Source: Candidatus Omnitrophica bacterium UBA6253
GTDB taxonomy: Bacteria > Omnitrophota > Gorgyraeia > Gygaellales > Profunditerraquicolaceae
Assembly (NCBI GenBank): GCA_002441245.1
Contig: DJVP01000011.1
Coordinates: 53,295-117,294, forward strand
Length of the DNA: 64,000 nt
Direction of reading: 5' to 3'
The notes under the pieces are model-generated. The model ran no database searches and was not told the origin of the DNA. It worked only from the letters and a program-made list of their open reading frames with translations. The number at the start of each line of letters is the position of its first letter. Within the stretch, counting starts at the first letter, position 1. The translations under genes were made by a program, and so were the position numbers. Below are positions 1 through 64,000 of this stretch, in pieces.

Positions 1-488
1 ACGCTACTAATTCAGCTCTTCCAGTAGTGTCTATTGACCGAATGGTGGTTACTTGGACCATTAGCGGTGGTGGAGGTGGCGGCCACTGGTGGTGGGGGTC
101 ATCTGCTACTTTGCAATCTATAAGAATAGGGGGTTGGGACCGTTGGACCGGAAATTTAAACTCGCCGGCAAACGCGGATTTTATTACTAACTATACTTTA
201 ACCGGCACGTCGGCTATTTCAGTTGACCGTTTGCGTTTTAGCAGTAGTATTCAAAATTTAAGCAGTATGAGTATAGAGTTTGTGATGACTGATGGCTCAA
301 GCAAAACCGTGGCGGTATATCCGCCTTCTGATACCTGCCAGTTTACGATTAATTCCACCGGAAAAGTCTCCGGTTCGAGTATTTATCGAACAATCAGGGC
401 TACTTATGATTTAACGCCTTTAAATTTTAACACAGATTCTAAGATAGTTGATATTGATGAGATTAATACAGAAATCACCTCGCCGTAA
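1..488 (+). CDS. Hypothetical protein, 3' fragment; the frame is open from the window edge. It contains a Gly/Trp-rich stretch and sits in a pilus-gene context.
   Basis: Frame 3 has no stop from nt 3 to 488, and the track ORF is 27..488. It lies next to prepilin-type genes. No recognisable family. Confidence 0.3.
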   Translation, partial: ATNSALPVVSIDRMVVTWTISGGGGGGHWWWGSSATLQSIRIGGWDRWTGNLNSPANADFITNYTLTGTSAISVDRLRFSSSIQNLSSMSIEFVMTDGSSKTVAVYPPSDTCQFTINSTGKVSGSSIYRTIRATYDLTPLNFNTDSKIVDIDEINTEITSP

Positions 489-867
489 GCCAAGGGCCTT
501 CACGCTTATTGAGCTGATTATGACAATAGTCGTAATCAGCATAGTTGCTTTGCCGATTTCCGTTACTATGGCAAAGCATGTGCAGAGTGTTTTTCAGTCG
601 CAAGATATAACCATGGCGATTAACCTGGCCAGGCTTGATCTAGAACAGGTGAATAATACTCCATATAACAGCATTGCTTCTGCCAATATCCCTAATTATC
701 AGGGTTATGGTTATGATTTAGTACGCACAGTTTATTTTCTAAACGGTTCAACATATAGCCAGGAAAGCACTAAAAAGATAACTGTCCAGGTCAGTAAGGC
801 AGGAAGCGCAACAGTATTAGCAAAACTGGTTACTTATATATCCAAGAACATAAGGTACCCTTTTTAA
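448..867 (+). CDS. Prepilin-type N-terminal cleavage/methylation domain protein (minor pilin or pseudopilin)
   Basis: The N-terminus reads ...KPRAFTLIELIMTIVVISIVA, matching the class III signal consensus (G/A)FTLIEL followed by a hydrophobic helix. The true start may be the ATG at 457. Confidence 0.55.
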   Translation: MILMRLIQKSPRRKPRAFTLIELIMTIVVISIVALPISVTMAKHVQSVFQSQDITMAINLARLDLEQVNNTPYNSIASANIPNYQGYGYDLVRTVYFLNGSTYSQESTKKITVQVSKAGSATVLAKLVTYISKNIRYPF

Positions 868-871
868 GATA

Positions 872-1447
872 ATGAAGAATATTAAGGTGTTCCGAGGTTT
901 TAGTTTTATAGAACTAGTTATGGTTATGGCTATAATCGGAATATTAGCCGGCGCCGGCACCTGGATTATGGGCTATACAGTAAAAAACTCGGTTTTTATC
1001 CCGAACCAACTGAATATGGATAAGTTAGCTAATGATGCTTTAGAGGTTATGATTGAGGGTGATGGCCAGGCCAGAGGTTTACGTTTTTCCAGAATTATTA
1101 GCACTATCGCGGCCAATCAAGTAGCTTTTATCAATCAGGATGGGGTAGCGATTATCTACCGTTGGGATACCAGTGCAAATAGACTTTACCGTAAGATAGG
1201 CTCTGCGGCTGAAACGATTATACCAGCTTATGCCTCTGGTTTGTCAGGCGTAACCTTAAGCGGTAAAAGCGGGGTACTCTTTACCTACTATGACGCAAAT
1301 GAGGCGTTAACCTCAAACGCCGCCAACGTAAGGCGGATCAAAATGATTTTAATTGCTAAAAGCGGGACAGGTTTGTATAATGACTGGCAAGGGCAATCCG
1401 AGCAGGTTTCATCGGTTGCTGTGAAGAGGTTAGGGGTGGGGCTTTGA
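872..1447 (+). CDS. Prepilin-type minor pilin (FimT/PilW-like)
   Basis: The N-terminus MKNIKVFRGFSFIELVMVMAIIGILAGAG is a textbook prepilin leader followed by the G|FxxIEL motif. Confidence 0.6.
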   Translation: MKNIKVFRGFSFIELVMVMAIIGILAGAGTWIMGYTVKNSVFIPNQLNMDKLANDALEVMIEGDGQARGLRFSRIISTIAANQVAFINQDGVAIIYRWDTSANRLYRKIGSAAETIIPAYASGLSGVTLSGKSGVLFTYYDANEALTSNAANVRRIKMILIAKSGTGLYNDWQGQSEQVSSVAVKRLGVGL

Positions 1448-1453
1448 TATTGA

Positions 1454-3100
1454 TTGCCGGGATGTTTTATAATCTTTTTAGGATTTATGGAACGGTTCAA
1501 GTTTTTAAAATTTGGGGAGAATAATAAGCGCCTCACCTGTATTGATTTCGGAGGTTCGTTTATTAAGGTAGTTTGTGTTAAAAGGGAAGATGCTGTTTAC
1601 AAGCTTTTGGCTTACTCTTTAAAGGAATTTGACACGGCTTCAAGCACATCCGAAGGATTGAGCGTTTTTCTTAAGCAAACCCTTGAAAGTAATTCTTTAT
1701 TCGGCAAGGAGGCTTATTTAAGTATTTCTGACCCGGAAGGAGTTTTTATTAAAAAACTCAGTCTTCCGTATATGCCTAAGGATGAACTGCTTAACGCGGT
1801 GAAGTGGCAGCTTAAGGGTGAGATTCCCTTTAGCCCTGAAGAAAGCGTTTCGGATTTGCAGGTTGTCCGTGAATGTTCAGATAGCGAAGGCGCTAAGAAA
1901 ATTGAGATTTTCTGTGTTTTTGCCAAAAAAGACGTAGTTAATAAATATGTTTCCGCGGTTATCGGCTGCGGGCTTGAGCCCCAAAGAGTATCAAGCAGCG
2001 TATTCAATTACTGCGGGATTTTGGATTCGTTATCCTCCAGGGCGCAAGTCAGCGCTATTTTTGATATAGGTAACACCCATTCTTATATTTCTATCTATCA
2101 AAAGAATAAATTGAGCTTTGTCAGAAGCTTGAATTTTTCTACTTCCAAGTTTTCCGCTTCATTATGCGGGCCGCTGATAATTGATAAGGGCAAGGTTGAA
2201 ATTAATTTTGATAAAGCCGAGCAGCTAATACTAGAACAGGGGATTCCTCTTGATGAAACAATTGTGCTTGAAGACGGTATAAAGACAGCGCAGCTTATAC
2301 CGCTTATGCGGCCGCTGCTTGAAACAGTAACTAAGGAATTAGAGCGTTCCTTTGATTATTTTAAATCTGAAACCGGTTCCGGCAACCCGGAAGTTTTGTA
2401 CATTACCGGAGGCGGAGCAAACCTGAAAAATCTTGATAACTATTTGGCAGGAGCGCTTAAGATAAGTATAGAGAAATTGCCTTTACCTGCTTCGCTTGAT
2501 ATTAAGAATGTTGATGCAGAAAAGTTTTTTCTTCAAGTTAATCAGCTTTCCAGTGCTATAGGATTAGGTTTCTCAGGCTCCGGAATAAATTTACTGCCGC
2601 GTGAGGTAAAAAACCGCAAGGCAGAGTTGATCCAGAAGGCTGTACTGCGTATTGCCGCAGTTGCTATCGGTGCGATGTTTGCTTTTTCCTGGTTTGTAAT
2701 TAATTTTCAGATCCGTGATTATAGAAAGCGTTTAAAAATAGCCACCCTGCATTTGCAGAGCGTAGAAGAAATAAAAACTCTAAAACAGGCAATAGATTTA
2801 AGGGATGATTTTATCAACAAGATCCATACGGGCAAGGTCCCTTCCGGAGGGCTGTTAAGGTTAATCGGTTCAGTCATACCCGCAAGAATTATACTTAATG
2901 AGTTTGATTTTGACCAATCCGGCCATTTGATGCATCTTAGCGGTGTAGTCATTGGCAGCGGGGATTCAGTGGAGAAGGTAATTACGGATTTTATGAAAGC
3001 GCTGGAAGATTCAAAGTTTGTCCTGGAGGCAAATCTGATCAATTCCAAAGAGACTGGAGAGGTTAATAATTTTGAGATGGAGTGTATTTTAGCTAAATAA
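1454..3100 (+). CDS. pilM: Type IV pilus assembly protein PilM (actin-like ATPase fold) fused to a PilN-like TM plus coiled-coil segment
   Basis: 548 aa. The N-terminal ~350 aa look PilM/FtsA-like. The C-terminal part, NLLPREVKNRKAELIQKAVLRIAAVAIGAMFAFSWFVINFQI, is a PilN-type single TM followed by a coiled region. An alternative start is the ATG at 1487. Confidence 0.6.
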   Translation: MPGCFIIFLGFMERFKFLKFGENNKRLTCIDFGGSFIKVVCVKREDAVYKLLAYSLKEFDTASSTSEGLSVFLKQTLESNSLFGKEAYLSISDPEGVFIKKLSLPYMPKDELLNAVKWQLKGEIPFSPEESVSDLQVVRECSDSEGAKKIEIFCVFAKKDVVNKYVSAVIGCGLEPQRVSSSVFNYCGILDSLSSRAQVSAIFDIGNTHSYISIYQKNKLSFVRSLNFSTSKFSASLCGPLIIDKGKVEINFDKAEQLILEQGIPLDETIVLEDGIKTAQLIPLMRPLLETVTKELERSFDYFKSETGSGNPEVLYITGGGANLKNLDNYLAGALKISIEKLPLPASLDIKNVDAEKFFLQVNQLSSAIGLGFSGSGINLLPREVKNRKAELIQKAVLRIAAVAIGAMFAFSWFVINFQIRDYRKRLKIATLHLQSVEEIKTLKQAIDLRDDFINKIHTGKVPSGGLLRLIGSVIPARIILNEFDFDQSGHLMHLSGVVIGSGDSVEKVITDFMKALEDSKFVLEANLINSKETGEVNNFEMECILAK

Positions 3101-3101
3101 A

Positions 3102-3686
3102 ATGAACCTGCCAAAGATAGACATAACCCGGAATCAGAAAAATATAATTATAATGAGTGCGGCAGCCTTGTTTGTTTTTTTGTTGTTTTGGATATTTTTA
3201 TACTTTCCCAGCAGTAGGGAGATCGCCAGCCTTAAGAATGAATTGATTTCTATGCAGCAGCAGATACAAGGCATAGAGATATTTTTGTCCGGTTCGCAAA
3301 GCAGGGATGAGGCAATCCGGGCCCTGAAAGCAAGGCAGTTGTATTTAAGCAATAAATTTCCTCTGGGGGAAGAGGAGAGCTTGAGGCTTATTCCGGAAAT
3401 AGCGCGCAAGATGAACATTGATGTTATTTCTATTCGTCCGGGTTTGCGCACGGAGTTCCTGGATGAAGCCGGTAAACAGGTGATTATTGAGGGTAAAACA
3501 GCAAGCTATCTGCCGATAACTATGGAGGTAACCTGTTTTTATAAGGATATGGTAGCTTATCTGACAAAGTTAAAAAGCCTCCTGCCGGCCTTTATCAGTG
3601 TGGTAAATTTAGATGTCAGAAAAGAAGAAAGGCTTAATGGCAAGATTAATTCTACCATAGGGTTTAACTTGTATTTATTAGTTTAA
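3102..3686 (+). CDS. pilO: PilO-like pilus assembly protein
   Basis: 194 aa with an N-terminal TM (AALFVFLLFWIFLYF), then coiled-coil, then a C-terminal domain. It sits immediately after the PilM/N gene. Confidence 0.5.
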   Translation: MNLPKIDITRNQKNIIIMSAAALFVFLLFWIFLYFPSSREIASLKNELISMQQQIQGIEIFLSGSQSRDEAIRALKARQLYLSNKFPLGEEESLRLIPEIARKMNIDVISIRPGLRTEFLDEAGKQVIIEGKTASYLPITMEVTCFYKDMVAYLTKLKSLLPAFISVVNLDVRKEERLNGKINSTIGFNLYLLV

Positions 3687-3689
3687 AAA

Positions 3690-4133
3690 ATGCGCCAGAA
3701 AGATCTAATTGAGCTTGGAATAACGGGAATTTTAGTGACGGTATTGATAATTGTTTTCGTTAATACCTTTAGAAAATTGCACAGGTCTAATATTGCTGCG
3801 CCTAAAGTAGTTGATTTGGTTAACCAGCCTTTTTTAACTTATAATAAGGTAGATAGTAAAGATTTATATGATTTGCTTGAACAGGAAGCTAAATCCTTTG
3901 ACTTAAAGAGGGATCCCTTTACCGCTGCTCCCATTATAGACGAGAAGAATATGCAATCCGGTATTGCTTTGACCGGCATACTCTGGGATAAGATCAAGCC
4001 ATTGGCGATTATTGACGGGGAGGTGGTTAAGAAAGGGGACCGGTTTGGCAATAAGGTGGTTGTGGATATAAAGCGGGATAGGGTAATTTTAAGCGATGGA
4101 CAGGAGCTTCTTGAGATTAAACTTGAGCCTTGA
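3690..4133 (+). CDS. pilP: PilP-like pilus assembly protein
   Basis: 147 aa with an N-terminal TM. The C-terminal beta-domain pattern IIDGEVVKKGDRFGNKVVVDIKRDRVILSDGQELLEIKL resembles PilP. It sits between PilO and the pilin/secretin genes. Confidence 0.45.
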   Translation: MRQKDLIELGITGILVTVLIIVFVNTFRKLHRSNIAAPKVVDLVNQPFLTYNKVDSKDLYDLLEQEAKSFDLKRDPFTAAPIIDEKNMQSGIALTGILWDKIKPLAIIDGEVVKKGDRFGNKVVVDIKRDRVILSDGQELLEIKLEP

Positions 4134-4152
4134 AAAGGAAGCAGGTGGATTA

Positions 4153-4554
4153 ATGAGCGGAAAAGGTTTTGCTATGGTTGAGATTATTATTATTTTAATG
4201 ATTATTGTTTTATTGGCTGTAATAGCAGTGCCGTATTTAACAACTTCTGAAAAAGCCAGCGCAATAACAGCGAGAGAGGCCTTAAGCAAGCTTTCTGTTG
4301 CCGCAGAAAATTACGCAACATTCCATAGCGGCGCCTATCCTGCCAGTGTCATTGAACTTACTGAGTTTATTGCTTCAGCAGGCAGCTATTGCGCTAATGC
4401 AACCGGAGCAATTACAGTTTCCGGAGGGTATAGTTATTCATGCACATTGGGGCCAGGCGGGTATGTTTTTTCAGCCAGTCCGGTTATGGCAGACTCAAGC
4501 GGAAGCGGTGCTACCTATACTGTTACCACAGGTGGAGTGCTTACGCCATTATAG
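4153..4554 (+). CDS. Type IV pilin (candidate major pilin) with a Ser/Thr/Gly-rich C-terminal tail
   Basis: The start MSGKGFAMVEIIIILMIIVLLAVIAVPYL carries the G|FAMVEI prepilin motif. The ATG at 4153 is preceded by a GGA-rich RBS, and the track ORF starts upstream at 4096. The C-terminus reads ...ADSSGSGATYTVTTGGVLTPL. Confidence 0.6.
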   Translation: MSGKGFAMVEIIIILMIIVLLAVIAVPYLTTSEKASAITAREALSKLSVAAENYATFHSGAYPASVIELTEFIASAGSYCANATGAITVSGGYSYSCTLGPGGYVFSASPVMADSSGSGATYTVTTGGVLTPL

Positions 4555-4581
4555 AAAAATAGAAACACCCTCCTTTTTATA

Positions 4582-6549
4582 ATGATTACTTTTAAAAAAA
4601 TACATAAGCAGTATGCCTTGGTTTTTTTATTAATCTGCGCAGCTTCTTTTCTCGCCTATTTTAATTCTTTAACCAATCCTTTTATATGGGATGATAACGC
4701 CTTGGTCGCAGGAAACAAACTTATCCGTTCCTGGCAGAATTCAGGCTTGACTTTTGTCAACCATCTTTACCCGGAGGCAAATTCCGGTTCAAATTTCTAT
4801 CGGCCGCTGCAGAGTATATCTTATATATTTGATTATCATTTCTGGCAGCTTGACCCTTTCGGATATCATCTTACCAATATAATCCTGCAGATTGGCGTTT
4901 CCTTCCTGGTTTTTCTTTTGTTGTTTAATCTGCTGGCTAATTTGCCTATTGCTGTTGCTGCGAGTGTTTTTTTTGCTGTCAGCCCTTTAAATACGGAGGT
5001 GGTTACTTATATCTCGGGCAGGGCAGATATGCTTATGGGGTTTTTTCTTATACTTAGCCTGTTATTATTTATACGAAGCCAGAAAGGCGGGGTTAAGAAA
5101 CCCGTATTGCTTTATGCATTATCCATTGGCAGCTTTGTATTAGCTTTATTCAGTAAGGAGGCGGCAATTGTTTTTCCTTTTATAATTTGCGGTTATATCT
5201 TTTACTTTCTGCATGAAAAGATAAAAGAAAGGCATTATTTTATTAAACAAATTATTCCATTCTTTACCGCAAGCTTAATTTACCTGGGGATAAGGGTTTT
5301 CCTGCTTGATTTTGCTGCATTTTATGAGCCCTCGCTGGCTAAGGTTTTCTGGTTTATCCGCTTAAGTGTTTTGCCGAAAATAATTTTTATTTACTTAAAA
5401 CTGCTTATTTTTCCGATTGGCTTGCATATGTCGCGCCAATTTACCTGGCAGGGCAGCCAGGCGCAAGTTTTATTTGGGTTAAGCTGCCTTGGGTTAATGA
5501 TTGCCGGGTGCCTGTATTTATTAAGGTATTCATTAAAAAATAAGGCCGCTTCTTTTATGTTCCTTTGGGCTCTAGTTTTTTTTATCCCGCAGTCCGGTAT
5601 TTTTCCAATTAATACTTTCATCGCCGAGCATTTTATTTATTTATCCTCAATCAGTTTTTACCTGCTTGTAGTTTATATTTTATATAAAGCCTTGAGCAGG
5701 CGCATGTTTGTTCCGGTTGTTGGCCTGCTTTGCGTGTTCTATATCCTGCTTACTGCAGGGCGTAACTTTGAATGGGGCAACCAAATAGTTTTTTATAAGA
5801 ATATCATCAAGTATTCGCCTCAAAGTTACCAGGCGCACAATAATCTTGGCCTGCAATATGAGCTTAGAATGCAGAATGAGCAGGCGATAGAAGAATATAA
5901 AAAGGCGCTGGAGATTAAGCCTGATCTGCTTGAGGCGCGCTCAAACCTTGCCAACCTTTACTTAAAGTTAAAACACTTTACTCAGGCTAAAAGAGAGTAT
6001 GAATTTGCCAAGAAGATCTGCCCTCCTGATAAGGTTGCCGAAATCGAGAATAATATCGCTAATGCCTATGAGGCAGAGGGGTCCTTTGAACAGGCCATCA
6101 AAAGATACAGGCTGGCTTTAGAGCTTGATCCCGGGATTGTTTTTGCGCATTATAACCTGGCGCGTATTTATTATGCCCAAGGAGATACTTATTCTGCGGG
6201 GCTGCATATACTGGAATCACTAAAGGAGGTTACGGGCAGTGCCAAGGCAGCAGACTGCAGGGTTATTGCCGGTTTTCTTAAGAGCTGCGGTTACGTTGGT
6301 AGTGCCGAAGAGTTTTATAATAATTTAGGGGTTAGGTTTGCCAGAAACGGCCGTTGGGAGGCTGCAGCCAGCGCTTACCGGCGCGCCCTGGAATTAAATC
6401 CTGATTTCCCCGGTTATTATTATAATCTGGGTGTCGTTTATTTAAATATGGGGAATAGGCTTGAGGCAAAACGCGCCTTAAGGCAGGCATTAAAAATCAA
6501 TCCTAATTACATCAGGGCCAAGAGGTTAATAATCGAGGATAAGTTGTAA
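4582..6549 (+). CDS. Polytopic membrane protein with C-terminal TPR repeats (TMTC/PMT-like GT-C glycosyltransferase candidate)
   Basis: 655 aa. About 10 predicted TM helices at the N-terminus, with a WDD motif in the first extracytoplasmic loop (NPFIWDDNALV). The C-terminal ~250 aa are TPR-like, with repeated A..Y...L/G..Y spacing such as YNLGVVYLNMGNRLEAKRALRQALKINP. Confidence 0.5.
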   Translation: MITFKKIHKQYALVFLLICAASFLAYFNSLTNPFIWDDNALVAGNKLIRSWQNSGLTFVNHLYPEANSGSNFYRPLQSISYIFDYHFWQLDPFGYHLTNIILQIGVSFLVFLLLFNLLANLPIAVAASVFFAVSPLNTEVVTYISGRADMLMGFFLILSLLLFIRSQKGGVKKPVLLYALSIGSFVLALFSKEAAIVFPFIICGYIFYFLHEKIKERHYFIKQIIPFFTASLIYLGIRVFLLDFAAFYEPSLAKVFWFIRLSVLPKIIFIYLKLLIFPIGLHMSRQFTWQGSQAQVLFGLSCLGLMIAGCLYLLRYSLKNKAASFMFLWALVFFIPQSGIFPINTFIAEHFIYLSSISFYLLVVYILYKALSRRMFVPVVGLLCVFYILLTAGRNFEWGNQIVFYKNIIKYSPQSYQAHNNLGLQYELRMQNEQAIEEYKKALEIKPDLLEARSNLANLYLKLKHFTQAKREYEFAKKICPPDKVAEIENNIANAYEAEGSFEQAIKRYRLALELDPGIVFAHYNLARIYYAQGDTYSAGLHILESLKEVTGSAKAADCRVIAGFLKSCGYVGSAEEFYNNLGVRFARNGRWEAAASAYRRALELNPDFPGYYYNLGVVYLNMGNRLEAKRALRQALKINPNYIRAKRLIIEDKL

Positions 6550-6631
6550 AAAGTATTGCTAAATAATATCTTTGTGTTAAAATCAAGAGTATAACTTTTA
6601 TCAATATCTTCATTCTTTTAATAATTTAAAT

Positions 6632-7045
6632 ATGCCCAACAACAAGGCCCGAAGTTTTGTTATGATCATGATCGCCGTAGGATTGAGCGCATTATTGCTG
6701 CGCACAATGATCCAGAGGTTTATTGTTTATAATGTTGAGCGTAATCAATCATTGGCGCTTGTCAATCTTAAGCTTTTTTATACAGCTTTAGAAAATTACG
6801 CCAAAGATAATAAAGGCGTGTATCCTGATAATATAAACCAGCTTACCAAAGGAAACCCGGTTTACCTGGAAAAAGATTATCTGGCTGTATCATCCGTGAG
6901 GGGTTATGAGTATGATTGCCAGCGGCTTGACTCAAGCGGCTATAACTGCTCGGCAGCTCCGGTAAACTGTAACCTTACCGGAAATAAAGTTTATACTATG
7001 TCTACCGGCGGCTTGATTATCGCCGAGGGTTGCGATAAGAAATAA
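6632..7045 (+). CDS. Hypothetical exported protein, Cys-rich C-terminus (possible pilin-like or pilus-associated)
   Basis: 137 aa. The N-terminus is hydrophobic (ARSFVMIMIAVGLSALLL) but lacks the Glu5 prepilin motif. The C-terminus has 5 Cys. It lies between the TPR protein and the secretin. Confidence 0.3.
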   Translation: MPNNKARSFVMIMIAVGLSALLLRTMIQRFIVYNVERNQSLALVNLKLFYTALENYAKDNKGVYPDNINQLTKGNPVYLEKDYLAVSSVRGYEYDCQRLDSSGYNCSAAPVNCNLTGNKVYTMSTGGLIIAEGCDKK

Positions 7046-8734
7046 ATGGTAAAAAGAGTGAAAAATATATTCTTAATTTGTGCTTTATTTTTCTGCTTGT
7101 TTGTTTGCGCCTTGGCCCAGCAGGATAATTTAGATGTTCCGGCTGAGCAAGGGAATGTTACTTTGGATTTCAAAGAGGCAGACATCTCTAATGTGCTTAA
7201 GATTATCTCCTATAAGTCAGGGGTCAATATAGTGACCACGCCTGATGTGGCGGGAAGTGTTTCAGTGCGCTTAAGTGATGTACCGTGGGAGATAGCCCTG
7301 GATGTTATCTTAAAGACTTACGGTTTTGGATACCAGAGGCAGGGCAATGTTATACTGGTTACCAGGGTAGATAATGTGGCTAAGATTGCCGCCGAGGAGC
7401 CTTTGCAGACGGAGATTATTACTTTGAAATTTCTGGACGCGCAGGACGCGCAGAAGATTATTATCCCTCTGCTTTCTCCGCGGGGAAAGATATCTGTTTT
7501 ATATACCCGCGGCCAGAAAGGCTGGCAGTTTGGAACTTTTAAGATTGGCAGGGATTCTGCCGGTTCCAGCGCAGCTTCTGTAAAAGATGGAGCTAATTCT
7601 ACCAGGTCGGAGACGGTTTCTTATGAGAAGGATGATAAAGGGCAGACAGTAATGAAGAAGGCAGAGTTTGACCCGTCAGTGAAATCCAAGATGCTGGTAA
7701 TTACCGATACCCCCAGCTCGCTTGATAAAATACGCAATATAATATTGCCCAAAATTGATATTAAACCCAAGCAGGTGCTTATTGAAACAAGGATTATAGA
7801 AGTCAATCGCAATAAACTAAGAGACCTGGGCATTGATTGGGGGCTAGGCGGGGCTGGTTCGGCAACAGATACCGCGATACAGATGCAGGGGTCCGGCACT
7901 GCTATAGGAGGACATTCCGGTACGATTAAGACTGCTGCTACAGCTACAAGCGCAGCTAAAACCGTAACTCCGTCTATTTTTAATCCGGCAACAACCGGGA
8001 TCTCAGGATATGAGCCATATAATGCCGGAGGTGAATTTGTATTCCAGAAGTTAACCGGAACTAAGTTTGAAGCGGTTATCCATGCCCTGGAGGATGATGC
8101 TAATACCAATACGTTGTCTGCGCCGAGCATCCTTACTCTTGACAACCAGGAGGCATCTATGTTAGTGGGGTATCATACCCCCATACTTCAATCTACAGTT
8201 ACCGCCGGCGATAACAGCGGCACCGGCACCGGAGCAACTATTACCCAGACACTGGATTATTACCAGGAGATAGGTATTCGTTTAAATGTTGTCCCGCAGA
8301 TAAGCGAAGAAGGCTACATAAATATGATTATCCATCCTAGCGTCACGTCTTCTAATTCCAGCGTTACGGCCACTTCTACTGCCAGCGGGGAGACAACAGA
8401 GACAGAGTATCCGATTATCGATGTGCGCGAAGCCCAGACCCAGGTCTTGCTTAAAGACCAGGAGACTATTGTAATCGGCGGCCTGCTTAAAGATGTTAAG
8501 GCCAAAGAATTTATAGGTATACCTTTCTTGAAAGACCTGCCCTGGATAGGAAAGTTTTTTGGCCGTGAAACAACAAGCACGCAGAAAATTGATCTTTTAA
8601 TATTTATAAAGGCCAGGATAATCAGGGAGGGGGAGTATACTCCTGAAGAGCTGACTAAACTGGAGACAAGATTAGAGCGTGGGCCGGTGATTATCAAGGG
8701 AAAAGAATTAGATAAGAAAGGCAGGAATAAATAG
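7046..8734 (+). CDS. pilQ: Type IV pilus secretin PilQ (GspD/PilQ family)
   Basis: 562 aa with a signal peptide (MVKRVKNIFLICALFFCLFVCALA). The C-terminal secretin motif is VIGGLLKDVKAKEFIGIPFLKDLPWIGKFFG. It also has a G/S/T-rich insert. Confidence 0.75.
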   Translation: MVKRVKNIFLICALFFCLFVCALAQQDNLDVPAEQGNVTLDFKEADISNVLKIISYKSGVNIVTTPDVAGSVSVRLSDVPWEIALDVILKTYGFGYQRQGNVILVTRVDNVAKIAAEEPLQTEIITLKFLDAQDAQKIIIPLLSPRGKISVLYTRGQKGWQFGTFKIGRDSAGSSAASVKDGANSTRSETVSYEKDDKGQTVMKKAEFDPSVKSKMLVITDTPSSLDKIRNIILPKIDIKPKQVLIETRIIEVNRNKLRDLGIDWGLGGAGSATDTAIQMQGSGTAIGGHSGTIKTAATATSAAKTVTPSIFNPATTGISGYEPYNAGGEFVFQKLTGTKFEAVIHALEDDANTNTLSAPSILTLDNQEASMLVGYHTPILQSTVTAGDNSGTGTGATITQTLDYYQEIGIRLNVVPQISEEGYINMIIHPSVTSSNSSVTATSTASGETTETEYPIIDVREAQTQVLLKDQETIVIGGLLKDVKAKEFIGIPFLKDLPWIGKFFGRETTSTQKIDLLIFIKARIIREGEYTPEELTKLETRLERGPVIIKGKELDKKGRNK

Positions 8735-8738
8735 GGGT

Positions 8739-9044
8739 ATGTATAAGGTCAATTTTATTTTTTCTAAAAAAGGACTGATGCGGTATATTTCGCATTTAGA
8801 CCTGATGCGCCTATTCATGCGCGCTATGCGCCGGGCAGAGCTGCCTTTGAAAATGACAGAAGGTTTCAGTCCGCATCCTAAGTTAAGTTTAAGAAGGGCA
8901 TTAAAGCTAGGATTGGAAAGCGAGCATGAGGAAGCTTCCATAGTTTTAAAATTCCCGGTTGAGCCGGAAGATTTTAAAAATAGGCTGCAAAAACAATTGC
9001 CAGAAGGGATACAAGTAAAAGATGTCCAAGGAAATTTTAATTAA
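8739..9044 (+). CDS. DUF2344-like 'radical SAM-linked protein' family member, short (possibly truncated)
   Basis: The YISHLDLMRLFMRAMRRAELPL...GFSPHPKLS motif resembles TIGR03936/DUF2344. It is only 101 aa and overlaps the RNase G start by 23 nt. Confidence 0.4.
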   Translation: MYKVNFIFSKKGLMRYISHLDLMRLFMRAMRRAELPLKMTEGFSPHPKLSLRRALKLGLESEHEEASIVLKFPVEPEDFKNRLQKQLPEGIQVKDVQGNFN

Positions 9045-10464
9045 TGCTGAAGCCCAGGAAAAGCGGGTTGCAATAGTCCAGGATGGGCAGCTCCTTGAGT
9101 TTCATATCGAGCGGCCTCAGGACCGCACAATAGTAGGCAATATTTACAAAGGCAGGATCGAGGCGGTGATGCCTTCAATAGGCGCTGCCTTTGTTGATAT
9201 TGGATTGGTCAAGAATGGGTTTTTGTATTTATCGGAGATTGAATCCGCCTATGAATCTGTGGAAAGCCCGCAACAGACCCCGATTAAAGAAGTAAAAAAA
9301 GGCCAGGAGATCCTGGTCCAGGTGGTTAAAGAATCATTCGGCACTAAGGGGCCGCGTCTTTCTACGCAGATTGGCCTAGCCGGCAGGTACTTAGTAATTA
9401 TGCCGATGGATAAACAGGGAGGTATCTCTCGGCGCATCGAAGATGAAGCTGAGAGAAGGCGCCTGCGCGATATTTTCAGAGGGCTTAAATTTCCTACTCC
9501 GGTAGGTTTTATTGTGCGTACCGCTGCCAGCGGCCGTTCCGCACAGGAGTTGACCCGCGACGCGCAGTTCCTTTATAAATTATGGCAAAGGCTGGAGAAG
9601 GGTGCCCAGGGCAAAAAGGCCCCGGCCCTGGTTTACGAGGAATATGATTTAGCCCTGCGGGCAATCCGCGATTCTTTTACGGAAGATGTTACAAAGCTGA
9701 TTGTTGATTCCAAACCTGAATTTTACCGCATTCAGCATTTTATGCGTACTTTCTTAAGTTATTTATGCAAAAGGGTTGAGCTCCACAGGGGGGATGACCT
9801 TTTTGGCGCAAAAGACGTAGAAAAGCAGATCAACCGTATTTTTGAAAGCCATGTTTATATGAAATCCAAGGCCTACCTGATTATTGAGCCGACTGAAGGC
9901 TTGGTGGTAATTGATGTAAACAGCGGCGGTTTTAAGAAAAAGGTAAATCAGGAGGATATGGCTTTCAAGGTTAATGCGGAAGCCGCGCTTGAGATTGCCC
10001 GCCAACTGGTGTTGCGCGATTTAGGCGGGATAATCGTTATTGATTTTATTGATATGGAGCGTGAAGGCCACCGCAGGGAGTTGTTAAATATTCTGAAAAA
10101 AGCCTTGTCGAGCGACCGGGCAAAATATGATATAGAGGGAATTTCCAAATTCGGGATAGTGGAGATGACCCGCGAACGGATCCACAAAACCGTGCAGATG
10201 CTTTCTTTCCATCCCTGCCCTTATTGCAAGGGCAAAGGCAAGCTGCGTTCACCGCAAACCCTGGGAATTTTTGCTTTAAAAGAGCTTAAGCGTTATCTCA
10301 AGGGCAAAACCTTAAAACAGGCATCAGTTACCCTGGCACCGCCTGTAATTGATGAAATCTTAAAAGATAAGGAGGCCCTGGCTGCGATTGAGCGAAAATA
10401 CAGGATCAAAGTAAATTTGATCTCAAACCCAACTGCGCACCTGGAAGATATCAAGATATCCTAA
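9022..10464 (+). CDS. rng: Ribonuclease G/E family endoribonuclease
   Basis: 480 aa with an S1 domain near the N-terminus and an RNase E/G catalytic core (VIDVNSGGF, IVIDFIDME). There is no long C-terminal scaffold. Confidence 0.8.
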   Translation: MSKEILINAEAQEKRVAIVQDGQLLEFHIERPQDRTIVGNIYKGRIEAVMPSIGAAFVDIGLVKNGFLYLSEIESAYESVESPQQTPIKEVKKGQEILVQVVKESFGTKGPRLSTQIGLAGRYLVIMPMDKQGGISRRIEDEAERRRLRDIFRGLKFPTPVGFIVRTAASGRSAQELTRDAQFLYKLWQRLEKGAQGKKAPALVYEEYDLALRAIRDSFTEDVTKLIVDSKPEFYRIQHFMRTFLSYLCKRVELHRGDDLFGAKDVEKQINRIFESHVYMKSKAYLIIEPTEGLVVIDVNSGGFKKKVNQEDMAFKVNAEAALEIARQLVLRDLGGIIVIDFIDMEREGHRRELLNILKKALSSDRAKYDIEGISKFGIVEMTRERIHKTVQMLSFHPCPYCKGKGKLRSPQTLGIFALKELKRYLKGKTLKQASVTLAPPVIDEILKDKEALAAIERKYRIKVNLISNPTAHLEDIKIS

Positions 10465-10484
10465 GTTATAAGAGAAAATCGGAC

Positions 10485-10513
10485 TTGACCCTTAAATCCA
10501 TCGGATATATAAT
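10485..10513 (+). promoter_or_regulatory. Sigma70-like promoter for rplU: TTGACC-N17-TATAAT
   Basis: TTGACC lies at 10485-10490 and TATAAT at 10508-10513 with 17 bp spacing. An AAGGAGG RBS lies at ~10547 and the ATG at 10562. Confidence 0.45.
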
Positions 10514-10561
10514 ATATAATTCAAAATTAGCTGTATTTAGTTACCTTAAGGAGGATAACAA

Positions 10562-10879
10562 ATGTATGCGATAATTGAAGTTGGAGCAAAACAGTACAAT
10601 GTGAAAAAAGATGATATTATTGAAGTAAACAAGCAGGTATTTGAAAAAGGCAAGAATATTATCCTGGATAAAGTTTTGTTGGTTGGCAGTAGTAAAGCCG
10701 TAGAGATTGGACAGCCTTATGTTAAAGGCGCTAAGGTTGAAGCAGTGGTTCTTGGCCAGACTAAAGGCGAAAAGACTACAGCTTATAAATACCGCCGCAG
10801 AAAGAATTGGCATTGGGAGAAAGGACACCGTGCCCAGCTTACTGAGCTTAAAATAAAATCTATTGATTTAGGCCTGTAA
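10562..10879 (+). CDS. rplU: 50S ribosomal protein L21
   Basis: 105 aa. MYAIIEVGAKQYNV...KYRRRKNWHWEKGHRAQLTELKI is the bL21 signature. Confidence 0.9.
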   Translation: MYAIIEVGAKQYNVKKDDIIEVNKQVFEKGKNIILDKVLLVGSSKAVEIGQPYVKGAKVEAVVLGQTKGEKTTAYKYRRRKNWHWEKGHRAQLTELKIKSIDLGL

Positions 10880-11832
10880 TGTTCATTGACAGCTCTAAAA
10901 TAAACGTCCGGGCTGGCAGTGGGGGTAAAGGGTGCAAAAGTATCTACCGCGACAAGTATCAACGTCAAGGAAAAGCTGATGGCGGAGACGGGGGCAAAGG
11001 CGCTGATATTATCTTTCGCGCAGACCACAATCTGCTTACGCTTTTGGATTTTCAATATCATCGGCATTTTTTTGGCGCACACGGAGGCCACGGCAGCAGT
11101 AATCATAAAAAAGGCAGGGCCGCAGAGGATGTAATCGTACGCGTCCCGCTGGGGACAGTGATAAGAGATGCCACAACAGGTTCTCTTCTGCGTGATTTAA
11201 ATGAAGATGGGCAGGAAGTAATTGTTGCCAAGGGCGGAAAGGGCGGGATAGGCAATTGGCATCGTAAAGAAGCGACTCCCGGAGAGTCAGGCGAAGAAAG
11301 GGAAGTTATTTTAGATTTAAAACTCCTGGCTGATGTGGGGGTAGTGGGATTTCCTAATGCGGGAAAATCCACATTGATAACGGCAATATCAAATGCCCGG
11401 CCGAAAATTGCAGCTTACCCGTTTACGACTATGGGGCCGGTTTTAGGAATTGTAAATTCTGGGCATAAAAAATTTGTTATTGCGGATCTGCCTGGTTTGA
11501 TTGAGGGGGCTTCAGAAGGGCGCGGGCTGGGAGATAAATTCCTAAAGCATGTTGAACGTACCAAGGTCTTGATTCACATGGTGGATATTGCTGGTTTTGA
11601 GGGCAGGGACCCGGTAGATGATTATAAAAAGATTAACCTGGAATTAAAGAATTACAACAAAGTTGTTTATAAAAAACCGCAGGTTATTTGTGCCAACAAA
11701 ATGGATATTGAAGGCGCAGAGAAAAATTTAAAAAGGTTCAAGAAGTTAATTAAAAATCCTGTTTATGCGGTTTCGGCATTAGAGAAGACAAATTTAGGGG
11801 AGTTAATTGATGCGGTCGCAAAGAAATTATAA
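10879..11832 (+). CDS. obg: GTPase Obg/CgtA
   Basis: Obg N-terminal glycine-rich fold (GGDGGKGADIIF) followed by a G domain with GFPNAGKST and DLPG motifs. The start codon overlaps the rplU stop (TAATG). Confidence 0.9.
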   Translation: MFIDSSKINVRAGSGGKGCKSIYRDKYQRQGKADGGDGGKGADIIFRADHNLLTLLDFQYHRHFFGAHGGHGSSNHKKGRAAEDVIVRVPLGTVIRDATTGSLLRDLNEDGQEVIVAKGGKGGIGNWHRKEATPGESGEEREVILDLKLLADVGVVGFPNAGKSTLITAISNARPKIAAYPFTTMGPVLGIVNSGHKKFVIADLPGLIEGASEGRGLGDKFLKHVERTKVLIHMVDIAGFEGRDPVDDYKKINLELKNYNKVVYKKPQVICANKMDIEGAEKNLKRFKKLIKNPVYAVSALEKTNLGELIDAVAKKL

Positions 11833-12577
11833 AAGAATTGTAATCAAGATCGGCTCAAGCCTGTTTTCCAGCCAGAAGTCAAAGCTGGATATGGGGCTGG
11901 TTAAAAACATTGCCGGACAGATCTCTGATTTGATAAGGCAGGGCAAAGAGGTGGTGGTTGTTTCTTCGGGAGCTATTGCTTTGGGTATGTCAATTTTAAA
12001 GCTTACAAAACGGCCCAAAGAGCTGCAATACCTTCAGGCTGCCGCGGCCATTGGCCAGCATGAGTTAATGCACGTCTATAAGCTTGCGCTTAATAAATAT
12101 AAATTAAATTGCGCCCAGTTGCTACTTACCTGGGATGATTTCCTTGGAGTGCGTTATGCAAATGCAAAACATACACTGAATACATTGCTAAAATTAAAAT
12201 GTGTACCGATCATAAATGAGAACGACACAGTTGCAACTGAAGAGATCAAGTTTGGAGACAATGACCGTTTATCTGCCTTAGTCTCCATATTGGTAGGCTC
12301 AGACCTTTTAATTATTCTTTCTGATGTGGAAGGTTTATTGGATAAGAATAAAAAAGTTATACGCAGGGTGGATAAAATTACGGGTGAAATAAAATCTTTG
12401 GCTTGTCCGATCAATAAGAGGACCTGTGTTGGAGGGATGACGACCAAAATAGAGGCAGCGCGCATCGCCGTTGAAGGGGGAGTCCCTTGTGTAATTACTA
12501 ATGGGCGAAAGAGCAGAATTGTCAGCCAGTTGGCAAATAACCCTTTTTGCCAAGGTACTATATTTTTACCTAAATGA
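11807..12577 (+). CDS. proB: Glutamate 5-kinase (no PUA domain)
   Basis: IVIKIGSSLF...VVVVSSGAIALG...ENDTVATEEIKFGDNDRLSA matches the amino-acid kinase family of ProB. Confidence 0.85.
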   Translation: MMRSQRNYKRIVIKIGSSLFSSQKSKLDMGLVKNIAGQISDLIRQGKEVVVVSSGAIALGMSILKLTKRPKELQYLQAAAAIGQHELMHVYKLALNKYKLNCAQLLLTWDDFLGVRYANAKHTLNTLLKLKCVPIINENDTVATEEIKFGDNDRLSALVSILVGSDLLIILSDVEGLLDKNKKVIRRVDKITGEIKSLACPINKRTCVGGMTTKIEAARIAVEGGVPCVITNGRKSRIVSQLANNPFCQGTIFLPK

Positions 12578-13830
12578 AGAAAAACCTTAAAAAAGAAATA
12601 GAGGGTATCGCAAAAATGGCTTTAGCAGCTTCCCGCCTGCTGGCTAATTTAACTTCTGATGCCAAAAACGCGGTGCTTAAAGACATGGCTGCCGCTTTGT
12701 TGAGCAATAAGCAGGATATTTTGAAAGCAAACAGGAAGGATATCAGCTCCTCCCGCAGCAAGGGCAAGGCCTTTATCGACCGGCTTACCTTGGATGAGGC
12801 AAGGATCAGGCAGATGGCAGGCGCCTTGCTCGATGTTACCAGGCTTAAGGATCCGGTGGGCGAGCTTATGCGCGGCTGGAATACTGATAGCGGCTTGCGT
12901 ATCCAGAAGGTGCGTTCGCCTATCGGAGTTATCGCTATAATTTATGAATCCCGGCCTAATGTTACCGCGGATTGTGTCGGGCTTTGCCTTAAGTCAGGCA
13001 ACAGCGTAATTTTACGCGGCGGAAGCGAATCTTTGAATTCCAATCTTGCCATTTACAATGCGCTTAATTCGGCGATACAAAAACACGGTTTACCTTGCGG
13101 ATCAATCAGCCTGATTAAGACACCTGACCGCAAGGCAGTAGATATATTGTTAAAGTTAAATAATTATATTGATGTAGTTATCCCCCGCGGCGGAGAGGAG
13201 CTGATTAAGAAGGTAGTTAGTTCTTCGCGCATTCCTGTGATCAAGCATTATAAGGGGATTTGCCATGTTTATGTGGATGCCTGGGCGGATTTGAATATGG
13301 CGGAAAAGATTTGCTTTAACGCCAAGGTGCAGCGGCCGGGAGTTTGTAATGCAATGGAAAGCATGCTGGTGCATCGCGATGTAGCTATAAGATTTCTGCC
13401 GGGGATGCTTAAAAAGTTTAAAGAGGCTGGGGTTCAAATCCGCGGGTGCGCCTTTACCCGGAAGATCGCTAAGTGGGTGCAGCGCGCCACCGAAAAAGAC
13501 TACCGCACTGAATACCTGGATTTGATTCTTTCGGTCAAGGTAGTTGAGGATTTAGATGAGGCAATCGCCCATATAAATAATTATGGTTCGCACCATTCGG
13601 ATAGTATTGTTACGGATGATTATGACGAGGCCTTGAAATTTTTAAGGCAGGTGGATTCAGCCTGTGTTTACCTGAATGCCTCAACCCGTTTTACAGACGG
13701 AAATCAGTTTGGCATGGGCGCCGAGATCGGTATCTCAACAGATAAATTGCATGCCCGAGGGCCTATGGCACTAGAAGAGTTGACTACCTATAAATATATG
13801 GTTTTCGGCTCTGGCCAGGTGAGGCAATGA
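12574..13830 (+). CDS. proA: Gamma-glutamyl phosphate reductase
   Basis: 418 aa in the aldehyde dehydrogenase superfamily. It contains IYESRPNVT and CNAMESMLVH and follows proB with a 4-nt overlap. Confidence 0.9.
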   Translation: MKKNLKKEIEGIAKMALAASRLLANLTSDAKNAVLKDMAAALLSNKQDILKANRKDISSSRSKGKAFIDRLTLDEARIRQMAGALLDVTRLKDPVGELMRGWNTDSGLRIQKVRSPIGVIAIIYESRPNVTADCVGLCLKSGNSVILRGGSESLNSNLAIYNALNSAIQKHGLPCGSISLIKTPDRKAVDILLKLNNYIDVVIPRGGEELIKKVVSSSRIPVIKHYKGICHVYVDAWADLNMAEKICFNAKVQRPGVCNAMESMLVHRDVAIRFLPGMLKKFKEAGVQIRGCAFTRKIAKWVQRATEKDYRTEYLDLILSVKVVEDLDEAIAHINNYGSHHSDSIVTDDYDEALKFLRQVDSACVYLNASTRFTDGNQFGMGAEIGISTDKLHARGPMALEELTTYKYMVFGSGQVRQ

Positions 13831-14393
13831 AGATTGGCATCTTAGGCGGAACTTTTAATCCGGTGCACATCGGCCATTTGATTCTGGCAGAGGAGGCAAG
13901 AGAGAAATTAGGGCTGGATAAGATTATCTTTATTCCTACAGCCTTGCCGCCGCACAAGGATAATTTAAATATTGCTCCGGCGGATAAAAGGCTAAAAATG
14001 TTAAAGTTGGCCATAAGGGGCAACCGGCACTTTGCAGTTTCGGATATTGAAGTTAAACGCATGGGCCGTTCTTATACGATTGATACATTGAAAGAATTGA
14101 AGTGCAGATACAGCCGTGATGAGCTTTATTTTATTATTGGTTCTGACCTGCTTAAATATTTAAATGAGTGGAAGGATTTAAGCGAAATAACCAAGATGGT
14201 AAAATTTGTAGTTGCAACGCGGCCGGGTTACCCTCTTGAGCAGATACCGCATTACATGCAGACTTTAGCTATCCGAGCAGTAGATGTTTCAGGTTTTGAA
14301 GTGCGGCAGGCAGTGGCGAAGAATAAGTCATTCGGTTACCTGGTGACAGATAAGGTTTTTGACTATATCAAGAAAAGCAAGCTCTATAAGTAG
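13827..14393 (+). CDS. nadD: Nicotinate-nucleotide adenylyltransferase
   Basis: MKIGILGGTFNPVHIGHL carries the (H/T)xGH nucleotidyltransferase motif. The TAG stop at 14391-14393 lies inside the first repeat module. Confidence 0.85.
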   Translation: MKIGILGGTFNPVHIGHLILAEEAREKLGLDKIIFIPTALPPHKDNLNIAPADKRLKMLKLAIRGNRHFAVSDIEVKRMGRSYTIDTLKELKCRYSRDELYFIIGSDLLKYLNEWKDLSEITKMVKFVVATRPGYPLEQIPHYMQTLAIRAVDVSGFEVRQAVAKNKSFGYLVTDKVFDYIKKSKLYK

Positions 14394-14548
14394 ACAGTCT
14401 ATATAATTATTTGATAATAGATGAGTTATGAAACAAATACATGTAAGAGAGAGGAACATAATAAAATAAGAAGTTGTTTTAGTTATTTTGAATCAAAATA
14501 TTTGTTTTATAAATAATTGGTTTGCAAGATGTTACATACACTGTCTAC
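14390..14548. repeat. REPIN-like inverted doublet of the GTAGAC-W-GTCTAC module; it fills the whole nadD-rpe intergenic region.
   Basis: The left arm at 14390-14402 is GTAGACAGTCTAT. The right arm at 14537-14548 is TACACTGTCTAC. Both arms align over ~50 nt with the other module copies (AATATTTGTTTTRTAAC ... TTACGTAGACTGTCTAC). Confidence 0.6.
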
Positions 14549-14549
14549 T

Positions 14550-15197
14550 ATGATAAAGATAGCGCCATCAATATTATCGGCTGATTTTAGTAATCTTGCG
14601 CTTGAGCTTAAAAAGATTGAACGTGCGGGAGCGGATTTAGTCCATGTTGATATAATGGACGGGCATTTCGTGCCGAATATTACAATCGGTCCGGTAGTCG
14701 TAAAATATATACGCAGTTCGACCAGGCTTCCTCTGGATGTGCATTTGATGATTGAAAATCCTGCTAAATATATAGGCGCCTTTATCAACGCCGGAAGCGA
14801 TATGATTACTGTGCATATTGAGGTTGTAGCCTTAAAAGAATTGGCAGCTATTGCCAGGGTGTTAAAGAAAAACGGGATAAAACTGGGGATTTCGTTAAAT
14901 CCGGCAACCCCTTTATCCAGGATTAAGAAAGCCTTGCCGCTGGTCGATTTTGTTTTGGTGATGTCGGTTAACCCCGGATTCGGCGGACAGGCCTTTATTC
15001 CGTCAGCGTTAAATAAAATACGCCAGCTTCGCGCAATCTTTAAAAAAGATATCGCCGTAGACGGAGGGATTAATAATGTTACCGGCAAGCAGGTAAGGCA
15101 GGCAGGGGCAAATATCCTTGCCGCAGGTTCGTATATTTTTGGGGCAAAGAATACAAAAAAAGCAATTAACAGTTTAAGAAAGGACGAGACTCGATGA
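14550..15197 (+). CDS. rpe: Ribulose-phosphate 3-epimerase
   Basis: MIKIAPSILSADFSNL...VHVDIMDGHFVPN...GG. The likely true start ATG at 14550 sits 2 nt after the repeat. The track ORF starts at 14517, inside the repeat. Confidence 0.85.
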   Translation: MIKIAPSILSADFSNLALELKKIERAGADLVHVDIMDGHFVPNITIGPVVVKYIRSSTRLPLDVHLMIENPAKYIGAFINAGSDMITVHIEVVALKELAAIARVLKKNGIKLGISLNPATPLSRIKKALPLVDFVLVMSVNPGFGGQAFIPSALNKIRQLRAIFKKDIAVDGGINNVTGKQVRQAGANILAAGSYIFGAKNTKKAINSLRKDETR

Positions 15198-16585
15198 GCA
15201 ATGCAGTTTCACAAATCAAATTCGGCACCGACGGTTGGAGGGCGATTATCGCAGATACTTATACTTTGGAAAACGTAAGGATTTTGAGCCAGGCAGTGGC
15301 GGATTACCTGGGCAGCGGCAAGAAAGTTGGGATTGGATATGATACGCGTTTCATGTCCGCTAAATTTGCCGAGGCAGCTGCAATAGTATTAAAGAATAAC
15401 GGTATGGAGGTTGTCCTTTCTGACAGGCCCACGCCTACGCCGGCATTAAGTTTTGTTGTAAAGTCGCGTAAGCTGGACTTAGGGATTATGATTACCGCTT
15501 CGCATAACCCGGCAGAGTACAATGGTTTTAAAATTAAGAATTCCGCTGGCGGCGGAGCTAGCCAGGAGTTAACGCGGGAGGTTGAAGGTTTACTTGGCAA
15601 GAGCCCGGTAAAAGATGCAACTTTGCTTGAGCCGATTAAGGCCGTGGATATCACTAAGGATTATATAAAGTTTATCCGCAATTATGTTGATTTAAAGAAG
15701 ATCAAAAATAAAAAGTTTAAAGTCTTGGTTGATTCTATGTATGGCTCCGGAGACAGCTTCATTGCTCAGGTACTTAAGGGTACAAGCATAAAACTGGAGT
15801 TTATGCGCAATACGATCAATCCTTCTTTTGGCGGAGGCAGGCCTGAGCCGGTGGAAGAAAACCTGAAAGAATTAAAGGAACGAGTAAAAAAGGAGAAGTT
15901 TGATTTAGGTATTGCTTTAGACGGCGATGCCGACAGGATAGCCGCGGTTGCACCCGGTGGAGTATTTATCCACCCACAGAAGATATTAGGGTTGTTGGCT
16001 TTGCATCTAAACCAGGACAGGCATTGGAGCGGCGGCTTGGTCAAGACAATTTGCGGTACGACGATGATGGATAATATCGCAAAATTCCTGGGGATTAAAC
16101 TTTATGAAACTCCCGTAGGCTTCAAATACATCTCAAATCTCATGGAGACTGAAGATATCGTTGCCGGAGGAGAAGAAGCTGGCGGTATGGGTGTAAAGGG
16201 CTATATCCCTGAACGCGATGGGACTATGGCAGGGCTTTTGCTGATTGAAATGATGGTTTATCGCAACAAGAATATGCTGAAGATTTTAAACGAGGCTGAA
16301 AAATCGTTTGGTAAATATTATTATGTGCGTCAGGATTTGCATTTAACTAAACGTGTTGAGCCAAGAAAAGAAAGTTTGCCATCTGAATTATTAGGCAAAA
16401 AGGTTGTGGATGTCAAAGATTACGATGGCATAAAACTTATCTGTGAAGACCAGAGCTGGCTGATGTTCCGCAGCTCGGGGACTGAGCCGATTATGCGCAC
16501 CTACGCTGAGGCAAAGAGCCTCCTGCGGGCAAATAAGCTGCTTGCGTTGGGAAAGGAAATAATTTTGAAAGATGTACAGATTTAG
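15194..16585 (+). CDS. Phosphomannomutase/phosphoglucomutase (alpha-D-phosphohexomutase)
   Basis: The active-site loop ITASHNPAEYNGFK (phospho-Ser) and the GDGDADR metal-binding loop are both present. Confidence 0.85.
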   Translation: MSNAVSQIKFGTDGWRAIIADTYTLENVRILSQAVADYLGSGKKVGIGYDTRFMSAKFAEAAAIVLKNNGMEVVLSDRPTPTPALSFVVKSRKLDLGIMITASHNPAEYNGFKIKNSAGGGASQELTREVEGLLGKSPVKDATLLEPIKAVDITKDYIKFIRNYVDLKKIKNKKFKVLVDSMYGSGDSFIAQVLKGTSIKLEFMRNTINPSFGGGRPEPVEENLKELKERVKKEKFDLGIALDGDADRIAAVAPGGVFIHPQKILGLLALHLNQDRHWSGGLVKTICGTTMMDNIAKFLGIKLYETPVGFKYISNLMETEDIVAGGEEAGGMGVKGYIPERDGTMAGLLLIEMMVYRNKNMLKILNEAEKSFGKYYYVRQDLHLTKRVEPRKESLPSELLGKKVVDVKDYDGIKLICEDQSWLMFRSSGTEPIMRTYAEAKSLLRANKLLALGKEIILKDVQI

Positions 16586-17159
16586 CCGGTTTGTATTGCT
16601 GATAATTTTGAAATTATTTTTCCTTTTTGAAGTTAAGGGCAGGGAAAATATTCCTAAGGAAGGCGGATTTATCTTGGCGGCTAACCACGTCAGCTACCTT
16701 GACCCTATAGCCGTAGGCGCAGCCTGCCCGAGGACAGTGCATTTTATGGCCCGGGATAATTTATTCTTTAAGCCGTTTCTTAAATCATGGCTTAAGGCAG
16801 TTGGTGTTATCCCGCTTAAAAGAAACGCCGCGGATTTATCGGCGATTAAGACAGGATTAAGGATTGTGCATAAGGCAGGGGCATTAGCGTTATTCCCTGA
16901 AGGCACGCGAAGGACAAAAGAAAATATGTATTTAAACCCTGAGCCGGGAGTAGGGTTTTTGGCGGCAAAGGGAGGTGTGCCGGTGATTCCAGCTTTTGTT
17001 TCCGGCACATATAAAGCAATGCCGAGGCAGGCGCGGTCACTGCATTTAACAAAAATATCCGTGTACTTCGGAGAAGAAATTCATATAGAAAGGGGGAGGT
17101 CTTATCAGGAAATTTCGCATCTGATAATGGCTAATATCAAGCAATTATCACTTAATTAG
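16572..17159 (+). CDS. plsC: 1-acyl-sn-glycerol-3-phosphate acyltransferase
   Basis: HX4D motif AANHVSYLDP and FPEGTRR motif. Confidence 0.75.
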   Translation: MYRFSRFVLLIILKLFFLFEVKGRENIPKEGGFILAANHVSYLDPIAVGAACPRTVHFMARDNLFFKPFLKSWLKAVGVIPLKRNAADLSAIKTGLRIVHKAGALALFPEGTRRTKENMYLNPEPGVGFLAAKGGVPVIPAFVSGTYKAMPRQARSLHLTKISVYFGEEIHIERGRSYQEISHLIMANIKQLSLN

Positions 17160-17210
17160 TTATTTAAAACTAAAAAATCAAAATCTAATAAAGAAAGGAA
17201 GTAATTTAAA

Positions 17211-18755
17211 ATGTCAAGCATGACAAGAGAAGAATTAGAGCAGATGTATAATCAAAGCATTAAAGTTTTAAAAGAAGGCCAGGTAGTTACCGGAAAAATT
17301 GTGGGGATTAAGAGCAAGGAAGTTTTAGTGGATGTGGGTTTTAAATCCGAAGGGATTGTTCCGATTACGGAATTCAGCTCCGGAGATTTAGAGACTGGCA
17401 AGGAGATGGAGTTTTTGCTTGAGACTATGGAAAATGACGCCGGGGTAATGACCTTGTCACGCGAAAAGGCCATGCGTATGCAGGGTTGGGATAAGATTGT
17501 CAAGTTGTCTAATGAAGGCACTTTAGTTGAAGGTAAGCCGGTAAAGAAGGTTAAAGGCGGATTCCTGGTTGATATTATGGGAATCGAAGGGTTCTTGCCC
17601 AGTTCGCTTTCCTCCTTTCGTAATATTCCGGACAAGGATATATTGTATAAGATGTTTAAGTTTAAGATTGTTAAGGTGAATAATCTTCGCCGTAGTATTA
17701 TTGTCAGCCGCCGCGAAGCAGTGCAGGCAGACAGGGATGTGGCCAAGGGCAAGATTTGGGGAGAATTAAAGATCGGCAATATCTATCCTGGGTTAGTTAA
17801 AGCGATTACCGATTTCGGCGCTTTTATTGATCTAGGCGGGGTAGACGGCCTGTTGCATATTACGGATATGTCCTGGTCAAAGATCAGCCATCCGAGCGAG
17901 ATTGTGGCTATCGGGGATAAGATTGAGATCATGGTTTTAAATATGGATCAGGCATCAGGCAAGGTTTCTTTGGGCCTCAAACAGAGGCTTGCTGACCCAT
18001 GGCAGGATATCGGCGAGAAATTCAGTGTTGGAGCAAAGGTAAAAGGTAAGGTAGTTAACATACTGCCTTACGGAGTTTTTGTGGAGTTGGAAAAAGGGAT
18101 TGAAGGCTTAATCCATGTTTCCGAGATCTCCTGGACTAAACGCGTGAATAATCCGGGCGAGATGTTTGCCGTCGGAGATATACTGGAAACTCAGATTCTA
18201 AGCGTGGAAAAAGAATCCCGAAGGATATCCTTGAGTTTAAAACAGTTGGAGCAGAACCCTTGGACTGAAGCCGAAGCTAAATATCCGGTAGGCGCAAAGG
18301 TATCCGGTAAAGTCCGCGGCTTCACTGATTACGGTGCATTTGTCGAGTTGGATTCTAACCTTGAGGGGATGATCCATGTGTCTGACCTTTCCTGGACCAA
18401 GAGGATAGGTCATCCGCAGGATGTATTAAAGAAAGGGCAGAAGATTGATGTCACTGTACTTTCTGTTGATGCTACCAACCGCAGGATTGCTTTAGGATTA
18501 AAGCAGTTGCAGGATAACCCCTGGTCAAAGATAGCTGAGAAGTATCCTCTGGATACTGTATTGGAAGCTGAGGTGTCCAGCCTGACGGAGTTTGGCGTGT
18601 TTGCTAAGTTAGATGATGAACTGGAAGGCTTGATTTACTCTAGTGAAATCGAGAAAGAAACAGTTGCCAATTTGAAACCCGGAGATAAAATAAAGGTAAA
18701 GGTAATCAAGGTGGATGTGGAGCAGGCTAAGATCGGCCTGACTGCCCGTTTATAA
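17211..18755 (+). CDS. rpsA: 30S ribosomal protein S1 (multiple S1 domains)
   Basis: 514 aa with repeated S1 motifs (G.V..I.DFGAFVDL, GL.HISE). Confidence 0.9.
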
Positions 18756-19921
18756 TGGATATAAGTAAACAAATAGAGACAATTAAAAGGGGCGCTGCGG
18801 AGATAATCTCTGAGGGGGAGTTGTATAAGAAACTCGACCAGAGTATTAAAACCAAGCGCCCCTTAAAAATCAAGGCCGGTTTTGACCCTACTGCCCCGGA
18901 TCTGCATTTAGGTCATACCGTGCTTTTGAGGAAGCTGCGCCAGTTCCAGGATTTAGGGCATGAGGTTTATTTTCTGATCGGCGATTTTACCGGCCAAATC
19001 GGCGATCCCAGCGGTAGATCGGAAATCCGCAAGCAGCTTTCAAAATCAGAGGTTGTTAAGAACGCCCAGACCTATAAAAAGCAAGTGGCCAAGATCCTTG
19101 ATACCTCAAAACTAAGAATAGTTTTTAATAGTAAGTGGTTTGAAAAAATGTCGGTTGTAGAAATGCTAAAACTTACTACTTATTCTACGGTTTCCCAAAT
19201 GCTTGCCCGCGACGATTTTAAAAAGCGTTATGCAAAAGGAGAGAATATCTCTATCCTGGAATTTATTTATCCTTTGATGCAGGGGTATGATTCAGTTGTG
19301 CTTGAGGCTGATGTGGAACTTGGGGGGACTGACCAAATCTTTAATCTGCTGGTTGGCCGCGAATTACAAAAAGATTTTAACCAGGCTCAGCAGGTTGTGC
19401 TCACCATGCCGTTATTGGAAGGAACTGACGGCGTGCAGAAGATGAGTAAAACTTACGGCAACTATGTTGGCATCAATGAGCCGGCAAGCGATATATTCGG
19501 CAAGATTATGTCAATCTCCGACGAGTTGATGTTTAAATATTATGAGCTGCTTACTGATGAAGATTTAAATTCAGTTAGAAGAATGCATCCTAAAGAGGCC
19601 AAAGTAAATTTAGCCAAGATTATCATTACCCAGTATCACTCTGCAGAAGCGGCGGAAAAAGAAGCGCAGGAGTTTGCCCGAGTATTTTCCCAAAAAGAGA
19701 CGCCTGCGGATATGCCGGTTTTTAAAACTGACGGCGAGAAAACAATCCTGGTTATTCTTGCTGAAAGTAAACTGGTTGCCAGCGGCAATGAGGCGCGCAG
19801 GCTGATTAAACAGGGGGCAGTCAGTTTTAATAATCTAAAAATAGAAAAAGATGATTTTGTTCCGAATGAACCCGGCATCTTGAAAGCCGGCTCCCGCAGA
19901 TTCCTGAAGCTTATTTTGTAG
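18755..19921 (+). CDS. tyrS: Tyrosine--tRNA ligase
   Basis: Class I HIGH motif (PDLHLGH), KMSKT motif and a C-terminal S4-like domain. The TAG stop at 19919-19921 lies inside the GTAGAC of the repeat. Confidence 0.9.
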
Positions 19922-20764
19922 ACAGTCTACGTAACTATATATTCCCCAGCCATATCTGTAAGAAATATTTCTATTTTTAAAATAAACTTCGTTAGATTTA
20001 CCCATCTCCTACGTCAATTATGATAGAAGGAGGGGAAAATTATGCCATCGTATGCGCGCAAGCATCAGCTTCAACAGTCATTAGCGTATCATGCGTTTAA
20101 CCGAAGTAATGGACGAAAGGTAATTTTTCAAGAACCGGGGGATTTTGATCGTTTTAAGACTTTACTTTACGAGTATGGTTTTAAGTTTGATGCAAAAATA
20201 TACCATTGGGTGATTATGCCGAATCATTACCATCTTGTGGTCGAATTTAATTTACCTGAGTTAATTTCGAAATTTATGGCAGGATTGCATCGGGCATATA
20301 GCCATTATTATCATAATCAATATAACTCGGTAGGTTTTTTATGGCAAGGCAGGTTTAAATTACAGCCGATACAAAAAGATTTATACTTGAAAAATTGCGG
20401 CAGGTATGTGGAGAGGAATCCGGTGCGCGCGGGAATGGTCAAAGAGGCCTGTGAATATGCGCATAGTAGCGCGCGGTTTTATTGTTTAGGGCAGGAAGAT
20501 GGTGTAACGCAAGTCAGTTGCGATTTTGAAAATTTTGGAAAAGAAGCAACTGGGCGCAGGGCAGTTTATAAAGAATTCCTGAGGGCTTTTGATAGCGAGG
20601 AAGAGGCGTACTTCTCAAACATAGAAATTCCTTGTGGTGACCAAGATTTCCTGCGTAGGCTGGTAAAAGCGAAGGGGCATTATTACCCGAGAAGGCAAGG
20701 TAGGAAGGCTGCAATATTTGTTTTGTAAACGCATATATTTGATATGATTGCATAGACTGTCTAC
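19918..20764. mobile_element. REP-associated tyrosine transposase (RAYT) unit flanked by inverted copies of the GTAGAC-W-GTCTAC module
   Basis: The left end at 19918-19934 is GTAGACAGTCTACGTAA, an inverted module. The right end at 20752-20764 is ATAGACTGTCTAC, a direct module. Between them lies the IS200-like Y1 transposase gene. Confidence 0.7.
20042..20728 (+). CDS. IS200/IS605-like Y1 (HuH) transposase of the REP-associated (RAYT) type
   Basis: HuH motif MPNHYHLVVEF. C-terminal motif YVERNPVRAGMV with the catalytic-Tyr context typical of PF01797 and RAYTs. 228 aa. Confidence 0.8.
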   Translation: MPSYARKHQLQQSLAYHAFNRSNGRKVIFQEPGDFDRFKTLLYEYGFKFDAKIYHWVIMPNHYHLVVEFNLPELISKFMAGLHRAYSHYYHNQYNSVGFLWQGRFKLQPIQKDLYLKNCGRYVERNPVRAGMVKEACEYAHSSARFYCLGQEDGVTQVSCDFENFGKEATGRRAVYKEFLRAFDSEEEAYFSNIEIPCGDQDFLRRLVKAKGHYYPRRQGRKAAIFVL

Positions 20765-20771
20765 AGATTTG

Positions 20772-20780
20772 TGGTATAAT
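20772..20780 (+). promoter_or_regulatory. Extended -10 (TGGTATAAT) just downstream of the right REP end, 8 nt before the SemiSWEET ATG
   Basis: TGnTATAAT pattern. There is no obvious -35 and it is very close to the ATG, so the transcript may be leaderless. Confidence 0.3.
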
Positions 20781-20788
20781 TATTAATT

Positions 20789-21064
20789 ATGCTTTGGCAT
20801 TTGATTGGCGCGATGGCCGCCACCTTAACCATGTTTTCTTTTATTCCGCAGATAGCCAGGTCTTTAAGGACTAAATCTGTAAAAGACGTCAGCCCGATTA
20901 CCTTATTCCAGCTTTCTGCCGGTGTTTTACTCTGGATGATCTATGGTATCGCGCGCAAGGATGTGATAATTATCGGCGCGAATCTGATAACTTTTATAAG
21001 CCTGGCAGTGCTTATTTTCTTGTATTTTAAATATAAAAAGGTGGATGTTTCTTTTAAGAAATAA
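20789..21064 (+). CDS. SemiSWEET (PQ-loop/MtN3 family) sugar transporter
   Basis: 91 aa with 3 TM helices and the PQ motif (FSFIPQIARSLRTKSVKDVS). It is close in sequence to characterised bacterial SemiSWEETs. Confidence 0.75.
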   Translation: MLWHLIGAMAATLTMFSFIPQIARSLRTKSVKDVSPITLFQLSAGVLLWMIYGIARKDVIIIGANLITFISLAVLIFLYFKYKKVDVSFKK

Positions 21065-21065
21065 C

Positions 21066-21114
21066 ATTTCTTTTATAAGTATCTATTGCATAACGAATTA
21101 CGTAGACTGTCTAC
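21066..21114 (+). repeat. Single direct-orientation repeat module ending in TTACGTAGACTGTCTAC at 21098-21114
   Basis: Aligns with the modules at 23811, 24970 and 28283 (..CATTTCTTTTATAAG..TAACGAATTACGTAGACTGTCTAC). It sits 27 nt upstream of the rmlA ATG. Confidence 0.6.
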
Positions 21115-21140
21115 AAGAGCTACAAGAGCAGGGGGGGTGA

Positions 21141-22007
21141 ATGAAAGGCATAATTCTGGCTGGTGGCAAGGCAACGCGTCTTTATCCTATAACTAAAGGT
21201 GTCTGTAAGCAGATGCTGCCGATTTATGATAAGCCGATGATCTATTATCCTTTATCAGTATTAATGCTGGCAGGTATACGGGAAATTCTGGTTATCTCTA
21301 CTCCCAAAGATACACCAAGATTTAAAGATTTATTGGGGGATGGCTCCAGCTTAGGGATTAAATTATCTTACTCTGTCCAACTTGAACCGAAAGGAATTGC
21401 CCAGAGTTTTGTGATTGCTGAAGATTTTATCGGCCGCGATAACGCCTGTCTTATCCTGGGAGATAATATTTTTTACGGTTATAATTTAAGCGAGCTCTTG
21501 CAGCAATCAGCCAGGATTAAGGATGGGGCGGTGATCTTTGGTTATTATGTCAAGGACCCTGAGCGTTATGGCGTGCTTGAGTTTAATAAGAAATGCAAGG
21601 TTACCTCGATTAAAGAAAAACCTATAAAGCCCAAATCTAACTGGGCGGTGGCGGGTTTGTATTTTTATGATAATAATGTGGTAAAGATTGCCAAGAATAT
21701 CAAGCCCTCTGCAAGGGGGGAGCTGGAGATCACTTCGGTAAATAACGAATACATCAAAAGAGGCAAACTCAGGGCGGAATTTCTCGGCCGTGGGCATGCC
21801 TGGCTTGATACCGGTACCTATGAATCGCTTATTGACGCATCGGTTTTTATTAAAACGATAGAAGACAGGCAGGGGCTTAAGATCGGCTGTATTGAAGAGG
21901 TGGCCTACCGTATGGGTTATATTAATAAAACACAATTGCTAAAGCTTGCCGGCCAGATACCGACCAGCTACGGCGAATACTTGAAGGATTTACTTAAAAA
22001 TGGATAA
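21141..22007 (+). CDS. rmlA: Glucose-1-phosphate thymidylyltransferase
   Basis: [18 protein letters not shown]...[11 protein letters not shown] is the RmlA signature. A G7 tract lies at 21131-21137 in the RBS region. Confidence 0.9.
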
Positions 22008-22821
22008 AAACATTTTAATTTTGGGAAAAGGGTTTATCGGCGAAAGGCTGCAAAAAGAGTTTGATTGCCCAATTGACGGCTCAATGATAAATTGTTTTAG
22101 CGACGCCGAGAAACTGGCCAAGAAATATGCCCCTAAAATAATCATAAATTGTATCGGCATTACCGGCAGGCACAATGTCGATGACTGTGAATTAGAGAAG
22201 GATGCGACTCTATTGGCAAACAGTTTTATCCCGGTAATTCTGGCTGAAGTTTGCCTGCGCAATAACATTAAGCTTGTGCATATAAGCAGCGGGTGTATTT
22301 TTAATTACGACTATAAGAAAAATGTATCGATAAAAGAAAATAGCCAGGATTATTTCTTCGGGTTGTTCTATAGCCGCAGCAAGATCTATTCGGAAAGGGC
22401 GCTTGATACGCTTAGCCGGGATTATAATATACTTATTGCCAGGATCCGCATACCCCTGCTTAATGCCAGGCATCCTAAGAACGTGTTAGATAAGCTTATA
22501 AAATACAAGAAAATAATCGATATTGCTAATTCCATAACTTATATACCTGATTTTATCCGGGCAATTAAACATTTGATAAAGATTGACGCCCGGGGGGTGT
22601 ATAATGTAGTAAATAAGGGCGGCTTGCGTTATCCGAGGCTTATGCGGGTTTATCAAAAATACGCCCCGGATTTTAAATTCAAAGTGATTGCCTTAAAGAA
22701 ATTAGGCCTGGCCAGGACTAACCTTATTTTGTCCACAAGCAAGCTTGAGAAAACAGGTTTTAAGGTCAGGAATATCAACTCAATCCTAGAAGAATGCGTA
22801 AAAGAATACCTAAAATCTTAG
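22000..22821 (+). CDS. NAD(P)-dependent sugar-nucleotide reductase, RmlD-like (dTDP-4-dehydro-6-deoxyhexose reductase candidate)
   Basis: 273 aa. N-terminal [13 protein letters not shown] Rossmann motif and a short-chain SDR YxxxK-like catalytic region. It sits between rmlA and rmlB. No rmlC was seen. Confidence 0.45.
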
Positions 22822-23786
22822 TTACCGGCGGGGCGGGTTTTATCGGCAGTGCCTTTGTCAGATTGCTGGTTAAAAACGGGATATCCCCTGTAGTTGTTGA
22901 CAAGCTTACCTATGCCGGAGACCTTAAGCGCCTTGAGGAGGTAATGGGCAAATTTAAATTCTATAAAACCGATATCTGCAGCAAAAAAGGGATCGAGGCT
23001 GTTTTTGCTAAAGAGAAACCGGCTGTCGCAGTTCATTTTGCCGCTGAAAGCCATGTTGACCGCAGTATCCATGATGCTACTCCGTTTGTAGAGACTAATA
23101 TTAAGGGGACGCAGGTACTTCTTGACGCCAGCCGCAAACATAATATAAAGAAATTTATTCTAATCTCTACTGATGAAGTCTATGGAGAGATCGCCAATGG
23201 CAGGTTTAATGAAAATTCTCCGATTAAACCTAACAGCCCTTACGCCGCATCTAAGGCAGCGGCAGACCTTCTGGTGCAGGCGTATATTAGGACAAATAAT
23301 TTCCCTGCAATAATTATCCGGCCGTCAAATAATTACGGCCCGTGGCAATATCCGGAGAAACTTATCCCGCTTGCTATATTAAGAATATTAGGGGATGGTA
23401 AGGTACCGGTTTATGGCAAGGGATTAAATGTGCGCGAATGGCTTTATGTTGATGACTGTGTGCGAGGCATTATGATGATTATGCGCAAGGGTAAAATCGG
23501 AGAGACGTATAACTTAGGCAGCGCTTGCGAGAGTAAAAACATTGACACAATCAAATTATTGCTAAAAACCCTTGGTGTTGGCCATGACAGGTTTGAGTTC
23601 GTAAAAGACCGCTTAGGCCATGATATAAGGTACAGCCTTAATTCAAGAAAGATTGCCAAGGGGCTTGACTGGAAGCCGGGAGTTAAGCTTAGCCAAGGGC
23701 TTAAGCTCACAGTGGCTTGGTCGCTTAAGCATAAAACTTGGCTTAAGAGTAAGCTAGGCGATATTAATAAGCTATATAATAAATAG
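22794..23786 (+). CDS. rmlB: dTDP-glucose 4,6-dehydratase
   Basis: [16 protein letters not shown]... catalytic YAASKAAADLLV(Q)AY and DEVYG. Confidence 0.85.
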   Translation: MRKRIPKILVTGGAGFIGSAFVRLLVKNGISPVVVDKLTYAGDLKRLEEVMGKFKFYKTDICSKKGIEAVFAKEKPAVAVHFAAESHVDRSIHDATPFVETNIKGTQVLLDASRKHNIKKFILISTDEVYGEIANGRFNENSPIKPNSPYAASKAAADLLVQAYIRTNNFPAIIIRPSNNYGPWQYPEKLIPLAILRILGDGKVPVYGKGLNVREWLYVDDCVRGIMMIMRKGKIGETYNLGSACESKNIDTIKLLLKTLGVGHDRFEFVKDRLGHDIRYSLNSRKIAKGLDWKPGVKLSQGLKLTVAWSLKHKTWLKSKLGDINKLYNK

Positions 23787-23807
23787 AACCCCCTTTTAAT
23801 TTTAAAA

Positions 23808-23864
23808 GCTGTAGTATTTCTTTTGTAACTATTTATCTATAATGGAATTACGTATACTGTCTAC
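23808..23864 (+). repeat. Single direct repeat module, ...TTTGTAAC..TATAAT..TTACGTATACTGTCTAC, ending 4 nt before the ATG of the next gene
   Basis: GTAGTATTTCTTTTGTAACTATTTATCTATAATGGAATTACGTATACTGTCTAC. The TATAAT box is at 23837-23842. Confidence 0.6.
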
Positions 23865-23867
23865 TAT

Positions 23868-24935
23868 ATGGCGATTGTCATAGTTACAGGTTCCTGCGGG
23901 TTAATCGGCTCTGAAACTGTGAGTTTTTTTGCGGAAAAAGGCTTTGATATCGTCGGTATCGATAATAATATGCGCAAAAGTTTTTTTGGCGCTGACGGTT
24001 CAATCCTTTGGAATAAAAAACGCCTGCAAAAATTATATAAAAACTACCGGCATTATTCTGTAGATATCCGTGACCAGGGCAAAATCAATTCAATATTCAA
24101 GAAGTATAATAAAGATATCGCTTTAATTGTGCATGCCGCGGCCCAGCCATCCCATGATTGGGCGGCAAGAGAGCCGGCAATTGACTTTGGGATTAATGCC
24201 CAGGGCACGCTGGTTATGCTCGAGGCCTTGCGTAAATTATCCCCCCGCTCAGTTTTTATTTTTGCCTCAACGAATAAAGTCTATGGCGATACCCCTAACC
24301 GGCTTCCCTTAATAGAAAAGGAAAAACGTTTCGAGATCTCATTTGACCACAAATATTTCAAAGGTATTGATGAAACAATGAGCATTGACAACTGCCTGCA
24401 TTCGGTTTTCGGCGCCTCAAAGGTTGCCGCGGATATTATGACACAGGAGTATGGAAAGTATTTCCATCTTAAAACCGGAGTGTTTAGAGGGGGATGCCTT
24501 ACCGGGCCGGCTCATTCCGGCGCTGAATTACATGGGTTTTTATCATATATGGTTAAATGCTGCGTGACAAAACGCAAATATAAAATTTACGGTTATAAAG
24601 GCAAACAGGTCAGGGATAATATACACTCTTTTGATATGGTAAGTGCTTTTTATCATTATTTCCAGAGTCCCCGTTGCGGAGAAGTTTATAATATAGGCGG
24701 AGGCAGATTTGCCAATCTCTCGGTTATGGAAGCAATCGAGATGTGCGAAAAACTAAGCGGCGAAAAGTTTGATTATGAATATATTGATACTAACCGCATC
24801 GGCGACCACATTTGGTGGATCAGCGATGTATCTAAGTTTAAGGCGCATTATCCTGATTGGCAGTATAAGTTCGGCATAGAAGAAACTCTTCGCCAGATTG
24901 TAGACAGTGTACGTAATTCTCTTAAATCTAAATAG
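23868..24935 (+). CDS. NAD-dependent epimerase/dehydratase family protein (CDP-paratose-2-epimerase-like extended SDR)
   Basis: [15 protein letters not shown]...[15 protein letters not shown]. The last 12 codons overlap an inverted repeat module (GTAGACAGTGTACGTAA at 24900-24916). Confidence 0.7.
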
Positions 24936-25026
24936 TTAGAAAACAAATTTTTATCTGAATTAAAATACAGGTATAGTATTTCTTATATAACCTCTTATTT
25001 TTGATATAATTACGTAGACTGTCTAC
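24900..25026. repeat. REPIN-like inverted doublet: an inverted module at 24900-24957 and a direct module at 24970-25026 with TGATATAAT at 25002-25010
   Basis: The outer dyads are GTAGACAGTGTAC at 24900-24912 and GTAGACTGTCTAC at 25014-25026. The inner boxes AAATTTGTTTTCTAAC and GTATTTCTTATATAACCTCTT are conserved. Confidence 0.6.
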
Positions 25027-25033
25027 AAATCAA

Positions 25034-25402
25034 ATGCGGAAGACGATATTGATAATAGAAGACGATCCCCTAAATATGAGGTTGAGCGTTGATTTGCTTG
25101 AATTAAACGGTTTTAATACTCTAAGTTGTGAAGATGGCTGCAGCGCTCTTGAAACCCTAAAGAATACTATCCCCGACCTTATTCTGCTTGATATAAACAT
25201 GCCGAAGATGAATGGTTTTGAAGTTTATAAGAAAATAAGAGAAGATGACCGGCTAGATCAGGTTAAGGTAATTGCCATGTCTGGATCGGTGATGAAAGAA
25301 GATGAGCGAAGGATAGTTGCTGCCGGTTTTAATGATTTTGTGCCCAAGCCCATTGATATAAAGGGATTAGTAGGCAAGCTAAAAGGTTATTTATCTGTAT
25401 GA
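25034..25402 (+). CDS. Response regulator, receiver domain only (CheY-like)
   Basis: 122 aa with acidic pocket IIEDD, phospho-Asp LLDINMPKMNG and the conserved K in PKPI. Confidence 0.8.
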   Translation: MRKTILIIEDDPLNMRLSVDLLELNGFNTLSCEDGCSALETLKNTIPDLILLDINMPKMNGFEVYKKIREDDRLDQVKVIAMSGSVMKEDERRIVAAGFNDFVPKPIDIKGLVGKLKGYLSV

Positions 25403-26523
25403 AGGAATGCATGGAAGTAGAATATCGCGAGCTTGTAGAAAATGCTAATAGCATTATCCTGCGCATGGATATGAAAGGCAACCTTACCTTTTTTAATAGA
25501 TACGCGCAGGAATTCTTCGGTTATAGCCAAGAGGAGATTTTGGGGAAAAGCGTGATTGGCACTATAGTTGCCCCTACCGATTCATCCGGACGGGACCTTA
25601 AGGCGATGATTGATGATATAGTTTCCCATCCATTACGTTATGTTGAAAATAAAAATGAGAATATGCTTCGTAACGGCGAGAGGGTGTGGATAGCCTGGAC
25701 TAATAAAGCCATACTTGATAAAGATGGCCGCGTAGGAGGGGTATTTAGTATCGGTAACAATATAACCAAACTTAAACAAGCCGAAGAGGAAATATTAAAG
25801 GCAAAAGAGGCTGCAGAAAGCGCCAATAAAACCAAAAGTGCATTTCTTGCCAATATGTCGCATGAGCTAAGGACGCCGCTTAATGCGATTATCGGGTTTT
25901 CTGAACTGGTAAAAGATGAAAGCGTTGGGGCCCTTAATGGGAAACAAAAAGAATATCTCAATTATGTTTGGGAAAGCGGCAAGCACCTGCTTTCATTGAT
26001 AAATGAGGTACTTGATTTGTCGAAAGTCGAAGCAGGAAAAATGGAGCTGGAGCTGACCGAATTTGACCTAAAAGAACTTTTAAAAAAGAGCCTTATGTTT
26101 ATATCGGAAAAAGCAATGAAGCAGGAGATCACGCTTTTGACCGATATTGAAGAAGGCGTGGGAATTATTAAAGCTGATGAGAGAAAAATAAAGCAAGTAG
26201 TTTTTAATTTGCTTTCTAACGCTATGAAATTTACTCCTAAGGGGGGTAAGGTTAGTATTCAGGCAAAGATTGCAGGAGAAAATGAAGTTTTAATTTGTGT
26301 GTGGGATACAGGTATTGGGGTAGAAGCCAAGGATAGCCAAAAAATATTTTCTGAATTTGAGCAAATATCCAGTGAATATTCGCGTCAATATGCCGGGACT
26401 GGTTTGGGCATGCCTTTGAGTAAAAAATTTATTGAGTTGCATGGCGGCAAGATGTGGTTTGAAAGCGAGGGAAAGAGTAAGGGTACATATTTTTATTTTA
26501 CATTACCGTCTAAGATAGGCTAA
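25399..26523 (+). CDS. Cytoplasmic PAS-domain sensor histidine kinase
   Basis: A PAS fold follows a coiled region. H-box MSHELRTPLNAI. An N-box and G1/G2 HATPase_c follow (NLLSNAMKFTPKGG, GTGLGMPL). No TM segment. Confidence 0.8.
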   Translation: MKECMEVEYRELVENANSIILRMDMKGNLTFFNRYAQEFFGYSQEEILGKSVIGTIVAPTDSSGRDLKAMIDDIVSHPLRYVENKNENMLRNGERVWIAWTNKAILDKDGRVGGVFSIGNNITKLKQAEEEILKAKEAAESANKTKSAFLANMSHELRTPLNAIIGFSELVKDESVGALNGKQKEYLNYVWESGKHLLSLINEVLDLSKVEAGKMELELTEFDLKELLKKSLMFISEKAMKQEITLLTDIEEGVGIIKADERKIKQVVFNLLSNAMKFTPKGGKVSIQAKIAGENEVLICVWDTGIGVEAKDSQKIFSEFEQISSEYSRQYAGTGLGMPLSKKFIELHGGKMWFESEGKSKGTYFYFTLPSKIG

Positions 26524-26537
26524 CGAAAGGAGCAGAT

Positions 26538-26906
26538 ATGGCGAAGATTTTAATTGTGGATGATGATGAGATAATGCTTAAGCTCTATTCTGAGTTTTTA
26601 TCAAAGGAGGGTTTTGAAGTCCTTACTGCCGGCAATGCGGATAAGGGGTTTGATTTAGCTGCTTCTTGCCTGCCTGACCTTATCCTTTTAGATGTTATGA
26701 TGCCCGGAGTTGATGGAGCAGAGGCGCATGAGCGCTTGTCTAAAGATGCAAGAACTAGCGGCATTAAATTGGTTTTTTTGACCTCCCTGGTAAAGGCGGA
26801 GGAAGTAGCGGCTAACGAAGGGAATATCGGCGGGTTGGATTATATATCAAAATCCACTCCCAAAGAAGAGTTCATTAAAAGAATTAAAGAAATTTTAAGA
26901 TCGTAG
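26538..26906 (+). CDS. Response regulator, receiver domain only
   Basis: ILIVDDDEIM, LLDVMMPGVDG, and a conserved S/T and K. The TAG stop at 26904-26906 lies inside the repeat GTAGAC. Confidence 0.75.
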   Translation: MAKILIVDDDEIMLKLYSEFLSKEGFEVLTAGNADKGFDLAASCLPDLILLDVMMPGVDGAEAHERLSKDARTSGIKLVFLTSLVKAEEVAANEGNIGGLDYISKSTPKEEFIKRIKEILRS

Positions 26907-26960
26907 ACAGTTTACGTAATTTCTTTAAAAGTAGCAGGTTACAAAACAAATATTTATAAA
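26903..26960 (-). repeat. Single inverted repeat module (GTAGACAGTTTACGTAA ... GTTACAAAACAAATATT) between the response-regulator stop and the epimerase start
   Basis: Its reverse complement aligns base-for-base with the module at 28283 (AATATTTGTTTTGTAACCT...AATTACGTAAACTGTCTAC). Confidence 0.6.
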
Positions 26961-26963
26961 AAT

Positions 26964-28001
26964 ATGAAATATAATAATCTCTTGGTTGTCGGCGGGGCAG
27001 GGTTCATCGGCAGCAACCTGGCGGTCTATTTTAAAAGCAAATACCCGATACTTAAGGTTTACGCATTGGATAATCTTGTCCGCAGGGGAAGCGAATTTAA
27101 TCTGCCGAGGCTTAAAGAAAACAACGTTAAGTTTATCCGCGGGGATGTCAGGCGGCCCAAAGACTTGGAATTGAAATTTGATATAGATTTGATATTGGAT
27201 TGTTCTGCTGAGTCGTCGGTGTTGGCAGGTTATGAAAATCCATCTTACGTTATTGATACAAACCTAAACGGCACTGTTAATTGCCTTGAGCTGTGCCGCA
27301 AGCGCAAGGCAGGGATGATTTTTCTTTCCACAAGCAGAGTTTATCCTTATAAAAAAATAAACGCAATCAGCCGCCGGGAATCAAAGAGCAGGTTTGAGTG
27401 GAAGCTTTTCTCCGGTATTGATACGGATTTTTCTCTAACCGGGCCAAAGACTTTGTATGGCGCAACTAAACTGGCTTCGGAATTTATCCTGCAGGAGTAT
27501 ATTGCCGCGTACGGGATTAAAGCGGTTGTTAATCGCTGTGGGGTGGTTGCCGGGCCATGGCAGTTTGGCAAGATTGACCAAGGAGTGTTTACTTACTGGA
27601 TGCTGGCTCATTATTTCAAAAGGCCGCTTAAATATATCGGTTTTGGCGGCCGGGGTAAACAGGTCCGTGACCTTTTGCACGTTGACGACCTTTGCCGTTT
27701 GATCGACCTGCAGGTAAGCGGTCTTTCTAGATTAAGCGGAAATACTTATAATGTCGGCGGCTCAAGAGAGATAAGCCTTTCTCTGTTGGAAGCTACCGCT
27801 TTTTGCCAACAGATTACCGGAAATAAGATTAATGTTGGGTGCGATTTGCGTGAGCGTCCGGGCGATATCGCTATATACCTTACAGATAATAAAAAAGTTA
27901 CCCGGCAGCTGAAATGGAAACCGCAGAAGCAGGTTTCGGAGATCCTGAATGATATCTTTAACTGGGTTAAGAGTAATGAGGCTAAGCTTCGAAAACTATA
28001 A
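26964..28001 (+). CDS. NAD-dependent epimerase/dehydratase family protein (extended SDR)
   Basis: LLVVGGAGFIGSNLAVYF...YGATKLASEFILQEY. Confidence 0.7.
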   Translation: MKYNNLLVVGGAGFIGSNLAVYFKSKYPILKVYALDNLVRRGSEFNLPRLKENNVKFIRGDVRRPKDLELKFDIDLILDCSAESSVLAGYENPSYVIDTNLNGTVNCLELCRKRKAGMIFLSTSRVYPYKKINAISRRESKSRFEWKLFSGIDTDFSLTGPKTLYGATKLASEFILQEYIAAYGIKAVVNRCGVVAGPWQFGKIDQGVFTYWMLAHYFKRPLKYIGFGGRGKQVRDLLHVDDLCRLIDLQVSGLSRLSGNTYNVGGSREISLSLLEATAFCQQITGNKINVGCDLRERPGDIAIYLTDNKKVTRQLKWKPQKQVSEILNDIFNWVKSNEAKLRKL

Positions 28002-28002
28002 T

Positions 28003-28060
28003 ATAGACAGTTTACGTAACTTTATGGAATTATAATAGTTGTAAAACAAATATTACCGAA
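28003..28060 (-). repeat. Inverted repeat module (ATAGACAGTTTACGTAAC ... GTAAAACAAATATT), the left arm of a 331-bp doublet
   Basis: Its reverse complement is AATATTTGTTTTACAACTATTATAATTCCATAAAGTTACGTAAACTGTCTAT. Confidence 0.55.
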
Positions 28061-28097
28061 TTGAGCGCGGTTAGCTTTCTATAATACAGGAGGTGGC

Positions 28098-28262
28098 ATG
28101 GGCGATGAGGGTGGGTTTCTGGTGGATATTGACGGAAAGATATCTCTTCGTTGTTACAAGATTGAGTTTGATTATGACGAATACCAGTATGTGGTTAATG
28201 GTACGGAAAGGCATGAGCTTCCTTCCTGTGTAAAAAAGATAAATATTAATGTAGAAGGGTAA
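28098..28262 (+). CDS. Small ORF (54 aa) enclosed by the two arms of the repeat doublet; hypothetical
   Basis: An AGGAGG RBS at 28088-28093 lies 4 nt before the ATG. The ORF reads MGDEGGFLVDIDGKISLRCYKIEFDYDEYQYVVNGTERHELPSCVKKININVEG. It is absent from the ORF track only because of the length cutoff. No family recognised. Confidence 0.3.
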   Translation: MGDEGGFLVDIDGKISLRCYKIEFDYDEYQYVVNGTERHELPSCVKKININVEG

Positions 28263-28282
28263 GGGGTTACATGTAAAGTTGA

Positions 28283-28333
28283 ATATTTGTTTTGTAACCT
28301 CTTGGCTTTTATGAAATTACGTAGACTGTCTAC
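28283..28333 (+). repeat. Direct repeat module (AATATTTGTTTTGTAACC...TTACGTAGACTGTCTAC at 28317-28333), the right arm of the doublet
   Basis: This is the best consensus copy. It ends 8 nt before the ATG of the 28341 gene. Confidence 0.6.
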
Positions 28334-28340
28334 TAAGTAA

Positions 28341-29087
28341 ATGATTAAATTAAAGGATACTTTTCGCAAACGTTTTATCGCCGCTGAATCTGATACCCTC
28401 GTTATTGAAACTATTCAAACAATCTCCAAAACCAAACGCCAGAAACTCCGCTTACTCAGACTCAAAGGCACCTGGCGCGCAAACGAATATAATGAGCTAG
28501 TCTTTCAAGCAGCAGTCCGAAGAGGTTCTCCTGAAAAATACACCTTTAAAGGTGCCTGGAAAATAAACAAAAACCAGCAGATTGAATATAACTGTGGCGA
28601 AGGCCCGGATGTGTTGACATTTAAGGGCTACTGGAATATATCTTCAGCTAATAAGCTTGTTTATATTATAGAGGGCAGCTCAACTTCGCGCTTTGAATTC
28701 AAGGTTCAGCTTGAATCGCCCACACTTTACCCTAAAAAAGGAGAGATCCGCTATCGTATCGGCATAGGCACTCGTAAAAGCCGCCTAAGCGGCCCAGGCC
28801 AGATAGTTATTCTTTACGGTGAATGGAAGTTTGGCCGCAATTTAGGGTTAACTTTTCAGATGGATTATGGCCAGGGGAGGATCAAGGAAATAGAATTCGG
28901 CGCGGCTGTTTCCTTTGGGCGTAACAAGGTAATCTTTGCTCTTAAAAATGAATTTGGCAAACCCTTAGGCATAACTCTTGCCATGACGCATAAATTCCTG
29001 AAAGCCATTGATGCCGAAGCATTTATAAGATTGAAATCCCGCCAAAATGAACAGTCAATAGAAACCGGAGTTGCCATCCCTTTTTAG
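28341..29087 (+). CDS. Hypothetical protein (predicted beta-rich, no recognisable family)
   Basis: 248-aa ORF with a clean start right after the repeat. It has repetitive K/G-rich alternating hydrophobic strands (FKGAWKINK, FKGYWNISS). Confidence 0.45.
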   Translation: MIKLKDTFRKRFIAAESDTLVIETIQTISKTKRQKLRLLRLKGTWRANEYNELVFQAAVRRGSPEKYTFKGAWKINKNQQIEYNCGEGPDVLTFKGYWNISSANKLVYIIEGSSTSRFEFKVQLESPTLYPKKGEIRYRIGIGTRKSRLSGPGQIVILYGEWKFGRNLGLTFQMDYGQGRIKEIEFGAAVSFGRNKVIFALKNEFGKPLGITLAMTHKFLKAIDAEAFIRLKSRQNEQSIETGVAIPF

Positions 29088-29186
29088 TTAAAAAATCATT
29101 TATTTCCCTTGTTTTAATGCTATAATTTATGTTTAGTAACTCATATAGATTTAATTCAAAATTTCCATAAAAGGAGCTAAAAAGAT

Positions 29187-30173
29187 ATGAAAAAGAAGGC
29201 GCTTATTACAGGAATTGATGGCCAGGATGGTTCATATTTATCAGAATTTTTACTCAAGAAAGGTTATCAGGTCCACGGTATTGTAAGAAGGGTTGCCTTA
29301 GAGGATCCTGAGCATCAGCTTTGGAGAATAAGGCATATTTTAAATAAAATCACCTTACATGCCGGTTCTCTTGAAAGCTTTGCAAGTTTGTTTAAAGTTG
29401 TACATAGAATAAAGCCTGATGAATGCTATCATCTGGCAGCGCAGAGTTTTGTTAGTTATTCATTTGAAGATGAATTTTCAACCATCAACACAAATATTAA
29501 TGGCACGCACTATATTCTTGCTGCAATCAAGGAGCTAGCCCCGCGTTGTAAGTTTTATTTTGCCGCTTCCAGCGAGATGTTTGGTAAGGTCAGAGAAACT
29601 CCCCAGGACGAAAACACTCCATTCCATCCACGTTCTCCTTATGGCATATCAAAAGTTGCCGGTTTTGATTTAACGCGTAATTACCGCGAAGGTTATGGTA
29701 TGTTTGCCTGTAATGGCATCCTGTTTAATCATGAATCTCCGAGGAGAGGTTTTGAGTTTGTCACGCGTAAAATAACCAATGCCGTTGCTGAAATAAAATT
29801 TGGCTTAGCAAAAGAACTAAGGCTGGGTAATTTAGAGGCTAAGAGGGATTGGGGTTTCTCCGGAGATTATATTCAGGCAATGTGGCTGATGTTACAACAG
29901 GATAGGCCTGATGATTATGTTGTTGCTACCGGTGAAACGCATACAGTAAAAGAATTTGTTCAGCTCGCTTTTTATTATGCTGGGCTTGATTGGAAGAAGT
30001 ATGTAAGGATTGATAAAAACTTCTACAGGCCTGCTGAGGTGCATCTTTTATTGGGTGATTATTCTAAAGCAAGGAAGAAATTAGGCTGGAAGCCAAAAGT
30101 TAAGTTCCAAGAATTAGTAAGAATGATGGTGGATAATGATTTAGCTATTATGCAGGTTAAGTGCGGTAAATAA
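29187..30173 (+). CDS. gmd: GDP-mannose 4,6-dehydratase
   Basis: KKALITGIDGQDGSYLSEFLL...YGISKVAGFDLTRNYREGYG is the GMD signature. Confidence 0.9.
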   Translation: MKKKALITGIDGQDGSYLSEFLLKKGYQVHGIVRRVALEDPEHQLWRIRHILNKITLHAGSLESFASLFKVVHRIKPDECYHLAAQSFVSYSFEDEFSTINTNINGTHYILAAIKELAPRCKFYFAASSEMFGKVRETPQDENTPFHPRSPYGISKVAGFDLTRNYREGYGMFACNGILFNHESPRRGFEFVTRKITNAVAEIKFGLAKELRLGNLEAKRDWGFSGDYIQAMWLMLQQDRPDDYVVATGETHTVKEFVQLAFYYAGLDWKKYVRIDKNFYRPAEVHLLLGDYSKARKKLGWKPKVKFQELVRMMVDNDLAIMQVKCGK

Positions 30174-30177
30174 CGCA

Positions 30178-31023
30178 ATGAGAGAGATTACCCGGCAACA
30201 GGCCAGCTGGAAATACCTGAATCCGTTTAGTACGCTTTGGGGGATCTGGAAGGGCAGGGGCCTGCTTGATCAGCTTGTCCGGCGTAACATTGAAGGCCGG
30301 TACAAGGGGACTATGATGGGGTTAGTCTGGATGATAGTGACGCCGTTAGTGATGTTAGCGGTGTATACTTTTGTCTTCGGGGTAATTTTTAAAGCACGTT
30401 GGGGCGCGGGGCTTGGCGATTCTAAAGCAGCGTTTGCTCTGATTATGTTTTGTGGTATGGCTGTGTTTAATATTTTTTCAGAAAGCGTAAATGGCTCAGT
30501 GGGGATTGTAGTAGGGAACCCAAATTACGTGAAAAAAGTAGTTTTTCCCTTAGAGCTCTTGCCGGTTTCTTCCGTGTTGAGCGCTTGTTTTTTCGGATTG
30601 GTTTGGATTGGAATCTTGCTTTTGGGTATCGTCCTATTCTTCCATAAGTTTTGTCTAGCTGCCATTTGTCTCCCGCTGATTTTTATTCCATTGGTACTTT
30701 TTTCCTGCGGGCTCGCCTGGTTCGTTGCATCACTAGGAGTTTTTATCCGTGATTTGGCGCATTTAATCGGGATCGTTTTACAGGTATTGTATTTTATGAC
30801 TCCGATTTTTTACAGCGTTGAGATGGTTCCGGAGTCAGTTAGAGGTGTTTTACTTTTAAACCCCTTAACCCCGATTGTTCAGTCTGCGCGGCAGGTTTTA
30901 ATCTATAATCAGTGGCCGGATTGGCATGGGCTTGGTATCGTAACATTACTGTCTATGGTGGTGTTCCAAATGGGATATTTCTGGTTTATGAAGACTAAAA
31001 GGGGGTTTGCTGATGTCCTCTGA
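30178..31023 (+). CDS. wzm: Polysaccharide ABC-transporter permease (Wzm/KpsM-type, ABC-2)
   Basis: 281 aa with 6 TM helices in the ABC-2 family. It is immediately followed by the ATPase gene with a 17-nt overlap. Confidence 0.8.
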   Translation: MREITRQQASWKYLNPFSTLWGIWKGRGLLDQLVRRNIEGRYKGTMMGLVWMIVTPLVMLAVYTFVFGVIFKARWGAGLGDSKAAFALIMFCGMAVFNIFSESVNGSVGIVVGNPNYVKKVVFPLELLPVSSVLSACFFGLVWIGILLLGIVLFFHKFCLAAICLPLIFIPLVLFSCGLAWFVASLGVFIRDLAHLIGIVLQVLYFMTPIFYSVEMVPESVRGVLLLNPLTPIVQSARQVLIYNQWPDWHGLGIVTLLSMVVFQMGYFWFMKTKRGFADVL

Positions 31024-32338
31024 GATTGTTTTAAAGGTAGAGAATATAGGCAAGCGCTACGAGATTTACGAAGCACCTCATCATCGTCTCTTGCAGACTC
31101 TTTTGCGTGGCCGTAAGCAGTTCTATAAAGAGTTTTGGGCGCTTAAGGATGTTTCATTTGAAGTAAAAAAAGGTGAGACCGTTGGCATTATTGGTCGTAA
31201 TGGTTGCGGTAAAAGCACGCTTCTCCAGATTATTGCTGGTACACTTGCGCCGACCACCGGAAGTGTGAGTGTAAATGGTAAGGTTGCGGCTCTTTTGGAA
31301 CTTGGTAGTGGTTTTAATCCTGATTTCACAGGTAGGGAAAATGTGTATATGAATGGTGCGATTATTGGGTTGCCTAGGAAAGAAATGGAGCGAAAGTTTG
31401 ATGGAATCGCTGCCTTTGCTGATATTGGTGAATTCATCGATCAACCGGTCAAGATTTATTCTTCTGGTATGTTTATTCGGTTAGCGTTCGCAGTGACGCT
31501 AAGTTTGAATCCTCAAATTCTGATCGTTGACGAAGCTCTGAGCGTTGGGGATATGTTTTTTCAAGCGAAATGCATGCTTCGAATGAAAAATCTTATTGAT
31601 GGAGGGACAACGATTTTATTTGTAAGTCACGATATGTCTGCTATCAAGAATCTGTGTTGTAAAGCAATTTTTGTAAGCGAAGGACGCATCAAAAAAGTTG
31701 GAAATACTAATGAAGTTGTAGATGCCTATCATTCAAGTTGTCATGGAAGCGATTCCAATAGTAATCGAATAGAAACCATTAATCAAATTTCTCCAATAAA
31801 AGATAAAAACTCTCAAGATCAGACTACTAAAAATGATCTTATTATTAAAGAATACGAAGTTGATGTTACCTATGCAAGATTTTCTAAGGAGCAACGGTAT
31901 GGAGACGCGAAAATTCAAATCGATTCTGTTAGAGTGTTTGATGAAAATGATAAGCCTCTTAAGGAGATTAATTTGTTTCAAAAAGTAAAGATTAAAGTAT
32001 GTCTGAATTTTAAGGAAATATCAAGCGATGAATACAATGTTGGGTTTTTGGTCCGTAATCTTAATGGTTTGGAGCTTTTCGGAGCGCGAACTGCTGAATT
32101 ATGTCCTGGAATTCCCTATAAACATAAAGGAGAAAAAGGTATAGTATGGTTTTCTTTTACAAATTACCTTTCTTCTGGGGGTTATACGTTGGCTGTTGGA
32201 GTAAGTAACAAAAGAGAGGTTAATGTTATTGAATATTATGATTGGATTAATAATGCTTTCGTTTTTAAATCCATAAGTCCCCCCAATATGGCTTGGGGAT
32301 GTTTTTATAATAATATGGATGAAATTGTGATTGTTTAA
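31007..32338 (+). CDS. wzt: Polysaccharide ABC-transporter ATP-binding protein with C-terminal carbohydrate-binding extension (Wzt-type)
   Basis: Walker A GRNGCGKST, signature YSSGMFIRLAFA, Walker B ILIVDEALSVGD. The extra ~190-aa C-terminal beta domain is typical of Wzt O-PS terminator-binding modules. Confidence 0.85.
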   Translation: MLMSSEIVLKVENIGKRYEIYEAPHHRLLQTLLRGRKQFYKEFWALKDVSFEVKKGETVGIIGRNGCGKSTLLQIIAGTLAPTTGSVSVNGKVAALLELGSGFNPDFTGRENVYMNGAIIGLPRKEMERKFDGIAAFADIGEFIDQPVKIYSSGMFIRLAFAVTLSLNPQILIVDEALSVGDMFFQAKCMLRMKNLIDGGTTILFVSHDMSAIKNLCCKAIFVSEGRIKKVGNTNEVVDAYHSSCHGSDSNSNRIETINQISPIKDKNSQDQTTKNDLIIKEYEVDVTYARFSKEQRYGDAKIQIDSVRVFDENDKPLKEINLFQKVKIKVCLNFKEISSDEYNVGFLVRNLNGLELFGARTAELCPGIPYKHKGEKGIVWFSFTNYLSSGGYTLAVGVSNKREVNVIEYYDWINNAFVFKSISPPNMAWGCFYNNMDEIVIV

Positions 32339-32416
32339 ATTAATTTCTTTATAAAAAAATATTAAAGCTATAGCTATTACTCGAATTAACAAGAAAGATT
32401 GACCATATATTAAATC

Positions 32417-33841
32417 ATGGCAGAAAAAATATACTTATGCTCTTTTAATCAGATGAATCTAGGGATTCGACAGATATACGCGTATTTGTTGAATGCTAAA
32501 ATATATTCTGAAATGATATTCGTTAATCAGAAAACAGATATTGTGGAAATGGCAAAGCATCTTTTGTCATCTAAAATTGTTGCCTTTAGTGTTTTTACTG
32601 ATGAAATGCCACTGGCGCGGAAGCTGTCTGCTGAAATAATGCGTAATCGGAAAAAGAAACATCCGATTATTGTATTTGGCGGGCATCATCCAACCTTGAA
32701 CGCTGGGGAGTGTTTAGAGTTTTGTGATTGTGTTGTGCGAGGTGAAGGTGAAGAAACATTATTAGATATTTGCAGAGATTCTCAAAAAATAGTAAATATT
32801 AAAAACATATCATATCTAGCTGGAGAATCTATTGTTGAGAATCCATTACGTGAGTTGGTGTCTGATCTGGATGAGTTGCCTTTCCCGAATTATGATGATT
32901 TAAATACACTCGCGACCTATCATATAATGACTAGTAAGGGGTGTCCGTTTAATTGCTCATATTGTTATAATAATGCATATCGGAAAATGTATGCCGGTAA
33001 AGGTAAGTATATTAGATTTAAAAGCATACCGTATGTCATAAAAGAATTAGAACGGGCTAAACAAATGTTCCCAGATATTAAAACTGTAGAGATTATGGAT
33101 GATAATTTCTTTATGCGAAAAATTGAAGAGATTATGTTATTTGCAGAGGAGTATAAAAGTAAGATTAGCTTACCGTTTTTTTGTTTAGCGAATCCAACGT
33201 ATGTTACAGGGGATAAGCTTCAAGTATTGAAAAGCGCGGGATTGGAACGCATTCAAATTGGAATTCAAACGGGTAGCGAAAAAATTAATTACTCTATTTA
33301 CGACCGAAAAATTCCGAATAAAAAGATTCTGGAGTGTGCGTATCTCTGTAAGAAATATTCTATTGCAGTTTTTTACGATTTAATATTCAATAACCCGTAT
33401 GAGTCAAATAATGATGTTAAAAAAACATTGCAGATACTTTTGAGAATACCAAAACCTTTCCATCTTCAGGGATTTAATTTAATTTTTTATCCGAACGCGG
33501 ACATAGCAATGAGAGCATTGCATGATGGGTATATACTTCCACGTACATCCGAACATGAAGAAGTAAATACTATTCAGAATGATAACAACAGCCCACTACG
33601 TTTTAGTAACTCAATTGGAAGCCCTTTTTGGAAAACTCATTATTCAACAAGCTCAAAAAAAATAAAATTAAATAATCTAATTGCTCTTTCTCAGTTCCTC
33701 CCGAATTATATAATACGTTTATTGTCTATTTTACCTGGTGATGTGTTGCAGCATGTGCGTTATTGGTTAAAAATTAAGAAAAAACTTATACCCGAAGAAG
33801 AATATCTTTTACGGTTGCTTTCAAGTAGCAAAGTTGAATAA
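32417..33841 (+). CDS. B12-binding-domain radical SAM protein (paralog 1)
   Basis: An N-terminal cobalamin-binding-like domain and a CX3CX2C motif (GCPFNCSYC). Confidence 0.8.
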   Translation: MAEKIYLCSFNQMNLGIRQIYAYLLNAKIYSEMIFVNQKTDIVEMAKHLLSSKIVAFSVFTDEMPLARKLSAEIMRNRKKKHPIIVFGGHHPTLNAGECLEFCDCVVRGEGEETLLDICRDSQKIVNIKNISYLAGESIVENPLRELVSDLDELPFPNYDDLNTLATYHIMTSKGCPFNCSYCYNNAYRKMYAGKGKYIRFKSIPYVIKELERAKQMFPDIKTVEIMDDNFFMRKIEEIMLFAEEYKSKISLPFFCLANPTYVTGDKLQVLKSAGLERIQIGIQTGSEKINYSIYDRKIPNKKILECAYLCKKYSIAVFYDLIFNNPYESNNDVKKTLQILLRIPKPFHLQGFNLIFYPNADIAMRALHDGYILPRTSEHEEVNTIQNDNNSPLRFSNSIGSPFWKTHYSTSSKKIKLNNLIALSQFLPNYIIRLLSILPGDVLQHVRYWLKIKKKLIPEEEYLLRLLSSSKVE

Positions 33842-33914
33842 ATGAAATGGATGTTGTAAAAATTGGTTAATTTGTATGTATCTTATCTGAACAAGTGGAC
33901 TTATAGGGTAATTT

Positions 33915-36428
33915 ATGGATAGAAAGACATTTTATCAACTATATATTGAGCATACTGGGAAGATATCAGATAAGTGGTCACTGTATTTGACCGAATACGA
34001 ACGCTTGTTTAATGATTATCGTGATAAACCAATACGTTTGTTTGAAATAGGCATACTAAATGGCGGTTCGTTGGAAATTTGGGTTAAATATTTTCTAAAA
34101 GCCGAAAAAATTATCGGTTGTGATATAGATAACAAATGCAGGAATCTTCAGTATAGCGACCCTCGGATTTCGGTTATTGTGGGGGATGTCAACTCAGAGG
34201 ATTGTCAGCAGCGCGTTCTTCAACAGTCGTCGTTCTTTGATATTATTATTGATGATGGCTCGCACATATCTAGCGACATTGTGCATTCTTTTGCTCGGTA
34301 TTTTCCATACTTGAATTATGGAGGTATTTATGTGGTTGAGGATATTCATTGTAGTTATTGGGATGATTCGGGAGGTGGAATATACAACCCCTATTCACCG
34401 GTTAGTTTTTTTAAAAGATTGGTGGATATCGTTAATTATGAGCATTGGCGGAATAATAAGCCTAGGGGTAATTTACTGAAAGAATTTACGGCGCATTTTG
34501 GTGCGAATTTTATTGATGACGATCTTGCAAGAATCCATTCTATCGAGTTTGTGAATTCGTTATGTATAATTAAGAAACTTCCTTTAGAAAAGAATGAAAT
34601 CGGTAAACGAATAGTTGTTGGATCAGAGGAGTATGTGACATCGGGGTGGAAACGCTATAATTCTGCTTTGATTCAAGATATGGAAATGAACGTTATAGAT
34701 GATGAGTTTTTAGACGTTTTTGCGTTGATTCGCGCGGTTACCGAATACAATGGGAAAATACTTAATCTCGATAATGAATTACGAAATATTTATAATTCTA
34801 AGAGATGGAAGCTAATTATGAAGGTTGCCGCGCCTGTTTTTTTTGTAAAACAGATTATGTATAAGATTAGGGATTTGATCAAATTAAATAAGGTTAGGTT
34901 TTTTCTGAAGCGTTGTGTATATTTGGTACGCCGTTTTTTTAAAATAACAGCTGATTTAGGATTAGGAGTTGCTATTACTGAAGTCTTTTCAACCCTAGCT
35001 GGTAATAACTACTCATTAATTAAGCTGCCTTTTGTTCCTTTGCCTGAAGATAGCATTTCTACATTAAAATATTCAGAGTCTATTGATGGTCTGAATGCTA
35101 TTTTTGAACGATTAAAGCTTAATTTTGATGCTAAAAAAGTTTGGGAATTACTTTTATCCCATTTAAATTCTGTTGTTTTATATGAATTACAGACAGAGAT
35201 TCTTATGCTCGAGCGATTTTTTTTGTCCGTCAATAGTAAATCTTCCTGCGAATTGATTCAGGCGTCAATTTTGCCTCAACTGAAATCAACCCGGCGTAAG
35301 AGGAATATTCTTTTTGTTACCTCTTTGTTTCCCAACCCGAATCACGGTGGCGGAGGGAGGGTGGTTGATTTTATTAAGGCTTTATCTAAGGATAACGCAA
35401 TCTATTTATATTCTTTTTACAACCCATTTGAAGATCGCCATGCTTATCAGCAAGTCTTTCGGTATTGCGCAAAGATTAGGCGAGTTCATTCCTGGAATTC
35501 TACAAAAAACCTGGTATATATTCGAGGATGGTTAAAAGATATTTCGATAGATATAGTTCATTATGAGTGGCCCGAATCTTTGATTAATTACGATCCATCT
35601 TTAGGAAAAGTTCATATTTTTACATATATGGAAGCTGTGAGTTTGCGATTATTAATGGAGATATCAAAGGAAAGTCCCCTTAGCTTGTTATGGATTGATA
35701 AACTAAAAAAATTAATTCATTATTTAAAAATAGAATTGGTGGATGCTTCGGTTATGGATGCTCGCGTTGCTGTTACGACTAAAGATGCTGAGTTTTTCAA
35801 AAGTCTTGTTCCGGAATTGGAGTATACCATTTTAAATCATGGCGTTAATATGAATGAGTTTTGTTTGCCTGATGTTAAACCAATGCCGTATACACTTGTT
35901 TATGTTGGGAATTTTTTGCATCCCCCTAACGGAGATGCGGTTCGGTTCTTTTTTGATTCAATTTGGGAAAATGTTTTACAAAATGTCCCACAGACAAAAA
36001 TTTATATAGTAGGAGCTCATCCTCCTAAATGGATTAAGTTGCTGTCGAAGCAGCGTAATGTGTTTGTTACAGGGGAAGTCTCTGATATTCGTCCATACAT
36101 ACAAAGGGCTTCAATATGTATTGCTCCTTTGATCTCTGGTGCAGGATTGCGAGGTAAAGTTATTCAGTATGCTTCATTACGAAGAACATTTGTCGCGACG
36201 TCTATTGCGGTATCAGATTTAGCTTTAGTTGATGGTAGTGATTATCTCAAGGCTAATACTGGTAAAGAGTTTTCAGAAAGCCTGTTAGCGTTATTGAAAG
36301 ATGGAGAGCGTGCTCGTAAAATGGGTTTAAGGGCGTATGAAACAGTTGTAAAATATTATGATAGCTATCGTTTGACTAATTATCTACTAAGGATTTATGA
36401 CCGGTTAGATGAGAGGATGCATGTTTAG
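33915..36428 (+). CDS. Multidomain protein: N-terminal class I SAM-dependent methyltransferase (CmcI/'cephalosporin hydroxylase'-like), a long helical middle region and a C-terminal GT4 glycosyltransferase
   Basis: 837 aa. The N-terminus has [13 protein letters not shown]...IIIDDGSH. The C-terminus has the GT4-like EX7E region ...[11 protein letters not shown]. Confidence 0.65.
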
Positions 36429-36987
36429 AATACATAAAAAGATTTTTCATTTTATAGAGGCACTGTTGTATTATATTGCTAACCACTGGATAACGGATAT
36501 CCCTTCTTTTCATGTGCGGCATTGGTATCTGCGGAGGGTTTTAGGTTTTTTTATTGGGAATAGATCTAGTATTCATATGGGGGTATTTGTAACTGGCAGA
36601 AATATTAAACTGGGGAATTGCGTGGTTATTAATCGCGGTGTTTATCTAGATGGAAGAATTGGAGTAGAGATTCATAATAATGTAAGTATCTCGCCGGAAG
36701 TTTATATTATGTCAATGGAACATGATCCTAATAGTCCAGTTTTTGCTACGCGTGGTGGAGTTGTAATTATAGAAGATTATGTTTGGATTGGTGCTAGGGC
36801 TATTATTTTGCCTGGGGTGCATATAGGCGAAGGAGCTGTTGTTGGGGCTGGTGCGGTAGTTACCCGTGATGTATTACCGTATCGAGTTGTAGCAGGGATG
36901 CCGGCTCGGGTTATTGGCGAAAGAAATCGTCAAATTGATTACCAGTGTGTTTATTTCCCTTGGTTCGATACCGATATTCAAAGATAA
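36409..36987 (+). CDS. Hexapeptide-repeat (LbH) O-acetyltransferase
   Basis: Repeated [LIV]GxxxxI hexapeptides ([25 protein letters not shown]). Maltose/galactoside acetyltransferase-like. Confidence 0.7.
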
Positions 36988-37049
36988 ATAGAATAATAAC
37001 CAATAGCATAATTAAGTACGTTAAAAATAACCTAAATTGAAGCATTAAT

Positions 37050-37904
37050 ATGTCAGGGATATTAACAGCAAGAGAGTGTTTGTTATATTATCAGCGTTGC
37101 CGTGAAATTTCACTATCTGAGGTGCAACAGAATATCGCTCAATTTCCTAAGGTGAGTATTCTTGTTATCACTTACAATAATCTTCTTGTGAGCCGGCTTT
37201 GTCTGAGCAGTATTTACTGTAATACTACATATCTTAATTTCGAAGTTATTGTAGTAGATAATGCATCAACCGATGAGACACCAATTTGGCTTCAAGCTTA
37301 CGCCAAGACTCATTCTAATTTAAGAATAATTTTTAATCCGGTTAATCGTGGATTTTCGTCCGGGAACAACCAGGCTGCGTATGAAGCAACAGGGGAATAC
37401 TTAATTTTTTTAAATAATGATACTATTGTGACACGGGGATGGGTTGAGAAACTCTTGATGCATATGCAAAGCGATTCTAAAATCGGTTTAGTAGGTCCGG
37501 TAACCAATGCCACTGGGAATGAAGCTCGTATACCTGTAAACTACAATACTCCGGAAGAGATGGAAGCTTTTGCAGCGGATCGGTCACGGGTTATGTTTAT
37601 GCAGTCGTTTGATATCCGTATGTTGGCTTTCTACTGCGTAATGGCACGAAAAGAGCAATATGAAACTTTAGGTGGTTTGGACGAGCGTTATTTGGTCGGC
37701 ATGTTTGAAGATGATGATTTGGCAGTTCGTTATCATCAGGCAGGATTACGGGTAATATGCGCGGAAGATGTTTTTATCCATCATTTTCAAGGCGTGTCAT
37801 TTGATAAGCTTGATAATAAAAAGTATCAAAAAATATTTGATGAAAATCGAAGAAAATATGAGGAGAAATGGGGATGCGTGTGGAAACCTTACCAGTTTCG
37901 ATAA
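37050..37904 (+). CDS. Family 2 glycosyltransferase
   Basis: VSILVITYNN...VDNASTDET with a DxD-like NNDT motif. GT-A fold. Confidence 0.8.
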   Translation: MSGILTARECLLYYQRCREISLSEVQQNIAQFPKVSILVITYNNLLVSRLCLSSIYCNTTYLNFEVIVVDNASTDETPIWLQAYAKTHSNLRIIFNPVNRGFSSGNNQAAYEATGEYLIFLNNDTIVTRGWVEKLLMHMQSDSKIGLVGPVTNATGNEARIPVNYNTPEEMEAFAADRSRVMFMQSFDIRMLAFYCVMARKEQYETLGGLDERYLVGMFEDDDLAVRYHQAGLRVICAEDVFIHHFQGVSFDKLDNKKYQKIFDENRRKYEEKWGCVWKPYQFR

Positions 37905-38027
37905 AATTTTCTTGTGTGGATATTTTTGTATAAAAATACGGATTTTGTTTTAGTTGTGGCTGAATTTCGCTATTGAATGTGGATGAAGAAAGATTATTAA
38001 TTAAAGACACAAATAAAAAACTCTTCT

Positions 38028-39725
38028 ATGAAGAAGATCATCCCTAGCATAAAGATAATAACAATCATTTTAGTTGTTGCTTCATTTTTTGCGTTATTTT
38101 ATTCCTCTGTAGTTTTGAACAAGAATATTTCTTTTACTAATGATGAGCTCTGGGATTATATGCCAGCAGTTGCTATTGTCAATAATGAATTTATTGTCGA
38201 AAGTCAAGGGATCAATGTGCTTGGTTATAAAATTCCGCTTGTTACTGGTCCTTATCAAGGTGCACTAAAGACTTGGATAGCTGCACCCATAATTTATGTA
38301 TTTGGAACTTCTCCCCTTGCTTTACGAACTTTAAATATTGTTACAGCTCTTTTATTTTTATTTGCTTTTTATTGGGCACTACTAGGACTGTTGGAAAAAA
38401 AATATGCAATTTTAGTTTTCCTAATACCTTTTTTCGATGGCAATTTCTTATTGACCTCTCCATTAGATTACGGGTCTTTCTTATTTCAGAGTATTTTTAT
38501 TGTTCTTGGATTTGGATGTATTTTCCGTTTTTTTATTTTAAAAGACATTAGGTATCTTTGGTTGCTTTCATTATTTACTGGATGTCTATTAGCGCACAAA
38601 TTAACTTCTGTTCCGATTGTATTATTGTTTATTTTTATTTTTTTATTTGGTAGTCTTATTTTTCGTATGTTTCTGAAAGATAATGGTTGGATTTCCTCAA
38701 CTGTTAATATATTGCTTGTATCTTTTGTACTTTTTTTATTACCTTTAATTCCACATATAATTTATTTTTTGAAATCAAATGGACTTAGTTCATTTCTTGA
38801 AATGACAAAAAGCCATGAAAATATTGGGTTTTGCAGTAAAGTATTAAATAACTTGTTGTATTTAGGTAGTTCTGGCTCTAGCAATGGCCTTTATTGGTGT
38901 AGGAGTCTAATTGGGGATATGAATTTTTCTCCGAAGTTTGGATTATTCACATTTGCCTATGGTATCTACGGCATTTATTGCATTTCAATCTTACTACTAA
39001 TTTTATATAGCAATATTAAAATTGATTTAAGAAGATTTGTTATAGGTGGTTTTATATTATTTATGTTGTCAATTTTTTCTTTTTCTTTGTTCAAAGGTCT
39101 CAATAGGCCTTGGCATTACCAATTATTATATCCCTTTTTATGGTGTCAGGCGATTGTTTCCTTTGCTTATATGGTTGATTTCTTGTCAAGGAAGAATTTA
39201 ATTTGCAAGGTAATCCTTTATATAATTTATTTTATTCTTGGGATAGGATTGATTGTATCTTCTTTTTTTTCATATTGTTTGTTGGAAAGAATTGAGCAAA
39301 GTAAGGGAATGTCAATAACATCTCCTGTATTTAATGATTTTAGTAAATTATTGAAAAGACATAAATTTCAAAAGATATATAGCATAAATTACTCTTTAGG
39401 TTGGCCATTATATGTTGTGCTTGAAAGAAAATTACATATAGTAGATTTTGCTTTCTCTCAAATTGATAGTAATATATTATCTAGTATAATGACAGATCTG
39501 TTGGGCAACCAGAATGTTTGCTTAGTTTACCGCTATTCTAATTATAGCGGGGAAGATGCTAATTGGACTAAATGGTTGAATAAGGAATCTAGTATATATA
39601 AAATCAAAGATTTTATAAGCAAACATCAAGATAAATTGAAAGTCATCCGTATTAATAATGAATTTAATAAAGATCGAGAAGATATAGAGTTTGTTTTGGT
39701 ATATGCAAACAAAGGTAAATCTTAG
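38028..39725 (+). CDS. Polytopic integral membrane protein (~13 TM) of the glycan locus; function unknown, possible GT-C-like or polymerase-like
   Basis: 565 aa, highly hydrophobic and Phe/Leu/Ile-rich, with a soluble C-terminal ~150 aa. Confidence 0.45.
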   Translation: MKKIIPSIKIITIILVVASFFALFYSSVVLNKNISFTNDELWDYMPAVAIVNNEFIVESQGINVLGYKIPLVTGPYQGALKTWIAAPIIYVFGTSPLALRTLNIVTALLFLFAFYWALLGLLEKKYAILVFLIPFFDGNFLLTSPLDYGSFLFQSIFIVLGFGCIFRFFILKDIRYLWLLSLFTGCLLAHKLTSVPIVLLFIFIFLFGSLIFRMFLKDNGWISSTVNILLVSFVLFLLPLIPHIIYFLKSNGLSSFLEMTKSHENIGFCSKVLNNLLYLGSSGSSNGLYWCRSLIGDMNFSPKFGLFTFAYGIYGIYCISILLLILYSNIKIDLRRFVIGGFILFMLSIFSFSLFKGLNRPWHYQLLYPFLWCQAIVSFAYMVDFLSRKNLICKVILYIIYFILGIGLIVSSFFSYCLLERIEQSKGMSITSPVFNDFSKLLKRHKFQKIYSINYSLGWPLYVVLERKLHIVDFAFSQIDSNILSSIMTDLLGNQNVCLVYRYSNYSGEDANWTKWLNKESSIYKIKDFISKHQDKLKVIRINNEFNKDREDIEFVLVYANKGKS

Positions 39726-39812
39726 TAATGATGATGGTGATTTTACTGAACTATTTGACAAGCATAAACATGAATCTTGGATTTGAGTATGAAAATTAAA
39801 TATTGAAAGGCA

Positions 39813-41195
39813 TTGAGTGTGAAGGTTTTATTGGTGATTCCTATTAACAGAAGTTATGTAATAACACCTAGCCTAGGACTGGGATACATTGCTTCGGTTT
39901 TAAGATTACAAGGCCATAAGGTAAAGATTTTACATTGTATTAAGGAAAAGTTTACTTTTGGTGACTTTGATAATTATATCAAACAAAATAATTTTGATTT
40001 TATTGGAATACAAATGTTTACTTTTGACAGCACTTCGGTTAAGCGGCATTTGGATATAATTAAAAAGAATAAACCATCTACTACTACAATATTGGGGGGG
40101 TACCATCCTTCCGGTGATCCGCATGAAATTTTGAAAAAGTTCCCACAAGCGGATTTTGCTTTTATAAGTGAAACAGAGATAGCTTTTCCATTTTTCTTAG
40201 AAGAAATAAATAAAAAGGATCCTAATTTAAGTATTGTGCCAAATCTTATATGGAGGAACGGTGATAAAATAATTATTAATTCTCTAAAGATAATTGATGA
40301 TTTAGACGAAATTCCTTTTCCGGCATGGGATTTGATGGATCCAAGAACTTACCCCGAAGCTCCTCATGGCGGATTTTTTAAAAGTTTCCCTACCGCTCCG
40401 ATAATTATTACTCGGGGTTGTCCTATGGAATGTACGTTTTGTGCGGGTAAATCTATTACTACTAAAGAAATAAGAAAAAGATCAATTAATAACGTGATAG
40501 AAGAAATGAAATTCTTGAAGGTAAAATATGGTGTTAATGATTTTTTAATTGAAGATGAAAATTTTACGCTTCATAAAAACCTAGTTTATGATTTCTGCAA
40601 TCAGTTAATAAATCAACAACTAAAAGTTACTTGGAGCTGTCCTTCTGGGGTGAGATTAGATACGTTAGATTTGGCCATTTTGCAATTGATGGAAGAATCT
40701 GGCTGTCACTCTCTTGCCGTTGGTGTGGAATTCGGTTCGCAACGAATACATGATTTAACAAAGAAAAATTTAACTATCAAAATAATAAAAGAAAGGATAT
40801 CTTTGTTTCAGCATACTAAAATTAAAGTAACTGGTTTTTTTATGTTTGGTATCCCAGGAGAGACAGAGCAGGAGATGATACAAACGATTAAATTTGCCAA
40901 AGCTTTGAACATTAACCGGGCGCAATTTAATAATTTTATGCCTTTACCGGGTTCGTCATTATATGCTCAACTTAAACACGATGGTATGGATAGTATTGAT
41001 TCCGACCATTTCTTCGTTCACGATGTTGGTTATGTGCCGCAAGGTTTGACTAGAAAACGACTTAAGAATATTCAGCGTAGGGCTTATTTAGAATTTTATT
41101 TAAGACCTAAAATAATCGTTGGTTTGATTAAAGAAATTACTTCATTTAGACAACTATGTAGATTGATCAAAAGATTTATGGATGGTCTTACGTAA
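39813..41195 (+). CDS. B12-binding-domain radical SAM protein (paralog 2)
   Basis: CX3CX2C motif (GCPMECTFC) after an N-terminal B12-like domain. TTG start. Confidence 0.8.
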   Translation: MSVKVLLVIPINRSYVITPSLGLGYIASVLRLQGHKVKILHCIKEKFTFGDFDNYIKQNNFDFIGIQMFTFDSTSVKRHLDIIKKNKPSTTTILGGYHPSGDPHEILKKFPQADFAFISETEIAFPFFLEEINKKDPNLSIVPNLIWRNGDKIIINSLKIIDDLDEIPFPAWDLMDPRTYPEAPHGGFFKSFPTAPIIITRGCPMECTFCAGKSITTKEIRKRSINNVIEEMKFLKVKYGVNDFLIEDENFTLHKNLVYDFCNQLINQQLKVTWSCPSGVRLDTLDLAILQLMEESGCHSLAVGVEFGSQRIHDLTKKNLTIKIIKERISLFQHTKIKVTGFFMFGIPGETEQEMIQTIKFAKALNINRAQFNNFMPLPGSSLYAQLKHDGMDSIDSDHFFVHDVGYVPQGLTRKRLKNIQRRAYLEFYLRPKIIVGLIKEITSFRQLCRLIKRFMDGLT

Positions 41196-41291
41196 AATGT
41201 TAGTTTATAATAAACGTATTTTTCTGGATTTAATTGTTTGGCGTAATTCTACGAGAGTAAGTCTGTAGATCTGCTATTTAAAGAGGGGGCT

Positions 41292-42011
41292 ATGAATATA
41301 AAAAAATTATCAATTATCATTCCCGCTTATAACGAGTGTAATACTATTCACTTGGTACTCAACAAAATTAAAGATGTGATTTTAATAAATGGAATTACAA
41401 AAGAAGTAATTATCGTAAACGATTGCTCAACAGATGATACGGAGAGAGCTATAGAAAACTATATTGCAGCCAATCCATCTTTAAATATTCAGTATTTTAA
41501 ACATGAAATAAATCAGGGAAAAGGTGCTGCGTTGCATACAGGTATTTCTAAAGCAATTGGGGATTATTTAGTAATTCAAGATGCAGACCTTGAGTATGAC
41601 CCATATGAATATAACCTGTTACTTAGCCCTGTTATTAATGGATTTGCTGATATTGTATATGGTTCAAGGTTAATGGGAGGAAACCCACATAGGGTTTTAT
41701 TTTTTTGGCACAGTATTGGCAATAAATTTCTGACCTTTATTTCAAATACGTTTACAAACTTGAATCTGACTGATATGGAAACATGTTATAAACTTTTCAA
41801 AAGAGAAATAATTCAAAATATTAAGTTAAAAGAAAAAAGATTTGGTTTTGAACCAGAAGTAACTGCCAAAATAGCTCGAATTCCTAATCTTCGTTTATAT
41901 GAGGTTGGAATTTCCTATTATGGCAGGACTTATGCAGAAGGTAAGAAAATCGGATGGAAAGATGGTTTAAGGGCTATTTATTGTATAATCAAGTATAATA
42001 TATTTATATAG
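41292..42011 (+). CDS. GT2 polyprenol-phosphate sugar synthase (DPM1/ArnC-like)
   Basis: 239 aa, LSIIIPAYNECNTI...VNDCSTDDT...IQDADLEYDP (DxD). Its small size is typical of Dpm1-like enzymes. Confidence 0.7.
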   Translation: MNIKKLSIIIPAYNECNTIHLVLNKIKDVILINGITKEVIIVNDCSTDDTERAIENYIAANPSLNIQYFKHEINQGKGAALHTGISKAIGDYLVIQDADLEYDPYEYNLLLSPVINGFADIVYGSRLMGGNPHRVLFFWHSIGNKFLTFISNTFTNLNLTDMETCYKLFKREIIQNIKLKEKRFGFEPEVTAKIARIPNLRLYEVGISYYGRTYAEGKKIGWKDGLRAIYCIIKYNIFI

Positions 42012-42026
42012 AAAATTAACAATTTA

Positions 42027-44534
42027 ATGAGAAAAAATATCGAAATATTTCTTGGATTTTTCCTTGTTTTAGGAGTTACGCTTACTTCTTGGGGGCTTTC
42101 GCATATGTCATGGCCGTCTGTTTTGCCTTGGACTAATATAAATGCGCTTACTTGTTACTTGATTTTTCTTGGTGTCTGTACTGGATTGGTCATCTTTGGT
42201 TATTTTTGGAGTAGAAGAAGTGCGTTGCTCACAGGTTTTGCTCTTGTTGCTGGAATTGTTTTATTAACGGGTAATTTGTGGCCTTTTTTTGTTGTTTTAT
42301 GGTTTGTTGTTGCTTCTGTTCTATTTGGGAGATATATATTGATAGTGTTTCGTATAATGTTAGATGAAGATAGCTGGTTGATAAGTTTCTTAGTCGGGGG
42401 TGGCATTTATGGGATTGCTGTTGGTCTTTTAGCCCATTTTCCTGTGAATTATCCTGGATTATACGGAATTGCTCTTGTATTGCCAATAATATTAAGTTGG
42501 CGTACTGTTTTAGGGGTAGGCAAAAGATTTTTAAGTCGAATTGCTCAAAATTGTATTCCTCAGGTTGCATTCAAAATTAATATTTTAGATGTGACTATTG
42601 TAGTTGTCTCATTAGTTTACTTTGTAGTAGCATTGATGCCAGAATTGGGTTATGACGCGCTTGCAACCCATTTGTTTGTTCCGGCGCAACTTGCAACAAG
42701 ACATCAATGGGGTTTTGATGCTACAAAATATGTTTGGGCAGTTTTTCCTATGTTGGGCGACTGGATTTTTTCTATTGGCTATATGTTAGCTGGTGAGACT
42801 GGGGCACGATTAATTAATGTGGTATTTATTTTTACACTTGCTTGCTTAGTCCGGAAACTTGTACTTTGGGCAGGTGGTTCAATTGTTGGTGTAAGGTGGG
42901 CAATACTCATTTTTTTATCTACGCCACTAACTTTTACCGAAGGCAGTTCTCTTTATATTGATTCAATTTGGGCGTCATTTGTTGTTGCTGGCGTATGGGG
43001 AATCCTTAGTTTTTGTTCTGATTATAGTAAACCAAAATCTGAATTGCCATTGGCAGGATTATTCCTGGGGCTTGCACTGTCCACGAAGGCTGTAACATTT
43101 CTCATATTGCCCGTCTTGCTCTTAATAATGATATTGCGTTATAGATCTTGGTATAAATCGGTAAGTTTACAATCTTTGGCTATTGGTTTTAGTTTATTTT
43201 TCGTTTTATCTGCAATTCCTTATATAACAGCTTGGTTTTTGACTAATAATCCGGTTTTCCCATTTTTTAATGCTTTCTTTAAGTCTCCTTATTATCCTTC
43301 TGTATCGAACTTTGATACAACCGCTACAGTATATGGACAGGGAATAACTTGGGATATTCTGTACAGGTGGACATTTGAAACAGGAAAATATTTGGAGGCT
43401 AGTGCTGGTGCATCTGGTTTTCAGTGGCTATTATTCTTTCTACCTGTAGGATTAATTTTGATTGTTATAAAACAATATAAGGGTATTGCTATGTTTTTAG
43501 TTGCAATATCGATTGTTGTCTTAGTATTTAATTACGTAAGCTACTTGAGATATGTTTTTCCTGCTTGGGTAATATTCTCAGCAGCTATAGGTGTAGCTTT
43601 AAGTATTAAGTTTTCAAAATATATTATCATTAGAGGTACATATTATATATTGGTGGTTGCTACTATTTTATTGAACCTTCTATTTTTAGGAGCTGGAGCA
43701 TTTTATAGAGATTTTCCTTTAGAAGCTATCCTTAACGAAAATAATAGAATGCATTATTTAGTAGATAATATGCCTATCAGATATGCAGTTAAAGTAGTTA
43801 ATGATCTTAATATTGACAGGTCACCTGTTGCTGTTTTTGCTGAGGCTAGGACTGCAGGTTTAGCGTCTGACGCACTCTATCCAGCCTGGTATAATTGGAG
43901 TTTTCAAAAAGAAATTATATCTATTCAGACTGAAAAGGATGCAGCTGAAGTTTTATTTAAAAGGGGTGTTAATTTTGTTATTCTAGATTCTAATTGGCTG
44001 GGAACTAATTGTTGCCCGGATGAAGGTATGAGGCAAAAGTTAATAGAAAATATTACTGAGCCAATTACTCAATACCATTCTATTGGGGTTAGAAAAATCA
44101 AGTCTATGGGGATTGGGACAATTAAAACCTCCAACTTTTTCAAAACAGAGCTACTCGTTAATTCCAATTTTGTATCTGCAAGCGCCTGGAATTTTCCTGT
44201 TGTAACAAATTATGATTCTAAAAATGGCGTTATCTCAGCTAGTGTTGATTCTCCTGTAACTCAATATGTTAGTGTCATTCCTGGAAGATGCTATCTTTAT
44301 TCCATTGTAGCCCGCTCTGCTAAAGAAGGAGTCCAGGGGCGTATGCAAATTAATTGGTTAAACAAAAGCGGAAAGTTTATTACTACTAATATTCAAGTTT
44401 ATAATTGTTCGCCAACTTGGACTGAGCATACAATGGAAATAATTGCTCCACCAGACGCCTCAGGTGCAGTAGTTTATGTTGGTGGACATTCGTTGATTCC
44501 AGTGGAGTTTAAAAGTTGTTCTTTACGAGAATAA
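42027..44534 (+). CDS. Large GT-C-like membrane protein (~14 TM, ArnT/PMT-like) with a C-terminal ~270-aa soluble beta-rich domain
   Basis: 835 aa. It follows the DPM1-like synthase directly, which is the architecture of lipid-linked-sugar-dependent periplasmic glycosyltransferases. Confidence 0.55.
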   Translation: MRKNIEIFLGFFLVLGVTLTSWGLSHMSWPSVLPWTNINALTCYLIFLGVCTGLVIFGYFWSRRSALLTGFALVAGIVLLTGNLWPFFVVLWFVVASVLFGRYILIVFRIMLDEDSWLISFLVGGGIYGIAVGLLAHFPVNYPGLYGIALVLPIILSWRTVLGVGKRFLSRIAQNCIPQVAFKINILDVTIVVVSLVYFVVALMPELGYDALATHLFVPAQLATRHQWGFDATKYVWAVFPMLGDWIFSIGYMLAGETGARLINVVFIFTLACLVRKLVLWAGGSIVGVRWAILIFLSTPLTFTEGSSLYIDSIWASFVVAGVWGILSFCSDYSKPKSELPLAGLFLGLALSTKAVTFLILPVLLLIMILRYRSWYKSVSLQSLAIGFSLFFVLSAIPYITAWFLTNNPVFPFFNAFFKSPYYPSVSNFDTTATVYGQGITWDILYRWTFETGKYLEASAGASGFQWLLFFLPVGLILIVIKQYKGIAMFLVAISIVVLVFNYVSYLRYVFPAWVIFSAAIGVALSIKFSKYIIIRGTYYILVVATILLNLLFLGAGAFYRDFPLEAILNENNRMHYLVDNMPIRYAVKVVNDLNIDRSPVAVFAEARTAGLASDALYPAWYNWSFQKEIISIQTEKDAAEVLFKRGVNFVILDSNWLGTNCCPDEGMRQKLIENITEPITQYHSIGVRKIKSMGIGTIKTSNFFKTELLVNSNFVSASAWNFPVVTNYDSKNGVISASVDSPVTQYVSVIPGRCYLYSIVARSAKEGVQGRMQINWLNKSGKFITTNIQVYNCSPTWTEHTMEIIAPPDASGAVVYVGGHSLIPVEFKSCSLRE

Positions 44535-44571
44535 ATATTTTATGTAGGAAAACCAAAAATGAGGAGATTTT

Positions 44572-45588
44572 ATGATTAGTACTACTGAAAATAATCGTAT
44601 TGCAGTTGTTATCCCGTGTTACCGTGTTACGAAGCATATCCTTGATGTTATTACAGGGATTGGGCCTGAGGTATGGCGTATCTATGTAGTTGACGATAAG
44701 TGTCCTGATGAATCTTGGAAATATGTAGAAACAAACTGTAATGATTTGCGTGTTGTAATATTACGGCATGAGGTTAATCAAGGAGTTGGTAGTGCAGTAA
44801 TGACTGGTTATAAGGTGGCAATTGCAGATGGAGCTGATGTTATTGTAAAGATTGATGGTGATGGGCAGATGGACCCAAGTTTAATTCATGCGTTTACTAC
44901 ACCTATTTTGGTAGGGGAAGCGGATTACTCAAAAGGAAACCGTTTTTTTAACCTTGAGAAAATTCGCGCTATGCCTAAGGGGAGGCTTTTTGGTAATGCG
45001 GTATTATCATTTATAACTAAAATTTCTTCTGGTTATTGGGATTTATTTGATCCTTCTAATGGGTATACCGCAATTCATGCTGATGTAGCTCGACATTTGC
45101 CATTTGAAAAAATCAGCTCACGTTATTTTTTTGAAACCGATATATTATTTAGACTCAATACGCTACGTGCGGTTGTGGTCGATATACCTATGGATGCTCA
45201 ATATGGTAGTGAAGTTAGTAACCTTAAGATCCCAAGAATTATTGGTGAGTTTTTTATTAAAAATGCTCGCAATCTTTTAAAGCGAATCTTTTACAACTAT
45301 TATTTGCGTGATATGTCAATTGCATCTATAGAGTTGCCTTTGGGTTTGTTACTGTTTGTTTCTGGTTGTGGTTTTGGTGTTTACCATTGGGTTAATTCAT
45401 TGCAAATAGGTAGTAATACATCGGCTGGTACGGTAATGCTAGCCGCACTGCCAATTTTAATGGGGTCACAACTCATATTAGCTTTTCTTGGATATGACAT
45501 CGCGAACGTGCCGCGTAGACCTTTGCATAAGTTGCGACAGTTTTTAAAAAATACTTCGACGCATACTGGGTTATCAAGCGAAACATGA
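44572..45588 (+). CDS. GT2 glycosyltransferase with two C-terminal TM helices (GtrB/ArnC-like polyprenyl-phosphate glycosyltransferase)
   Basis: VVIPCYRV...VDDKCPDES...KIDGDGQMDP, plus C-terminal TM helices (LPLGLLLFVSGCGFGVY; MLAALPILMGSQLILAFL). Confidence 0.75.
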   Translation: MISTTENNRIAVVIPCYRVTKHILDVITGIGPEVWRIYVVDDKCPDESWKYVETNCNDLRVVILRHEVNQGVGSAVMTGYKVAIADGADVIVKIDGDGQMDPSLIHAFTTPILVGEADYSKGNRFFNLEKIRAMPKGRLFGNAVLSFITKISSGYWDLFDPSNGYTAIHADVARHLPFEKISSRYFFETDILFRLNTLRAVVVDIPMDAQYGSEVSNLKIPRIIGEFFIKNARNLLKRIFYNYYLRDMSIASIELPLGLLLFVSGCGFGVYHWVNSLQIGSNTSAGTVMLAALPILMGSQLILAFLGYDIANVPRRPLHKLRQFLKNTSTHTGLSSET

Positions 45589-47045
45589 AATCTGCAAATT
45601 TAGGTAATATGGCTATGTTAAGCGAAAAAAAGATCTATTTACTATATCCACCTATATCCAAAATGGAGAGATATTCTTCTGAAATTGGAAGTGCCGGGGG
45701 TGAACAAATTCCACTTGGGATTTTTTATCTCGCGTCTTATCTTAGGAAATTTGATTTTCAGGTGAAGGTCACTGATGCCGAAGCATTGAAGCTTGCATCT
45801 GCTGAGATAGTTTCAGAAATCGCTGATTTTGCTCCTAAATATGTTGGGATTAGTTCAACAACTGTGGCTTTTCACAGGGCTATTGAAATAGCTGAGGATA
45901 TACGAAAAACTAATCCTGAAATCATTATTATTTTAGGTGGTCCCCATGTAACCTCTAATCCTGAGCATGCACTTTCATCGGGGCTATTTAATTATGGAGT
46001 GCTCCGCGAGGGCGAAATTACTTTAATCGAATTACTGCAAGCATTGAACGAAAACAAAAATCCAAATACAATCTCTGGTATAGCATATCTCGATAAAAAT
46101 AAAAAACTGATAGTTACCTCGCCTCGAGAATATATTAAAAATCTTGATATTCTTCCATTTCCTGCATTTGATTTATTGCATGACCTGAATTTATACAAAC
46201 CGCAACCTTCAAACTATAAGACTCTTCCCGTAATTAATATGATTACTAGTCGCGGATGTCCAGGATTATGTACTTTTTGCGACAATAATACTTTTGGTAG
46301 AAATTATAGGAAGCGTTTAGCTGAGAACATCGCTGAAGAGATAAAATACCTGATACAAGAATTTAGTATTCGTGAATTTTTCTTTGTTGATGATACATTC
46401 TTAATTGATAAGGCTCGTATTTATAGACTTTTTGAGATTCTTAAACGGGAAAATATTTCCTTTTATTGGACTTGCGCAAGCCGGATAAATGATGTAGATT
46501 ATGAATTACTGAAATTCATAAAATCCAAGGGGTGTTGGCATATTTCTTTTGGGATTGAATCTGGAGATGAAAATATATTAAAGGTTATTAAAAAGAATAT
46601 TTCTTTGGAAAGGGTTACTGAGGTAATAAAATGGTGTAAGCAGTTAGGAATTAAAACAAAAGGTTTTTTTATTCTCGGGCATCCAACCGAAACGCTTGAA
46701 ACACTTGAAAAAACTATTAAACTTGCATGTAAATTACAGCTTGATGATATTGTAGCTACTATAAATACACCTATACCAGGATCGGTGCAGTATGCAGAGG
46801 CACTTAATTACGGGGCTATTGATAAAACGGACTGGACGCAATATAATTATTGGCGTCCAGTTTTTGTGCCGAATGGGCTTACCAAGGAAATATTATTAGA
46901 AAAGCATGGGGAGATATACCGGAAATTTTACTTGCGTCCACGAATTCTACTGCGATATTTTTTTGGATTCTTTGGAAAAGGAGGATGGAGAAGATTCTTG
47001 AATATCTCTAAGGCGAGTTTTTTTATATTTAAAAAGAACAGTTAG
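45585..47045 (+). CDS. B12-binding-domain radical SAM protein (paralog 3)
   Basis: CX3CX2C motif (GCPGLCTFC) after an N-terminal B12-like domain. Confidence 0.8.
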   Translation: MKSANLGNMAMLSEKKIYLLYPPISKMERYSSEIGSAGGEQIPLGIFYLASYLRKFDFQVKVTDAEALKLASAEIVSEIADFAPKYVGISSTTVAFHRAIEIAEDIRKTNPEIIIILGGPHVTSNPEHALSSGLFNYGVLREGEITLIELLQALNENKNPNTISGIAYLDKNKKLIVTSPREYIKNLDILPFPAFDLLHDLNLYKPQPSNYKTLPVINMITSRGCPGLCTFCDNNTFGRNYRKRLAENIAEEIKYLIQEFSIREFFFVDDTFLIDKARIYRLFEILKRENISFYWTCASRINDVDYELLKFIKSKGCWHISFGIESGDENILKVIKKNISLERVTEVIKWCKQLGIKTKGFFILGHPTETLETLEKTIKLACKLQLDDIVATINTPIPGSVQYAEALNYGAIDKTDWTQYNYWRPVFVPNGLTKEILLEKHGEIYRKFYLRPRILLRYFFGFFGKGGWRRFLNISKASFFIFKKNS

Positions 47046-47089
47046 TGTCTAGCTGAAAGACCTATTAACAACCAATTAAAAGGTGGACA

Positions 47090-48073
47090 GTGAAAGTTAA
47101 AATTAGTGCAATTTCATATCATCTACCAGATAAGGTTGAGGGTGTTGATGTGCTTCAGCGTGACAACCCTGATTGGGATATGCCGCGAATCCTTGAGAAA
47201 ACGGGTGTACATAACCGATATATTTCTTCTCCTGATGAAACTGCAGTTGATTTGGCATTTAAAGCTGGAGAGAAGCTGTTTGAGAATGCCTCGATTCGTA
47301 ATGATGTTGATTTACTTATCCTAGTTACTCAGTCTCCCGATTATGTTTTACCATCTAGCGCTTGCATTTTACAGGATCGGTTTTGTTTATTGAAAAACTG
47401 CATGGCGTTTGATGTCAATCTGGGTTGTTCTGGATTTGTCTACTCGATCAGTATTGCGGGAGGGCTAATAGAATCTGGTGTTGTAAGCAAGTGCTTAATA
47501 TTATGTGCGGATACCTATTCAAAATACATCAAAAAAAACGATCGAACATGTCGTCCGGTATTTAGTGATGGAGCGGCCGCTATCTTATTAGAAAAAAGTA
47601 ACACGGATTGTATTGGTCCATTTGAGTTTGGAACCGATGGTTCAGGCTATGACCGGTTAATTGTAAAAGACAGTGGTGCTAGAGGGATAAGTCAGAAATC
47701 TAATTCTCATCTGAGTTTTATTGAGATGCGCGGTAGTGATGTATTTCTTTTTACAATGCGCGTTGTCCCTGTAAGCATTAACAATCTTCTCAAGAAAGCT
47801 GGTATTGGCATTAAGGATATTGACGTATTTGTTTTTCACCAAGCTAGTAAATTTGTTATTGATAATTTGATACAAAATATGTCTTTGGATAGGGGGAAAG
47901 TTTTTATTAATTATGATTCTATTGGGAATACTGTTTCTGCATCTATACCTATTGCTCTCAAGGATGCAGTATTGAAAAGGCGTTTGAAAGAGGGGGATAC
48001 TATTATGATTGTTGGTTTTGGTGTTGGTTTATCTTGGGGGGCCGCGCTTATGCGTTGGTCAACAATATCATGA
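47090..48073 (+). CDS. 3-oxoacyl-ACP synthase III (FabH-like KAS III)
   Basis: Active-site Cys in LGCSGFVY, and His/Asn in the FHQAS and GNT regions. GTG start. Confidence 0.8.
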   Translation: MKVKISAISYHLPDKVEGVDVLQRDNPDWDMPRILEKTGVHNRYISSPDETAVDLAFKAGEKLFENASIRNDVDLLILVTQSPDYVLPSSACILQDRFCLLKNCMAFDVNLGCSGFVYSISIAGGLIESGVVSKCLILCADTYSKYIKKNDRTCRPVFSDGAAAILLEKSNTDCIGPFEFGTDGSGYDRLIVKDSGARGISQKSNSHLSFIEMRGSDVFLFTMRVVPVSINNLLKKAGIGIKDIDVFVFHQASKFVIDNLIQNMSLDRGKVFINYDSIGNTVSASIPIALKDAVLKRRLKEGDTIMIVGFGVGLSWGAALMRWSTIS

Positions 48074-48753
48074 TTATATTAACTGGTGCTTCAGGTGGAA
48101 TAGGCCGTGCCATACTACCTTCTTTGGTAACTCTGGATAATGTTATTGCAGTATATCATAAAAATCTTCCTGATATCAGCGGGATAAATGGCGTAACGTT
48201 ATATCAAGTTGATTTAACATCGGAATCAAAAGTTAATGATTTTGCTGCAGCCATGAAGGATCAACTTCAAAGAATTACGCTTATTCACGCTGCTGCTCTT
48301 AGCAGGAATGCGCTTGCTGCAAAGTTTAGCACAGAAGATTGGGATCAAGTTATTAATGTGAATCTTCGTGGTAGTTTTTTGTTTACCCGAGCGATGCTCT
48401 TACCTATGATACAAGAGAAATGGGGACGAATAATTTATATTTCGTCCGTTGCGGGAATGCGAGGTGCTCCGGGCACACTTGCATACTCGACTGCTAAGAC
48501 TGGACTCTTGGGAATGTCCCGAGTTATAGCTAACGAATATGCGCGGTTTGGGATTACTTCAAATGTGCTAGTTTTAGGTTATTTTAATACTGGCTTGATT
48601 GAAACCTTAAGCGAAAAACTGCGTAAAAAAATCTTAGAATTAATTCCATCGAGACAGTTAGGAAATCCCGCTAATGTCATTAATGCTGTAGAATTTCTAA
48701 TAAAATCAGAATATGTTAATGGTAGTGCAATGCATATTGATGGTGGCATATAA
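48070..48753 (+). CDS. Short-chain dehydrogenase/reductase (FabG-like 3-oxoacyl-ACP reductase)
   Basis: TGASGGIGRA Rossmann motif and catalytic YSTAKTGL (YxxxK). The ATG at 48070 overlaps the FabH stop by 4 nt (ATGA). The track ORF begins at 48034. Confidence 0.8.
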   Translation: MIILTGASGGIGRAILPSLVTLDNVIAVYHKNLPDISGINGVTLYQVDLTSESKVNDFAAAMKDQLQRITLIHAAALSRNALAAKFSTEDWDQVINVNLRGSFLFTRAMLLPMIQEKWGRIIYISSVAGMRGAPGTLAYSTAKTGLLGMSRVIANEYARFGITSNVLVLGYFNTGLIETLSEKLRKKILELIPSRQLGNPANVINAVEFLIKSEYVNGSAMHIDGGI

Positions 48754-48802
48754 TATCAGTTTTTATTGAAATTTAAGCTTCGGATTGCCAAAGATGTAGG
48801 CT

Positions 48803-49543
48803 ATGACAATAGAACAACATAAAGAAATCAAATTTTCACTTGCCCTTGATAAAAAAATAGATCTCGTGTCTGCGCCAGGAGTATTCACCCCAAACCTAAC
48901 TACAAATTTGTTGATTCAGGCGATTAAGAATACGGTTTCTGGGCCGACTAAATTGCTTGATTTAGGTTGTGGGACGGGGGTTGTTGGACTTGCGCTTTAC
49001 TTGCAGGGTTTAACAAAATCTCCACTTTATGCTTCGGATCTAAGTAAACCAGCAGTGTTTTGCAGTAGGGAGAATTTTAAACGTTATGGATGTCAAGCTG
49101 AAGTTCGCAATGGGGCACTGTTTGAGCCATGGTTAGGCGAAAAATTTGATGTTATTGTTGATGACATATCTGCTATTGCGCAGGATATTGCTGTTGTTTC
49201 GCCTTGGTTTCAAGGCGTACCTTGTGATACAGGCAAGGATGGAACTAATCTTGTTTCAGAAATTTTATGTAGTGCGCGTCAGTATCTTACAGATAAAGGA
49301 TTTTTATTTTTTCCAATATTATCACTGTCAAATGTTGACATACTTTTAAATGTAGCTAAAGAAAATTTTGGTACGCTTAATAGAGTTATTCGACAGGATT
49401 GGCCATTACCCGCAGAATTAAAATTGCATATGCCTCTACTGCGAAAACTAAACGCCGAGGGTTCTATCAAGTTAGAAGAGCGGTTTGGTATGGTTTTATG
49501 CTATACTGAAATATATTGTGTTACAAATTTTCAACCTGTTTAA
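48803..49543 (+). CDS. Class I SAM-dependent methyltransferase
   Basis: Motif I LDLGCGTGVVG and an acidic motif II (VIVDD). Confidence 0.6.
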   Translation: MTIEQHKEIKFSLALDKKIDLVSAPGVFTPNLTTNLLIQAIKNTVSGPTKLLDLGCGTGVVGLALYLQGLTKSPLYASDLSKPAVFCSRENFKRYGCQAEVRNGALFEPWLGEKFDVIVDDISAIAQDIAVVSPWFQGVPCDTGKDGTNLVSEILCSARQYLTDKGFLFFPILSLSNVDILLNVAKENFGTLNRVIRQDWPLPAELKLHMPLLRKLNAEGSIKLEERFGMVLCYTEIYCVTNFQPV

Positions 49544-49564
49544 CTAGATACGGAGGTTATATCC

Positions 49565-49810
49565 ATGTCGAATATTTCCCAATCTGATGTAATTATAGTC
49601 ATAGAAGAGGCACTCAAAATAAAACCCGGATCGCTTCAAGAAAATACGCGGGCCGAAGAGATTGATAATTGGGATTCACTCGGTCAATTGAGTATTCTTG
49701 TCGCTTTGGATAGACTCTTCGATGGGAAGATTGTAAGTATTGCTGATATGGCAGAGGCTGATTCTATACCTAAGATTTTTGATATTCTCAAGCAGCACTC
49801 ATTGCTTTGA
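49565..49810 (+). CDS. Acyl carrier protein-like (phosphopantetheine attachment site)
   Basis: 81 aa and acidic, with DNWDSLGQLSIL, a DSL 4'-PP serine context. Confidence 0.65.
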   Translation: MSNISQSDVIIVIEEALKIKPGSLQENTRAEEIDNWDSLGQLSILVALDRLFDGKIVSIADMAEADSIPKIFDILKQHSLL

Positions 49811-49874
49811 GTAGTATTAAGTTTTTCGTAATTCGTAACCTTCCATAAATTACAACCAAGTTTAAAAACTTATT

Positions 49875-50960
49875 TTGCTAAAAGGAAAAAGCATGATTCA
49901 GATATCAGTTAAAACATTTACAGAGGCAAATCTGGAAAGTTTTCTGAAAATGTCAGAATTGGAATATGGGTTAACGATTTCCACTAATTTCGATCATATT
50001 AGATGGAAGTATTTGGGTTCGCCATTTGGTGGATCTTATTATGTTATTTTGTTAGAAAATGATGAAGTAGTAGGGCGTGTGTTGGCTCAGCCGCGCACCT
50101 TGTGCGTTGCTTCAAAAGTACTCAAGGCTGCTCTCATTACAGATCTTCTTATTAATCAAGAGCATCGTTCACCGGTTAATTTCATTAATATAACAAAGGC
50201 GTGTAGCAATATAGCAAGTTTTGATTTGGTTTATCATACATCTAACGAACGCACGTTTTCGCTCTATAGTAAATTACTTCGTTTTCCTAACCCTTTTTCT
50301 TTACGGGGTTATGGTTTTCCAGTTCGATTGGCCGGTTTTTTTACTTCAATCATTGGCCTTAGAATTGATGTAATAGATTGGTTAACTGCTCCATTGCGCT
50401 GGTTGCTCGAAGTTATTGCTTGTGTAGTCAATTTTATTGCAAAGCTTAATATTGTTCAACGCGGAATTAGCGATGATGAACTCGGAACGATTTGTATAAA
50501 ATGTTTGCGTAAATCTGGTCCGCATTTTGTTCGGACTAATGCTTTTCTGAAATGGCGTTTTGGCGATGCACCATTATGGCCTGCCACGGTATATCGCATA
50601 GACAGAAAAGGGAAGTTTCTTGGCTATGTTGTTACACGTAAAATAAAATTAGGTTGTTTAAATTATTTAGTGTTAATGGATTTTATCCTAGATCCCGATA
50701 CGCCGCTTATTGTCCAAATTGCCTTGCGATTGTGGCTTATACGTAAGACGATTACATCGAAGGTAGATGCATTTTTTACTATGGTTAATCCGTCTAGTGC
50801 TATTGCCCGTAAATGTGTGGGATTTCCGTTTGCAAGCATCCCAAATAGATTACTTCCTCATGCTACACCTATATTTGTAAGAGCATGTAGTAGTGACAAT
50901 AAGGAATTCGAAACGACTAGATCAATCCATCTTACCTTGGCAGATCTTGACTATTTTTAA
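49875..50960 (+). CDS. Hypothetical protein; possible GNAT/FemAB-like acyltransferase
   Basis: 361 aa. Its position between the ACP and the deacetylase mirrors the FemAB-related/polysaccharide-deacetylase pairs of PEP-CTERM-type EPS loci. Sequence evidence is weak. Confidence 0.3.
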   Translation: MLKGKSMIQISVKTFTEANLESFLKMSELEYGLTISTNFDHIRWKYLGSPFGGSYYVILLENDEVVGRVLAQPRTLCVASKVLKAALITDLLINQEHRSPVNFINITKACSNIASFDLVYHTSNERTFSLYSKLLRFPNPFSLRGYGFPVRLAGFFTSIIGLRIDVIDWLTAPLRWLLEVIACVVNFIAKLNIVQRGISDDELGTICIKCLRKSGPHFVRTNAFLKWRFGDAPLWPATVYRIDRKGKFLGYVVTRKIKLGCLNYLVLMDFILDPDTPLIVQIALRLWLIRKTITSKVDAFFTMVNPSSAIARKCVGFPFASIPNRLLPHATPIFVRACSSDNKEFETTRSIHLTLADLDYF

Positions 50961-50994
50961 GTAGAGGAGTAGATGTTAAATCAAGGATTTCACA

Positions 50995-51852
50995 TTGATT
51001 AATAATAAAAGTACTTATAACTTTCTTACTTTTGATATTGAGGAATGGTTTCACGCCAATTTCCTGGGAGTAAATCTTGAAGATTACAGTGAATTATCTA
51101 CTGATCTTGAAAAAAATGTCGATAGGCTTATAGCTGTATGTGCTGAAATTAATGTTTATTCCACTTGTTTTATACTAGGATCCGTTGCAGAAAACAAGCC
51201 ACAAATAGTAAAAAAACTTTATATGGCCGGGCATGAAATTGCTTCGCATGGATATAATCATAAGTTAGTTTATACGATGACAGGGGATGAATTTAGAAAA
51301 GATCTGCAAAAATCATGTACGATTATTGAAAACATTACCGGTGAAAAAGTATTAGGTTATCGTGCTCCGTCATGGTCTGTAAAAAAAGAAAATTTACCCT
51401 GGTTTTATACTATTTTAGAAGAAGCCGGCTTGAAATATTCTTCTTCTGTTTATCCGGCGCATACATTTCTTTATGGTATTCCATGTTTTACAAGAAAAGT
51501 GCATTATCCGGTAATTAACGGAAAGAAAATTAATGTTTTAGAGATGCCTGTTCCTGTTGTGAGTTTACTCGGTAAATATCTTGGATTTTCTGGTGGATTT
51601 TACCTGCGTTTCCTTCCAGTATGGTTCATCAATCGAACTATCAGAAATTTTAACTATAAAAGCGAGCCAGTTTTTATTTATCTTCATCCAAGGGAGATTG
51701 ATGTAAAACAACCAAAATTAAAACTACCAGTATTTGAAGATTTTATCCATTATTGGGGTATTAATTCATGTGAGAAAAAATTACGGAAGATTTTAATATC
51801 TCTGAGCGGGAAGATTGTTAGGATAAGGGATTCTTTAAATAAAACTTTATAA
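50995..51852 (+). CDS. Polysaccharide deacetylase family protein (EPS-locus subfamily)
   Basis: N-terminal LTFDIEEWFHANF, and HGYNH. Confidence 0.7.
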   Translation: MINNKSTYNFLTFDIEEWFHANFLGVNLEDYSELSTDLEKNVDRLIAVCAEINVYSTCFILGSVAENKPQIVKKLYMAGHEIASHGYNHKLVYTMTGDEFRKDLQKSCTIIENITGEKVLGYRAPSWSVKKENLPWFYTILEEAGLKYSSSVYPAHTFLYGIPCFTRKVHYPVINGKKINVLEMPVPVVSLLGKYLGFSGGFYLRFLPVWFINRTIRNFNYKSEPVFIYLHPREIDVKQPKLKLPVFEDFIHYWGINSCEKKLRKILISLSGKIVRIRDSLNKTL

Positions 51853-52815
51853 TTGTCTATGCTGTTAAAAAATAGTGAAATGGATATTTCAAGTTGCAAG
51901 CTCAGTAGTATCATTATTTGTTACAAAAATTTAAAATTAACCTTAGATTGCCTTAAGTCCGTGCAGGCTTTCAAACCTTCTTTTTCCTACGAGATTATCT
52001 GCGTAGATAATAATTCGAATGACAATATCAAAGATTTTATGAAAAATGATTTTTCGAATGTTCGTTTTTTTCAGACAGGGTACAATTCCGGTTTTAGTAA
52101 AGCGAGTAACTTAGGCATTATAAATTCGCATGGCGAATATATTTTGCTTCTTAATAGTGACACAAAGATTGATGAGCCGATTTTTGACCGGCTTATTGAA
52201 TATATGGATTCACATCTCGATACGGGCGCTATTGGGCCGCGTCATTTATTAGGAGATGGCCGTTTCCAGGCCTCTTACGGCAAATTCCCCACTTTATCCA
52301 CAGAGATTTTAAGTAAAGTCATGCAGAAACGAATTATTCCTGAAGGAGAAGTTGATTGGCTTTCAGCTTCGTGTTTGCTTTTACGACGTAAAGCGCTTCA
52401 GGATGTCGGGCTTTTAGACGAGGCGTTATTTATGTATTTTGAAGATGTTGACCTGTGCACAAGGATCCGTAAAAAAGGTTGGCGTATACGTTATTTCCCG
52501 AAGGTATCCATAGTTCATTATCATGGTAAATCGGTTGAGACAAATGTTCTTACAAGTCTTTTTGAATATAGGCGTAGCCAACTTTACTTTGCTAAGAAAT
52601 ACTATGGTAAGATAGGTGAGTTATTAGTGCGGGCGTATCTTTTTTTAAGGTTTTTAATTATGGGTTTCTGGGGTATTTTAATATTTTGCTTTCGAAAAAT
52701 ATTTAAAAAAGAAACCCAAAACGCTTATACGCAAATACTTCTTTCTGCTAAGGTAATATCAATGGTTTTATCTTATAAGACAGCCCAGCCTATTGAGCCA
52801 ATTCTAGAGGTATGA
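51853..52815 (+). CDS. Family 2 glycosyltransferase
   Basis: IIICYKN...VDNNSND...LNSDT (DxD) and a C-terminal TM. Confidence 0.8.
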   Translation: MSMLLKNSEMDISSCKLSSIIICYKNLKLTLDCLKSVQAFKPSFSYEIICVDNNSNDNIKDFMKNDFSNVRFFQTGYNSGFSKASNLGIINSHGEYILLLNSDTKIDEPIFDRLIEYMDSHLDTGAIGPRHLLGDGRFQASYGKFPTLSTEILSKVMQKRIIPEGEVDWLSASCLLLRRKALQDVGLLDEALFMYFEDVDLCTRIRKKGWRIRYFPKVSIVHYHGKSVETNVLTSLFEYRRSQLYFAKKYYGKIGELLVRAYLFLRFLIMGFWGILIFCFRKIFKKETQNAYTQILLSAKVISMVLSYKTAQPIEPILEV

Positions 52816-52819
52816 AGTA

Positions 52820-53926
52820 ATGATCGGAATAAACGGAACTATTCTTGGATGCAGGCCATCTGGTTTAGGCATTTATGCAAAAAATATAATAGAAGAATTA
52901 GACCGTCAAGGCGTTGATTTTATTTTATATTCTTCTTTTGTGGATGATCTGGTATTAAGCGAGAAAAATAGAAGACGAGTTCACAAGATTAAATTTTCCG
53001 TAGAGCCGCTTGATAAGTATAAACATTTATTACGGTATGTATGGCTACAGTTTATTTTTCCCTGGTATTTAAAACGAGATGGTATTTCAGTTATTTTGAA
53101 TCTCGTGCCGGAAGGGGTACTCTTTACACAAGTTGCCCAGGTTACCGTAGTCCATGATCTTATCCCTCTTTTTTCCAAGCGTGAAAACTTTTTTCAAAGG
53201 TTGAACTTCCGCATACTTGTTCCGCAACTCCTTAACCTCTCAAAATCAATAGTTACAGATTCGCAGGCCATAAAAAATGATCTTATCTTTTTTCTTAAGA
53301 TTAAACATGAAAAAATCAAGGTCATACCTATTGCAATTGATTCGCGAAGATTTAAACCTTCTGATGGGCAGGAAATAAAGAAAAGGTTTAACTTGAGTAG
53401 ATATTTTCTTTATGTTGGAAATATATTACCGCATAAAAATTTAGCATTGCTTATTGAAGCATTTAGCCGGGCTGAACTTGGAGTAGAGCATAAACTTGTA
53501 ATTGCGGGGCATAAAGATTGCCGTTATTATCCATCTTTATGTGAATTTGTTAATCAAAATGATCTTGTAGGTAGAGTGGTTTTTCTCGATTACGTTGATA
53601 ATAGGGATTTACCTTCTTTAATATCAGAAGCCGAAGCTTTGGTTTTGCCTTCTTTATTTGAGGGGTTTGGGCTCACTCCTCTTGAGGCGATGGCTTGTGG
53701 ATGTCCGGTAGCATCTTCGGATTTACCAAGCGTAAGAGAGGTATGCGTAGATGCAGCTAAATATTTTAATCCAAATAACTTGGATGAGTTGTCAGGTATT
53801 TTAAAGAATATATCTACTAATAAAAGTCTGCGTTCTTCATTAAAAGCAAAAGGGCTGGAGCGGGCTAAGTGTTTTAGCTGGGAAAAATGCGCTAAAAATT
53901 TAAATGAGGTTATCGAGAATATATAA
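52820..53926 (+). CDS. Family 4 (group 1) glycosyltransferase
   Basis: GT-B fold with the C-terminal EX7E region LPSLFEGFGLTPLEAMACGCPV. Confidence 0.8.
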   Translation: MIGINGTILGCRPSGLGIYAKNIIEELDRQGVDFILYSSFVDDLVLSEKNRRRVHKIKFSVEPLDKYKHLLRYVWLQFIFPWYLKRDGISVILNLVPEGVLFTQVAQVTVVHDLIPLFSKRENFFQRLNFRILVPQLLNLSKSIVTDSQAIKNDLIFFLKIKHEKIKVIPIAIDSRRFKPSDGQEIKKRFNLSRYFLYVGNILPHKNLALLIEAFSRAELGVEHKLVIAGHKDCRYYPSLCEFVNQNDLVGRVVFLDYVDNRDLPSLISEAEALVLPSLFEGFGLTPLEAMACGCPVASSDLPSVREVCVDAAKYFNPNNLDELSGILKNISTNKSLRSSLKAKGLERAKCFSWEKCAKNLNEVIENI

Positions 53927-53927
53927 T

Positions 53928-55013
53928 ATGAAAGTCGCGCTTGTACATGACTGGTTAACCGGAATGCGGGGAGGGGAAAGGGTCCTGGAGGCTTTTTGCG
54001 AACTTTTCCCTGAAGCCGAAATATTTACTCTTTTTCATTTTAAAGGTTCGGTTTCTTCCCTGATTGAATCCCGTAAAATCCATACTTCGTTCCTTCAGGG
54101 GTTGGCAAATAAGAAATGGTATAGGTACCTTTTGCCGCTTATGCCGGCTGCTATTGAGAGCTTAAATGTAAAGAAATTTGATCTGGTGATTTCGCTAAAT
54201 CATTGTGTTGCCAAGGGTATTAAACCGGCTTCAGGCGCAAGGCATATTTGTTATTGTTTTAGCCCAATGAGATATATTTGGGACCGGCAGGAGGATTATT
54301 TCGGCAGGCAAGCTAATAGATTTCCGGTTTCATCCATATTTTCTTATCTAAGAAGGTGGGATAGATTAAGCTCGAGCGGAGTTAATCATTTCGTCGCCAT
54401 TTCACAATTCGTTGCGAAGCGCATCGAAAGATGCTATAATCAAAAATCTGAGTTGATTTATCCTTTTATTGAAACAAGCCTTTTTCATAAAAGAAATGAG
54501 CCTGGGGATTATTATTTGGTTGTTTCCGCGTTTGCTCCTTATAAGCGCATAGATGTTGCTATCGAGGCATGTAATCACCTTAAGTTGCCATTGAAGATTA
54601 TCGGTAATGGGCAAGAGGAGGCCAGGTTAAGAAAGTTAGCAGGAAGAACGGTTGAGTTCCTGGGATGGCAACCAGATGAAGTAGCTAGGCAGTATTTATC
54701 CGGTTGTAAGGCTCTTTTATTTTGTGGAATGGAGGATTTTGGGATAGTGCCTCTTGAAGCTATGGCTTCGGGAAGGCCAGTTATAGCGTTTGGCGCTGGA
54801 GGAGCATTGGAAACTCTTATTAGCGGCCAGACAGGGGAGTTTTTCCCGCAGCAGACAGTTGATTCCCTTGTAAGGGTGCTACTTAGATTTGAAGGAGAGA
54901 TGTATAAATTCGATTCTTCCGTAATCCGGCAGCATGTTGCTAAATTTGATAAATTGATTTTTATGGGAAAGATTAAAAGCTTTTTTAGTAGAACGATAGG
55001 AAATTATGCTTAG
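53928..55013 (+). CDS. Family 4 (group 1) glycosyltransferase
   Basis: MKVALVHDWL... and EDFGIVPLEAMASGRPVIA. The ATG at 53928 follows the TAA of the upstream gene. The track ORF begins at 53904. Confidence 0.8.
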   Translation: MKVALVHDWLTGMRGGERVLEAFCELFPEAEIFTLFHFKGSVSSLIESRKIHTSFLQGLANKKWYRYLLPLMPAAIESLNVKKFDLVISLNHCVAKGIKPASGARHICYCFSPMRYIWDRQEDYFGRQANRFPVSSIFSYLRRWDRLSSSGVNHFVAISQFVAKRIERCYNQKSELIYPFIETSLFHKRNEPGDYYLVVSAFAPYKRIDVAIEACNHLKLPLKIIGNGQEEARLRKLAGRTVEFLGWQPDEVARQYLSGCKALLFCGMEDFGIVPLEAMASGRPVIAFGAGGALETLISGQTGEFFPQQTVDSLVRVLLRFEGEMYKFDSSVIRQHVAKFDKLIFMGKIKSFFSRTIGNYA

Positions 55014-56403
55014 GAAATACGGCCAAGTATTCATAGCTTTATTTATTTGTTCGGATATTCTGCTGATTTTTCTTGTTTGGGCTATTTCGTATATTGCTGC
55101 GGGATACCTATCTCCTATCCGTATTGTTTCGGTGGAAGATTTTCTAAGGCAGCTCAGGATTTTTGCAATTTTTATTCCGGTATATCTTTTTTCGGCGCAG
55201 AATTTTGATTTTTATGCCCCCAGGAGGTTTAGCAACTATTATCTTGAGTTTATCAAAGTTTTAAAGGTTGTATCATCTGTTTTTGCCGCATCTTTCTTTT
55301 TGGGGTATATTACCGGAATCTTGCAATATAACCGTATTTTTATTCTATTTTTTTGGTTTTTTTCCGTTGCCCTAATTTACATTTACCACGTTTTGGTTGA
55401 GCATGTATTAAAACATTTCAGGACGAAAGGTTTTAATTTAAGGAAGATTTTAATTGTGGGAAGCGGGGACCTGGCAGAAAAATTTACCTTAAAGTTCTTA
55501 GAACACCGTGAATTTGGCCTGAATGTGGTTGGTTTTGTTGTCAATAAAAAACAGGCCGCTGCTGATATTTTGGGTATTCCTGTATTAGGAAAATATGACG
55601 AACTGCATAAAATCGTCCTACAGGAGTCTCCGGACATAGTTTTTTTTGTTTTGCCGCCAAACGAAGAACGGTTTATGCGTATTTTAATTGAAAAGATAGG
55701 CAATGAGCCGGTTGATATTAAAATAGCTTTTGATATAGATGAGGTATTTTTGTTGAAGAATAGCGTGTCAGAGATTGATGGCATTCCCGTTATAACTTTA
55801 CGCGAAGGCCATTTTATCGGTTTCCAGGGGATTGTAAAAAGAATCTTTGATTTTACTTTCGCTTCCATAATAATTTTACTTTTAATGCCACTTTTTGTTT
55901 TAATTGCGATTTCGATTAAGATTTTTTCTCCCGGCTCAATATTTTATATCCAGGAGAGAGTCAGCCTTGATGGGAAAAGGTTCAGGCTTATTAAATTCCG
56001 GACTATGCAGGAGGGCGCAGAGAAGAACAGCGGCCCTGTATGGACTGCTGTAAATGATCCGCGCAGGACAAGAGTCGGCGTTTGGTTGCGCAGGACAGGG
56101 TTTGATGAGCTGCCTCAGTTCCTGAATGTTCTAAAAGGGGAGATGAGTATTGTTGGCCCGCGGCCGGAAAGGCCGGAATTCCTGGTGGAATTCAGGAAGC
56201 TCCATCCTCATTATATGTTTCGGCATACGGTAAAGGCCGGGATAACGGGTTTAGCGCAAATTCATGGTTTACGCGGCAACACGTCTCTTGAAAATAGATT
56301 AAAATACGACCTGGATTATATTAATTATTATTCTTTCTGGCTGGATATCAAAATCATGCTTATGACTATACCGGCAATTTTTAAAGGGGAGGGGGCGCAT
56401 TGA
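55006..56403 (+). CDS. Polyprenyl-phosphate sugar phosphotransferase (WcaJ/WbaP-type initiating transferase)
   Basis: N-terminal TM helices, a central CoA-binding-like domain, and the C-terminal 'bacterial sugar transferase' domain (FDFTFASIIILLLMPLFVLIAISIK...KFRTM...DELPQFLNVLKGEMSIVGPRP). Confidence 0.85.
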   Translation: MLRKYGQVFIALFICSDILLIFLVWAISYIAAGYLSPIRIVSVEDFLRQLRIFAIFIPVYLFSAQNFDFYAPRRFSNYYLEFIKVLKVVSSVFAASFFLGYITGILQYNRIFILFFWFFSVALIYIYHVLVEHVLKHFRTKGFNLRKILIVGSGDLAEKFTLKFLEHREFGLNVVGFVVNKKQAAADILGIPVLGKYDELHKIVLQESPDIVFFVLPPNEERFMRILIEKIGNEPVDIKIAFDIDEVFLLKNSVSEIDGIPVITLREGHFIGFQGIVKRIFDFTFASIIILLLMPLFVLIAISIKIFSPGSIFYIQERVSLDGKRFRLIKFRTMQEGAEKNSGPVWTAVNDPRRTRVGVWLRRTGFDELPQFLNVLKGEMSIVGPRPERPEFLVEFRKLHPHYMFRHTVKAGITGLAQIHGLRGNTSLENRLKYDLDYINYYSFWLDIKIMLMTIPAIFKGEGAH

Positions 56404-57581
56404 GTAAGGATTTGAAGGAAAAGATTGCCTTGATTGCTGATAAGATGACAGAGTATTCTTTGTATGCAGTCGCTTTCTTTATCCCGATTTCTATAGGCAT
56501 GGTTGAATCTTTCGTATGTTTTCTTTTGTTGGGGTTTATTATTAAAAAGATCATCCTTCCGGATTTTTCGTTTATAAAAAGCCGTATCAATTTCTTTCTT
56601 TTGATTTTTCTTATTTTTTGCGGCCTTTCTCTGTTAAATAGCGGTTCGGATATTGATAAAAGCCTGAATGCCTTATTTTTTAAATGGGGGCAGTATATTC
56701 TTATATTCTTTATGGTACAGGATACTCTGGTTTCCGGAAAACGCATAAGAAATACGCTGGCAATTCTTATATACGTAGGCTGCCTGGTGGCCCTTGACGG
56801 GTTTTCACAGCGTTTTATAGACTGGGAGTTTTTCAGAGGAAAACAAATTGGGCTAATTAATGAAAACTTAAAAGCGGTTACCGGGCCATTCAAACATTAT
56901 AATAGTTTGGCTGCCTATCTGGTTTGTATATTAACTTTATTTATATCAGTAATTTTTACTAAGAAGAAAGAGGGCAGGGTTGTTTACGGCGTGCCTAATT
57001 TTTTATTATTTCTATTGGCAGGCTGCCTTTTTTTGACTTTTTCGCGTGGTGCCTGGGTGGGGTTTTTGTTTGCCTGTTTATTGATGTTGTTTTTGTCCCG
57101 CAGATGGAAATTCATACTTCCGTTACTTGGTTTTTTTATGCTGGCGCTATTAGCTCCTGGGATAAGAGAAAGAGTGCTGGGGGGGGATTCGGGAAGATTT
57201 AGTGTATGGAGCGGTGCTTGCGGAATGATCAAAGAGCATCCTTTCTTTGGCGTGGGGATAGGCACTTTTATGTCAAATTTCTCTAAATATACAAAGGGGT
57301 TGGGAGTGCAATATGCCCATAACTGTTATTTGCAGATTTGGGCAGAGACAGGGATTTTTGCTTTATTGAGTTTTCTTGGCTTTGTCATTGCGATTTTATC
57401 ACAAGGCATTAAAAGTTTTATAAAAACTCATGATTATATTGCGTTGGGTTTATCATGCGCTATTTTTGGTTTTTTAGCGCACAGTTTTTTTGATAACCAT
57501 TTATATAGCTTGCAATTAGCTGTGTTGTTTTGGTTTTTGGCTGGAATGCTGATAGCATCTAATAAAAAACAGGAGATATAA
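56400..57581 (+). CDS. O-antigen ligase/polymerase family (Wzy_C-like) membrane protein
   Basis: ~10 TM helices and a large periplasmic loop with a Wzy_C-type motif (LFLTFSRGAWVGF). TTG start, or an ATG at ~56445. A G8 tract lies at 57179-57186. Confidence 0.6.
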   Translation: MSKDLKEKIALIADKMTEYSLYAVAFFIPISIGMVESFVCFLLLGFIIKKIILPDFSFIKSRINFFLLIFLIFCGLSLLNSGSDIDKSLNALFFKWGQYILIFFMVQDTLVSGKRIRNTLAILIYVGCLVALDGFSQRFIDWEFFRGKQIGLINENLKAVTGPFKHYNSLAAYLVCILTLFISVIFTKKKEGRVVYGVPNFLLFLLAGCLFLTFSRGAWVGFLFACLLMLFLSRRWKFILPLLGFFMLALLAPGIRERVLGGDSGRFSVWSGACGMIKEHPFFGVGIGTFMSNFSKYTKGLGVQYAHNCYLQIWAETGIFALLSFLGFVIAILSQGIKSFIKTHDYIALGLSCAIFGFLAHSFFDNHLYSLQLAVLFWFLAGMLIASNKKQEI

Positions 57582-57583
57582 AA

Positions 57584-58360
57584 ATGAAAGTAGTCATTTT
57601 AGCGGGTGGTAGAGGTACAAGGCTTAGCGAGGAAACCACTAGTATTCCTAAGCCGATGGTAGAAATTGGCAGTAAGCCAATTATTTGGCACATTATGAAG
57701 ATGTACTCTCATTTTGGTTTTAATGATTTTATTATCTGCCTGGGTTATAAAAGCTATATGATCAAAGAATATTTCTCTCATTATTTTATGCATATGAGCG
57801 ATGTAACTATTGATTTAAAGAAAAATGATGTTAAGGTTCATGCAACATCATCTGAGCCATGGAAGATTACTCTTGTTGACACCGGGCTTGAGACAATGAC
57901 CGGTGGTCGCCTGAAGCGCGTTCAAAAATATATAGGCCATGAAACTTTTATGATGACTTATGGCGATGGAGTCTGCGATGTAAATATTAGGGAGTTAGTG
58001 AAGTTCCATAAGGGCTGCGGAAAATCCGCGACAGTTACCGCTGTTCAGCTTGCCGGAAGGTTTGGCGCTTTAAGCATGAAAGATACAGGAATAGTCAGTT
58101 CTTTTTTGGAAAAACCTAAAGGTGACGGTTCCTGGATCAACGGAGGGTTTTTTGTGCTTGAGCCTGAAGTTTTTAATTATATCAGCGGAGATGAGACTAT
58201 CTTGGAATTTGATTCTTTAAAGAATATGGCTGTTGCTAAGCAATTATCCGCATTTAAACATAATGGTTTTTGGAAGTGTATGGATACATTAAGGGACAAA
58301 TCTGAGTTAGAAGCGCTATGGAATGATGGTAAGGCGCCATGGAGAAAATGGAAGGATTAA
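57584..58360 (+). CDS. rfbF: Glucose-1-phosphate cytidylyltransferase
   Basis: MKVVILAGGRGTRLSEETTSIPKPMVEIGSKPIIWHIMKMY closely matches RfbF/DdhA. Confidence 0.9.
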   Translation: MKVVILAGGRGTRLSEETTSIPKPMVEIGSKPIIWHIMKMYSHFGFNDFIICLGYKSYMIKEYFSHYFMHMSDVTIDLKKNDVKVHATSSEPWKITLVDTGLETMTGGRLKRVQKYIGHETFMMTYGDGVCDVNIRELVKFHKGCGKSATVTAVQLAGRFGALSMKDTGIVSSFLEKPKGDGSWINGGFFVLEPEVFNYISGDETILEFDSLKNMAVAKQLSAFKHNGFWKCMDTLRDKSELEALWNDGKAPWRKWKD

Positions 58361-58363
58361 AGA

Positions 58364-59350
58364 GTGATGGAAAGTAAGTTTTGGAAAAACAAGAAGGTCT
58401 TAATTACAGGTTTTGAAGGATTCTTGGGGTCTAACCTTACTAAAGCGCTTTTCTCTTCAGGCGCAAGAATATTTGGTTTAGATATCAAGGTCAGAAGAAA
58501 AGAAACTATTTTAACTGAACCTGACTATAAGAAAATTAGTGTTATTAAGGGCAGCGTAGCTAACTATAAATTAGTTCAGGGGATTATAAATAAAAATAAG
58601 ATTAATGTGGTATTCCATCTGGCAGCAGAAGCAATTGTATGCAGATGCAATGATAAGCCATTAAATGCTTTTTCTTCGAATATCGAAGGCACATGGAATA
58701 TTCTGGAGGCATGCAGGAATTTAAGAAATATTCAATCAATTATTATTGCTTCTAGCGATAAGGCATACGGCAGTCATAAGAAACTTCCTTATTATGAAGA
58801 TGCGCCATTGCAAGGTAATCATCCTTATGACGTGTCTAAAAGTTGCGCTGACCTGATAGCTTATACTTACGCGCATACTTATAGTTTACCGGTAGCGGTT
58901 ACCAGGTGCGGTAATATATACGGGCCGGGTGATTTTAATTTCAGCCGGCTTATTCCTGATGCGATGCGTTGTTTGTCTGAAGGCAAAACTTTACAGGTGC
59001 GCAGCGATGGTAGATTTATCCGCGATTATGTTTATATTGATGATATTGTAGGCGGTTACTTACGAATAGCCGAGTTATTAAAAAAGAAGGGGCTTTCCGG
59101 TGAATCGTTTAATTTAAGCAATGAGTGTCCGTTGACAGTCATTGAATTGTTGCAGAAAATAACCAAACTTAATTTATGCGGCAGTAAGTTAAGTTATAAG
59201 GTTCTGGATGTGGTAAAATACGAGATTAAGAAACAATACCTTTCTTCAGCTAAGGCCAGGCGTGTCTTAGACTGGAAGCCCGCTTATAGCTTAGGTGATG
59301 GTTTAAAAAAGACTGCCGAATGGTATTTTAGCCATTTTTCTAAAATATGA
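58364..59350 (+). CDS. rfbG: CDP-glucose 4,6-dehydratase
   Basis: VLITGFEGFLGSNL...YDVSKSCADLIAYTY. Confidence 0.8.
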   Translation: MMESKFWKNKKVLITGFEGFLGSNLTKALFSSGARIFGLDIKVRRKETILTEPDYKKISVIKGSVANYKLVQGIINKNKINVVFHLAAEAIVCRCNDKPLNAFSSNIEGTWNILEACRNLRNIQSIIIASSDKAYGSHKKLPYYEDAPLQGNHPYDVSKSCADLIAYTYAHTYSLPVAVTRCGNIYGPGDFNFSRLIPDAMRCLSEGKTLQVRSDGRFIRDYVYIDDIVGGYLRIAELLKKKGLSGESFNLSNECPLTVIELLQKITKLNLCGSKLSYKVLDVVKYEIKKQYLSSAKARRVLDWKPAYSLGDGLKKTAEWYFSHFSKI

Positions 59351-60087
59351 AGATATATTTTTTAGGGACGATGGGTTGGTTTGATACAAAGCTTGGCAAT
59401 ACGCTTTGTGTTTTGGTGGACACAGGCAAGGAATATATCATATTTGATGCCGGGACAGGTTTCTCTAAGATTGATAATTATATAAAAGACAGGCGTCCTA
59501 TCTATCTTTTTCTAAGCCATTTTCACCTGGATCATATTATTGGCCTGCATACTTTGAATAAATTTTCTTTTCCCCAGGGCATCAATGTTTTCGGGCCAAA
59601 AGGCGTCAAAAAAATGTTCAGCCTTATGATTAATGCGCCGTATTCCAAGCCTGTCAATAAACTTAAATTAGGGATTAAAGTTTCAGAAATTAGCCATAAA
59701 TCAAAATTTCCTTTTAATATCAAGTATAAGGAACTTTTACATACAACAGTTTGCTATGGATACCGGTTGGCCGCAGGGGGCAGCTCTATAGCCTTTTGCA
59801 CTGACACTGGCCCATGTAAATCAATAAACTCCTTGGGCGCAAACACAGATGTTTTAATAACCGAATCATCTTTACCTCCCGGCATTGTTGATAGAGGATG
59901 GCCGCATTTAAATCCTGAACAGGCAGCTAGAGCAGCCAAAACTTCAAAGGCAAAGAAATTAGTTTTAGTCCATTTTGACGCTGGCGATTATCCAAAGGAG
60001 ATCGATATAGGGTCAGCTGAGAAATCCGCCCGGAAGATCTTTAAAAACACAATAGCCGCAAGGGACGGGGATTGTTTGGATGTTTAA
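59347..60087 (+). CDS. MBL-fold metallo-hydrolase
   Basis: HxHxDH motif LSHFHLDHIIGL. Confidence 0.7.
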   Translation: MKIYFLGTMGWFDTKLGNTLCVLVDTGKEYIIFDAGTGFSKIDNYIKDRRPIYLFLSHFHLDHIIGLHTLNKFSFPQGINVFGPKGVKKMFSLMINAPYSKPVNKLKLGIKVSEISHKSKFPFNIKYKELLHTTVCYGYRLAAGGSSIAFCTDTGPCKSINSLGANTDVLITESSLPPGIVDRGWPHLNPEQAARAAKTSKAKKLVLVHFDAGDYPKEIDIGSAEKSARKIFKNTIAARDGDCLDV

Positions 60088-61130
60088 AATACATGACTAA
60101 TCAAATTAGTTTACCAAAAGACGATCTGGAACACATATTAAATAAAACACGCAGCTTATTTAAGGATGCTTATAAGAAGAAGTTTTTTATGACCGGCGGC
60201 ACTGGTTTTTTTGGGTTATGGCTATTAGAAAGCTTTGTTTGGATAAATGAGAAGCTTAATCTTAACGCTTCTGTGGTAGTCTTGTCACGCAAACCTGAGA
60301 TTTTTAAAGAAAAGTATCCTTATTTTAAGAAAATTAAATCTGTAAAATTTATTAAAGGTGATGTAAGTTCCTTTAGGTTTCCTAAAGGGCAGTATCACTA
60401 CATTATTCATGCTGCTACTGATAACAATCTTTCTTCGTCTCCATTGGATTTGTTTAGGAATAATATTGCCGGTACACAAAGAGTACTTGATTTTGCCAGG
60501 ACATGCCATAATGAAGCATTTCTTTTTACCAGTTCAGGGGCTGTTTATGGAGAACAGCCGTTTAAAATGTTGCGTATTCCGGAAGATTATCAGGGAGCAC
60601 CGGCCACTATTAATATTAATTCTGCTTATGGAGAGAGTAAAAGAGTTTCTGAGTTTTATTGCGCAAATTATGCCAGGGAGTTTGGCATTAACGTTAAGAT
60701 AGCGAGATGTTTTGCTTTTTTAGGGCCAAATCTACCGTTAAATATTAATTTTGCAGTGGGTAATTTTGTCAGAGATGCTCTGAATGGCGAGCCGATATGC
60801 GTAAAGAGCAATAAGCGCATATATCGTTCTTATTTATATTCGGCTGATCTTGTTATTTGGCTGTGGACAATTCTATTTAGAGGCAAGACAAATAAGCCAT
60901 ATAATGTTGGCTCGCCTAAACCTTGTTCTATAGTAGAATTAGCTGATTTAGTAGCAGAGGTTTTTTCCCCCAAGGTAAAAGTAGAAATTAAAAATAAAAC
61001 TAAGAATAATCTTAAACACATTGAACGCTATGTGCCTGACACTAATTTGGCGAAAAAAGAATTAGGCTTGCGTCAATTTATCAGTTTAACAGCCGGTATT
61101 CGCAAGATGGTTAATTATTATCGTTCTTAA
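60072..61130 (+). CDS. NAD(P)-dependent sugar-nucleotide epimerase/reductase (extended SDR)
   Basis: FFMTGGTGFFGLWL...YGESKRVSEFYCANY (YxxxK). Confidence 0.7.
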   Translation: MFGCLKYMTNQISLPKDDLEHILNKTRSLFKDAYKKKFFMTGGTGFFGLWLLESFVWINEKLNLNASVVVLSRKPEIFKEKYPYFKKIKSVKFIKGDVSSFRFPKGQYHYIIHAATDNNLSSSPLDLFRNNIAGTQRVLDFARTCHNEAFLFTSSGAVYGEQPFKMLRIPEDYQGAPATININSAYGESKRVSEFYCANYAREFGINVKIARCFAFLGPNLPLNINFAVGNFVRDALNGEPICVKSNKRIYRSYLYSADLVIWLWTILFRGKTNKPYNVGSPKPCSIVELADLVAEVFSPKVKVEIKNKTKNNLKHIERYVPDTNLAKKELGLRQFISLTAGIRKMVNYYRS

Positions 61131-61175
61131 ATGATGTTTGATGGACGACTGAAAGTAATCTAAAGAGGAGAGAAA

Positions 61176-62048
61176 ATGGCAGAAATAAAGATTGGAGATG
61201 TTTTAATAGGTGATAATCATCCTTGTTATATTGTTGCCGAAATCGGGATTAACCATAATGGGGATGTGGGGATAGCTAAAAGGTTGATTGATGTTGCGGT
61301 GGTGGCAGGCTGCAATGCGGTTAAATTCCAAAAACGCGATCCGGATTCATGTGTGCCATTGTCACAGCAGAATAAAATGAGAGAGACTCCTTGGGGTTAT
61401 ATTACTTATTTAGAATACCGTCGTAAAGTTGAATTTGGGGAAAAGGAATACAAGGAGATAGATGACTATTGCCGGAAAAAGAATGTCCAGTGGTTTGTTT
61501 CTTCCTGGGACCAAGTATCCTTAGAAGCTTTAGCGGATTTTGATTTGCCTTGCTATAAGATATCGTCCGCCTGCCTTACGGATATTAATTTATTAAAGGC
61601 ATTCCGTTCAAAGAAAAAGCCGCTTATTTTATCTACGGGGATGAGTACGATAGAGCAAATAGATAAGGCTGTGGAAGTCCTGGGCAAAAAAGATTTAATT
61701 ATTTTGCATTCTACAAGCACCTATCCGGCTTATTATGAAGAATTAAATTTACGTGCCATTAAGACTTTGAGAGAACGTTATGGTGTTTTGGTGGGGTATT
61801 CCGGTCATGAAACAGGCATTGCTTCTTCGGTTGCTGCGGTTGCCTTAGGGGCTTGCATGATCGAACGCCATATAACTTTAGATAGGTCAATGTGGGGTTC
61901 TGACCAGGCGGCATCATTAGAACCAAGCGGCACAATAAGGCTTGTCCGCGATATAAGGCTGGTAGAGACATCGATGGGTGATGGTATCAAGCGCGTATTT
62001 GACCGGGAATTGCCAATTATGGAAAGATTACGCAGGGTTGAAAACTAA
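61176..62048 (+). CDS. NeuB-family (N-acetylneuraminate/pseudaminate synthase-like) aldolase, short form lacking the antifreeze-like C-domain
   Basis: PCYIVAEIGINHNGDVGIAKRLIDVAVVAGCNAVKFQKR is the NeuB/PseI/LegI signature. 290 aa. Confidence 0.8.
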   Translation: MAEIKIGDVLIGDNHPCYIVAEIGINHNGDVGIAKRLIDVAVVAGCNAVKFQKRDPDSCVPLSQQNKMRETPWGYITYLEYRRKVEFGEKEYKEIDDYCRKKNVQWFVSSWDQVSLEALADFDLPCYKISSACLTDINLLKAFRSKKKPLILSTGMSTIEQIDKAVEVLGKKDLIILHSTSTYPAYYEELNLRAIKTLRERYGVLVGYSGHETGIASSVAAVALGACMIERHITLDRSMWGSDQAASLEPSGTIRLVRDIRLVETSMGDGIKRVFDRELPIMERLRRVEN

Positions 62049-62053
62049 AATCT

Positions 62054-63850
62054 ATGATTAAGCTTAGTGATTATGTTTTTAATTTTATCGCCAATCTAGG
62101 CGTTAAACATATTTTTATGGTTCCCGGTGGAGGCGCAATGCATTTGAATAATGCGCTTGGCCGGAATAAAAATATCAGATTTGTTTGTAATCTTCATGAA
62201 CAGGCAAGCGCTATTGCCGCAGAAGGCTACGCTAGAGTCACAAATAACCTGGGGGTAGCGTTGGTTACTACTGGCCCCGGCGGGACAAATGCCGTTACCG
62301 GGGTTGCAGGTGCATGGCTTGATTCTACTCCCTGCTTGTTTATTTCCGGCCAGGTAAAACTATCTGATTTAAAAGGTAATTCCGGAGTTAGGCAGCTTGG
62401 CGTTCAGGAAATAGATATTGTTTCCATTGTTAAGCCAATCACTAAATATGCCGTTACAATAATTAATCCTGATGAAATACGCTATCACTTGGAGAAAGCT
62501 GTATTTCTGGCTAAAAGCGGCAGGCCCGGGCCTGTGTGGATAGATATTCCATTGGACGTCCAGGCGGCAATGATTAATCCGCATAAACTAAAGAGTTTTA
62601 AAGAAGCGAATACTGAGATTAGCGTAAGGGGTAATTTTATAAGTACTAAAGTATCCCAGGTAATTGATCTATTGAATGCATCAGAAAGGCCGGTATTATT
62701 AGCAGGAAATGGGATAAGATTAGCTGGTGTAAAAGAAGAGTTCTTGAAATTAGCGGATAAATTAAATATTCCCGTTTTAACAACTTGGTTGGGATTGGAT
62801 TTAATTGGTGATTCTCATAAGTTGTATTTTGGCCGTCCGGGTTCAATTGCTTCGCGCGGAGCCAATTTCACTTTGCAAAATTCAGATTTCCTGTTGTGTG
62901 TTGGTGCCAGGCTTGATATGGCTATGGTTGGATATGATTATAGTAAATTGGCAAGATTAGCTAAAAAGGTAGTGGTTAATATTGACCAATCGGAAATTGA
63001 TAAGATAAAAGCGCGTATAGATATTCCGGTTTGCGCCGATGCAGGAGTTTTTATTAAAGAGTTTTTGTATCAAAGAAATAAAATTAAGAATAATCCAAGA
63101 AAGGCATGGTTTAGCTACTGCCGGAAATTGAAGAAGAAATATCCTATTATCCTGCCTCAATATAAGGCTTATAAAAAGTATGTCAGTACCTATGTTTTTT
63201 CGGATGTTCTTTCCGGTGTTTTAAAAAGCAGCGATATCTTAGTGCCTATGAGTGCTGGTTTTTGCGCAGAATTGATTTTCTTATCGTTAAGAATTAAAAA
63301 TGGGCTAAGGGTTTTTCATAACCGCGGCACAGGCTCTATGGGTTTTGCTATTCCTTCCAGTATTGGGGCGTGTTTGGCTTCCGGTGGAAAACGGACAATA
63401 TGCATAGAAGGAGACGGGGGTTTCCAGTTTAACTTTCAGGAGTTAGAAACAATTAAAAGATTAAAACTGCCGATCAAAATTTTTGTTTTTAATAATAAGG
63501 GTTACGCTTCGATTCGTTCTTCACAGATGAAATATTTTGGGACAAAATTCGGCGCTGATGAATCAAGCGGATTATCTTTTCCGGATACGATCAAAATAGC
63601 CAAGGCTTATGGTTTTAAAAGCAACCGTATTCTTAGCCACGTTGATATTGAAAAGAAGATTGCAGGGTTCTTGAGGTTGACGGGCCCGGCTCTATGCGAA
63701 GTAATGATAAAACCGGATGAAATAAGGGCCCCAAGTTTGGCATCGCGTCAGCAGGCTGATGGCGCGATGGTATCTGCTCCTTTGGAAGATTTGTGGCCAT
63801 TTTTACCCAGGAATGAATTTTTATCTAATATGCTTACTCCGGCATTATAA
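62054..63850 (+). CDS. Thiamine-pyrophosphate-dependent enzyme (acetolactate-synthase-like; YerE-like candidate)
   Basis: An N-terminal Pyr domain, a central domain, and a C-terminal PP domain with the TPP-binding motif GDGGFQFN...NN. 598 aa. Confidence 0.8.
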   Translation: MIKLSDYVFNFIANLGVKHIFMVPGGGAMHLNNALGRNKNIRFVCNLHEQASAIAAEGYARVTNNLGVALVTTGPGGTNAVTGVAGAWLDSTPCLFISGQVKLSDLKGNSGVRQLGVQEIDIVSIVKPITKYAVTIINPDEIRYHLEKAVFLAKSGRPGPVWIDIPLDVQAAMINPHKLKSFKEANTEISVRGNFISTKVSQVIDLLNASERPVLLAGNGIRLAGVKEEFLKLADKLNIPVLTTWLGLDLIGDSHKLYFGRPGSIASRGANFTLQNSDFLLCVGARLDMAMVGYDYSKLARLAKKVVVNIDQSEIDKIKARIDIPVCADAGVFIKEFLYQRNKIKNNPRKAWFSYCRKLKKKYPIILPQYKAYKKYVSTYVFSDVLSGVLKSSDILVPMSAGFCAELIFLSLRIKNGLRVFHNRGTGSMGFAIPSSIGACLASGGKRTICIEGDGGFQFNFQELETIKRLKLPIKIFVFNNKGYASIRSSQMKYFGTKFGADESSGLSFPDTIKIAKAYGFKSNRILSHVDIEKKIAGFLRLTGPALCEVMIKPDEIRAPSLASRQQADGAMVSAPLEDLWPFLPRNEFLSNMLTPAL

Positions 63851-63865
63851 AGCTATAGGGAGAAA

Positions 63866-64000
63866 ATGATGATCTCTAAAAATGAATTGCTGAAGCTTTT
63901 TAAGAAGGTGGAACTGATTGTTTTTGATTTTGATGGGGTGTTTACCGATAACCGGGTATTGGTTATGCAGGACGGGAAAGAAGGGGTCTTCTGCAGTAGG
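63866..64000 (+). CDS. HAD-IIIA phosphatase (KdsC/KDO-8-P or nonulosonate-9-P phosphatase-like), 5' fragment
   Basis: The N-terminus LIVFDFDGVFTDNRV carries the DxDGV HAD motif I. It is truncated by the window end. Confidence 0.5.
   Translation, partial: MMISKNELLKLFKKVELIVFDFDGVFTDNRVLVMQDGKEGVFCSR

Follow-up and report, generated by a model that had tools for sequence, protein, structure and literature searches.

The DNA analysed here (the window) is a stretch of 64,000 nucleotides from Candidatus Omnitrophica bacterium UBA6253. Omnitrophota are uncultured, mostly ultra-small and thought to be host-dependent bacteria in which pili are counted among the symbiosis-related genes; the published survey of the phylum mentions neither glycosyltransferases nor TPR proteins (PMC10066038). 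The first genes of the window, all on the forward strand, belong to a type IV pilus cluster. Two minor pilins (448–867 and 872–1447; Pfam N_methyl) are followed by a PilM–PilN fusion (1454–3100; Pfam PilM_2 and PilN) and by two genes that occupy the PilO/PilP position (3102–3686 and 3690–4133), an assignment by position only, since Pfam and NCBIfam families matched neither of them. Next come the gene for a type IV prepilin, the candidate major pilin (4153–4554; 133 amino acids), and, on the same strand, a gene for a 655-residue protein that combines a GT-C-type membrane domain with TPR repeats (4582–6549). Downstream of this pair lie a pilin paralogue (6632–7045; 137 amino acids, 30% identical to the pilin, BLASTP E 2e-13) and a PilQ-type secretin (7046–8734; Pfam Secretin 5.5e-43, STN and GspD N0). 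The paralogue has a degenerate cleavage motif, with Ser for Gly at −1 and Met for Glu at +5, and is likewise found downstream of the pair in L001, in L005 and at the majority of orthologous loci.

The pilin and its C-terminal region

The prepilin starts with MSGKG|FAMVE and its translated open reading frame ends in ...SSGSGATYTVTTGGVLTPL, followed by a TAG stop codon (4552–4554). The leader MSGKG would be cleaved before F6, which places E10 at position +5 of the mature protein, and two cysteines are present (Cys80 and Cys97). An alternative in-frame ATG at 4096 could make the pilin 19 residues longer; the short leader appears to fit a prepilin better than this extended start. The N-terminus weakly matches the N-termini of GspG and ComGC in NCBIfam, and the AF2 model (pLDDT 83.8) displays the canonical long alpha1 helix (residues 4–57) and a beta-sheet. 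A Foldseek search with this model returned nothing significant. There are 36 homologues of the pilin, those named being all from Omnitrophota, and some of them carry the JGI labels PilE or ComGC.

The Ser/Thr-rich tail attributed to the pilin in an earlier, sequence-only reading is borne out by its composition: 9 of the last 25 residues (36%) are Ser or Thr, compared with 11% across a set of 21 other window proteins, and only 0.7% of the 25-residue stretches in those proteins reach this level. The candidate acceptor sites fall in the C-terminal region (4483–4551, forward strand), which consists of a flexible Ser/Gly-rich loop between strands (residues 111–121, VMADSSGSGAT; pLDDT 64 in the AF2 model), a Thr-rich strand (TYTVTT) and the segment GGVLTPL. 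The motif TYT[AV][ST]TGGV[LI]TPL is kept in the pilins of the orthologous loci. The terminal TPL was considered as a docking tag and set aside as weak, since loci with pilins ending in KPE retain the GT-C gene and six loci with TPL pilins are without it.

The stop codon of the pilin and the ATG of the GT-C gene are separated by 27 nt (4555–4581), as read from the sequence, and not by the 4 nt previously given. Neither terminator-like nor promoter-like sites exceed the shuffle expectation at this junction.

The GT-C domain and the TPR domain of the downstream protein

The product of the downstream gene had been described as a multi-TM protein with a WDD motif and C-terminal TPR repeats, and both parts can be located precisely. 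Residues 1–400 (4582–5781, forward strand) make up the GT-C glycosyltransferase domain, a multi-spanning membrane domain of GT-C fold for which 11 TM helices are predicted, the N-terminus being cytoplasmic. W36-D37-D38 (4687–4695) directly follows TM1 (helix 4–31), and D37 D38 (4690–4695) supply the acidic motif (DD, DE or DxD) of the first extracytoplasmic loop. Both Asp residues are found in 64/64 relatives having residues at those columns. The other invariant residues of the domain are N71, R74, P75, Q77, H96, R147, K192, E193, R260, Y271, P278, H282, P336, Q337, E349, H350 and Y353. Among these, K192, E193, E349, H350 and Y353 are the conserved equivalents of phosphate-binding residues in TMTC and ArnT, and the sugar donor may be polyprenyl-phosphate-linked.

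Pfam matches to GT-C families are found among the relatives and not in the protein itself. In Pfam, the N-terminal 400 residues match no GT-C family even at E<=10; PDB sequences were matched neither by these residues (phmmer) nor by the profile of the N-terminal domain (hmmsearch). Among 23 relatives, however, four pass the Pfam threshold for PMT and three that for PMT_2, and relatives at 45–65% identity reach 33.7 bits for PMT (cutoff 22.7) and 37.7 bits for PMT_2 (cutoff 26.1). ArnT is among the structural matches of the protein. A Foldseek comparison of the whole model with the PDB retrieved TPR proteins only and is uninformative on the membrane domain. An O-antigen ligase or transporter fold with no catalytic loop, the outcome named beforehand as speaking against a GT-C enzyme, did not emerge: Wzy_C is unmatched in Pfam, ligases are absent from the structural matches, and D37 D38 are in place. 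At the computational level, the assignment of the product as a GT-C-like, TMTC/PMT-like TPR membrane protein is thus supported. NCBI labels the GT-C/TPR proteins merely as ‘tetratricopeptide repeat protein’.

The C-terminal domain (5782–6549, forward strand; residues about 401–655) comprises 15 helices, or about 7 repeats, and is matched by TPR_1 (1.3e-31) and TPR_2 (1.7e-30) over residues about 400–650. Its predicted location is the periplasm: the predicted topology, called from the helices of the AF2 model together with the placement of Lys and Arg in short loops, comprises 11 TM helices, a cytoplasmic N-terminus and a TPR domain on the periplasmic side. In L086, one of the relatives, the entire catalytic core is gone while TM1 and the TPR domain are kept beside the pilin, and so the TPR part appears to have some value without catalysis. 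This relative hints at a second, catalysis-independent role of the TPR domain.

Such a variant is also what would be expected if the protein were mainly a pilus biogenesis or stability factor, with a periplasmic TPR domain that binds the pilin, a pilin-like protein or PilQ in the manner of a pilotin or chaperone (PilF, PilW, Tgl), and with a GT-C part that serves as a membrane anchor or acts on something else. In NCBIfam the protein matches Tgl and PilW in part, which would agree with this explanation, as would the fact that a separate TPR lipoprotein is not seen in these pilus clusters. We nevertheless regard it as distinctly unlikely. The matches lie far below their cutoffs (PilW, 68.4 bits vs 154; Tgl, 78.9 vs 225), and the TPR similarities are generic, with MamA, OGT, BBS4 and PEX5 scoring alike. 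In the alignment, the catalytic-type residues of the GT-C domain are invariant in 64–65 of 65 relatives, which would be unexpected for a mere anchor, and two pilus clusters without the GT-C gene (L090 and L087) have PilQ and the remaining cluster. Rather than 11-TM proteins, PilF, PilW and Tgl are lipoproteins of the outer membrane. A secretin pilotin of this kind was rejected as a candidate on the sub-cutoff scores, on a start that consists of TM helices instead of a lipoprotein signal, and on the retention of PilQ where the gene is missing.

Linkage of the pilin and GT-C genes among Omnitrophota

The earlier proposal that a GT-C enzyme beside a pilin forms a candidate O-glycosylation system gains weight from comparative data. 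The same pilin lies directly upstream of the GT-C gene in 35 of 36 orthologous loci (>=45% identity) of other Omnitrophota genomes, an adjacency that is more than chance, and the orthologous gene is always within the pilus cluster. The same order is found in L001–L005. Several GT-C paralogues follow other, strongly Ser/Thr-rich pilins (L045, L048, L077 and L084). The gene that precedes the pilin varies (MiaB-like at 15 loci, PilP-like at 2 and another gene at 19). The conserved synteny is partly due to shared ancestry. Viewed from the pilin side, the GT-C gene is directly downstream in 39 of the 54 loci with enough sequence, and the other 15 pilin loci are without it. In L090 and L087, clusters lacking the GT-C gene still contain PilM and PilO-like genes as well as PilQ, which argues against a role in core assembly. 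The GT-C gene has the behaviour of an accessory to the pilin and not of a core pilus gene.

The same comparisons bear on whether an active GT-C enzyme could have an acceptor other than the adjoining pilin, such as another pilus component, a lipid or an envelope glycan (as for ArnT- or Gtr-type enzymes), or could take part in general protein O-glycosylation. The family of the N-terminal domain is very large (at E<=1e-3 it has 100,426 clusters, of size 14,734 at 1e-30), Omnitrophota genomes have several paralogues, and 35 of the 44 paralogues at 29–42% identity are without an upstream pilin; the structural match to ArnT also points this way. Several GT-C paralogues follow other, strongly Ser/Thr-rich pilins (L045, L048, L077 and L084). 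The pilin loop contains 3.09 Ser/Thr per 10 residues in loci with the GT-C gene and 2.33 in those without, a difference that is not significant (Mann-Whitney p = 0.097, uncorrected for relatedness) and that leaves room for another acceptor. In one clade the GT-C gene is present, yet the pilin loop is without Ser or Thr (AGANKKI). Conversely, this orthologous group in particular is almost always beside the pilin while the flanking contexts vary, the gene does not leave the pilus cluster, and its TPR domain, like those of TMTC and TfpW, points to a protein as partner. On balance, a different acceptor seems unlikely.

Candidate pilin glycosylation and its relation to known systems

The reading that we prefer, and to which we give reasonable credence, is that an inner-membrane GT-C enzyme of the TMTC/PMT type glycosylates Ser/Thr residues of the adjoining pilin. 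The eleven TM helices would put the loop of Asp37-Asp38, like the remaining conserved loops, on the periplasmic face, with the C-terminal TPR domain within the periplasm. The enzyme would draw a sugar from a polyprenyl-phosphate-linked donor and pass it to Ser/Thr of the product of the pilin gene 27 nt upstream, before this pilin leaves its anchorage in the inner membrane for assembly. The TPR domain may grip the protein substrate or a partner in the pilus machinery. Under a more elaborate joint reading, the protein would be the first member of the very large bacterial TMTC-like (GT-C plus TPR) family, whose functions are unassigned, for which a specific natural substrate can be named, namely the adjoining pilin; docking of the folded pilin on the TPR domain would involve the conserved C-terminal strand and tail (TYTxTTGGV..P.), and the domain would have a catalysis-independent role in pilus biogenesis besides; taken together, these proposals are a long shot.

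Elsewhere in the window, a gene at 41292–42011 (forward strand; Pfam Glycos_transf_2 9.6e-32) encodes a small GT2 protein that is polyprenyl-phosphate-sugar synthase-like in type and has its best partial NCBIfam matches, all below cut-off, with AglJ, PgfS, PpgS, ArnC and dolichyl-phosphate hexose transferase. Thus, the organism is probably able to make lipid-linked monosaccharide donors; a tie between this enzyme and the pilin system is conjecture. It adjoins a second GT-C gene (42027–44534; Pfam PMT 1.4e-7), with which the N-terminal profile gave no hhalign match, probably due to the single-sequence target. The pilin/GT-C pair is linked to neither a donor-synthesis gene nor a flippase gene. 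The Pfam scan covered about 50 genes of the window, with about 12 of housekeeping-like character in the 8.7–26.9 kb interval lying outside it, and none of those scanned is of the DprE1, DprE2, PPPRS or UbiA type.

A transfer of a preassembled glycan en bloc, in the manner of PglL and TfpO, by the Wzy_C protein encoded at 56400–57581 in place of the adjoining GT-C enzyme is highly improbable. PglL and TfpO are members of the Wzy_C family, and the gene (Pfam 1.8e-19) has as its neighbour in the window one for an initiating Bac_transf enzyme. However, 52 kb separate it from the pilin, it is part of a polysaccharide cluster, the best partial NCBIfam match of its product is IctB, and no conserved linkage to a pilin was seen. 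Its activity would also be compatible with glycosylation of the pilin by the adjoining GT-C enzyme.

On the whole, the pilus subunit of this bacterium is probably sugar-coated, as in the TfpW system. If the pilus is glycosylated, attachment, recognition and phage resistance may be affected, as in Pseudomonas. More broadly, the family of the membrane domain counts about 100,000 sequence clusters, and a conserved enzyme–substrate gene pair could serve as a simple model, in bacteria, of the choice of protein substrates by TMTC-type enzymes.

The pilin glycosyltransferases TfpO and PglL had been cited as the precedent for the gene arrangement. In P. aeruginosa group I strains, tfpO indeed lies directly after pilA, whereas the statement does not apply to Neisseria, where pglL is unlinked to pilE. 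These enzymes are, like the candidate described here, pilin-modifying membrane proteins, but TfpO (PilO) and PglL are enzymes of the Wzy_C or O-antigen-ligase type and act by en bloc transfer of preassembled glycans; they belong to a different family, and TfpW fits instead. In cyanobacteria, Ogt combines TPR repeats with a GT41 domain, is needed for glycosylation of PilA and adjoins pilin genes in 38% of 201 genomes. [quoted passage not shown]

The resemblance to TMTC and PMT enzymes put forward in the sequence-only reading is upheld by the invariant DD, YRP, RxD, KE and ExxxY motifs and by the relatives that pass the PMT and PMT_2 thresholds. [quoted passage not shown] The eukaryotic O-mannosyltransferases TMTC1–4 have 11 TM helices, a cytoplasmic N-terminus and TPR repeats across the membrane, as predicted for the window protein. 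Their motifs M1–M7 are DD, SHKSYRP, RxD, KE(T/Q)xxT, DW, PxxP and ERxxY (PMC7801869). Invariant in the window family are M1 (D37 D38), the YRP part of M2 (Y73 R74 P75), M3 (R147-A-D149), M4 (K192 E193) and M7 (E349-H350-x-x-Y353), the phosphate-binding Arg of ERxxY being replaced by His; M5 is absent and M6 is altered (P336...P342). In TM3, the family consensus LLFAVSPLHTE resembles LLFAVHPIHT of TMTC3, with LLFAV.P.HTE common to both. DUF1736 was matched neither by the window protein (E<=10) nor among the families of the 23 relatives (E<=1). Unlike TMTC, the window protein has a bacterial host, and a bacterial polyprenyl phosphate would serve as its donor.

The closest known system, and by analogy the proper precedent for the window protein, appears to be TfpW, a proven pilin glycosyltransferase of P. 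aeruginosa group IV (Pa5196, PA7) and a GT-C family D-arabinofuranosyltransferase. TfpW (accession AAM52060.1) has 646 residues, 11 TM helices, a cytoplasmic N-terminus, a DDX motif in periplasmic loop 1 and a periplasmic TPR domain. Judged from this published description, the window protein is similar in size (655 residues) and in its predicted topology, with a large periplasmic C-terminal TPR domain. The DD(x) motif of the first periplasmic loop is essential in TfpW and invariant in the window family, and ArnT, the closest structural template of TfpW, is also matched by the window protein. Some features set the two apart. In the YX6PFX7P motif of TfpW (periplasmic loop 4), the window family has an invariant Y271-x6-P278 followed by I/V in place of F; the second Pro is at +12 in the family consensus and absent from the window protein. 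The D-arabinofuranose donor genes (PPPRS, DprE1 and DprE2) were not found among the scanned genes, and the sugar is therefore probably not D-Araf. The hosts belong to different phyla, Proteobacteria for TfpW and Omnitrophota for the window protein, and in both the gene is accessory-like, not a core pilus gene, and lies directly downstream of a pilin gene, which for TfpW is that of the major pilin, pilA.

Organization of the pilin and GT-C genes

The type IV pilus cluster occupies the first 8.7 kb of the window, whose G+C content is 39%. It runs from two minor pilin genes (448-867 and 872-1447) through a PilM-PilN fusion of 548 aa (1454-3100), two unassigned genes at the PilO/PilP position (3102-3686 and 3690-4133), the pilin (4153-4554), the GT-C gene (4582-6549, 655 aa) and a pilin-like gene (6632-7045, 137 aa) to the PilQ secretin (7046-8734). 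Every one of the 63 non-overlapping ORFs (80 aa or longer) in the 64 kb is on the + strand; this strand bias is unusually complete over positions 1-64000. The PilM-PilN fusion also occurs, at 537 aa, in four related loci from other genomes or metagenomes (L001, L004, L087 and L090), and a separate PilM of about 340 aa is found in other Omnitrophota loci (L003 and L005). L003 has a Y1 transposase (1438-2028) close to its pilus cluster, and in the window an IS200-like Y1 transposase lies beside a 91-aa PQ-loop/SemiSWEET-like gene (20042-21064).

The sequence-only reading correctly saw a multi-TM TPR gene downstream of the pilin but gave the distance from the pilin stop codon to the following ATG as 4 nt; it is 27 nt. 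The interval contains no terminator-like or promoter-like signal beyond the chance expectation, which makes co-transcription of the two genes plausible. The pilin-like gene is paralogous to the pilin gene (30% identity, E 2e-13); its product has a degenerate prepilin cleavage motif (Ser not Gly at -1, Met not Glu at +5) and the C-terminal end ..YTMSTGGLIIAEGCDKK. The gene is kept directly 3' of the pilin/GT-C pair in most orthologous loci and still adjoins the pilin where the GT-C gene is missing (L087, L090, L113 and L159).

Fold and catalytic motifs of the GT-C protein

In Pfam, the 655-aa protein matches only TPR repeats (residues about 400-650). Residues 1-400 have no Pfam match even at E<=10, and no solved structure was matched by the single N-terminal sequence or by an N-terminal profile. 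An AlphaFold model built on 65 relatives is confident (pLDDT 87.9, pTM 0.83), and its structural matches include ArnT (16.3), AftA (15.9), PglB (15.2), AftB and AftD. An O-antigen ligase or transporter fold, the outcome that the sequence-only reading named as counting against its proposal, is absent from the top 60 structural matches. Generic TPR proteins (OGT, MamA, PilF, PilW and PEX5) are what the C-terminal part resembles. The modelled helices and the short loops rich in Lys/Arg are consistent with 11 transmembrane helices; the predicted N-terminus is cytoplasmic and the predicted TPR domain periplasmic.

Over the 65 relatives (42-76% identity), the invariant or nearly invariant residues are D37-D38, S70-N71-x-Y73-R74-P75-x-Q77, H96, N99, P135, R147, K192-E193, R260, Y271, P278, H282, P336-Q337 and E349-H350-x-x-Y353; the predicted active-site residues are under strong constraint. 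In human TMTC1-4, seven motifs surround the donor and metal sites (PMC7801869). Five of these can be recognized in the GT-C protein at equivalent loops: DD (D37 D38), ..YRP (Y73 R74 P75), RxD (R147-A-D149), KE (K192 E193) and ExxxY (E349-x-x-x-Y353, with the Arg of TMTC replaced by His). The family consensus LLFAVSPLHTE is likewise close to LLFAVHPIHT of TMTC3. Neither the DW motif nor a DUF1736 segment is present. Some relatives at 45-65% identity score above the Pfam cutoffs for PMT (33.7 bits against 22.7) and PMT_2 (37.7 bits against 26.1); the matched region corresponds to residues about 50-236. Thus, the conserved motifs and the relatives' Pfam matches place the N-terminal domain among the GT-C enzymes of PMT/TMTC type. 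The original comparison with TMTC and PMT is supported. Judged from fold and motifs, the protein is very probably an active GT-C enzyme.

The closest proteins all belong to Candidatus Omnitrophota and are labelled 'tetratricopeptide repeat protein' by NCBI and sometimes 'protein O-mannosyl-transferase' by JGI. The membrane-domain profile matches 100,426 sequence clusters at E<=1e-3 (14,734 at 1e-30), so the family at large is very big; the named members among its top matches are all Omnitrophota.

Linkage to the pilin, natural losses and candidate acceptor sites

Five loci were retrieved by exact protein look-up, and in each of them the gene directly 5' of the GT-C gene encodes a pilin of 126-140 aa, even where the genes before the pilin vary. 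When one genome per species was scanned, the pilin was directly upstream in 35 of the 36 loci with a GT-C protein of at least 45% identity, and its C-terminus was nearly invariant in those 35 (TYT[AS][ST]TGGV[LI]TPL). The gene before the pilin in the 36 loci is MiaB-like (15), PilP-like (2) or something else (19). A search starting from the pilin gave 54 metagenome loci with 1 kb or more of sequence downstream, and in 39 of these the GT-C gene comes directly after the pilin. A further 44 loci carry paralogues of lower identity (29-42%); a pilin-like ORF is present in the 1.2 kb upstream in just 9 of them. In some of these (L045, L048, L077 and L084), paralogues of 31-37% identity lie 74-166 nt 3' of other, very Ser/Thr-rich pilin types (..PTGTTGGYVWSPTTSTTSYSLQACPSTTSTG.. 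in L045).

The GT-C gene is not universal among pilin loci. Two close relatives, L090 and L087, share the pilus cluster without it. In the pilin clade of L090 (3498-6164), the pilin and the pilin-like gene follow each other with a clean loss of the GT-C gene, and PilMN and PilQ are retained; the pilin tail in this clade reads ..GGVFNPSLQ in place of ..TPL. L087 (4001-6699) shows the same pattern, with the GT-C gene missing and PilQ kept. L086 carries a natural deletion variant (4405-5238; 277 aa) in which the entire catalytic core, residues about 25-415, is gone, so that TM1 is joined directly to the TPR domain (54% identical to that of the window protein). The loop of the adjoining pilin is acidic (..TDTVEEEGEGAYTVTTGGVFTPL), and this locus is without PilQ. 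The TPR part probably has some value of its own. Given the clean losses in L090 and L087 and the core loss in L086, the GT-C gene resembles the accessory genes of the Pseudomonas pilin groups in its behavior; it does not behave like a core factor of pilus assembly.

The N-terminus of the pilin is that of a classical prepilin (MSGKG/FAMVEIIIIL), and the protein ends in ...VMADSSGSGATYTVTTGGVLTPL. Nine of its final 25 residues are Ser or Thr (36%, versus 11% in 21 other window proteins), a level reached by just 0.7% of the stretches of that length in those proteins. Its AlphaFold model is a canonical pilin (pLDDT 83.8) with a long helix (residues 4-57), a three-stranded sheet (84-110), a low-confidence loop, VMADSSGSGAT (111-121), and two short strands (122-125 and 129-132). 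Ser/Thr per 10 loop residues does not differ significantly between pilins with the GT-C gene (3.09) and those without it (2.33; p = 0.097, uncorrected for relatedness), and one clade that has the gene lacks any Ser or Thr in the loop. As an alternative to the loop, the acceptor could lie in the invariant Thr-rich strand TYTxTT. On balance, we favor the adjacent pilin as the acceptor of the enzyme. The proposal of pilin O-glycosylation is supported, as a candidate, by the GT-C fold, the conserved motifs and the near-constant upstream pilin.

Sugar donors and comparison with known systems

No gene for lipid-linked sugar synthesis adjoins the pilin/GT-C pair. A 239-aa GT2 (41292-42011) resembles polyprenyl-phosphate-sugar synthases (best partial matches AglJ, PgfS, PpgS and ArnC, all below cut-off) and adjoins a second GT-C gene (42027-44534; 835 aa, Pfam PMT 1.4e-7, no TPR match). 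This resemblance and this neighbor suggest that the organism can probably make lipid-linked sugar donors; a link of the GT2 to the pilin system is conjecture. The second GT-C gene lies between two small GT2 genes (239 and 338 aa), both resembling such synthases; by its arrangement, 41292-45588 could be a module for periplasmic glycan modification. A polysaccharide biosynthesis cluster has three B12-binding radical SAM enzymes dispersed in it (32417-33841, 39813-41195 and 45585-47045), which suggests unusual methylation or other glycan modification. A large surface-glycan locus (21141-32338 and 57584-62048) holds RmlA-like, RmlD-like, several NAD-dependent epimerase/dehydratase and GDP-mannose 4,6-dehydratase genes, a Wzm/Wzt ABC exporter pair and a NeuB-type nonulosonic acid synthase. 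The genes at 55006-57581 encode an initiating sugar transferase (Bac_transf, 1.9e-65) and, after it, a Wzy_C-family protein (1.8e-19; best NCBIfam partial match IctB); the latter could be a ligase, polymerase or O-oligosaccharyltransferase.

The sequence-only reading had also invoked TfpO/PglL. These enzymes do modify pilins, but the likeness is weaker because both are Wzy_C-type, and the supposed position of Neisseria pglL beside the pilin gene is contradicted by a published paper in which pglL and pilE are unlinked. A third TPR glycosyltransferase with a pilin link, cyanobacterial Ogt, belongs to family GT41 and is cytoplasmic, unlike the GT-C protein. The closest precedent, by published description, is TfpW of P. 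aeruginosa group IV strains. This 646-aa protein has a cytoplasmic N-terminus and 11 predicted TM helices; the DDX motif of its periplasmic loop 1 is essential, its C-terminal TPR domain is periplasmic, and ArnT was its closest structural template. Its gene is immediately downstream of pilA, and TfpW is needed for O-linked D-arabinofuranose on the pilin. A Pfam scan of roughly 50 window genes revealed no D-arabinofuranose pathway genes. Set against the description of TfpW, the predicted architecture of the GT-C protein has all of the listed features. The TfpW motif YX6PFX7P is matched only partly. The evidence supports the GT-C protein as a candidate TfpW-like, TMTC-type pilin glycosyltransferase in an uncultured phylum.

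Follow-up and report, generated by a model that had tools for sequence, protein, structure and literature searches.

A 52-nt repeat module at gene boundaries and a RAYT-like Y1 transposase gene as a probable REPtron/TIRtron-type system in Candidatus Omnitrophota

The window analyzed here (the whole stretch of 64,000 nt from Candidatus Omnitrophica bacterium UBA6253) carries an operon-like array of genes including nadD, rpe, tyrS, a RAYT-like transposase gene, a SemiSWEET gene, rfbA, rfbB, two epimerase genes, and two response regulator genes. Eleven copies of a module with a fixed length of 52 nt are present, all within 14390–28333 (Table 1); scans of the remaining 50 kb outside this segment yielded no module. 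Searching the window for GTAGACWGTCTAC with at most one mismatch resulted in nine matches (0.00 expected), and the 16-mer TACGTAGACWGTCTAC, with at most three mismatches, picked up two further, degenerate copies (14536 and 28003). When oriented by the dyad, 11 of 11 copies could be aligned without gaps over ∼52 nt, in the order box1 (ATATTTGTTTTGTAAC), 16 variable nucleotides, AATTAC, and the terminal dyad (GTAGACTGTCTAC), which is perfect over 13 bp and the outer terminus of which, 5′-GTAGACAGT, is nearly invariant. Box1 is present at 8 of the 11 sites, 2.3 chance matches being expected across the entire window. All eleven copies listed in an earlier note on this DNA were, thus, recovered by motif scans and ungapped alignment, but the second dyad starts at 14536 instead of 14537, the spacer given as N12-20 is a constant 16 nt (from GTAAC to AATTAC), and the TATAAT-like element placed in the consensus is an inconsistent feature among copies. 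That more than the dyad is shared was borne out, as box1 and box2 lie at constant distance from it throughout 95 distinct copies, which represent at least 10 species.

Table 1. Coordinates of the modules and associated features in the window (L numbers denote loci of relatives).
Feature	Position	Strand	Description
Module 1 (inverted)	14390..14441	−	Dyad 14390-14402 gives nadD stop TAG; left arm of doublet 14390-14548; orthologous copies in L001, L030, L051
Module 2 (direct)	14497..14548	+	Degenerate dyad ATACACTGTCTAC at 14536-14548; rpe ATG at 14550
Module 3 (inverted)	19918..19969	−	Dyad gives tyrS stop TAG; left terminal repeat of transposase unit; orthologues in 8 species
Leader before transposase gene	19992..20041	+	Conserved; in order, GTTAGATTT, pyrimidine arm, CGTCWATT loop, purine arm with Shine-Dalgarno sequence
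Transposase gene	20042..20728	+	RAYT-like Y1/HUH tyrosine transposase, 228 aa
Module 4 (direct)	20713..20764	+	Right terminal repeat of transposase unit 19918-20764 (847 bp)
Module 5 (direct, solo)	21063..21114	+	SemiSWEET gene/rfbA junction; box1 start holds SemiSWEET stop TAA; site empty in L023, L045, L038
Module 6 (direct, solo)	23813..23864	+	rfbB/first epimerase gene junction; dyad 3 nt before ATG, no Shine-Dalgarno sequence; site empty in L023, L035
Module 7 (inverted)	24900..24951	−	Left arm of doublet 24900-25026; read through by epimerase ORF, ending at TAG 24933-24935
Module 8 (direct)	24975..25026	+	Right arm of 127-bp doublet; 23-nt spacer to module 7 retains CTGAATTAA, the last codons of the ORF6N gene filling the doublet in relatives
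Module 9 (inverted, solo)	26903..26954	−	Dyad gives stop TAG of second response regulator; second epimerase ATG 9 nt past box1
Module 10 (inverted)	28003..28054	−	Degenerate dyad ATAGACAGTTTAC; left arm of doublet 28003-28333
54-aa ORF	28098..28262	+	Good Shine-Dalgarno sequence; between modules 10 and 11
Module 11 (direct)	28282..28333	+	248-aa ORF ATG 7 nt past dyad; L014 orthologue 96% identical

Between 14 and 29 kb, a module is found in 9 of 10 intergenic gaps measuring at least 50 nt, and in none of the ∼12 gaps of at least 60 nt elsewhere in the window; the previous impression that the element has replaced the native spacers of the array holds insofar as modules fill nearly all of them. 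Direct copies end 1–26 nt upstream of start codons. The TAG stop of nadD (14391-14393), tyrS (19919-19921), and the second response regulator gene (26904-26906) is that of GTAGAC, as had been noted before and as the coordinates confirm. The first epimerase ORF (23868-24935) continues through the dyad of module 7, and the TAA of the second epimerase gene (27999-28001) ends 1 nt before the dyad of module 10. Among independent stop sites, ∼10 lie at the TAG of GTAG, ∼7 at the TAA of ACGTAA, 3–4 deeper within the module, and ∼9 at 0–11 nt ahead of it. Genes entering the dyad stop in three different frames, no target-site duplication (direct repeats beside the copies compared) was observed, and no flanking target motif was found, dyad-adjacent positions being far less conserved than the module in the conservation profile. 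The highly site-specific insertion proposed earlier is, therefore, not supported; with stops in all three frames and without any target motif, the location of modules at gene boundaries is better accounted for by selection acting on a compact genome. The stop pattern fits insertion that is not sequence-specific, with survival only at gene ends of a very compact genome.

The proximity of direct copies to start codons, the bipartite architecture with its fixed spacer, and the constraint on single orthologous copies, which is well above that on synonymous sites, would also be expected of a host cis-regulatory unit—a promoter with 5′ leader when in direct orientation, or the operator of a dimeric protein at the 13-bp dyad—that was spread by ordinary duplication and kept for control of the flanking genes. 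The dyad half TAGACA/TAGACT does resemble a −35 hexamer, and at 20753-20780 it is paired with TGgTATAAT before the SemiSWEET gene. However, a −35/−10 pair at conserved module positions is absent, promoter-like matches in the region are barely above those in shuffles (52 versus 38.5 ± 6.2), and 5 of the 11 copies sit in the opposite orientation on stop codons. Moreover, the same genes work in relatives with a module-free junction, the second epimerase gene of relatives is served by a promoter of ordinary type (TTGACA-N17-TAAGAT) located downstream of the module, and strict 118–119-bp doublets and near-identical copies at unrelated loci (see below) are features of mobile elements, all of which renders a primarily regulatory unit quite improbable.

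The product of the ORF at 20042-20728 matched Pfam Y1_Tnp (2.8e-15). Its top NCBIfam match was REP_Tyr_transpos (“REP-associated tyrosine transposase”) with 60.2 bits, compared with 20.5 bits for IS200, which is below the 80-bit cut-off of the NCBIfam equivalog model for RAYTs (NF047646). The sole relative in the PDB was TnpA-REP of E. coli (4ER8), with HYH aligned to HMH and RYVERNP to DYIYINP, so that the HUH and catalytic tyrosine motifs are present. These matches are in line with the earlier notion of a REPIN-like element tied to a RAYT gene. The gene is enclosed between inverted modules (dyads at 19918 and 20752), with nine more in the window (0 expected), and the TAA stop codon of the transposase gene falls within box1 of module 4. 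In every relative examined, the gene is likewise flanked by modules: the order tyrS–transposase–SemiSWEET, with inverted modules, is found in at least eight species, down to 64% amino acid identity, and module-flanked transposase genes also occur in two further, non-syntenic genomic contexts. Most homologue clusters were encountered on one contig, and L053 has an additional Y1 paralogue of shorter length. It is by position only that transposase and modules can putatively be linked. The leader preceding the gene, for which an Rfam search returned no match, contains a motif common to the transposase gene and several cargo genes. In IS200, the transposase gene has its ribosome-binding site masked by a stem-loop; such a stem-loop, the Y1 HUH fold, and the absence of a target duplication are likenesses to the IS200/IS605 family. 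Membership in this family was rejected because the ends are inverted repeats, not different subterminal hairpins on one strand, and because the gene is syntenic across species and probably single-copy rather than multi-copy.

Around the transposase gene, GTAG termini point outward and box1 inward; away from it, modules are solo or form box1-to-box1 doublets. All 14 module pairs less than 60 nt apart are box1-facing, with a modal spacer of 14–15 nt (eight pairs), and no close tandem or dyad-facing pair was found among them. The canonical doublet, hence, comprises 52 + 14–15 + 52 nt, or 118–119 bp. The four head-to-head pairs reported previously for the window are all of this box1-facing kind. 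As single strands, doublets fold into one long hairpin (z ∼ −5), whereas single modules fold at shuffle level (z between −0.6 and +1.4), with only a mini-hairpin of 5 bp and a 3-nt loop at the dyad; RNAalifold over the 95 copies yielded no consensus structure.

A unit of 52 nt, terminal, inverted, and without stable hairpin is closer to a classical MITE than to a REP, and the modules could in principle belong to another transposase, such as a DDE enzyme whose gene lies elsewhere, with the Y1 gene being a mere frequent neighbor. Yet the Y1 gene is module-bracketed in all species and contexts examined, the non-syntenic ones included, its stop codon lies within box1, and the termini start with GTAG, like RAYT-linked repeats (PMC3733652). 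MITEs such as Correia, RUP, and ERIC share with the element that they are short, terminally inverted, intergenic, and able to donate stop codons or signals; they differ from it in target-site duplication and in depending on DDE instead of Y1 enzymes. As the compared copies lack flanking direct repeats, a MITE of a DDE transposase was rejected, and an origin from another transposase appears hardly probable at all.

Relatives were surveyed as 8-kb blocks around exact 16-mer matches, and their loci were searched with an nhmmer model built from the 11 window copies. Full-length modules were found in every Omnitrophota locus, representing at least 10 Candidatus Omnitrophota species, while in non-Omnitrophota matches only the searched 16-mer aligned. 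Within these blocks, one MAG contained 22 modules and another one 12; in one MAG, a subfamily of at least four copies has a common variable region. Among relatives, both filled and empty sites were found, a module being present at certain orthologous gene junctions in one species but missing there in another. In L041, overlapping genes are split by two near-identical modules. Within one MAG, the doublets at L010 and L048 share 89% identity across 119 bp, spacer included; the identity is bounded exactly by GTAG/CTAC, beyond which the flanks are unrelated, and a third relative of this doublet, inverted, is present in L028. Judging by such comparisons, the element has moved, because orthologous junctions are filled or empty and near-identical copies occupy unrelated loci. 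In same-population contigs (99.6–100% identity), zero insertion or excision differences were detected. As most window copies are ancient and orthologous with copies of relatives, mobility in the window lineage is historical rather than demonstrably current.

What lies between the modules varies as well. The response regulator–kinase–response regulator operon, together with one module, is confined to the window lineage, one and the same doublet holds the ORF6N gene in intact or decayed form or has lost it by deletion, toxin genes are located at module junctions in L054, and L045 lacks the entire 23.8–28.3 kb segment. The 54-aa ORF, for which family searches gave no match, has a homologue adjoining a module in L014. 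This variation of module-bounded blocks among species, and the leader motif common to the transposase and cargo genes, would suit recombination sites or hotspots that exchange accessory blocks as cassettes within a sugar-nucleotide locus of variable content, whether or not the transposase is involved. On the other hand, no cassette with given module boundaries was encountered at more than one locus, cargo sits between inverted and also between tandem modules, the region contains no site-specific recombinase, and operon boundaries tolerate insertions and rearrangements anyway. We, thus, consider cassette exchange very improbable.

Between orthologous copies, identity is 0.99 for the terminal 7 nt, 0.82 for box1, and 0.69 for the variable part, compared with 0.40–0.61 at four-fold sites of tyrS; in all copies, conservation of box1 and of the outermost terminus (ACTGTCTAC) greatly exceeds that of synonymous sites. 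Such conservation might stem from a host role that has nothing to do with transposition. On one further reading, modules would be domesticated, host-maintained punctuation of gene boundaries, no longer mainly mobile DNA, with cargo and transposase being co-regulated by a Shine-Dalgarno-sequestering leader. Such punctuation, which we regard as rather unlikely, would account for every copy being individually kept (terminus invariant, box1 conserved) with synonymous sites near saturation, and for copies being gathered round the transposase gene within a sugar-nucleotide locus that varies. Modules also supply stop codons, plus start codons in L041 where they split overlapping genes, and mark joints at which accessory genes (ORF6N, toxins, the two-component operon) come and go.

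Most probably, therefore, a system of REPtron/TIRtron type is present, consisting of a RAYT-like Y1/HUH gene, of which the module is the terminal inverted repeat, and non-autonomous repeats derived from it. TIRtrons with TIRYT genes, and REPtrons, have been reported in the PVC superphylum; RAYT-like genes can carry flanking long inverted repeats forming repeat families, and GTAG repeats often donate the TAG stop to flanking ORFs (Di Nocera, De Gregorio & Rocco 2013, PMC3733652). The present system shares with TIRtrons the RAYT-like HUH/Tyr gene, the inverted flanking repeats (here 52-nt arms, the right one overlapping the 3′ end of the ORF), and a moderately abundant repeat family occurring as singles, dimers, and clusters (PMC3733652). 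It differs in that the copies cluster around the gene, and both Omnitrophota and this sequence family are absent from that survey. Furthermore, the long repeat starts with GTAG inside a 13-bp perfect dyad, and it, therefore, stands between the “GTAG REP” and “unrelated TIR” classes of PMC3733652. The terminal GTAG is that of a classical REP, although part of the dyad and not an unpaired tag; in contrast to a REP, an imperfect palindrome of 20–40 nt that folds on its own into the hairpin bound by E. coli TnpA-REP, the module by itself lacks palindromic symmetry and forms no stable hairpin. With the REPIN-RAYT systems of Pseudomonas and E. coli (Bertels & Rainey 2011, PMC3116915; Bertels et al. 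2017, PMC5581495), it has in common a transposase that is probably single-copy and vertically inherited, long persistence, singlets beside doublets, and a non-autonomous unit of two inverted repeats that are separated by a short, constant spacer and fold into a hairpin; the L010/L048 doublet has, as a REPIN would, replicated as a unit within a genome. Unlike in these systems, the half is 52 nt long and not itself palindromic, tens of copies rather than hundreds were seen in the 8-kb blocks, window copies have diverged mid-module instead of forming a tight sequence cloud, and the protein, with 228 aa, is below the NCBIfam RAYT threshold.

In such a system, a single, vertically inherited transposase gene would have given rise to the short repeats from its ends. 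The transposase may recognize terminus and box1 on single-stranded DNA and cut at the GTAG/CTAC end, with doublets presumably being moved or copied in the manner of IS200/IS605. In a compact, all-one-strand genome, insertions would survive at gene ends only. Entered from the dyad side, the module would offer fixed stops in two of three frames (TAG at positions 2–4 and TAA at positions 15–17), so that insertions into the last few codons would be tolerated, which would lead to the pattern of stops within the dyad. The module family is probably old, and essentially static in the window lineage. Counting against this explanation are the purely positional link between transposase and modules, the single module without its own hairpin, the RAYT model score under the cut-off, the lack of insertion or excision differences between same-population contigs, the orthology of most window copies with those of relatives, and the clustering of copies near the gene (in the window within ∼8 kb), REP families being mostly dispersed.

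REP/REPIN-type systems, work on which has been nearly confined to Proteobacteria, would thereby be extended to an uncultured phylum, the Omnitrophota. One transposase gene fixed at one locus, with end-repeats that have been preserved at orthologous junctions between species with nearly saturated synonymous sites, and that proliferated in some lineages but are static in others, constitutes a natural series that bears on the question whether such repeats persist through replication or are kept by the host. In practical terms, modules create gene-end overlaps able to mislead gene callers, and as repeats they break metagenome assemblies. Contigs of several relatives terminate at a module.

The dyad GTAGACWGTCTAC, searched with at most one mismatch, had nine matches in the window, where shuffling predicted 0.00, and the extended pattern TACGTAGACWGTCTAC, with at most three mismatches, added two degenerate copies (14536 and 28003). 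A second motif, ATATTTGTTTTGTAAC (box1), was present at 8 of the 11 dyad sites. Oriented by the dyad, all 11 copies aligned without gaps across ∼52 nt, the order within the module being box1, (A)ATATTTGTTTTGTAAC, then 16 poorly conserved nucleotides, AATTAC, and the dyad. Motif scans and ungapped alignment thus confirmed the 11 copies that an earlier note had listed from the sequence alone, and also its dyad coordinates, apart from the second dyad, which begins at 14536. The spacer of 12–20 variable nucleotides and the TATAAT-like element that the same note had described were not borne out: the spacer is of fixed length, and the element is no regular feature of the module. Within the otherwise variable spacer, a near-invariant A stands alone in the middle, at position 23 of a count that begins at the dyad's outer G and runs inward, 9 nt from TTAC, in all modules.

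According to a repeat finder, the modules are the sole real repeat family within the 64 kb, whose long ORFs are densely packed and all on the plus strand (62 of 62). Of the 10 gaps of at least 50 nt that lie between 14 and 29 kb, 9 contained a module; the rest of the window has about a dozen gaps of at least 60 nt, all without a module. Degenerate copies beyond the cluster were considered and rejected, as a box1-like match at 29125 lacked the dyad and the 51-nt gap at 17160–17210 lacked a module. The repeat family is real and well defined. From 32000 to 64000, where modules are absent, G+C falls from about 0.42 to 0.29–0.38, all genes remain on the plus strand, and GC skew is positive throughout.

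The 16-mer TACGTAGACTGTCTAC was scanned against one genome per species, which yielded 50 stretches. About 33 of them belonged to metagenome-assembled genomes (MAGs) labeled Candidatus Omnitrophota, or to one mislabeled bin syntenic with them, and an nhmmer model built from the 11 window copies found the full module (50–55 nt) in every one of these loci. Since only the searched 16-mer was recovered from other phyla, those matches are due to chance. The consensus of 95 distinct copies reads aaTATTTgTTttgTAAct..tt...t...A...agTTACgTAgACTGTCTAC. Contigs of several relatives (L026, L040, L056, L018, L010, and L048) start or stop at a module or a few dozen bases from it; apparently, modules break short-read metagenome assemblies.

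The cluster contains a transposase gene, between tyrS and a SemiSWEET gene. Its best NCBIfam match was "REP-associated tyrosine transposase" (60.2 bits, not reaching the cut-off of 80 bits; IS200, 20.5 bits), and its sole relative in the PDB was TnpA-REP from E. coli (4ER8), with which the HUH motif and the tyrosine of Y-x-x-x-N-P align. The gene is bracketed by one inverted and one direct module, box1 inward and GTAG termini outward, and its stop codon lies within box1. Orthologs (64–85% amino acid identity) occupy the same position in at least eight species and are likewise flanked by inverted modules, except in the most distant one (L051), where the left module alone was detected; in five species, the interior of the unit has the same length, 740 nt. 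Recognizable modules were also present at the ends of homologs with 62% and 54% identity that lie in unrelated contexts. The best explanation is a RAYT/TIRYT-type transposase together with REPIN-like repeats derived from its ends. RAYTs have been described as single-copy, vertically inherited genes (PMC5581495), and RAYT-like genes flanked by long inverted repeats, with families of singles, dimers, and clusters, are known (PMC3733652). A literature search found no paper linking RAYTs to Omnitrophota, and by that search the system is in a phylum without earlier description. The same search found a 2026 bioRxiv preprint with 176 complete genomes mentioned in its abstract. Of specialist interest are the bipartite, nonpalindromic arm of 52 nt, the way in which copies cluster around the gene, how deeply the individual copies are conserved, and the shared leader.

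When all neighboring modules were compared, the 14 pairs less than 60 nt apart were without exception box1-to-box1 doublets, 8 of them with a spacer of 14–15 nt, resulting in a unit of 118–119 bp; tandem or dyad-facing pairs were never nearer than 298 nt. As single-stranded DNA, doublets folded into one long hairpin (z about −5). Secondary structure of the single module was rejected: its DNA folds were no better than those of shuffles (z about 0), and RNAalifold found no consensus structure across the 95 copies. The module is therefore a terminal inverted repeat that ends in a dyad of 13 bp, rather than a palindromic REP. The only inverted repeat noticed inside it, GTAAC...GTTAC, had no obvious compensating changes when copies were read by eye. 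A known RNA family was rejected as well, the Rfam search of 13.5–29.5 kb (E up to 1) giving one chance snoRNA match and nothing else. At one locus (L035), the module terminus CTGATGGRATTACGTAGACTGTCTACATAAT is duplicated in tandem (31 nt), which creates two adjacent dyads.

Comparisons between loci gave evidence that modules have moved. Orthologous junctions carried a module in some species and cleanly lacked it in others. That between the SemiSWEET gene and rfbA was filled in the window, L026/L040, and L051 and empty in L023, L045, and L038; that between rfbB and the epimerase gene was filled in the window, L040, and L051 and empty in L023 and L035. Two modules in L041, with an identity of 98% that covers the variable part and some 25 nt past box1, lie at the rfbA/rmlD-like and rmlD-like/rfbB junctions, where the same gene pairs overlap in the window; these inserts provide the upstream gene with a stop (TAG once, TAA once) and the downstream gene with a new ATG. 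Two unrelated loci of the same MAG carried doublets 89% identical to each other, the identity being bounded exactly by GTAG and CTAC with no flanking duplication, and one variable region was common to at least four copies of this MAG. Neither a target-site motif nor a target-site duplication was found at module flanks.

Most window copies share the variable region with orthologs in relatives (identity 0.6–0.94), whereas paralogs within the window average 0.41. Across 85 orthologous pairs, identity was 0.99 for the outer 7 nt, 0.82 for box1, and 0.69 for the variable part; at four-fold degenerate sites of tyrS, it was only 0.40–0.61 when the window was compared with those relatives. Contigs of GCA_028718365.1 and two sequencing runs matched the window at 99.6–100% identity with no indels at modules, and current mobility in the source population was therefore rejected. 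Together, orthologous copies, conservation, and the lack of strain-level indels indicate that the family is old and static in the window lineage, where individual copies are, judging from these alignments, under constraint or homogenization.

As the earlier note had stated, the TAG of GTAGAC is the stop codon of nadD, tyrS, and the second response regulator gene. Among genes of at least 100 codons heading toward a dyad, counted as independent sites, the stop was at the TAG of GTAG in about 10, at the TAA of ACGTAA in about 7, deeper inside the module in 3–4, and 0–11 nt ahead of it in about 9. Moreover, nadD orthologs enter the module in frames that differ between species, and conservation is far lower at flanking positions than within the module, which makes a sequence-specific target unlikely. 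Stop-codon-specific targeting was rejected given the mixed frames and the many copies just past a native stop, and the site-specific insertion proposed earlier is not supported either. The evidence instead favors insertions that survived only at gene ends, aided by fixed stops in two of three entry frames. That GTAG repeats donate stops has already been reported (PMC3733652).

A promoter within the module was rejected because no consistent −35/−10 elements occur at conserved positions and the conservation profile is unlike that of a −10 element. One good extended −10 promoter-like site leads into the SemiSWEET gene (dyad half TAGACT and, 16 nt on, TGgTATAAT), and a dyad half also makes up the −35 hexamer in three further top-scoring promoter-like sites. 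Four window genes begin 1–7 nt past a dyad without recognizable Shine-Dalgarno sequence, whereas their orthologs in relatives and other window genes have clear GGAGG-type sites.

Positions of the transposase gene, leader motifs, and other features in the window and in loci of relatives (L numbers)
Feature	Sequence	Position	Remark
Transposase ORF	Window	20042-20728	228 aa; Pfam Y1_Tnp
Leader motif	Window	19992-20041	
Leader motif	L014	1395	
Leader motif	L018	2176	
Leader motif	L023	831/5781/7246	
Leader motif	L026	1463	
Leader motif	L035	74	
Leader motif	L040	4016	
Leader motif	L045	1388/2803	
Leader motif	L051	9953/14957	
Leader motif	L052	9936	
Leader motif	L053	127/1453/1630	
Leader motif	L054	9953/14067	
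Promoter-like site	Window	20753-20780	
Gene starts past dyad	Window	14549-14552; 23865-23870; 25027-25036; 28334-28343	
Regulator operon and module 9	Window	25034-26906	
Direct module and promoter	L023	5987-6108	
Direct module and promoter	L035	1200-1360	
Direct module and promoter	L040	4293-4412	
Tandem duplication	L035	1276-1322	Reverse strand
Toxin gene regions	L054	3977-4705; 10774-11290	
Junction lacking the epimerase region	L045	7119-7174	

In relatives, a doublet between two epimerase genes encloses an ORF6N-domain gene, the gene being intact in two of them (L035 and L051) and decayed in two others (L023 and L040). At this place in the window, the 127-bp doublet retains CTGAATTAA, the last ORF6N codons, at an unchanged distance from the direct module, and is thus most likely an internal-deletion derivative. 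In three relatives, the second epimerase gene immediately follows a direct module plus a promoter of ordinary type, TTGACA-N17-TAAGAT. The response regulator/PAS-histidine kinase/response regulator operon, together with module 9, was confined to the window lineage, and L054 carried toxin genes at module junctions: a Zeta-toxin gene with a small ORF takes the place of the nadD/rpe doublet, and a BrnT toxin pair adjoining the transposase gene has a direct module on either side. Modules may promote such gene exchanges, or may only share tolerated sites with them. In L045, the counterpart of 23.8–28.3 kb of the window (both epimerase genes with their modules) is missing, and rfbB is joined without a module to a 248-aa ORF by the GC-rich hairpin GGGACTGTCCCCGAAGGGGACTGTCCC. 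Family assignment failed for this ORF and for a 54-aa ORF, neither having a Pfam or NCBIfam match.

The transposase gene is preceded by a conserved leader motif, in which GTTAGATTT is followed by two arms, the first of pyrimidines and the second of purines with the Shine-Dalgarno sequence, around the loop CGTC(A/T)ATT. It also precedes accessory genes, namely the ORF6N gene, the genes for a YhcG/DUF1016 protein and a second Y1 paralog, and that for a 332-aa protein, RhuM/Fic-like by eye. The motif had no match in Rfam and may be a hairpin, either one that represses translation or one formed by DNA; its RNA folded with z from −2 to −5, and its arms vary by locus yet remain complementary.

Follow-up and report, generated by a model that had tools for sequence, protein, structure and literature searches.

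A probably old inverted-repeat doublet of a RAYT-associated family at the nadD-rpe junction of an Omnitrophota genome

Introduction

Where does the pair of facing repeats between the housekeeping genes nadD and rpe of Candidatus Omnitrophica bacterium UBA6253 come from, what might have moved it there and why has it been kept? The pair lies in a 64,000-nucleotide stretch of contig DJVP01000011.1, here called the window, and had been described in an earlier note as a REPIN doublet without a RAYT gene. RAYT-linked repeats are among the few mobile elements that are thought to persist by vertical descent, and their role in the host is debated. Our analysis led us to the view that the doublet is most probably an old, non-autonomous inverted-repeat element from a family of RAYT-flanking repeats, which was inserted into an overlapping nadD/rpe junction. 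This is a known kind of element in a new phylum, no earlier report having been found for Omnitrophota. The locus constitutes a compact natural experiment in an uncultivated phylum, since close relatives show three states that can be compared: neither RAYT nor repeats, RAYT with its own flanking repeats only, and RAYT with spread copies.

Results

The doublet occupies positions 14390-14548 and is composed of two 52-nt modules in inverted orientation, with the GTAGACAGT ends pointing outward and an AT-rich centre of 55 nt between them. The left module (14390-14441, forward strand; GTAGACAGTCTAT...GAAACAAATAC), which carries GTAGACAGTCTAT at 14390-14402, was matched by nhmmer over 14390-14440 (E=1.7e-9, 34.3 bits, the lowest score of 11 copies), and the right module (14497-14548, reverse strand), with ATACACTGTCTAC at 14536-14548, was matched over 14548-14497 (E=2.9e-11, 40.0 bits). 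Both arms are full-length profile matches to the family that is also found at 19.9-28.3 kb, as the earlier note had proposed, and their inner parts align to other copies over the full 52 nt. The statement that the entire 156-bp spacer consists of two modules was correct in respect of the length and of the two facing copies, but not of the composition: module sequence makes up 104 of the 159 bp of the doublet, and the centre (14442-14496) is non-module DNA. It is about 39 nt longer than the centre of the L014 orthologue (genomes and contigs of relatives carry L numbers) and of the canonical 118-120-bp doublets of relatives, in which the centre measures about 15 nt. The arms are complementary at 73% over 51 nt, and a target-site duplication is absent from the doublet flanks. 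The point differences from the consensus, which had been taken as a sign of age, were confirmed: C13 is T in both arms, and C10 is G in the right one. As an indication of age they carry little weight, because position 10 is variable family-wide (C55/G24/T16/A3 in 98 copies) and position 13 is either C or T.

The doublet is flanked by nadD, encoding nicotinate-nucleotide adenylyltransferase (13827-14393, forward strand; Pfam CTP_transf_like, E=1.1e-29; names as given by the source), and by rpe, encoding ribulose-phosphate 3-epimerase (14550-15197, forward strand; Pfam Ribul_P_3_epim, E=4.7e-73, profile aligned from residue 3). The 156-bp spacer extends from the nadD end at 14393 to the rpe ATG at 14550, the start that agrees with the N-termini of homologues. 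The TAG stop codon of nadD is formed by bases 2-4 of the left-arm motif, i.e., it is supplied by the element, and the right module carries an in-frame TTG (14517) and ATG (14529) 5' of the canonical rpe start. Only one base, T14549, and not 2 nt as had been counted before, lies between the right module and this start. No intrinsic terminator was detected in 14200-14700, and no tRNA or tmRNA gene in the window.

A 52-nt profile built from the copies gave exactly 11 full-length matches in the window (E between 1e-13 and 2e-9), all of them inside 14390-28333 and none in the other 50 kb. Searching the window for the 13-mer with at most 2 mismatches yielded 20 strand-matches at 11 sites, compared with 0.40 expected, a count that was equalled in 0 of 100 shuffles. 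The module consensus comprises two blocks, GTAGACAGTnTAYGTAA and TTAYRWAASAAATAYT, with a separation of exactly 19 nt and zero indels across 98 module copies; at the GTAG end, G1 is present in 85 of 98 copies, and T2, A3 and G4 are invariant. Besides the two arms of the doublet, the profile matched a module left of the RAYT gene that overlaps the tyrS stop codon (19918-19969, forward strand), a module right of the RAYT gene into which the RAYT ORF extends with its final 16 nt, stop codon included (20713-20764, reverse strand), a single module in the interval between the semiSWEET gene and rmlA (21063-21114, reverse strand), and another located 3 nt 5' of a gene for a 355-aa epimerase (23813-23864, reverse strand). 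Further matches are a second doublet of 127 bp (24900-25026), the left module of which provides the terminal 36 nt of the ORF before it, a single module overlapping the stop codon of an upstream 122-aa ORF (26903-26954, forward strand), and an inverted module pair spanning 28003-28333 (28003-28054, forward; 28282-28333, reverse) around a 54-aa ORF (28098-28262). Modules occur in both orientations on a single coding strand, also at 3' ends and inside the ends of ORFs. No module was matched when 13500-29500 was scanned against Rfam with E up to 1.

The term "RAYT-less" fits the doublet only and not the locus, since a RAYT gene with the same flanking modules is located in the window, 5.5 kb downstream of the doublet. 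This gene (20042-20728, forward strand), the only copy in the window, encodes a Y1/HUH tyrosine transposase of the RAYT type with 228 aa (Pfam Y1_Tnp, E=2.8e-15) and represents the candidate mobilising enzyme. Its motifs H62-Y63-H64 (HUH), W101QGRF105 and Y122xERNP127 show no variation among 20 homologues. The best NCBIfam model, REP_Tyr_transpos (NF047646), was matched with 60.2 bits, below its curated cut-off of 80, and the IS200 model with 20.5 bits at a cut-off of 55. The sole significant PDB match is TnpArep (4ER8; profile E=2.4e-4), in which the HUH motif aligns and Y122 aligns with Y115, which we take to be the catalytic residue of that enzyme.

In the window and in 10 other genomes the RAYT gene is bounded by inverted modules, and the unit including the 52-nt inverted repeats is 842-847 bp long (911 bp in L046). 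The gene follows tyrS in all 11 genomes that have it, and its identities to homologues (up to 85%) track those of NadD (up to 87%). RAYT is a single-copy gene, as counted in the window only, vertically inherited and maintained at a conserved chromosomal position. The genes adjoining it differ among relatives (semiSWEET, BrnT/BrnA or AbiEii).

In seven related Omnitrophota genomes no spacer is present between nadD and rpe: the genes overlap by ATGA in L012, L013, L015, L016 and L056, and are one base apart in L017 and L055. An orthologous doublet was found in five species-level genomes (window, L010, L014, L018 and L040). Since empty and occupied orthologous sites both exist among relatives, the doublet can be regarded as an insertion, in agreement with the earlier note, whose view that the element is old is supported by the five orthologues. 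A spacer without the dyads was sought in relatives and none was found. The doublet thus sits inside a formerly overlapping housekeeping gene pair with the empty site preserved in relatives, which provides a clean insertion comparison. The idea that it is older than the glycan-locus copies did not hold, as the copies upstream of rmlA, upstream of the next epimerase gene and around RAYT occupy the same positions in the same relatives. RAYT adjoins tyrS in all five doublet carriers, and modules are absent from 16-20 kb of syntenic DNA in 4 of 4 genomes without a tyrS-linked RAYT. In a ProA+NadD+Rpe tree the doublet carriers were not monophyletic (0/200 bootstraps), L014 being placed outside a well-supported clade of the other four; a single origin of the doublet on the species tree is ruled out by this bootstrapping, and at least two gains, or a transfer, therefore have to be assumed. 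Contigs of the same species were 98.9-100% identical over 14300-14650, and the most divergent of them (L002) has 2 SNPs in the doublet, too few to be informative.

An exact 17-mer of the module was found in 11 MAGs, 10 of which are labelled Omnitrophota, in a search space of 596 Gb for which about 70 chance matches are estimated at uniform composition. Matches outside this phylum (Saccharibacteria, Burkholderiaceae, Paenibacillus, Terriglobales) reached 15-20 bits and were rejected as chance background. A phage origin was rejected as well: nine IMG/VR contigs with the exact 17-mer do not carry modules, because they scored only 15-16 bits on the 52-nt profile and contain neither a RAYT gene nor any of the flanking genes. 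Module copies are distributed over 13 contigs of one MAG and, on one 922-kb contig, are located at 72-88, 192-200 and 584-592 kb. Paralogous whole doublets were found at unrelated loci (thiE; many contigs of JALOBQ). The L020 doublet downstream of thiE has 74% identity to the nadD-rpe doublet in the variable segments, and L025 and L053, two contigs that belong to a single MAG, hold doublets with 89% identity, the centre being identical and the flanks different. Whole doublets have accordingly been duplicated to other loci in relatives, which indirectly indicates that the doublet is the unit of replication. Near-identical REPIN populations such as those of Pseudomonas are not seen here: the copies are few in number and have diverged.

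For the long REPIN-type hairpin that the earlier note had suggested testing, the results point both ways. The doublet arms pair in the conserved blocks only, the 19-nt variable segments being 0.43 alike compared with 0.41 for random modules, and the 11 single modules of the window form no stable hairpin (dG 0 to -3.9 kcal/mol, z -1.5 to +1.4). No covariation for any module stem was detected in 98 copies, and none of the high mutual-information pairs in the module is Watson-Crick. A hairpin within the module was rejected: GTAA(14-17)/TTAC(37-40) is invariant and for this reason uninformative, and when this stem is extended, the added pairing is at or below shuffle expectation. A role of the terminal palindrome as a symmetric operator or hairpin was also rejected, since G4 is invariant but its partner, position 10, is free to vary. 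The only candidate for a stem is GTAGA/TCTAC, which includes GTAG itself; this stem is weak and lacks conservation. Folding of the spacer gave -37.7 kcal/mol (z -4.2) as RNA and -16.4 kcal/mol (z -2.7) as DNA.

Comparison of the window with L010 and L014 revealed identities of 89% and 82.5%, respectively, over the whole doublet and of 95% and 76% in the variable segments, compared with 61% and 40% at four-fold degenerate sites of the flanking genes; random module pairs are identical at 41% of the variable positions. Recent recombination was considered as the source of this high conservation and rejected: similarity in the 60 nt of nadD and of rpe next to the doublet is not higher than in the remainder of the two genes, and this speaks against a recent recombination tract. 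The nadD-rpe doublet is old and constrained, and appears to have been retained under purifying selection since its insertion. Moreover, the constraint appears to exceed the needs of the transposase, as the conserved segments vary freely among other copies of the family, and co-option is thus testable. The doublet has probably been retained because it supplies the nadD stop and the entire region 5' of rpe, the original coupling having been destroyed; possibly it might also provide an N-terminal extension or a promoter.

Discussion

We propose that the doublet was inserted ancestrally into a translationally coupled nadD/rpe junction with a 4-nt overlap (ATGA), and that purifying selection would have kept it there afterwards. 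By analogy with E. coli TnpA-REP and the IS200/IS605 enzymes, RAYT might move the doublet in trans as single-stranded DNA, and might recognise the two invariant blocks at their exact separation. The link between RAYT and mobilisation of the repeats is a proposal by analogy, against which we count the RAYT score below the NCBIfam cut-off, the lack of a module hairpin, the few and diverged copies and their clustering within 14 kb of RAYT. That the doublet carriers are not monophyletic also weighs against our explanation as a whole.

Which of the known systems the element belongs to depends on the feature considered, and its match to the TIR-type RAYT repeats ("TIRtron") is as good as that to REPIN. 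As in the REPIN-RAYT systems of Pseudomonas fluorescens and E. coli (Bertels & Rainey, 2011, PMC3116915; Bertels et al., 2017, PMC5581495), inverted doublets of a short repeat with a short spacer occur together with singlets, the same repeats flank a single-copy, vertically inherited Y1 gene at a conserved position, doublets seem to be duplicated as units, and copies persist for long at orthologous sites. REPIN-RAYT units are, however, GC-rich hairpins of 20-40 nt, whereas the unit described here measures 52 nt, is bipartite and rich in AT, and has a variable segment of 19 nt; it does not constitute a stand-alone stem-loop palindrome, its arms are complementary in the conserved blocks only, its copies do not form a cloud of near-identical sequences, and the host phylum is Omnitrophota. 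With the TIRtrons or TIRYT (Di Nocera et al., 2013, PMC3733652) it shares a RAYT-like gene bracketed by long inverted repeats, with the ORF running at its 3' end into one of them, and a moderately abundant family present as singlets, dimers and clusters. In contrast to the described TIRs, which are unrelated to GTAG repeats, the TIRs found here begin with the GTAG tag of the REP superfamily, in which GTAG stands unpaired at one end beside a 5-13-bp stem (Di Nocera et al., 2013, PMC3733652); the GGGGWSAS motif is absent.

The conserved GTAG at the repeat end also recalls E. coli REP/BIME and TnpA-REP (Messing et al., 2012, PMC3479197), and among solved structures 4ER8 alone was matched by the RAYT protein, with the HUH motif and the catalytic Tyr aligned. 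The protein similarity is nevertheless weak, 228 aa with a long C-terminal extension compare with 165 aa, and GTAG is located inside a poorly conserved mini-palindrome of 5 bp rather than 5' to a stable hairpin. Y1 HUH chemistry and the lack of a target-site duplication at the doublet flanks are shared with IS200/IS605 elements (IS608, ISDra2). The gene is, however, single-copy and syntenic instead of multi-copy, long terminal inverted repeats are present that are absent from IS200/IS605 elements, and the score on the IS200 model does not place RAYT in this group.

The strong conservation of the doublet would be equally expected of a purely host-encoded regulatory element. It is conceivable, though in our estimation somewhat improbable, that the doublet is now mainly a host element, of insertion origin but no longer mobile, and retained for its function as internal promoter, structured RNA between the cistrons or coding sequence at the ends of NadD and Rpe; this overlaps with the explanation that we prefer. 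Besides copy-specific segments that are better conserved than four-fold degenerate sites, a promoter-like TAGACA-16 nt-GATAAT (10 of 12 matches) at 14391-14418 on the gene strand points in this direction, its -10 element being kept in orthologues as GATAAT, GATATT or GATGAT; however, the 3 sites obtained in the promoter scan do not differ significantly from the 1.7 expected in shuffles, and no -10 element is found at the corresponding place in other modules of the family. Upstream of the rpe ATG the reading frame stays open as far as a stop codon within the right arm in 5 of 5 orthologues, each of them having an in-frame TTG, and the repeat-to-ATG distances of orthologues (1, 4, 10 and 7 nt) differ by multiples of 3, but this argument is based on three indel events with an estimated chance of about 0.04, and none of the three candidate rpe starts (14517, 14529, 14550) is preceded by a Shine-Dalgarno sequence. 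NadD ends in a module-encoded CRQST* in L040 and L018. The low folding energy of the spacer RNA likewise speaks for a host element, whereas the consensus fold of the orthologues contains a compensatory change in only 1 of 36 pairs. More speculative, and rather doubtful as a combination, is the idea that RAYT may recognise the bipartite 52-nt module through its two invariant blocks 19 nt apart instead of a hairpin, and that the nadD-rpe doublet was in addition co-opted by the host: in place of the coupled ATGA junction, it would provide the stop codon of nadD, either a structured leader or an internal promoter, and possibly an N-terminal extension of Rpe encoded by the module. If true, this would represent a different recognition mode for a Y1 transposase, and co-option would explain why conservation of the copy-specific segments is roughly on a level with that of the flanking coding DNA.

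Two further explanations were weighed. The modules might be binding sites of a regulator, possibly a domesticated Y1 protein, that mark gene boundaries of a sugar-nucleotide/glycan regulon and arose or were spread by ordinary duplication. The invariant blocks with their fixed, indel-free spacing, the location of copies at gene starts and ends, the conservation of orthologous copies between species and the clustering of 11 of 11 copies near rpe, pmm and rml genes within 14 kb, with 0 in the other 50 kb, would be in line with this. We consider it very unlikely, as presence and absence alternate cleanly at orthologous sites and the empty sites are overlapping genes, as both orientations occur on one coding strand with 3' ends and ORF ends included, as whole doublets recur as paralogues at unrelated loci, and as the linked protein has a transposase fold and is not a known DNA-binding regulator. 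Recombination sites that bound gene cassettes, comparable to integron attC, with the nadD-rpe doublet as an empty cassette junction, seem to us highly improbable, even if genes occupy the intervals between consecutive modules, one inverted pair surrounds a 54-aa ORF and the gene content beside RAYT varies. The only associated enzyme is the Y1 HUH protein, with no tyrosine-recombinase integrase nearby, the module ends are GTAGAC and not the attC cores GTTRRRY/RYYYAAC, and the doublet is flanked by housekeeping genes in conserved synteny.

For genome annotation, it is relevant that stop codons, as well as open frames upstream of genes, are contributed by modules. The start of rpe is already placed differently by gene callers, with predicted proteins of 215, 220-222 or 226 aa.

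The nadD-rpe spacer is an inverted doublet of a repeat family

In the window, 156 bp separate nadD (13827-14393) from rpe, whose canonical ATG lies at 14550, and an inverted doublet at 14390-14548 spans this junction. The motif GTAGACAGTCTAT begins at 14390, its bases 2-4 forming the nadD TAG stop, and ATACACTGTCTAC, its near-complement, stops at 14548, leaving a single base in front of the rpe ATG. A repeat finder delimited the arms as 51 nt with 73% complementarity. With at most two mismatches, the 13-mer consensus GTAGACAGTCTAC occurs at 11 sites of the window (20 strand-matches against 0.40 expected), a count reached in 0 of 100 shuffles. Aligned in one orientation, these sites give an ungapped 52-nt module, composed of GTAGACAGTCTAC-GTAAYT, about 18 variable bases and GTTACAAAACAAATATT. 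A profile search of the 64 kb returned exactly those 11 copies, all within 14390-28333, and both arms of the doublet match it (E = 1.7e-9 and 2.9e-11), which confirms that the spacer holds an inverted doublet of a repeat family, as the earlier note had proposed. The doublet comprises 104 nt of inverted modules and a 55-nt AT-rich centre.

All 11 modules are confined to a 14-kb stretch around a transposase gene; positions 1-14389 and 28334-64000 (about 50 kb), including a low-GC block (29-38%) from about 32 kb, are module-free. A comparable cluster around the transposase gene was seen in L034 and L040, contigs of JBAZUE.

Linkage of the repeats to a transposase gene

The window holds one copy of a RAYT gene, encoding a Y1/HUH tyrosine transposase of 228 aa (20042-20728), which lies between inverted modules at 19918-19969 (+ strand) and 20713-20764 (- strand). 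The protein matches Pfam Y1_Tnp (E=2.8e-15) and scores 60.2 bits against NCBIfam REP_Tyr_transpos, under the curated cut-off of 80, compared to 20.5 bits for IS200. Among solved structures, only PDB 4ER8, E. coli TnpArep, matches it significantly (E=0.002 with the single sequence, E=2.4e-4 with a 20-sequence profile), and Y122 is aligned with Y115 of that structure. The motifs H62-Y63-H64, W101-Q-G-R-F105 and Y122-x-E-R-N-P127 are invariant in homologues down to 54% identity. The doublet had been described as RAYT-less; this is true of the doublet itself, which carries no transposase, but not of the locus, where the same modules flank a RAYT gene.

Inverted modules bound the gene in every RAYT-bearing genome examined, in a unit of 842-847 bp (911 bp in one genome). 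At 20713-20728, the right-hand module provides, with its conserved inner block, the five final codons and the stop of the RAYT gene (AAIFVL*), so that protein end and repeat constrain each other. The 72-nt leader between left module and RAYT start (19970-20041) has conserved stretches, GTTAGATTT...CGTC(A/T)ATT, in six genomes (the window and its equivalents in L010, L012 and L014-L016), and may act in regulating the transposase gene.

Among the related contigs, the presence of modules follows that of the transposase gene. In the window, L010, L014, L018 and L040, a RAYT gene after tyrS accompanies the nadD-rpe doublet and other modules; in L012, L015 and L016 it is likewise present, with modules flanking it and a few nearby genes and none at nadD-rpe. 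L013, L017, L055 and L056 have neither a RAYT gene after tyrS nor a single module in 16-20 kb of syntenic DNA.

In a collection of species representatives, the exact 17-mer GTAGACAGTCTACGTAA was found in 37 stretches, 33 of them in 11 MAGs, of which 10 are labelled Omnitrophota. It occurs on 13 contigs of one MAG, and at 72-88, 192-200 and 584-592 kb of one 922-kb contig. Four matches in other phyla were rejected as background, being restricted to the 17-mer and scoring 15-20 bits against the module profile, and nine matches on viral contigs were rejected likewise. Full modules of up to 46 bits were observed in L044 and L047 of CAYRUB01, labelled Planctomycetales, with an rmlA 74% identical to that of the window; CAYRUB01 probably either derives from an Omnitrophota relative or is a bin with a wrong label.

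The commonest doublet in GTAGACAGTCTACGTAA-bearing genomes measures 118-120 bp (52 + about 15 + 52 nt). Doublets on two contigs of one MAG (L025, L053) are 89% identical, with the same centre sequence throughout, within unrelated flanks, and a doublet downstream of thiE in L020 is closely related to the nadD-rpe one; whole doublets have thus been copied to new sites. No target duplication was found at doublet flanks.

Module structure and relation to known systems

Over 98 distinct module copies, T2-T9 (TAGACAGT), T11, A12, A16, A17, A43, A46 and A47 are invariant, G14, T15, T23, T37, T38, A44, A48 and T49 nearly so, and, apart from T23, variation is free at positions 18-36; none of the copies has an indel. 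In the terminal palindrome G4 would pair with position 10, which is variable (C55/G24/T16/A3), so the palindrome is not kept as a pair. At variable positions the two arms of a doublet are no more alike than random modules (0.43 vs 0.41). Single modules fold no better than shuffles and no candidate stem shows covariation, hence the unit cannot be called a REP hairpin of the classical type. In the spacer as a whole, folding is stronger than in shuffles (RNA -37.7 kcal/mol, z = -4.2; DNA -16.4 kcal/mol, z = -2.7); this fold rests on the conserved blocks, with compensatory change in only 1 of 36 consensus pairs. The module resembles a bipartite recognition sequence.

In published descriptions of REPIN-RAYT systems, a single-copy transposase gene is vertically inherited and its flanking repeats spread as inverted doublets that persist for long periods (PMC3116915; PMC5581495). 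The Omnitrophota element shares the architecture: its repeats form inverted doublets and also flank a Y1 gene, the transposase gene is single and syntenic, and doublets have been duplicated whole. Its unit lacks the REP hairpin. GTAG-tagged REPs and TIR-type variants are known from Proteobacteria, Cyanobacteria, Chloroflexi and the PVC group (PMC3733652), and the element fits the TIR-type tyrosine-transposase repeats of Di Nocera (PMC3733652) as well as it fits the REPIN definition, and it retains the GTAG tag. A full-text literature search returned no paper linking such repeats to Omnitrophota.

Age and constraint of the nadD-rpe insertion

Omnitrophota assembly GCA_028718365.1 and several metagenomes contain exact matches to proteins of the window, on contigs 99-100% identical to it, and NadD homologues of 74-87% identity come from Candidatus Omnitrophota wherever the source is named. 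We compared nine species-level syntenic regions and two more from a scan of one-genome-per-species contigs. The order proB-proA-nadD-rpe-pmm...S1-tyrS is conserved, except in L013, where two additional epimerase genes separate proA from nadD. At the junction, nadD and rpe overlap by ATGA in L012, L013, L015, L016 and L056 and are one base apart in L017 and L055; the doublet sits exactly there in the window, L010, L014, L018 and L040. With the insertion, nadD and rpe lost their translational coupling. In L017 and L055, a Shine-Dalgarno-like AGGGGA lies within the nadD end, upstream of rpe.

The orthologous doublets are homologous over their full length, including segments that differ between other family copies. 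Both observations that the earlier note had named as arguing against insertion are thereby answered: none of the relatives compared has the spacer without dyads, and the inner arm parts align to other copies. Between window and L010 the whole doublet is 89% identical, its variable segments 95% and four-fold sites of six flanking genes 61%; for L014 the values are 82.5%, 76% and 40%. The doublet is thus conserved at least as well as neighbouring coding DNA, and similarity is not raised in any tract of its flanks, which together indicate an old insertion under purifying selection beyond the needs of the family-wide blocks. The earlier note had suggested an age above that of the glycan-locus copies, which is not shown: L010 and L014 have modules in matching places upstream of rmlA, upstream of the next epimerase gene and at the RAYT flanks.

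A ProA+NadD+Rpe tree groups four carriers with the repeat-free L017 and L055 in one clade (100% bootstrap); L014 lies outside it, and carrier monophyly was recovered in 0 of 200 bootstraps. The L014 junction has its own TAA stop and a full MKIKIAPS start 10 nt after the repeat; in the window and L010 the element TAG serves as stop and Rpe starts MIKIAPS. We infer that the doublet was more likely gained twice, or transferred once, than that an ATGA overlap was precisely restored again and again.

Possible host use of the doublet

The doublet supplies the nadD stop in the window and five C-terminal codons (CRQST*) in L040 and L018. In all five orthologues (14517-14549 in the window; L010, L014, L018, L040), the frame leading into the rpe ATG stays open as far back as a stop in the right arm; every one has an in-frame TTG, and three lineages have an in-frame ATG as well. 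Repeat-to-ATG distances (1, 4, 10 and 7 nt) differ solely by multiples of three, and gene callers place the rpe start inside the module in several assemblies; Rpe translation may start inside the repeat. A promoter-like TAGACA-16 nt-GATAAT on the gene strand of the left arm is kept in orthologues; the promoter scan as a whole was not above background. These features point to host use; they do not prove it, but offer the best explanation at hand for the constraint on the doublet.

Genes associated with the modules

At 28003-28333, an inverted module pair encloses a 54-aa ORF (28098-28262) preceded by AGGAGG, which may be a small cargo gene of the pair. Immediately following the RAYT unit, a 91-aa semiSWEET/PQ-loop gene (20789-21064), absent from the 100-aa ORF listing, lies between two modules of the same orientation. 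The slot between tyrS/RAYT and semiSWEET/rmlA varies among relatives and looks like a hotspot of small accessory genes: a BrnT/BrnA toxin-antitoxin pair occupies it in two of them (L014 16567-17071; L016 10262-10787), and AbiEii, HTH and AAA_14 genes do so in the RAYT-less L056 (13581-16315).
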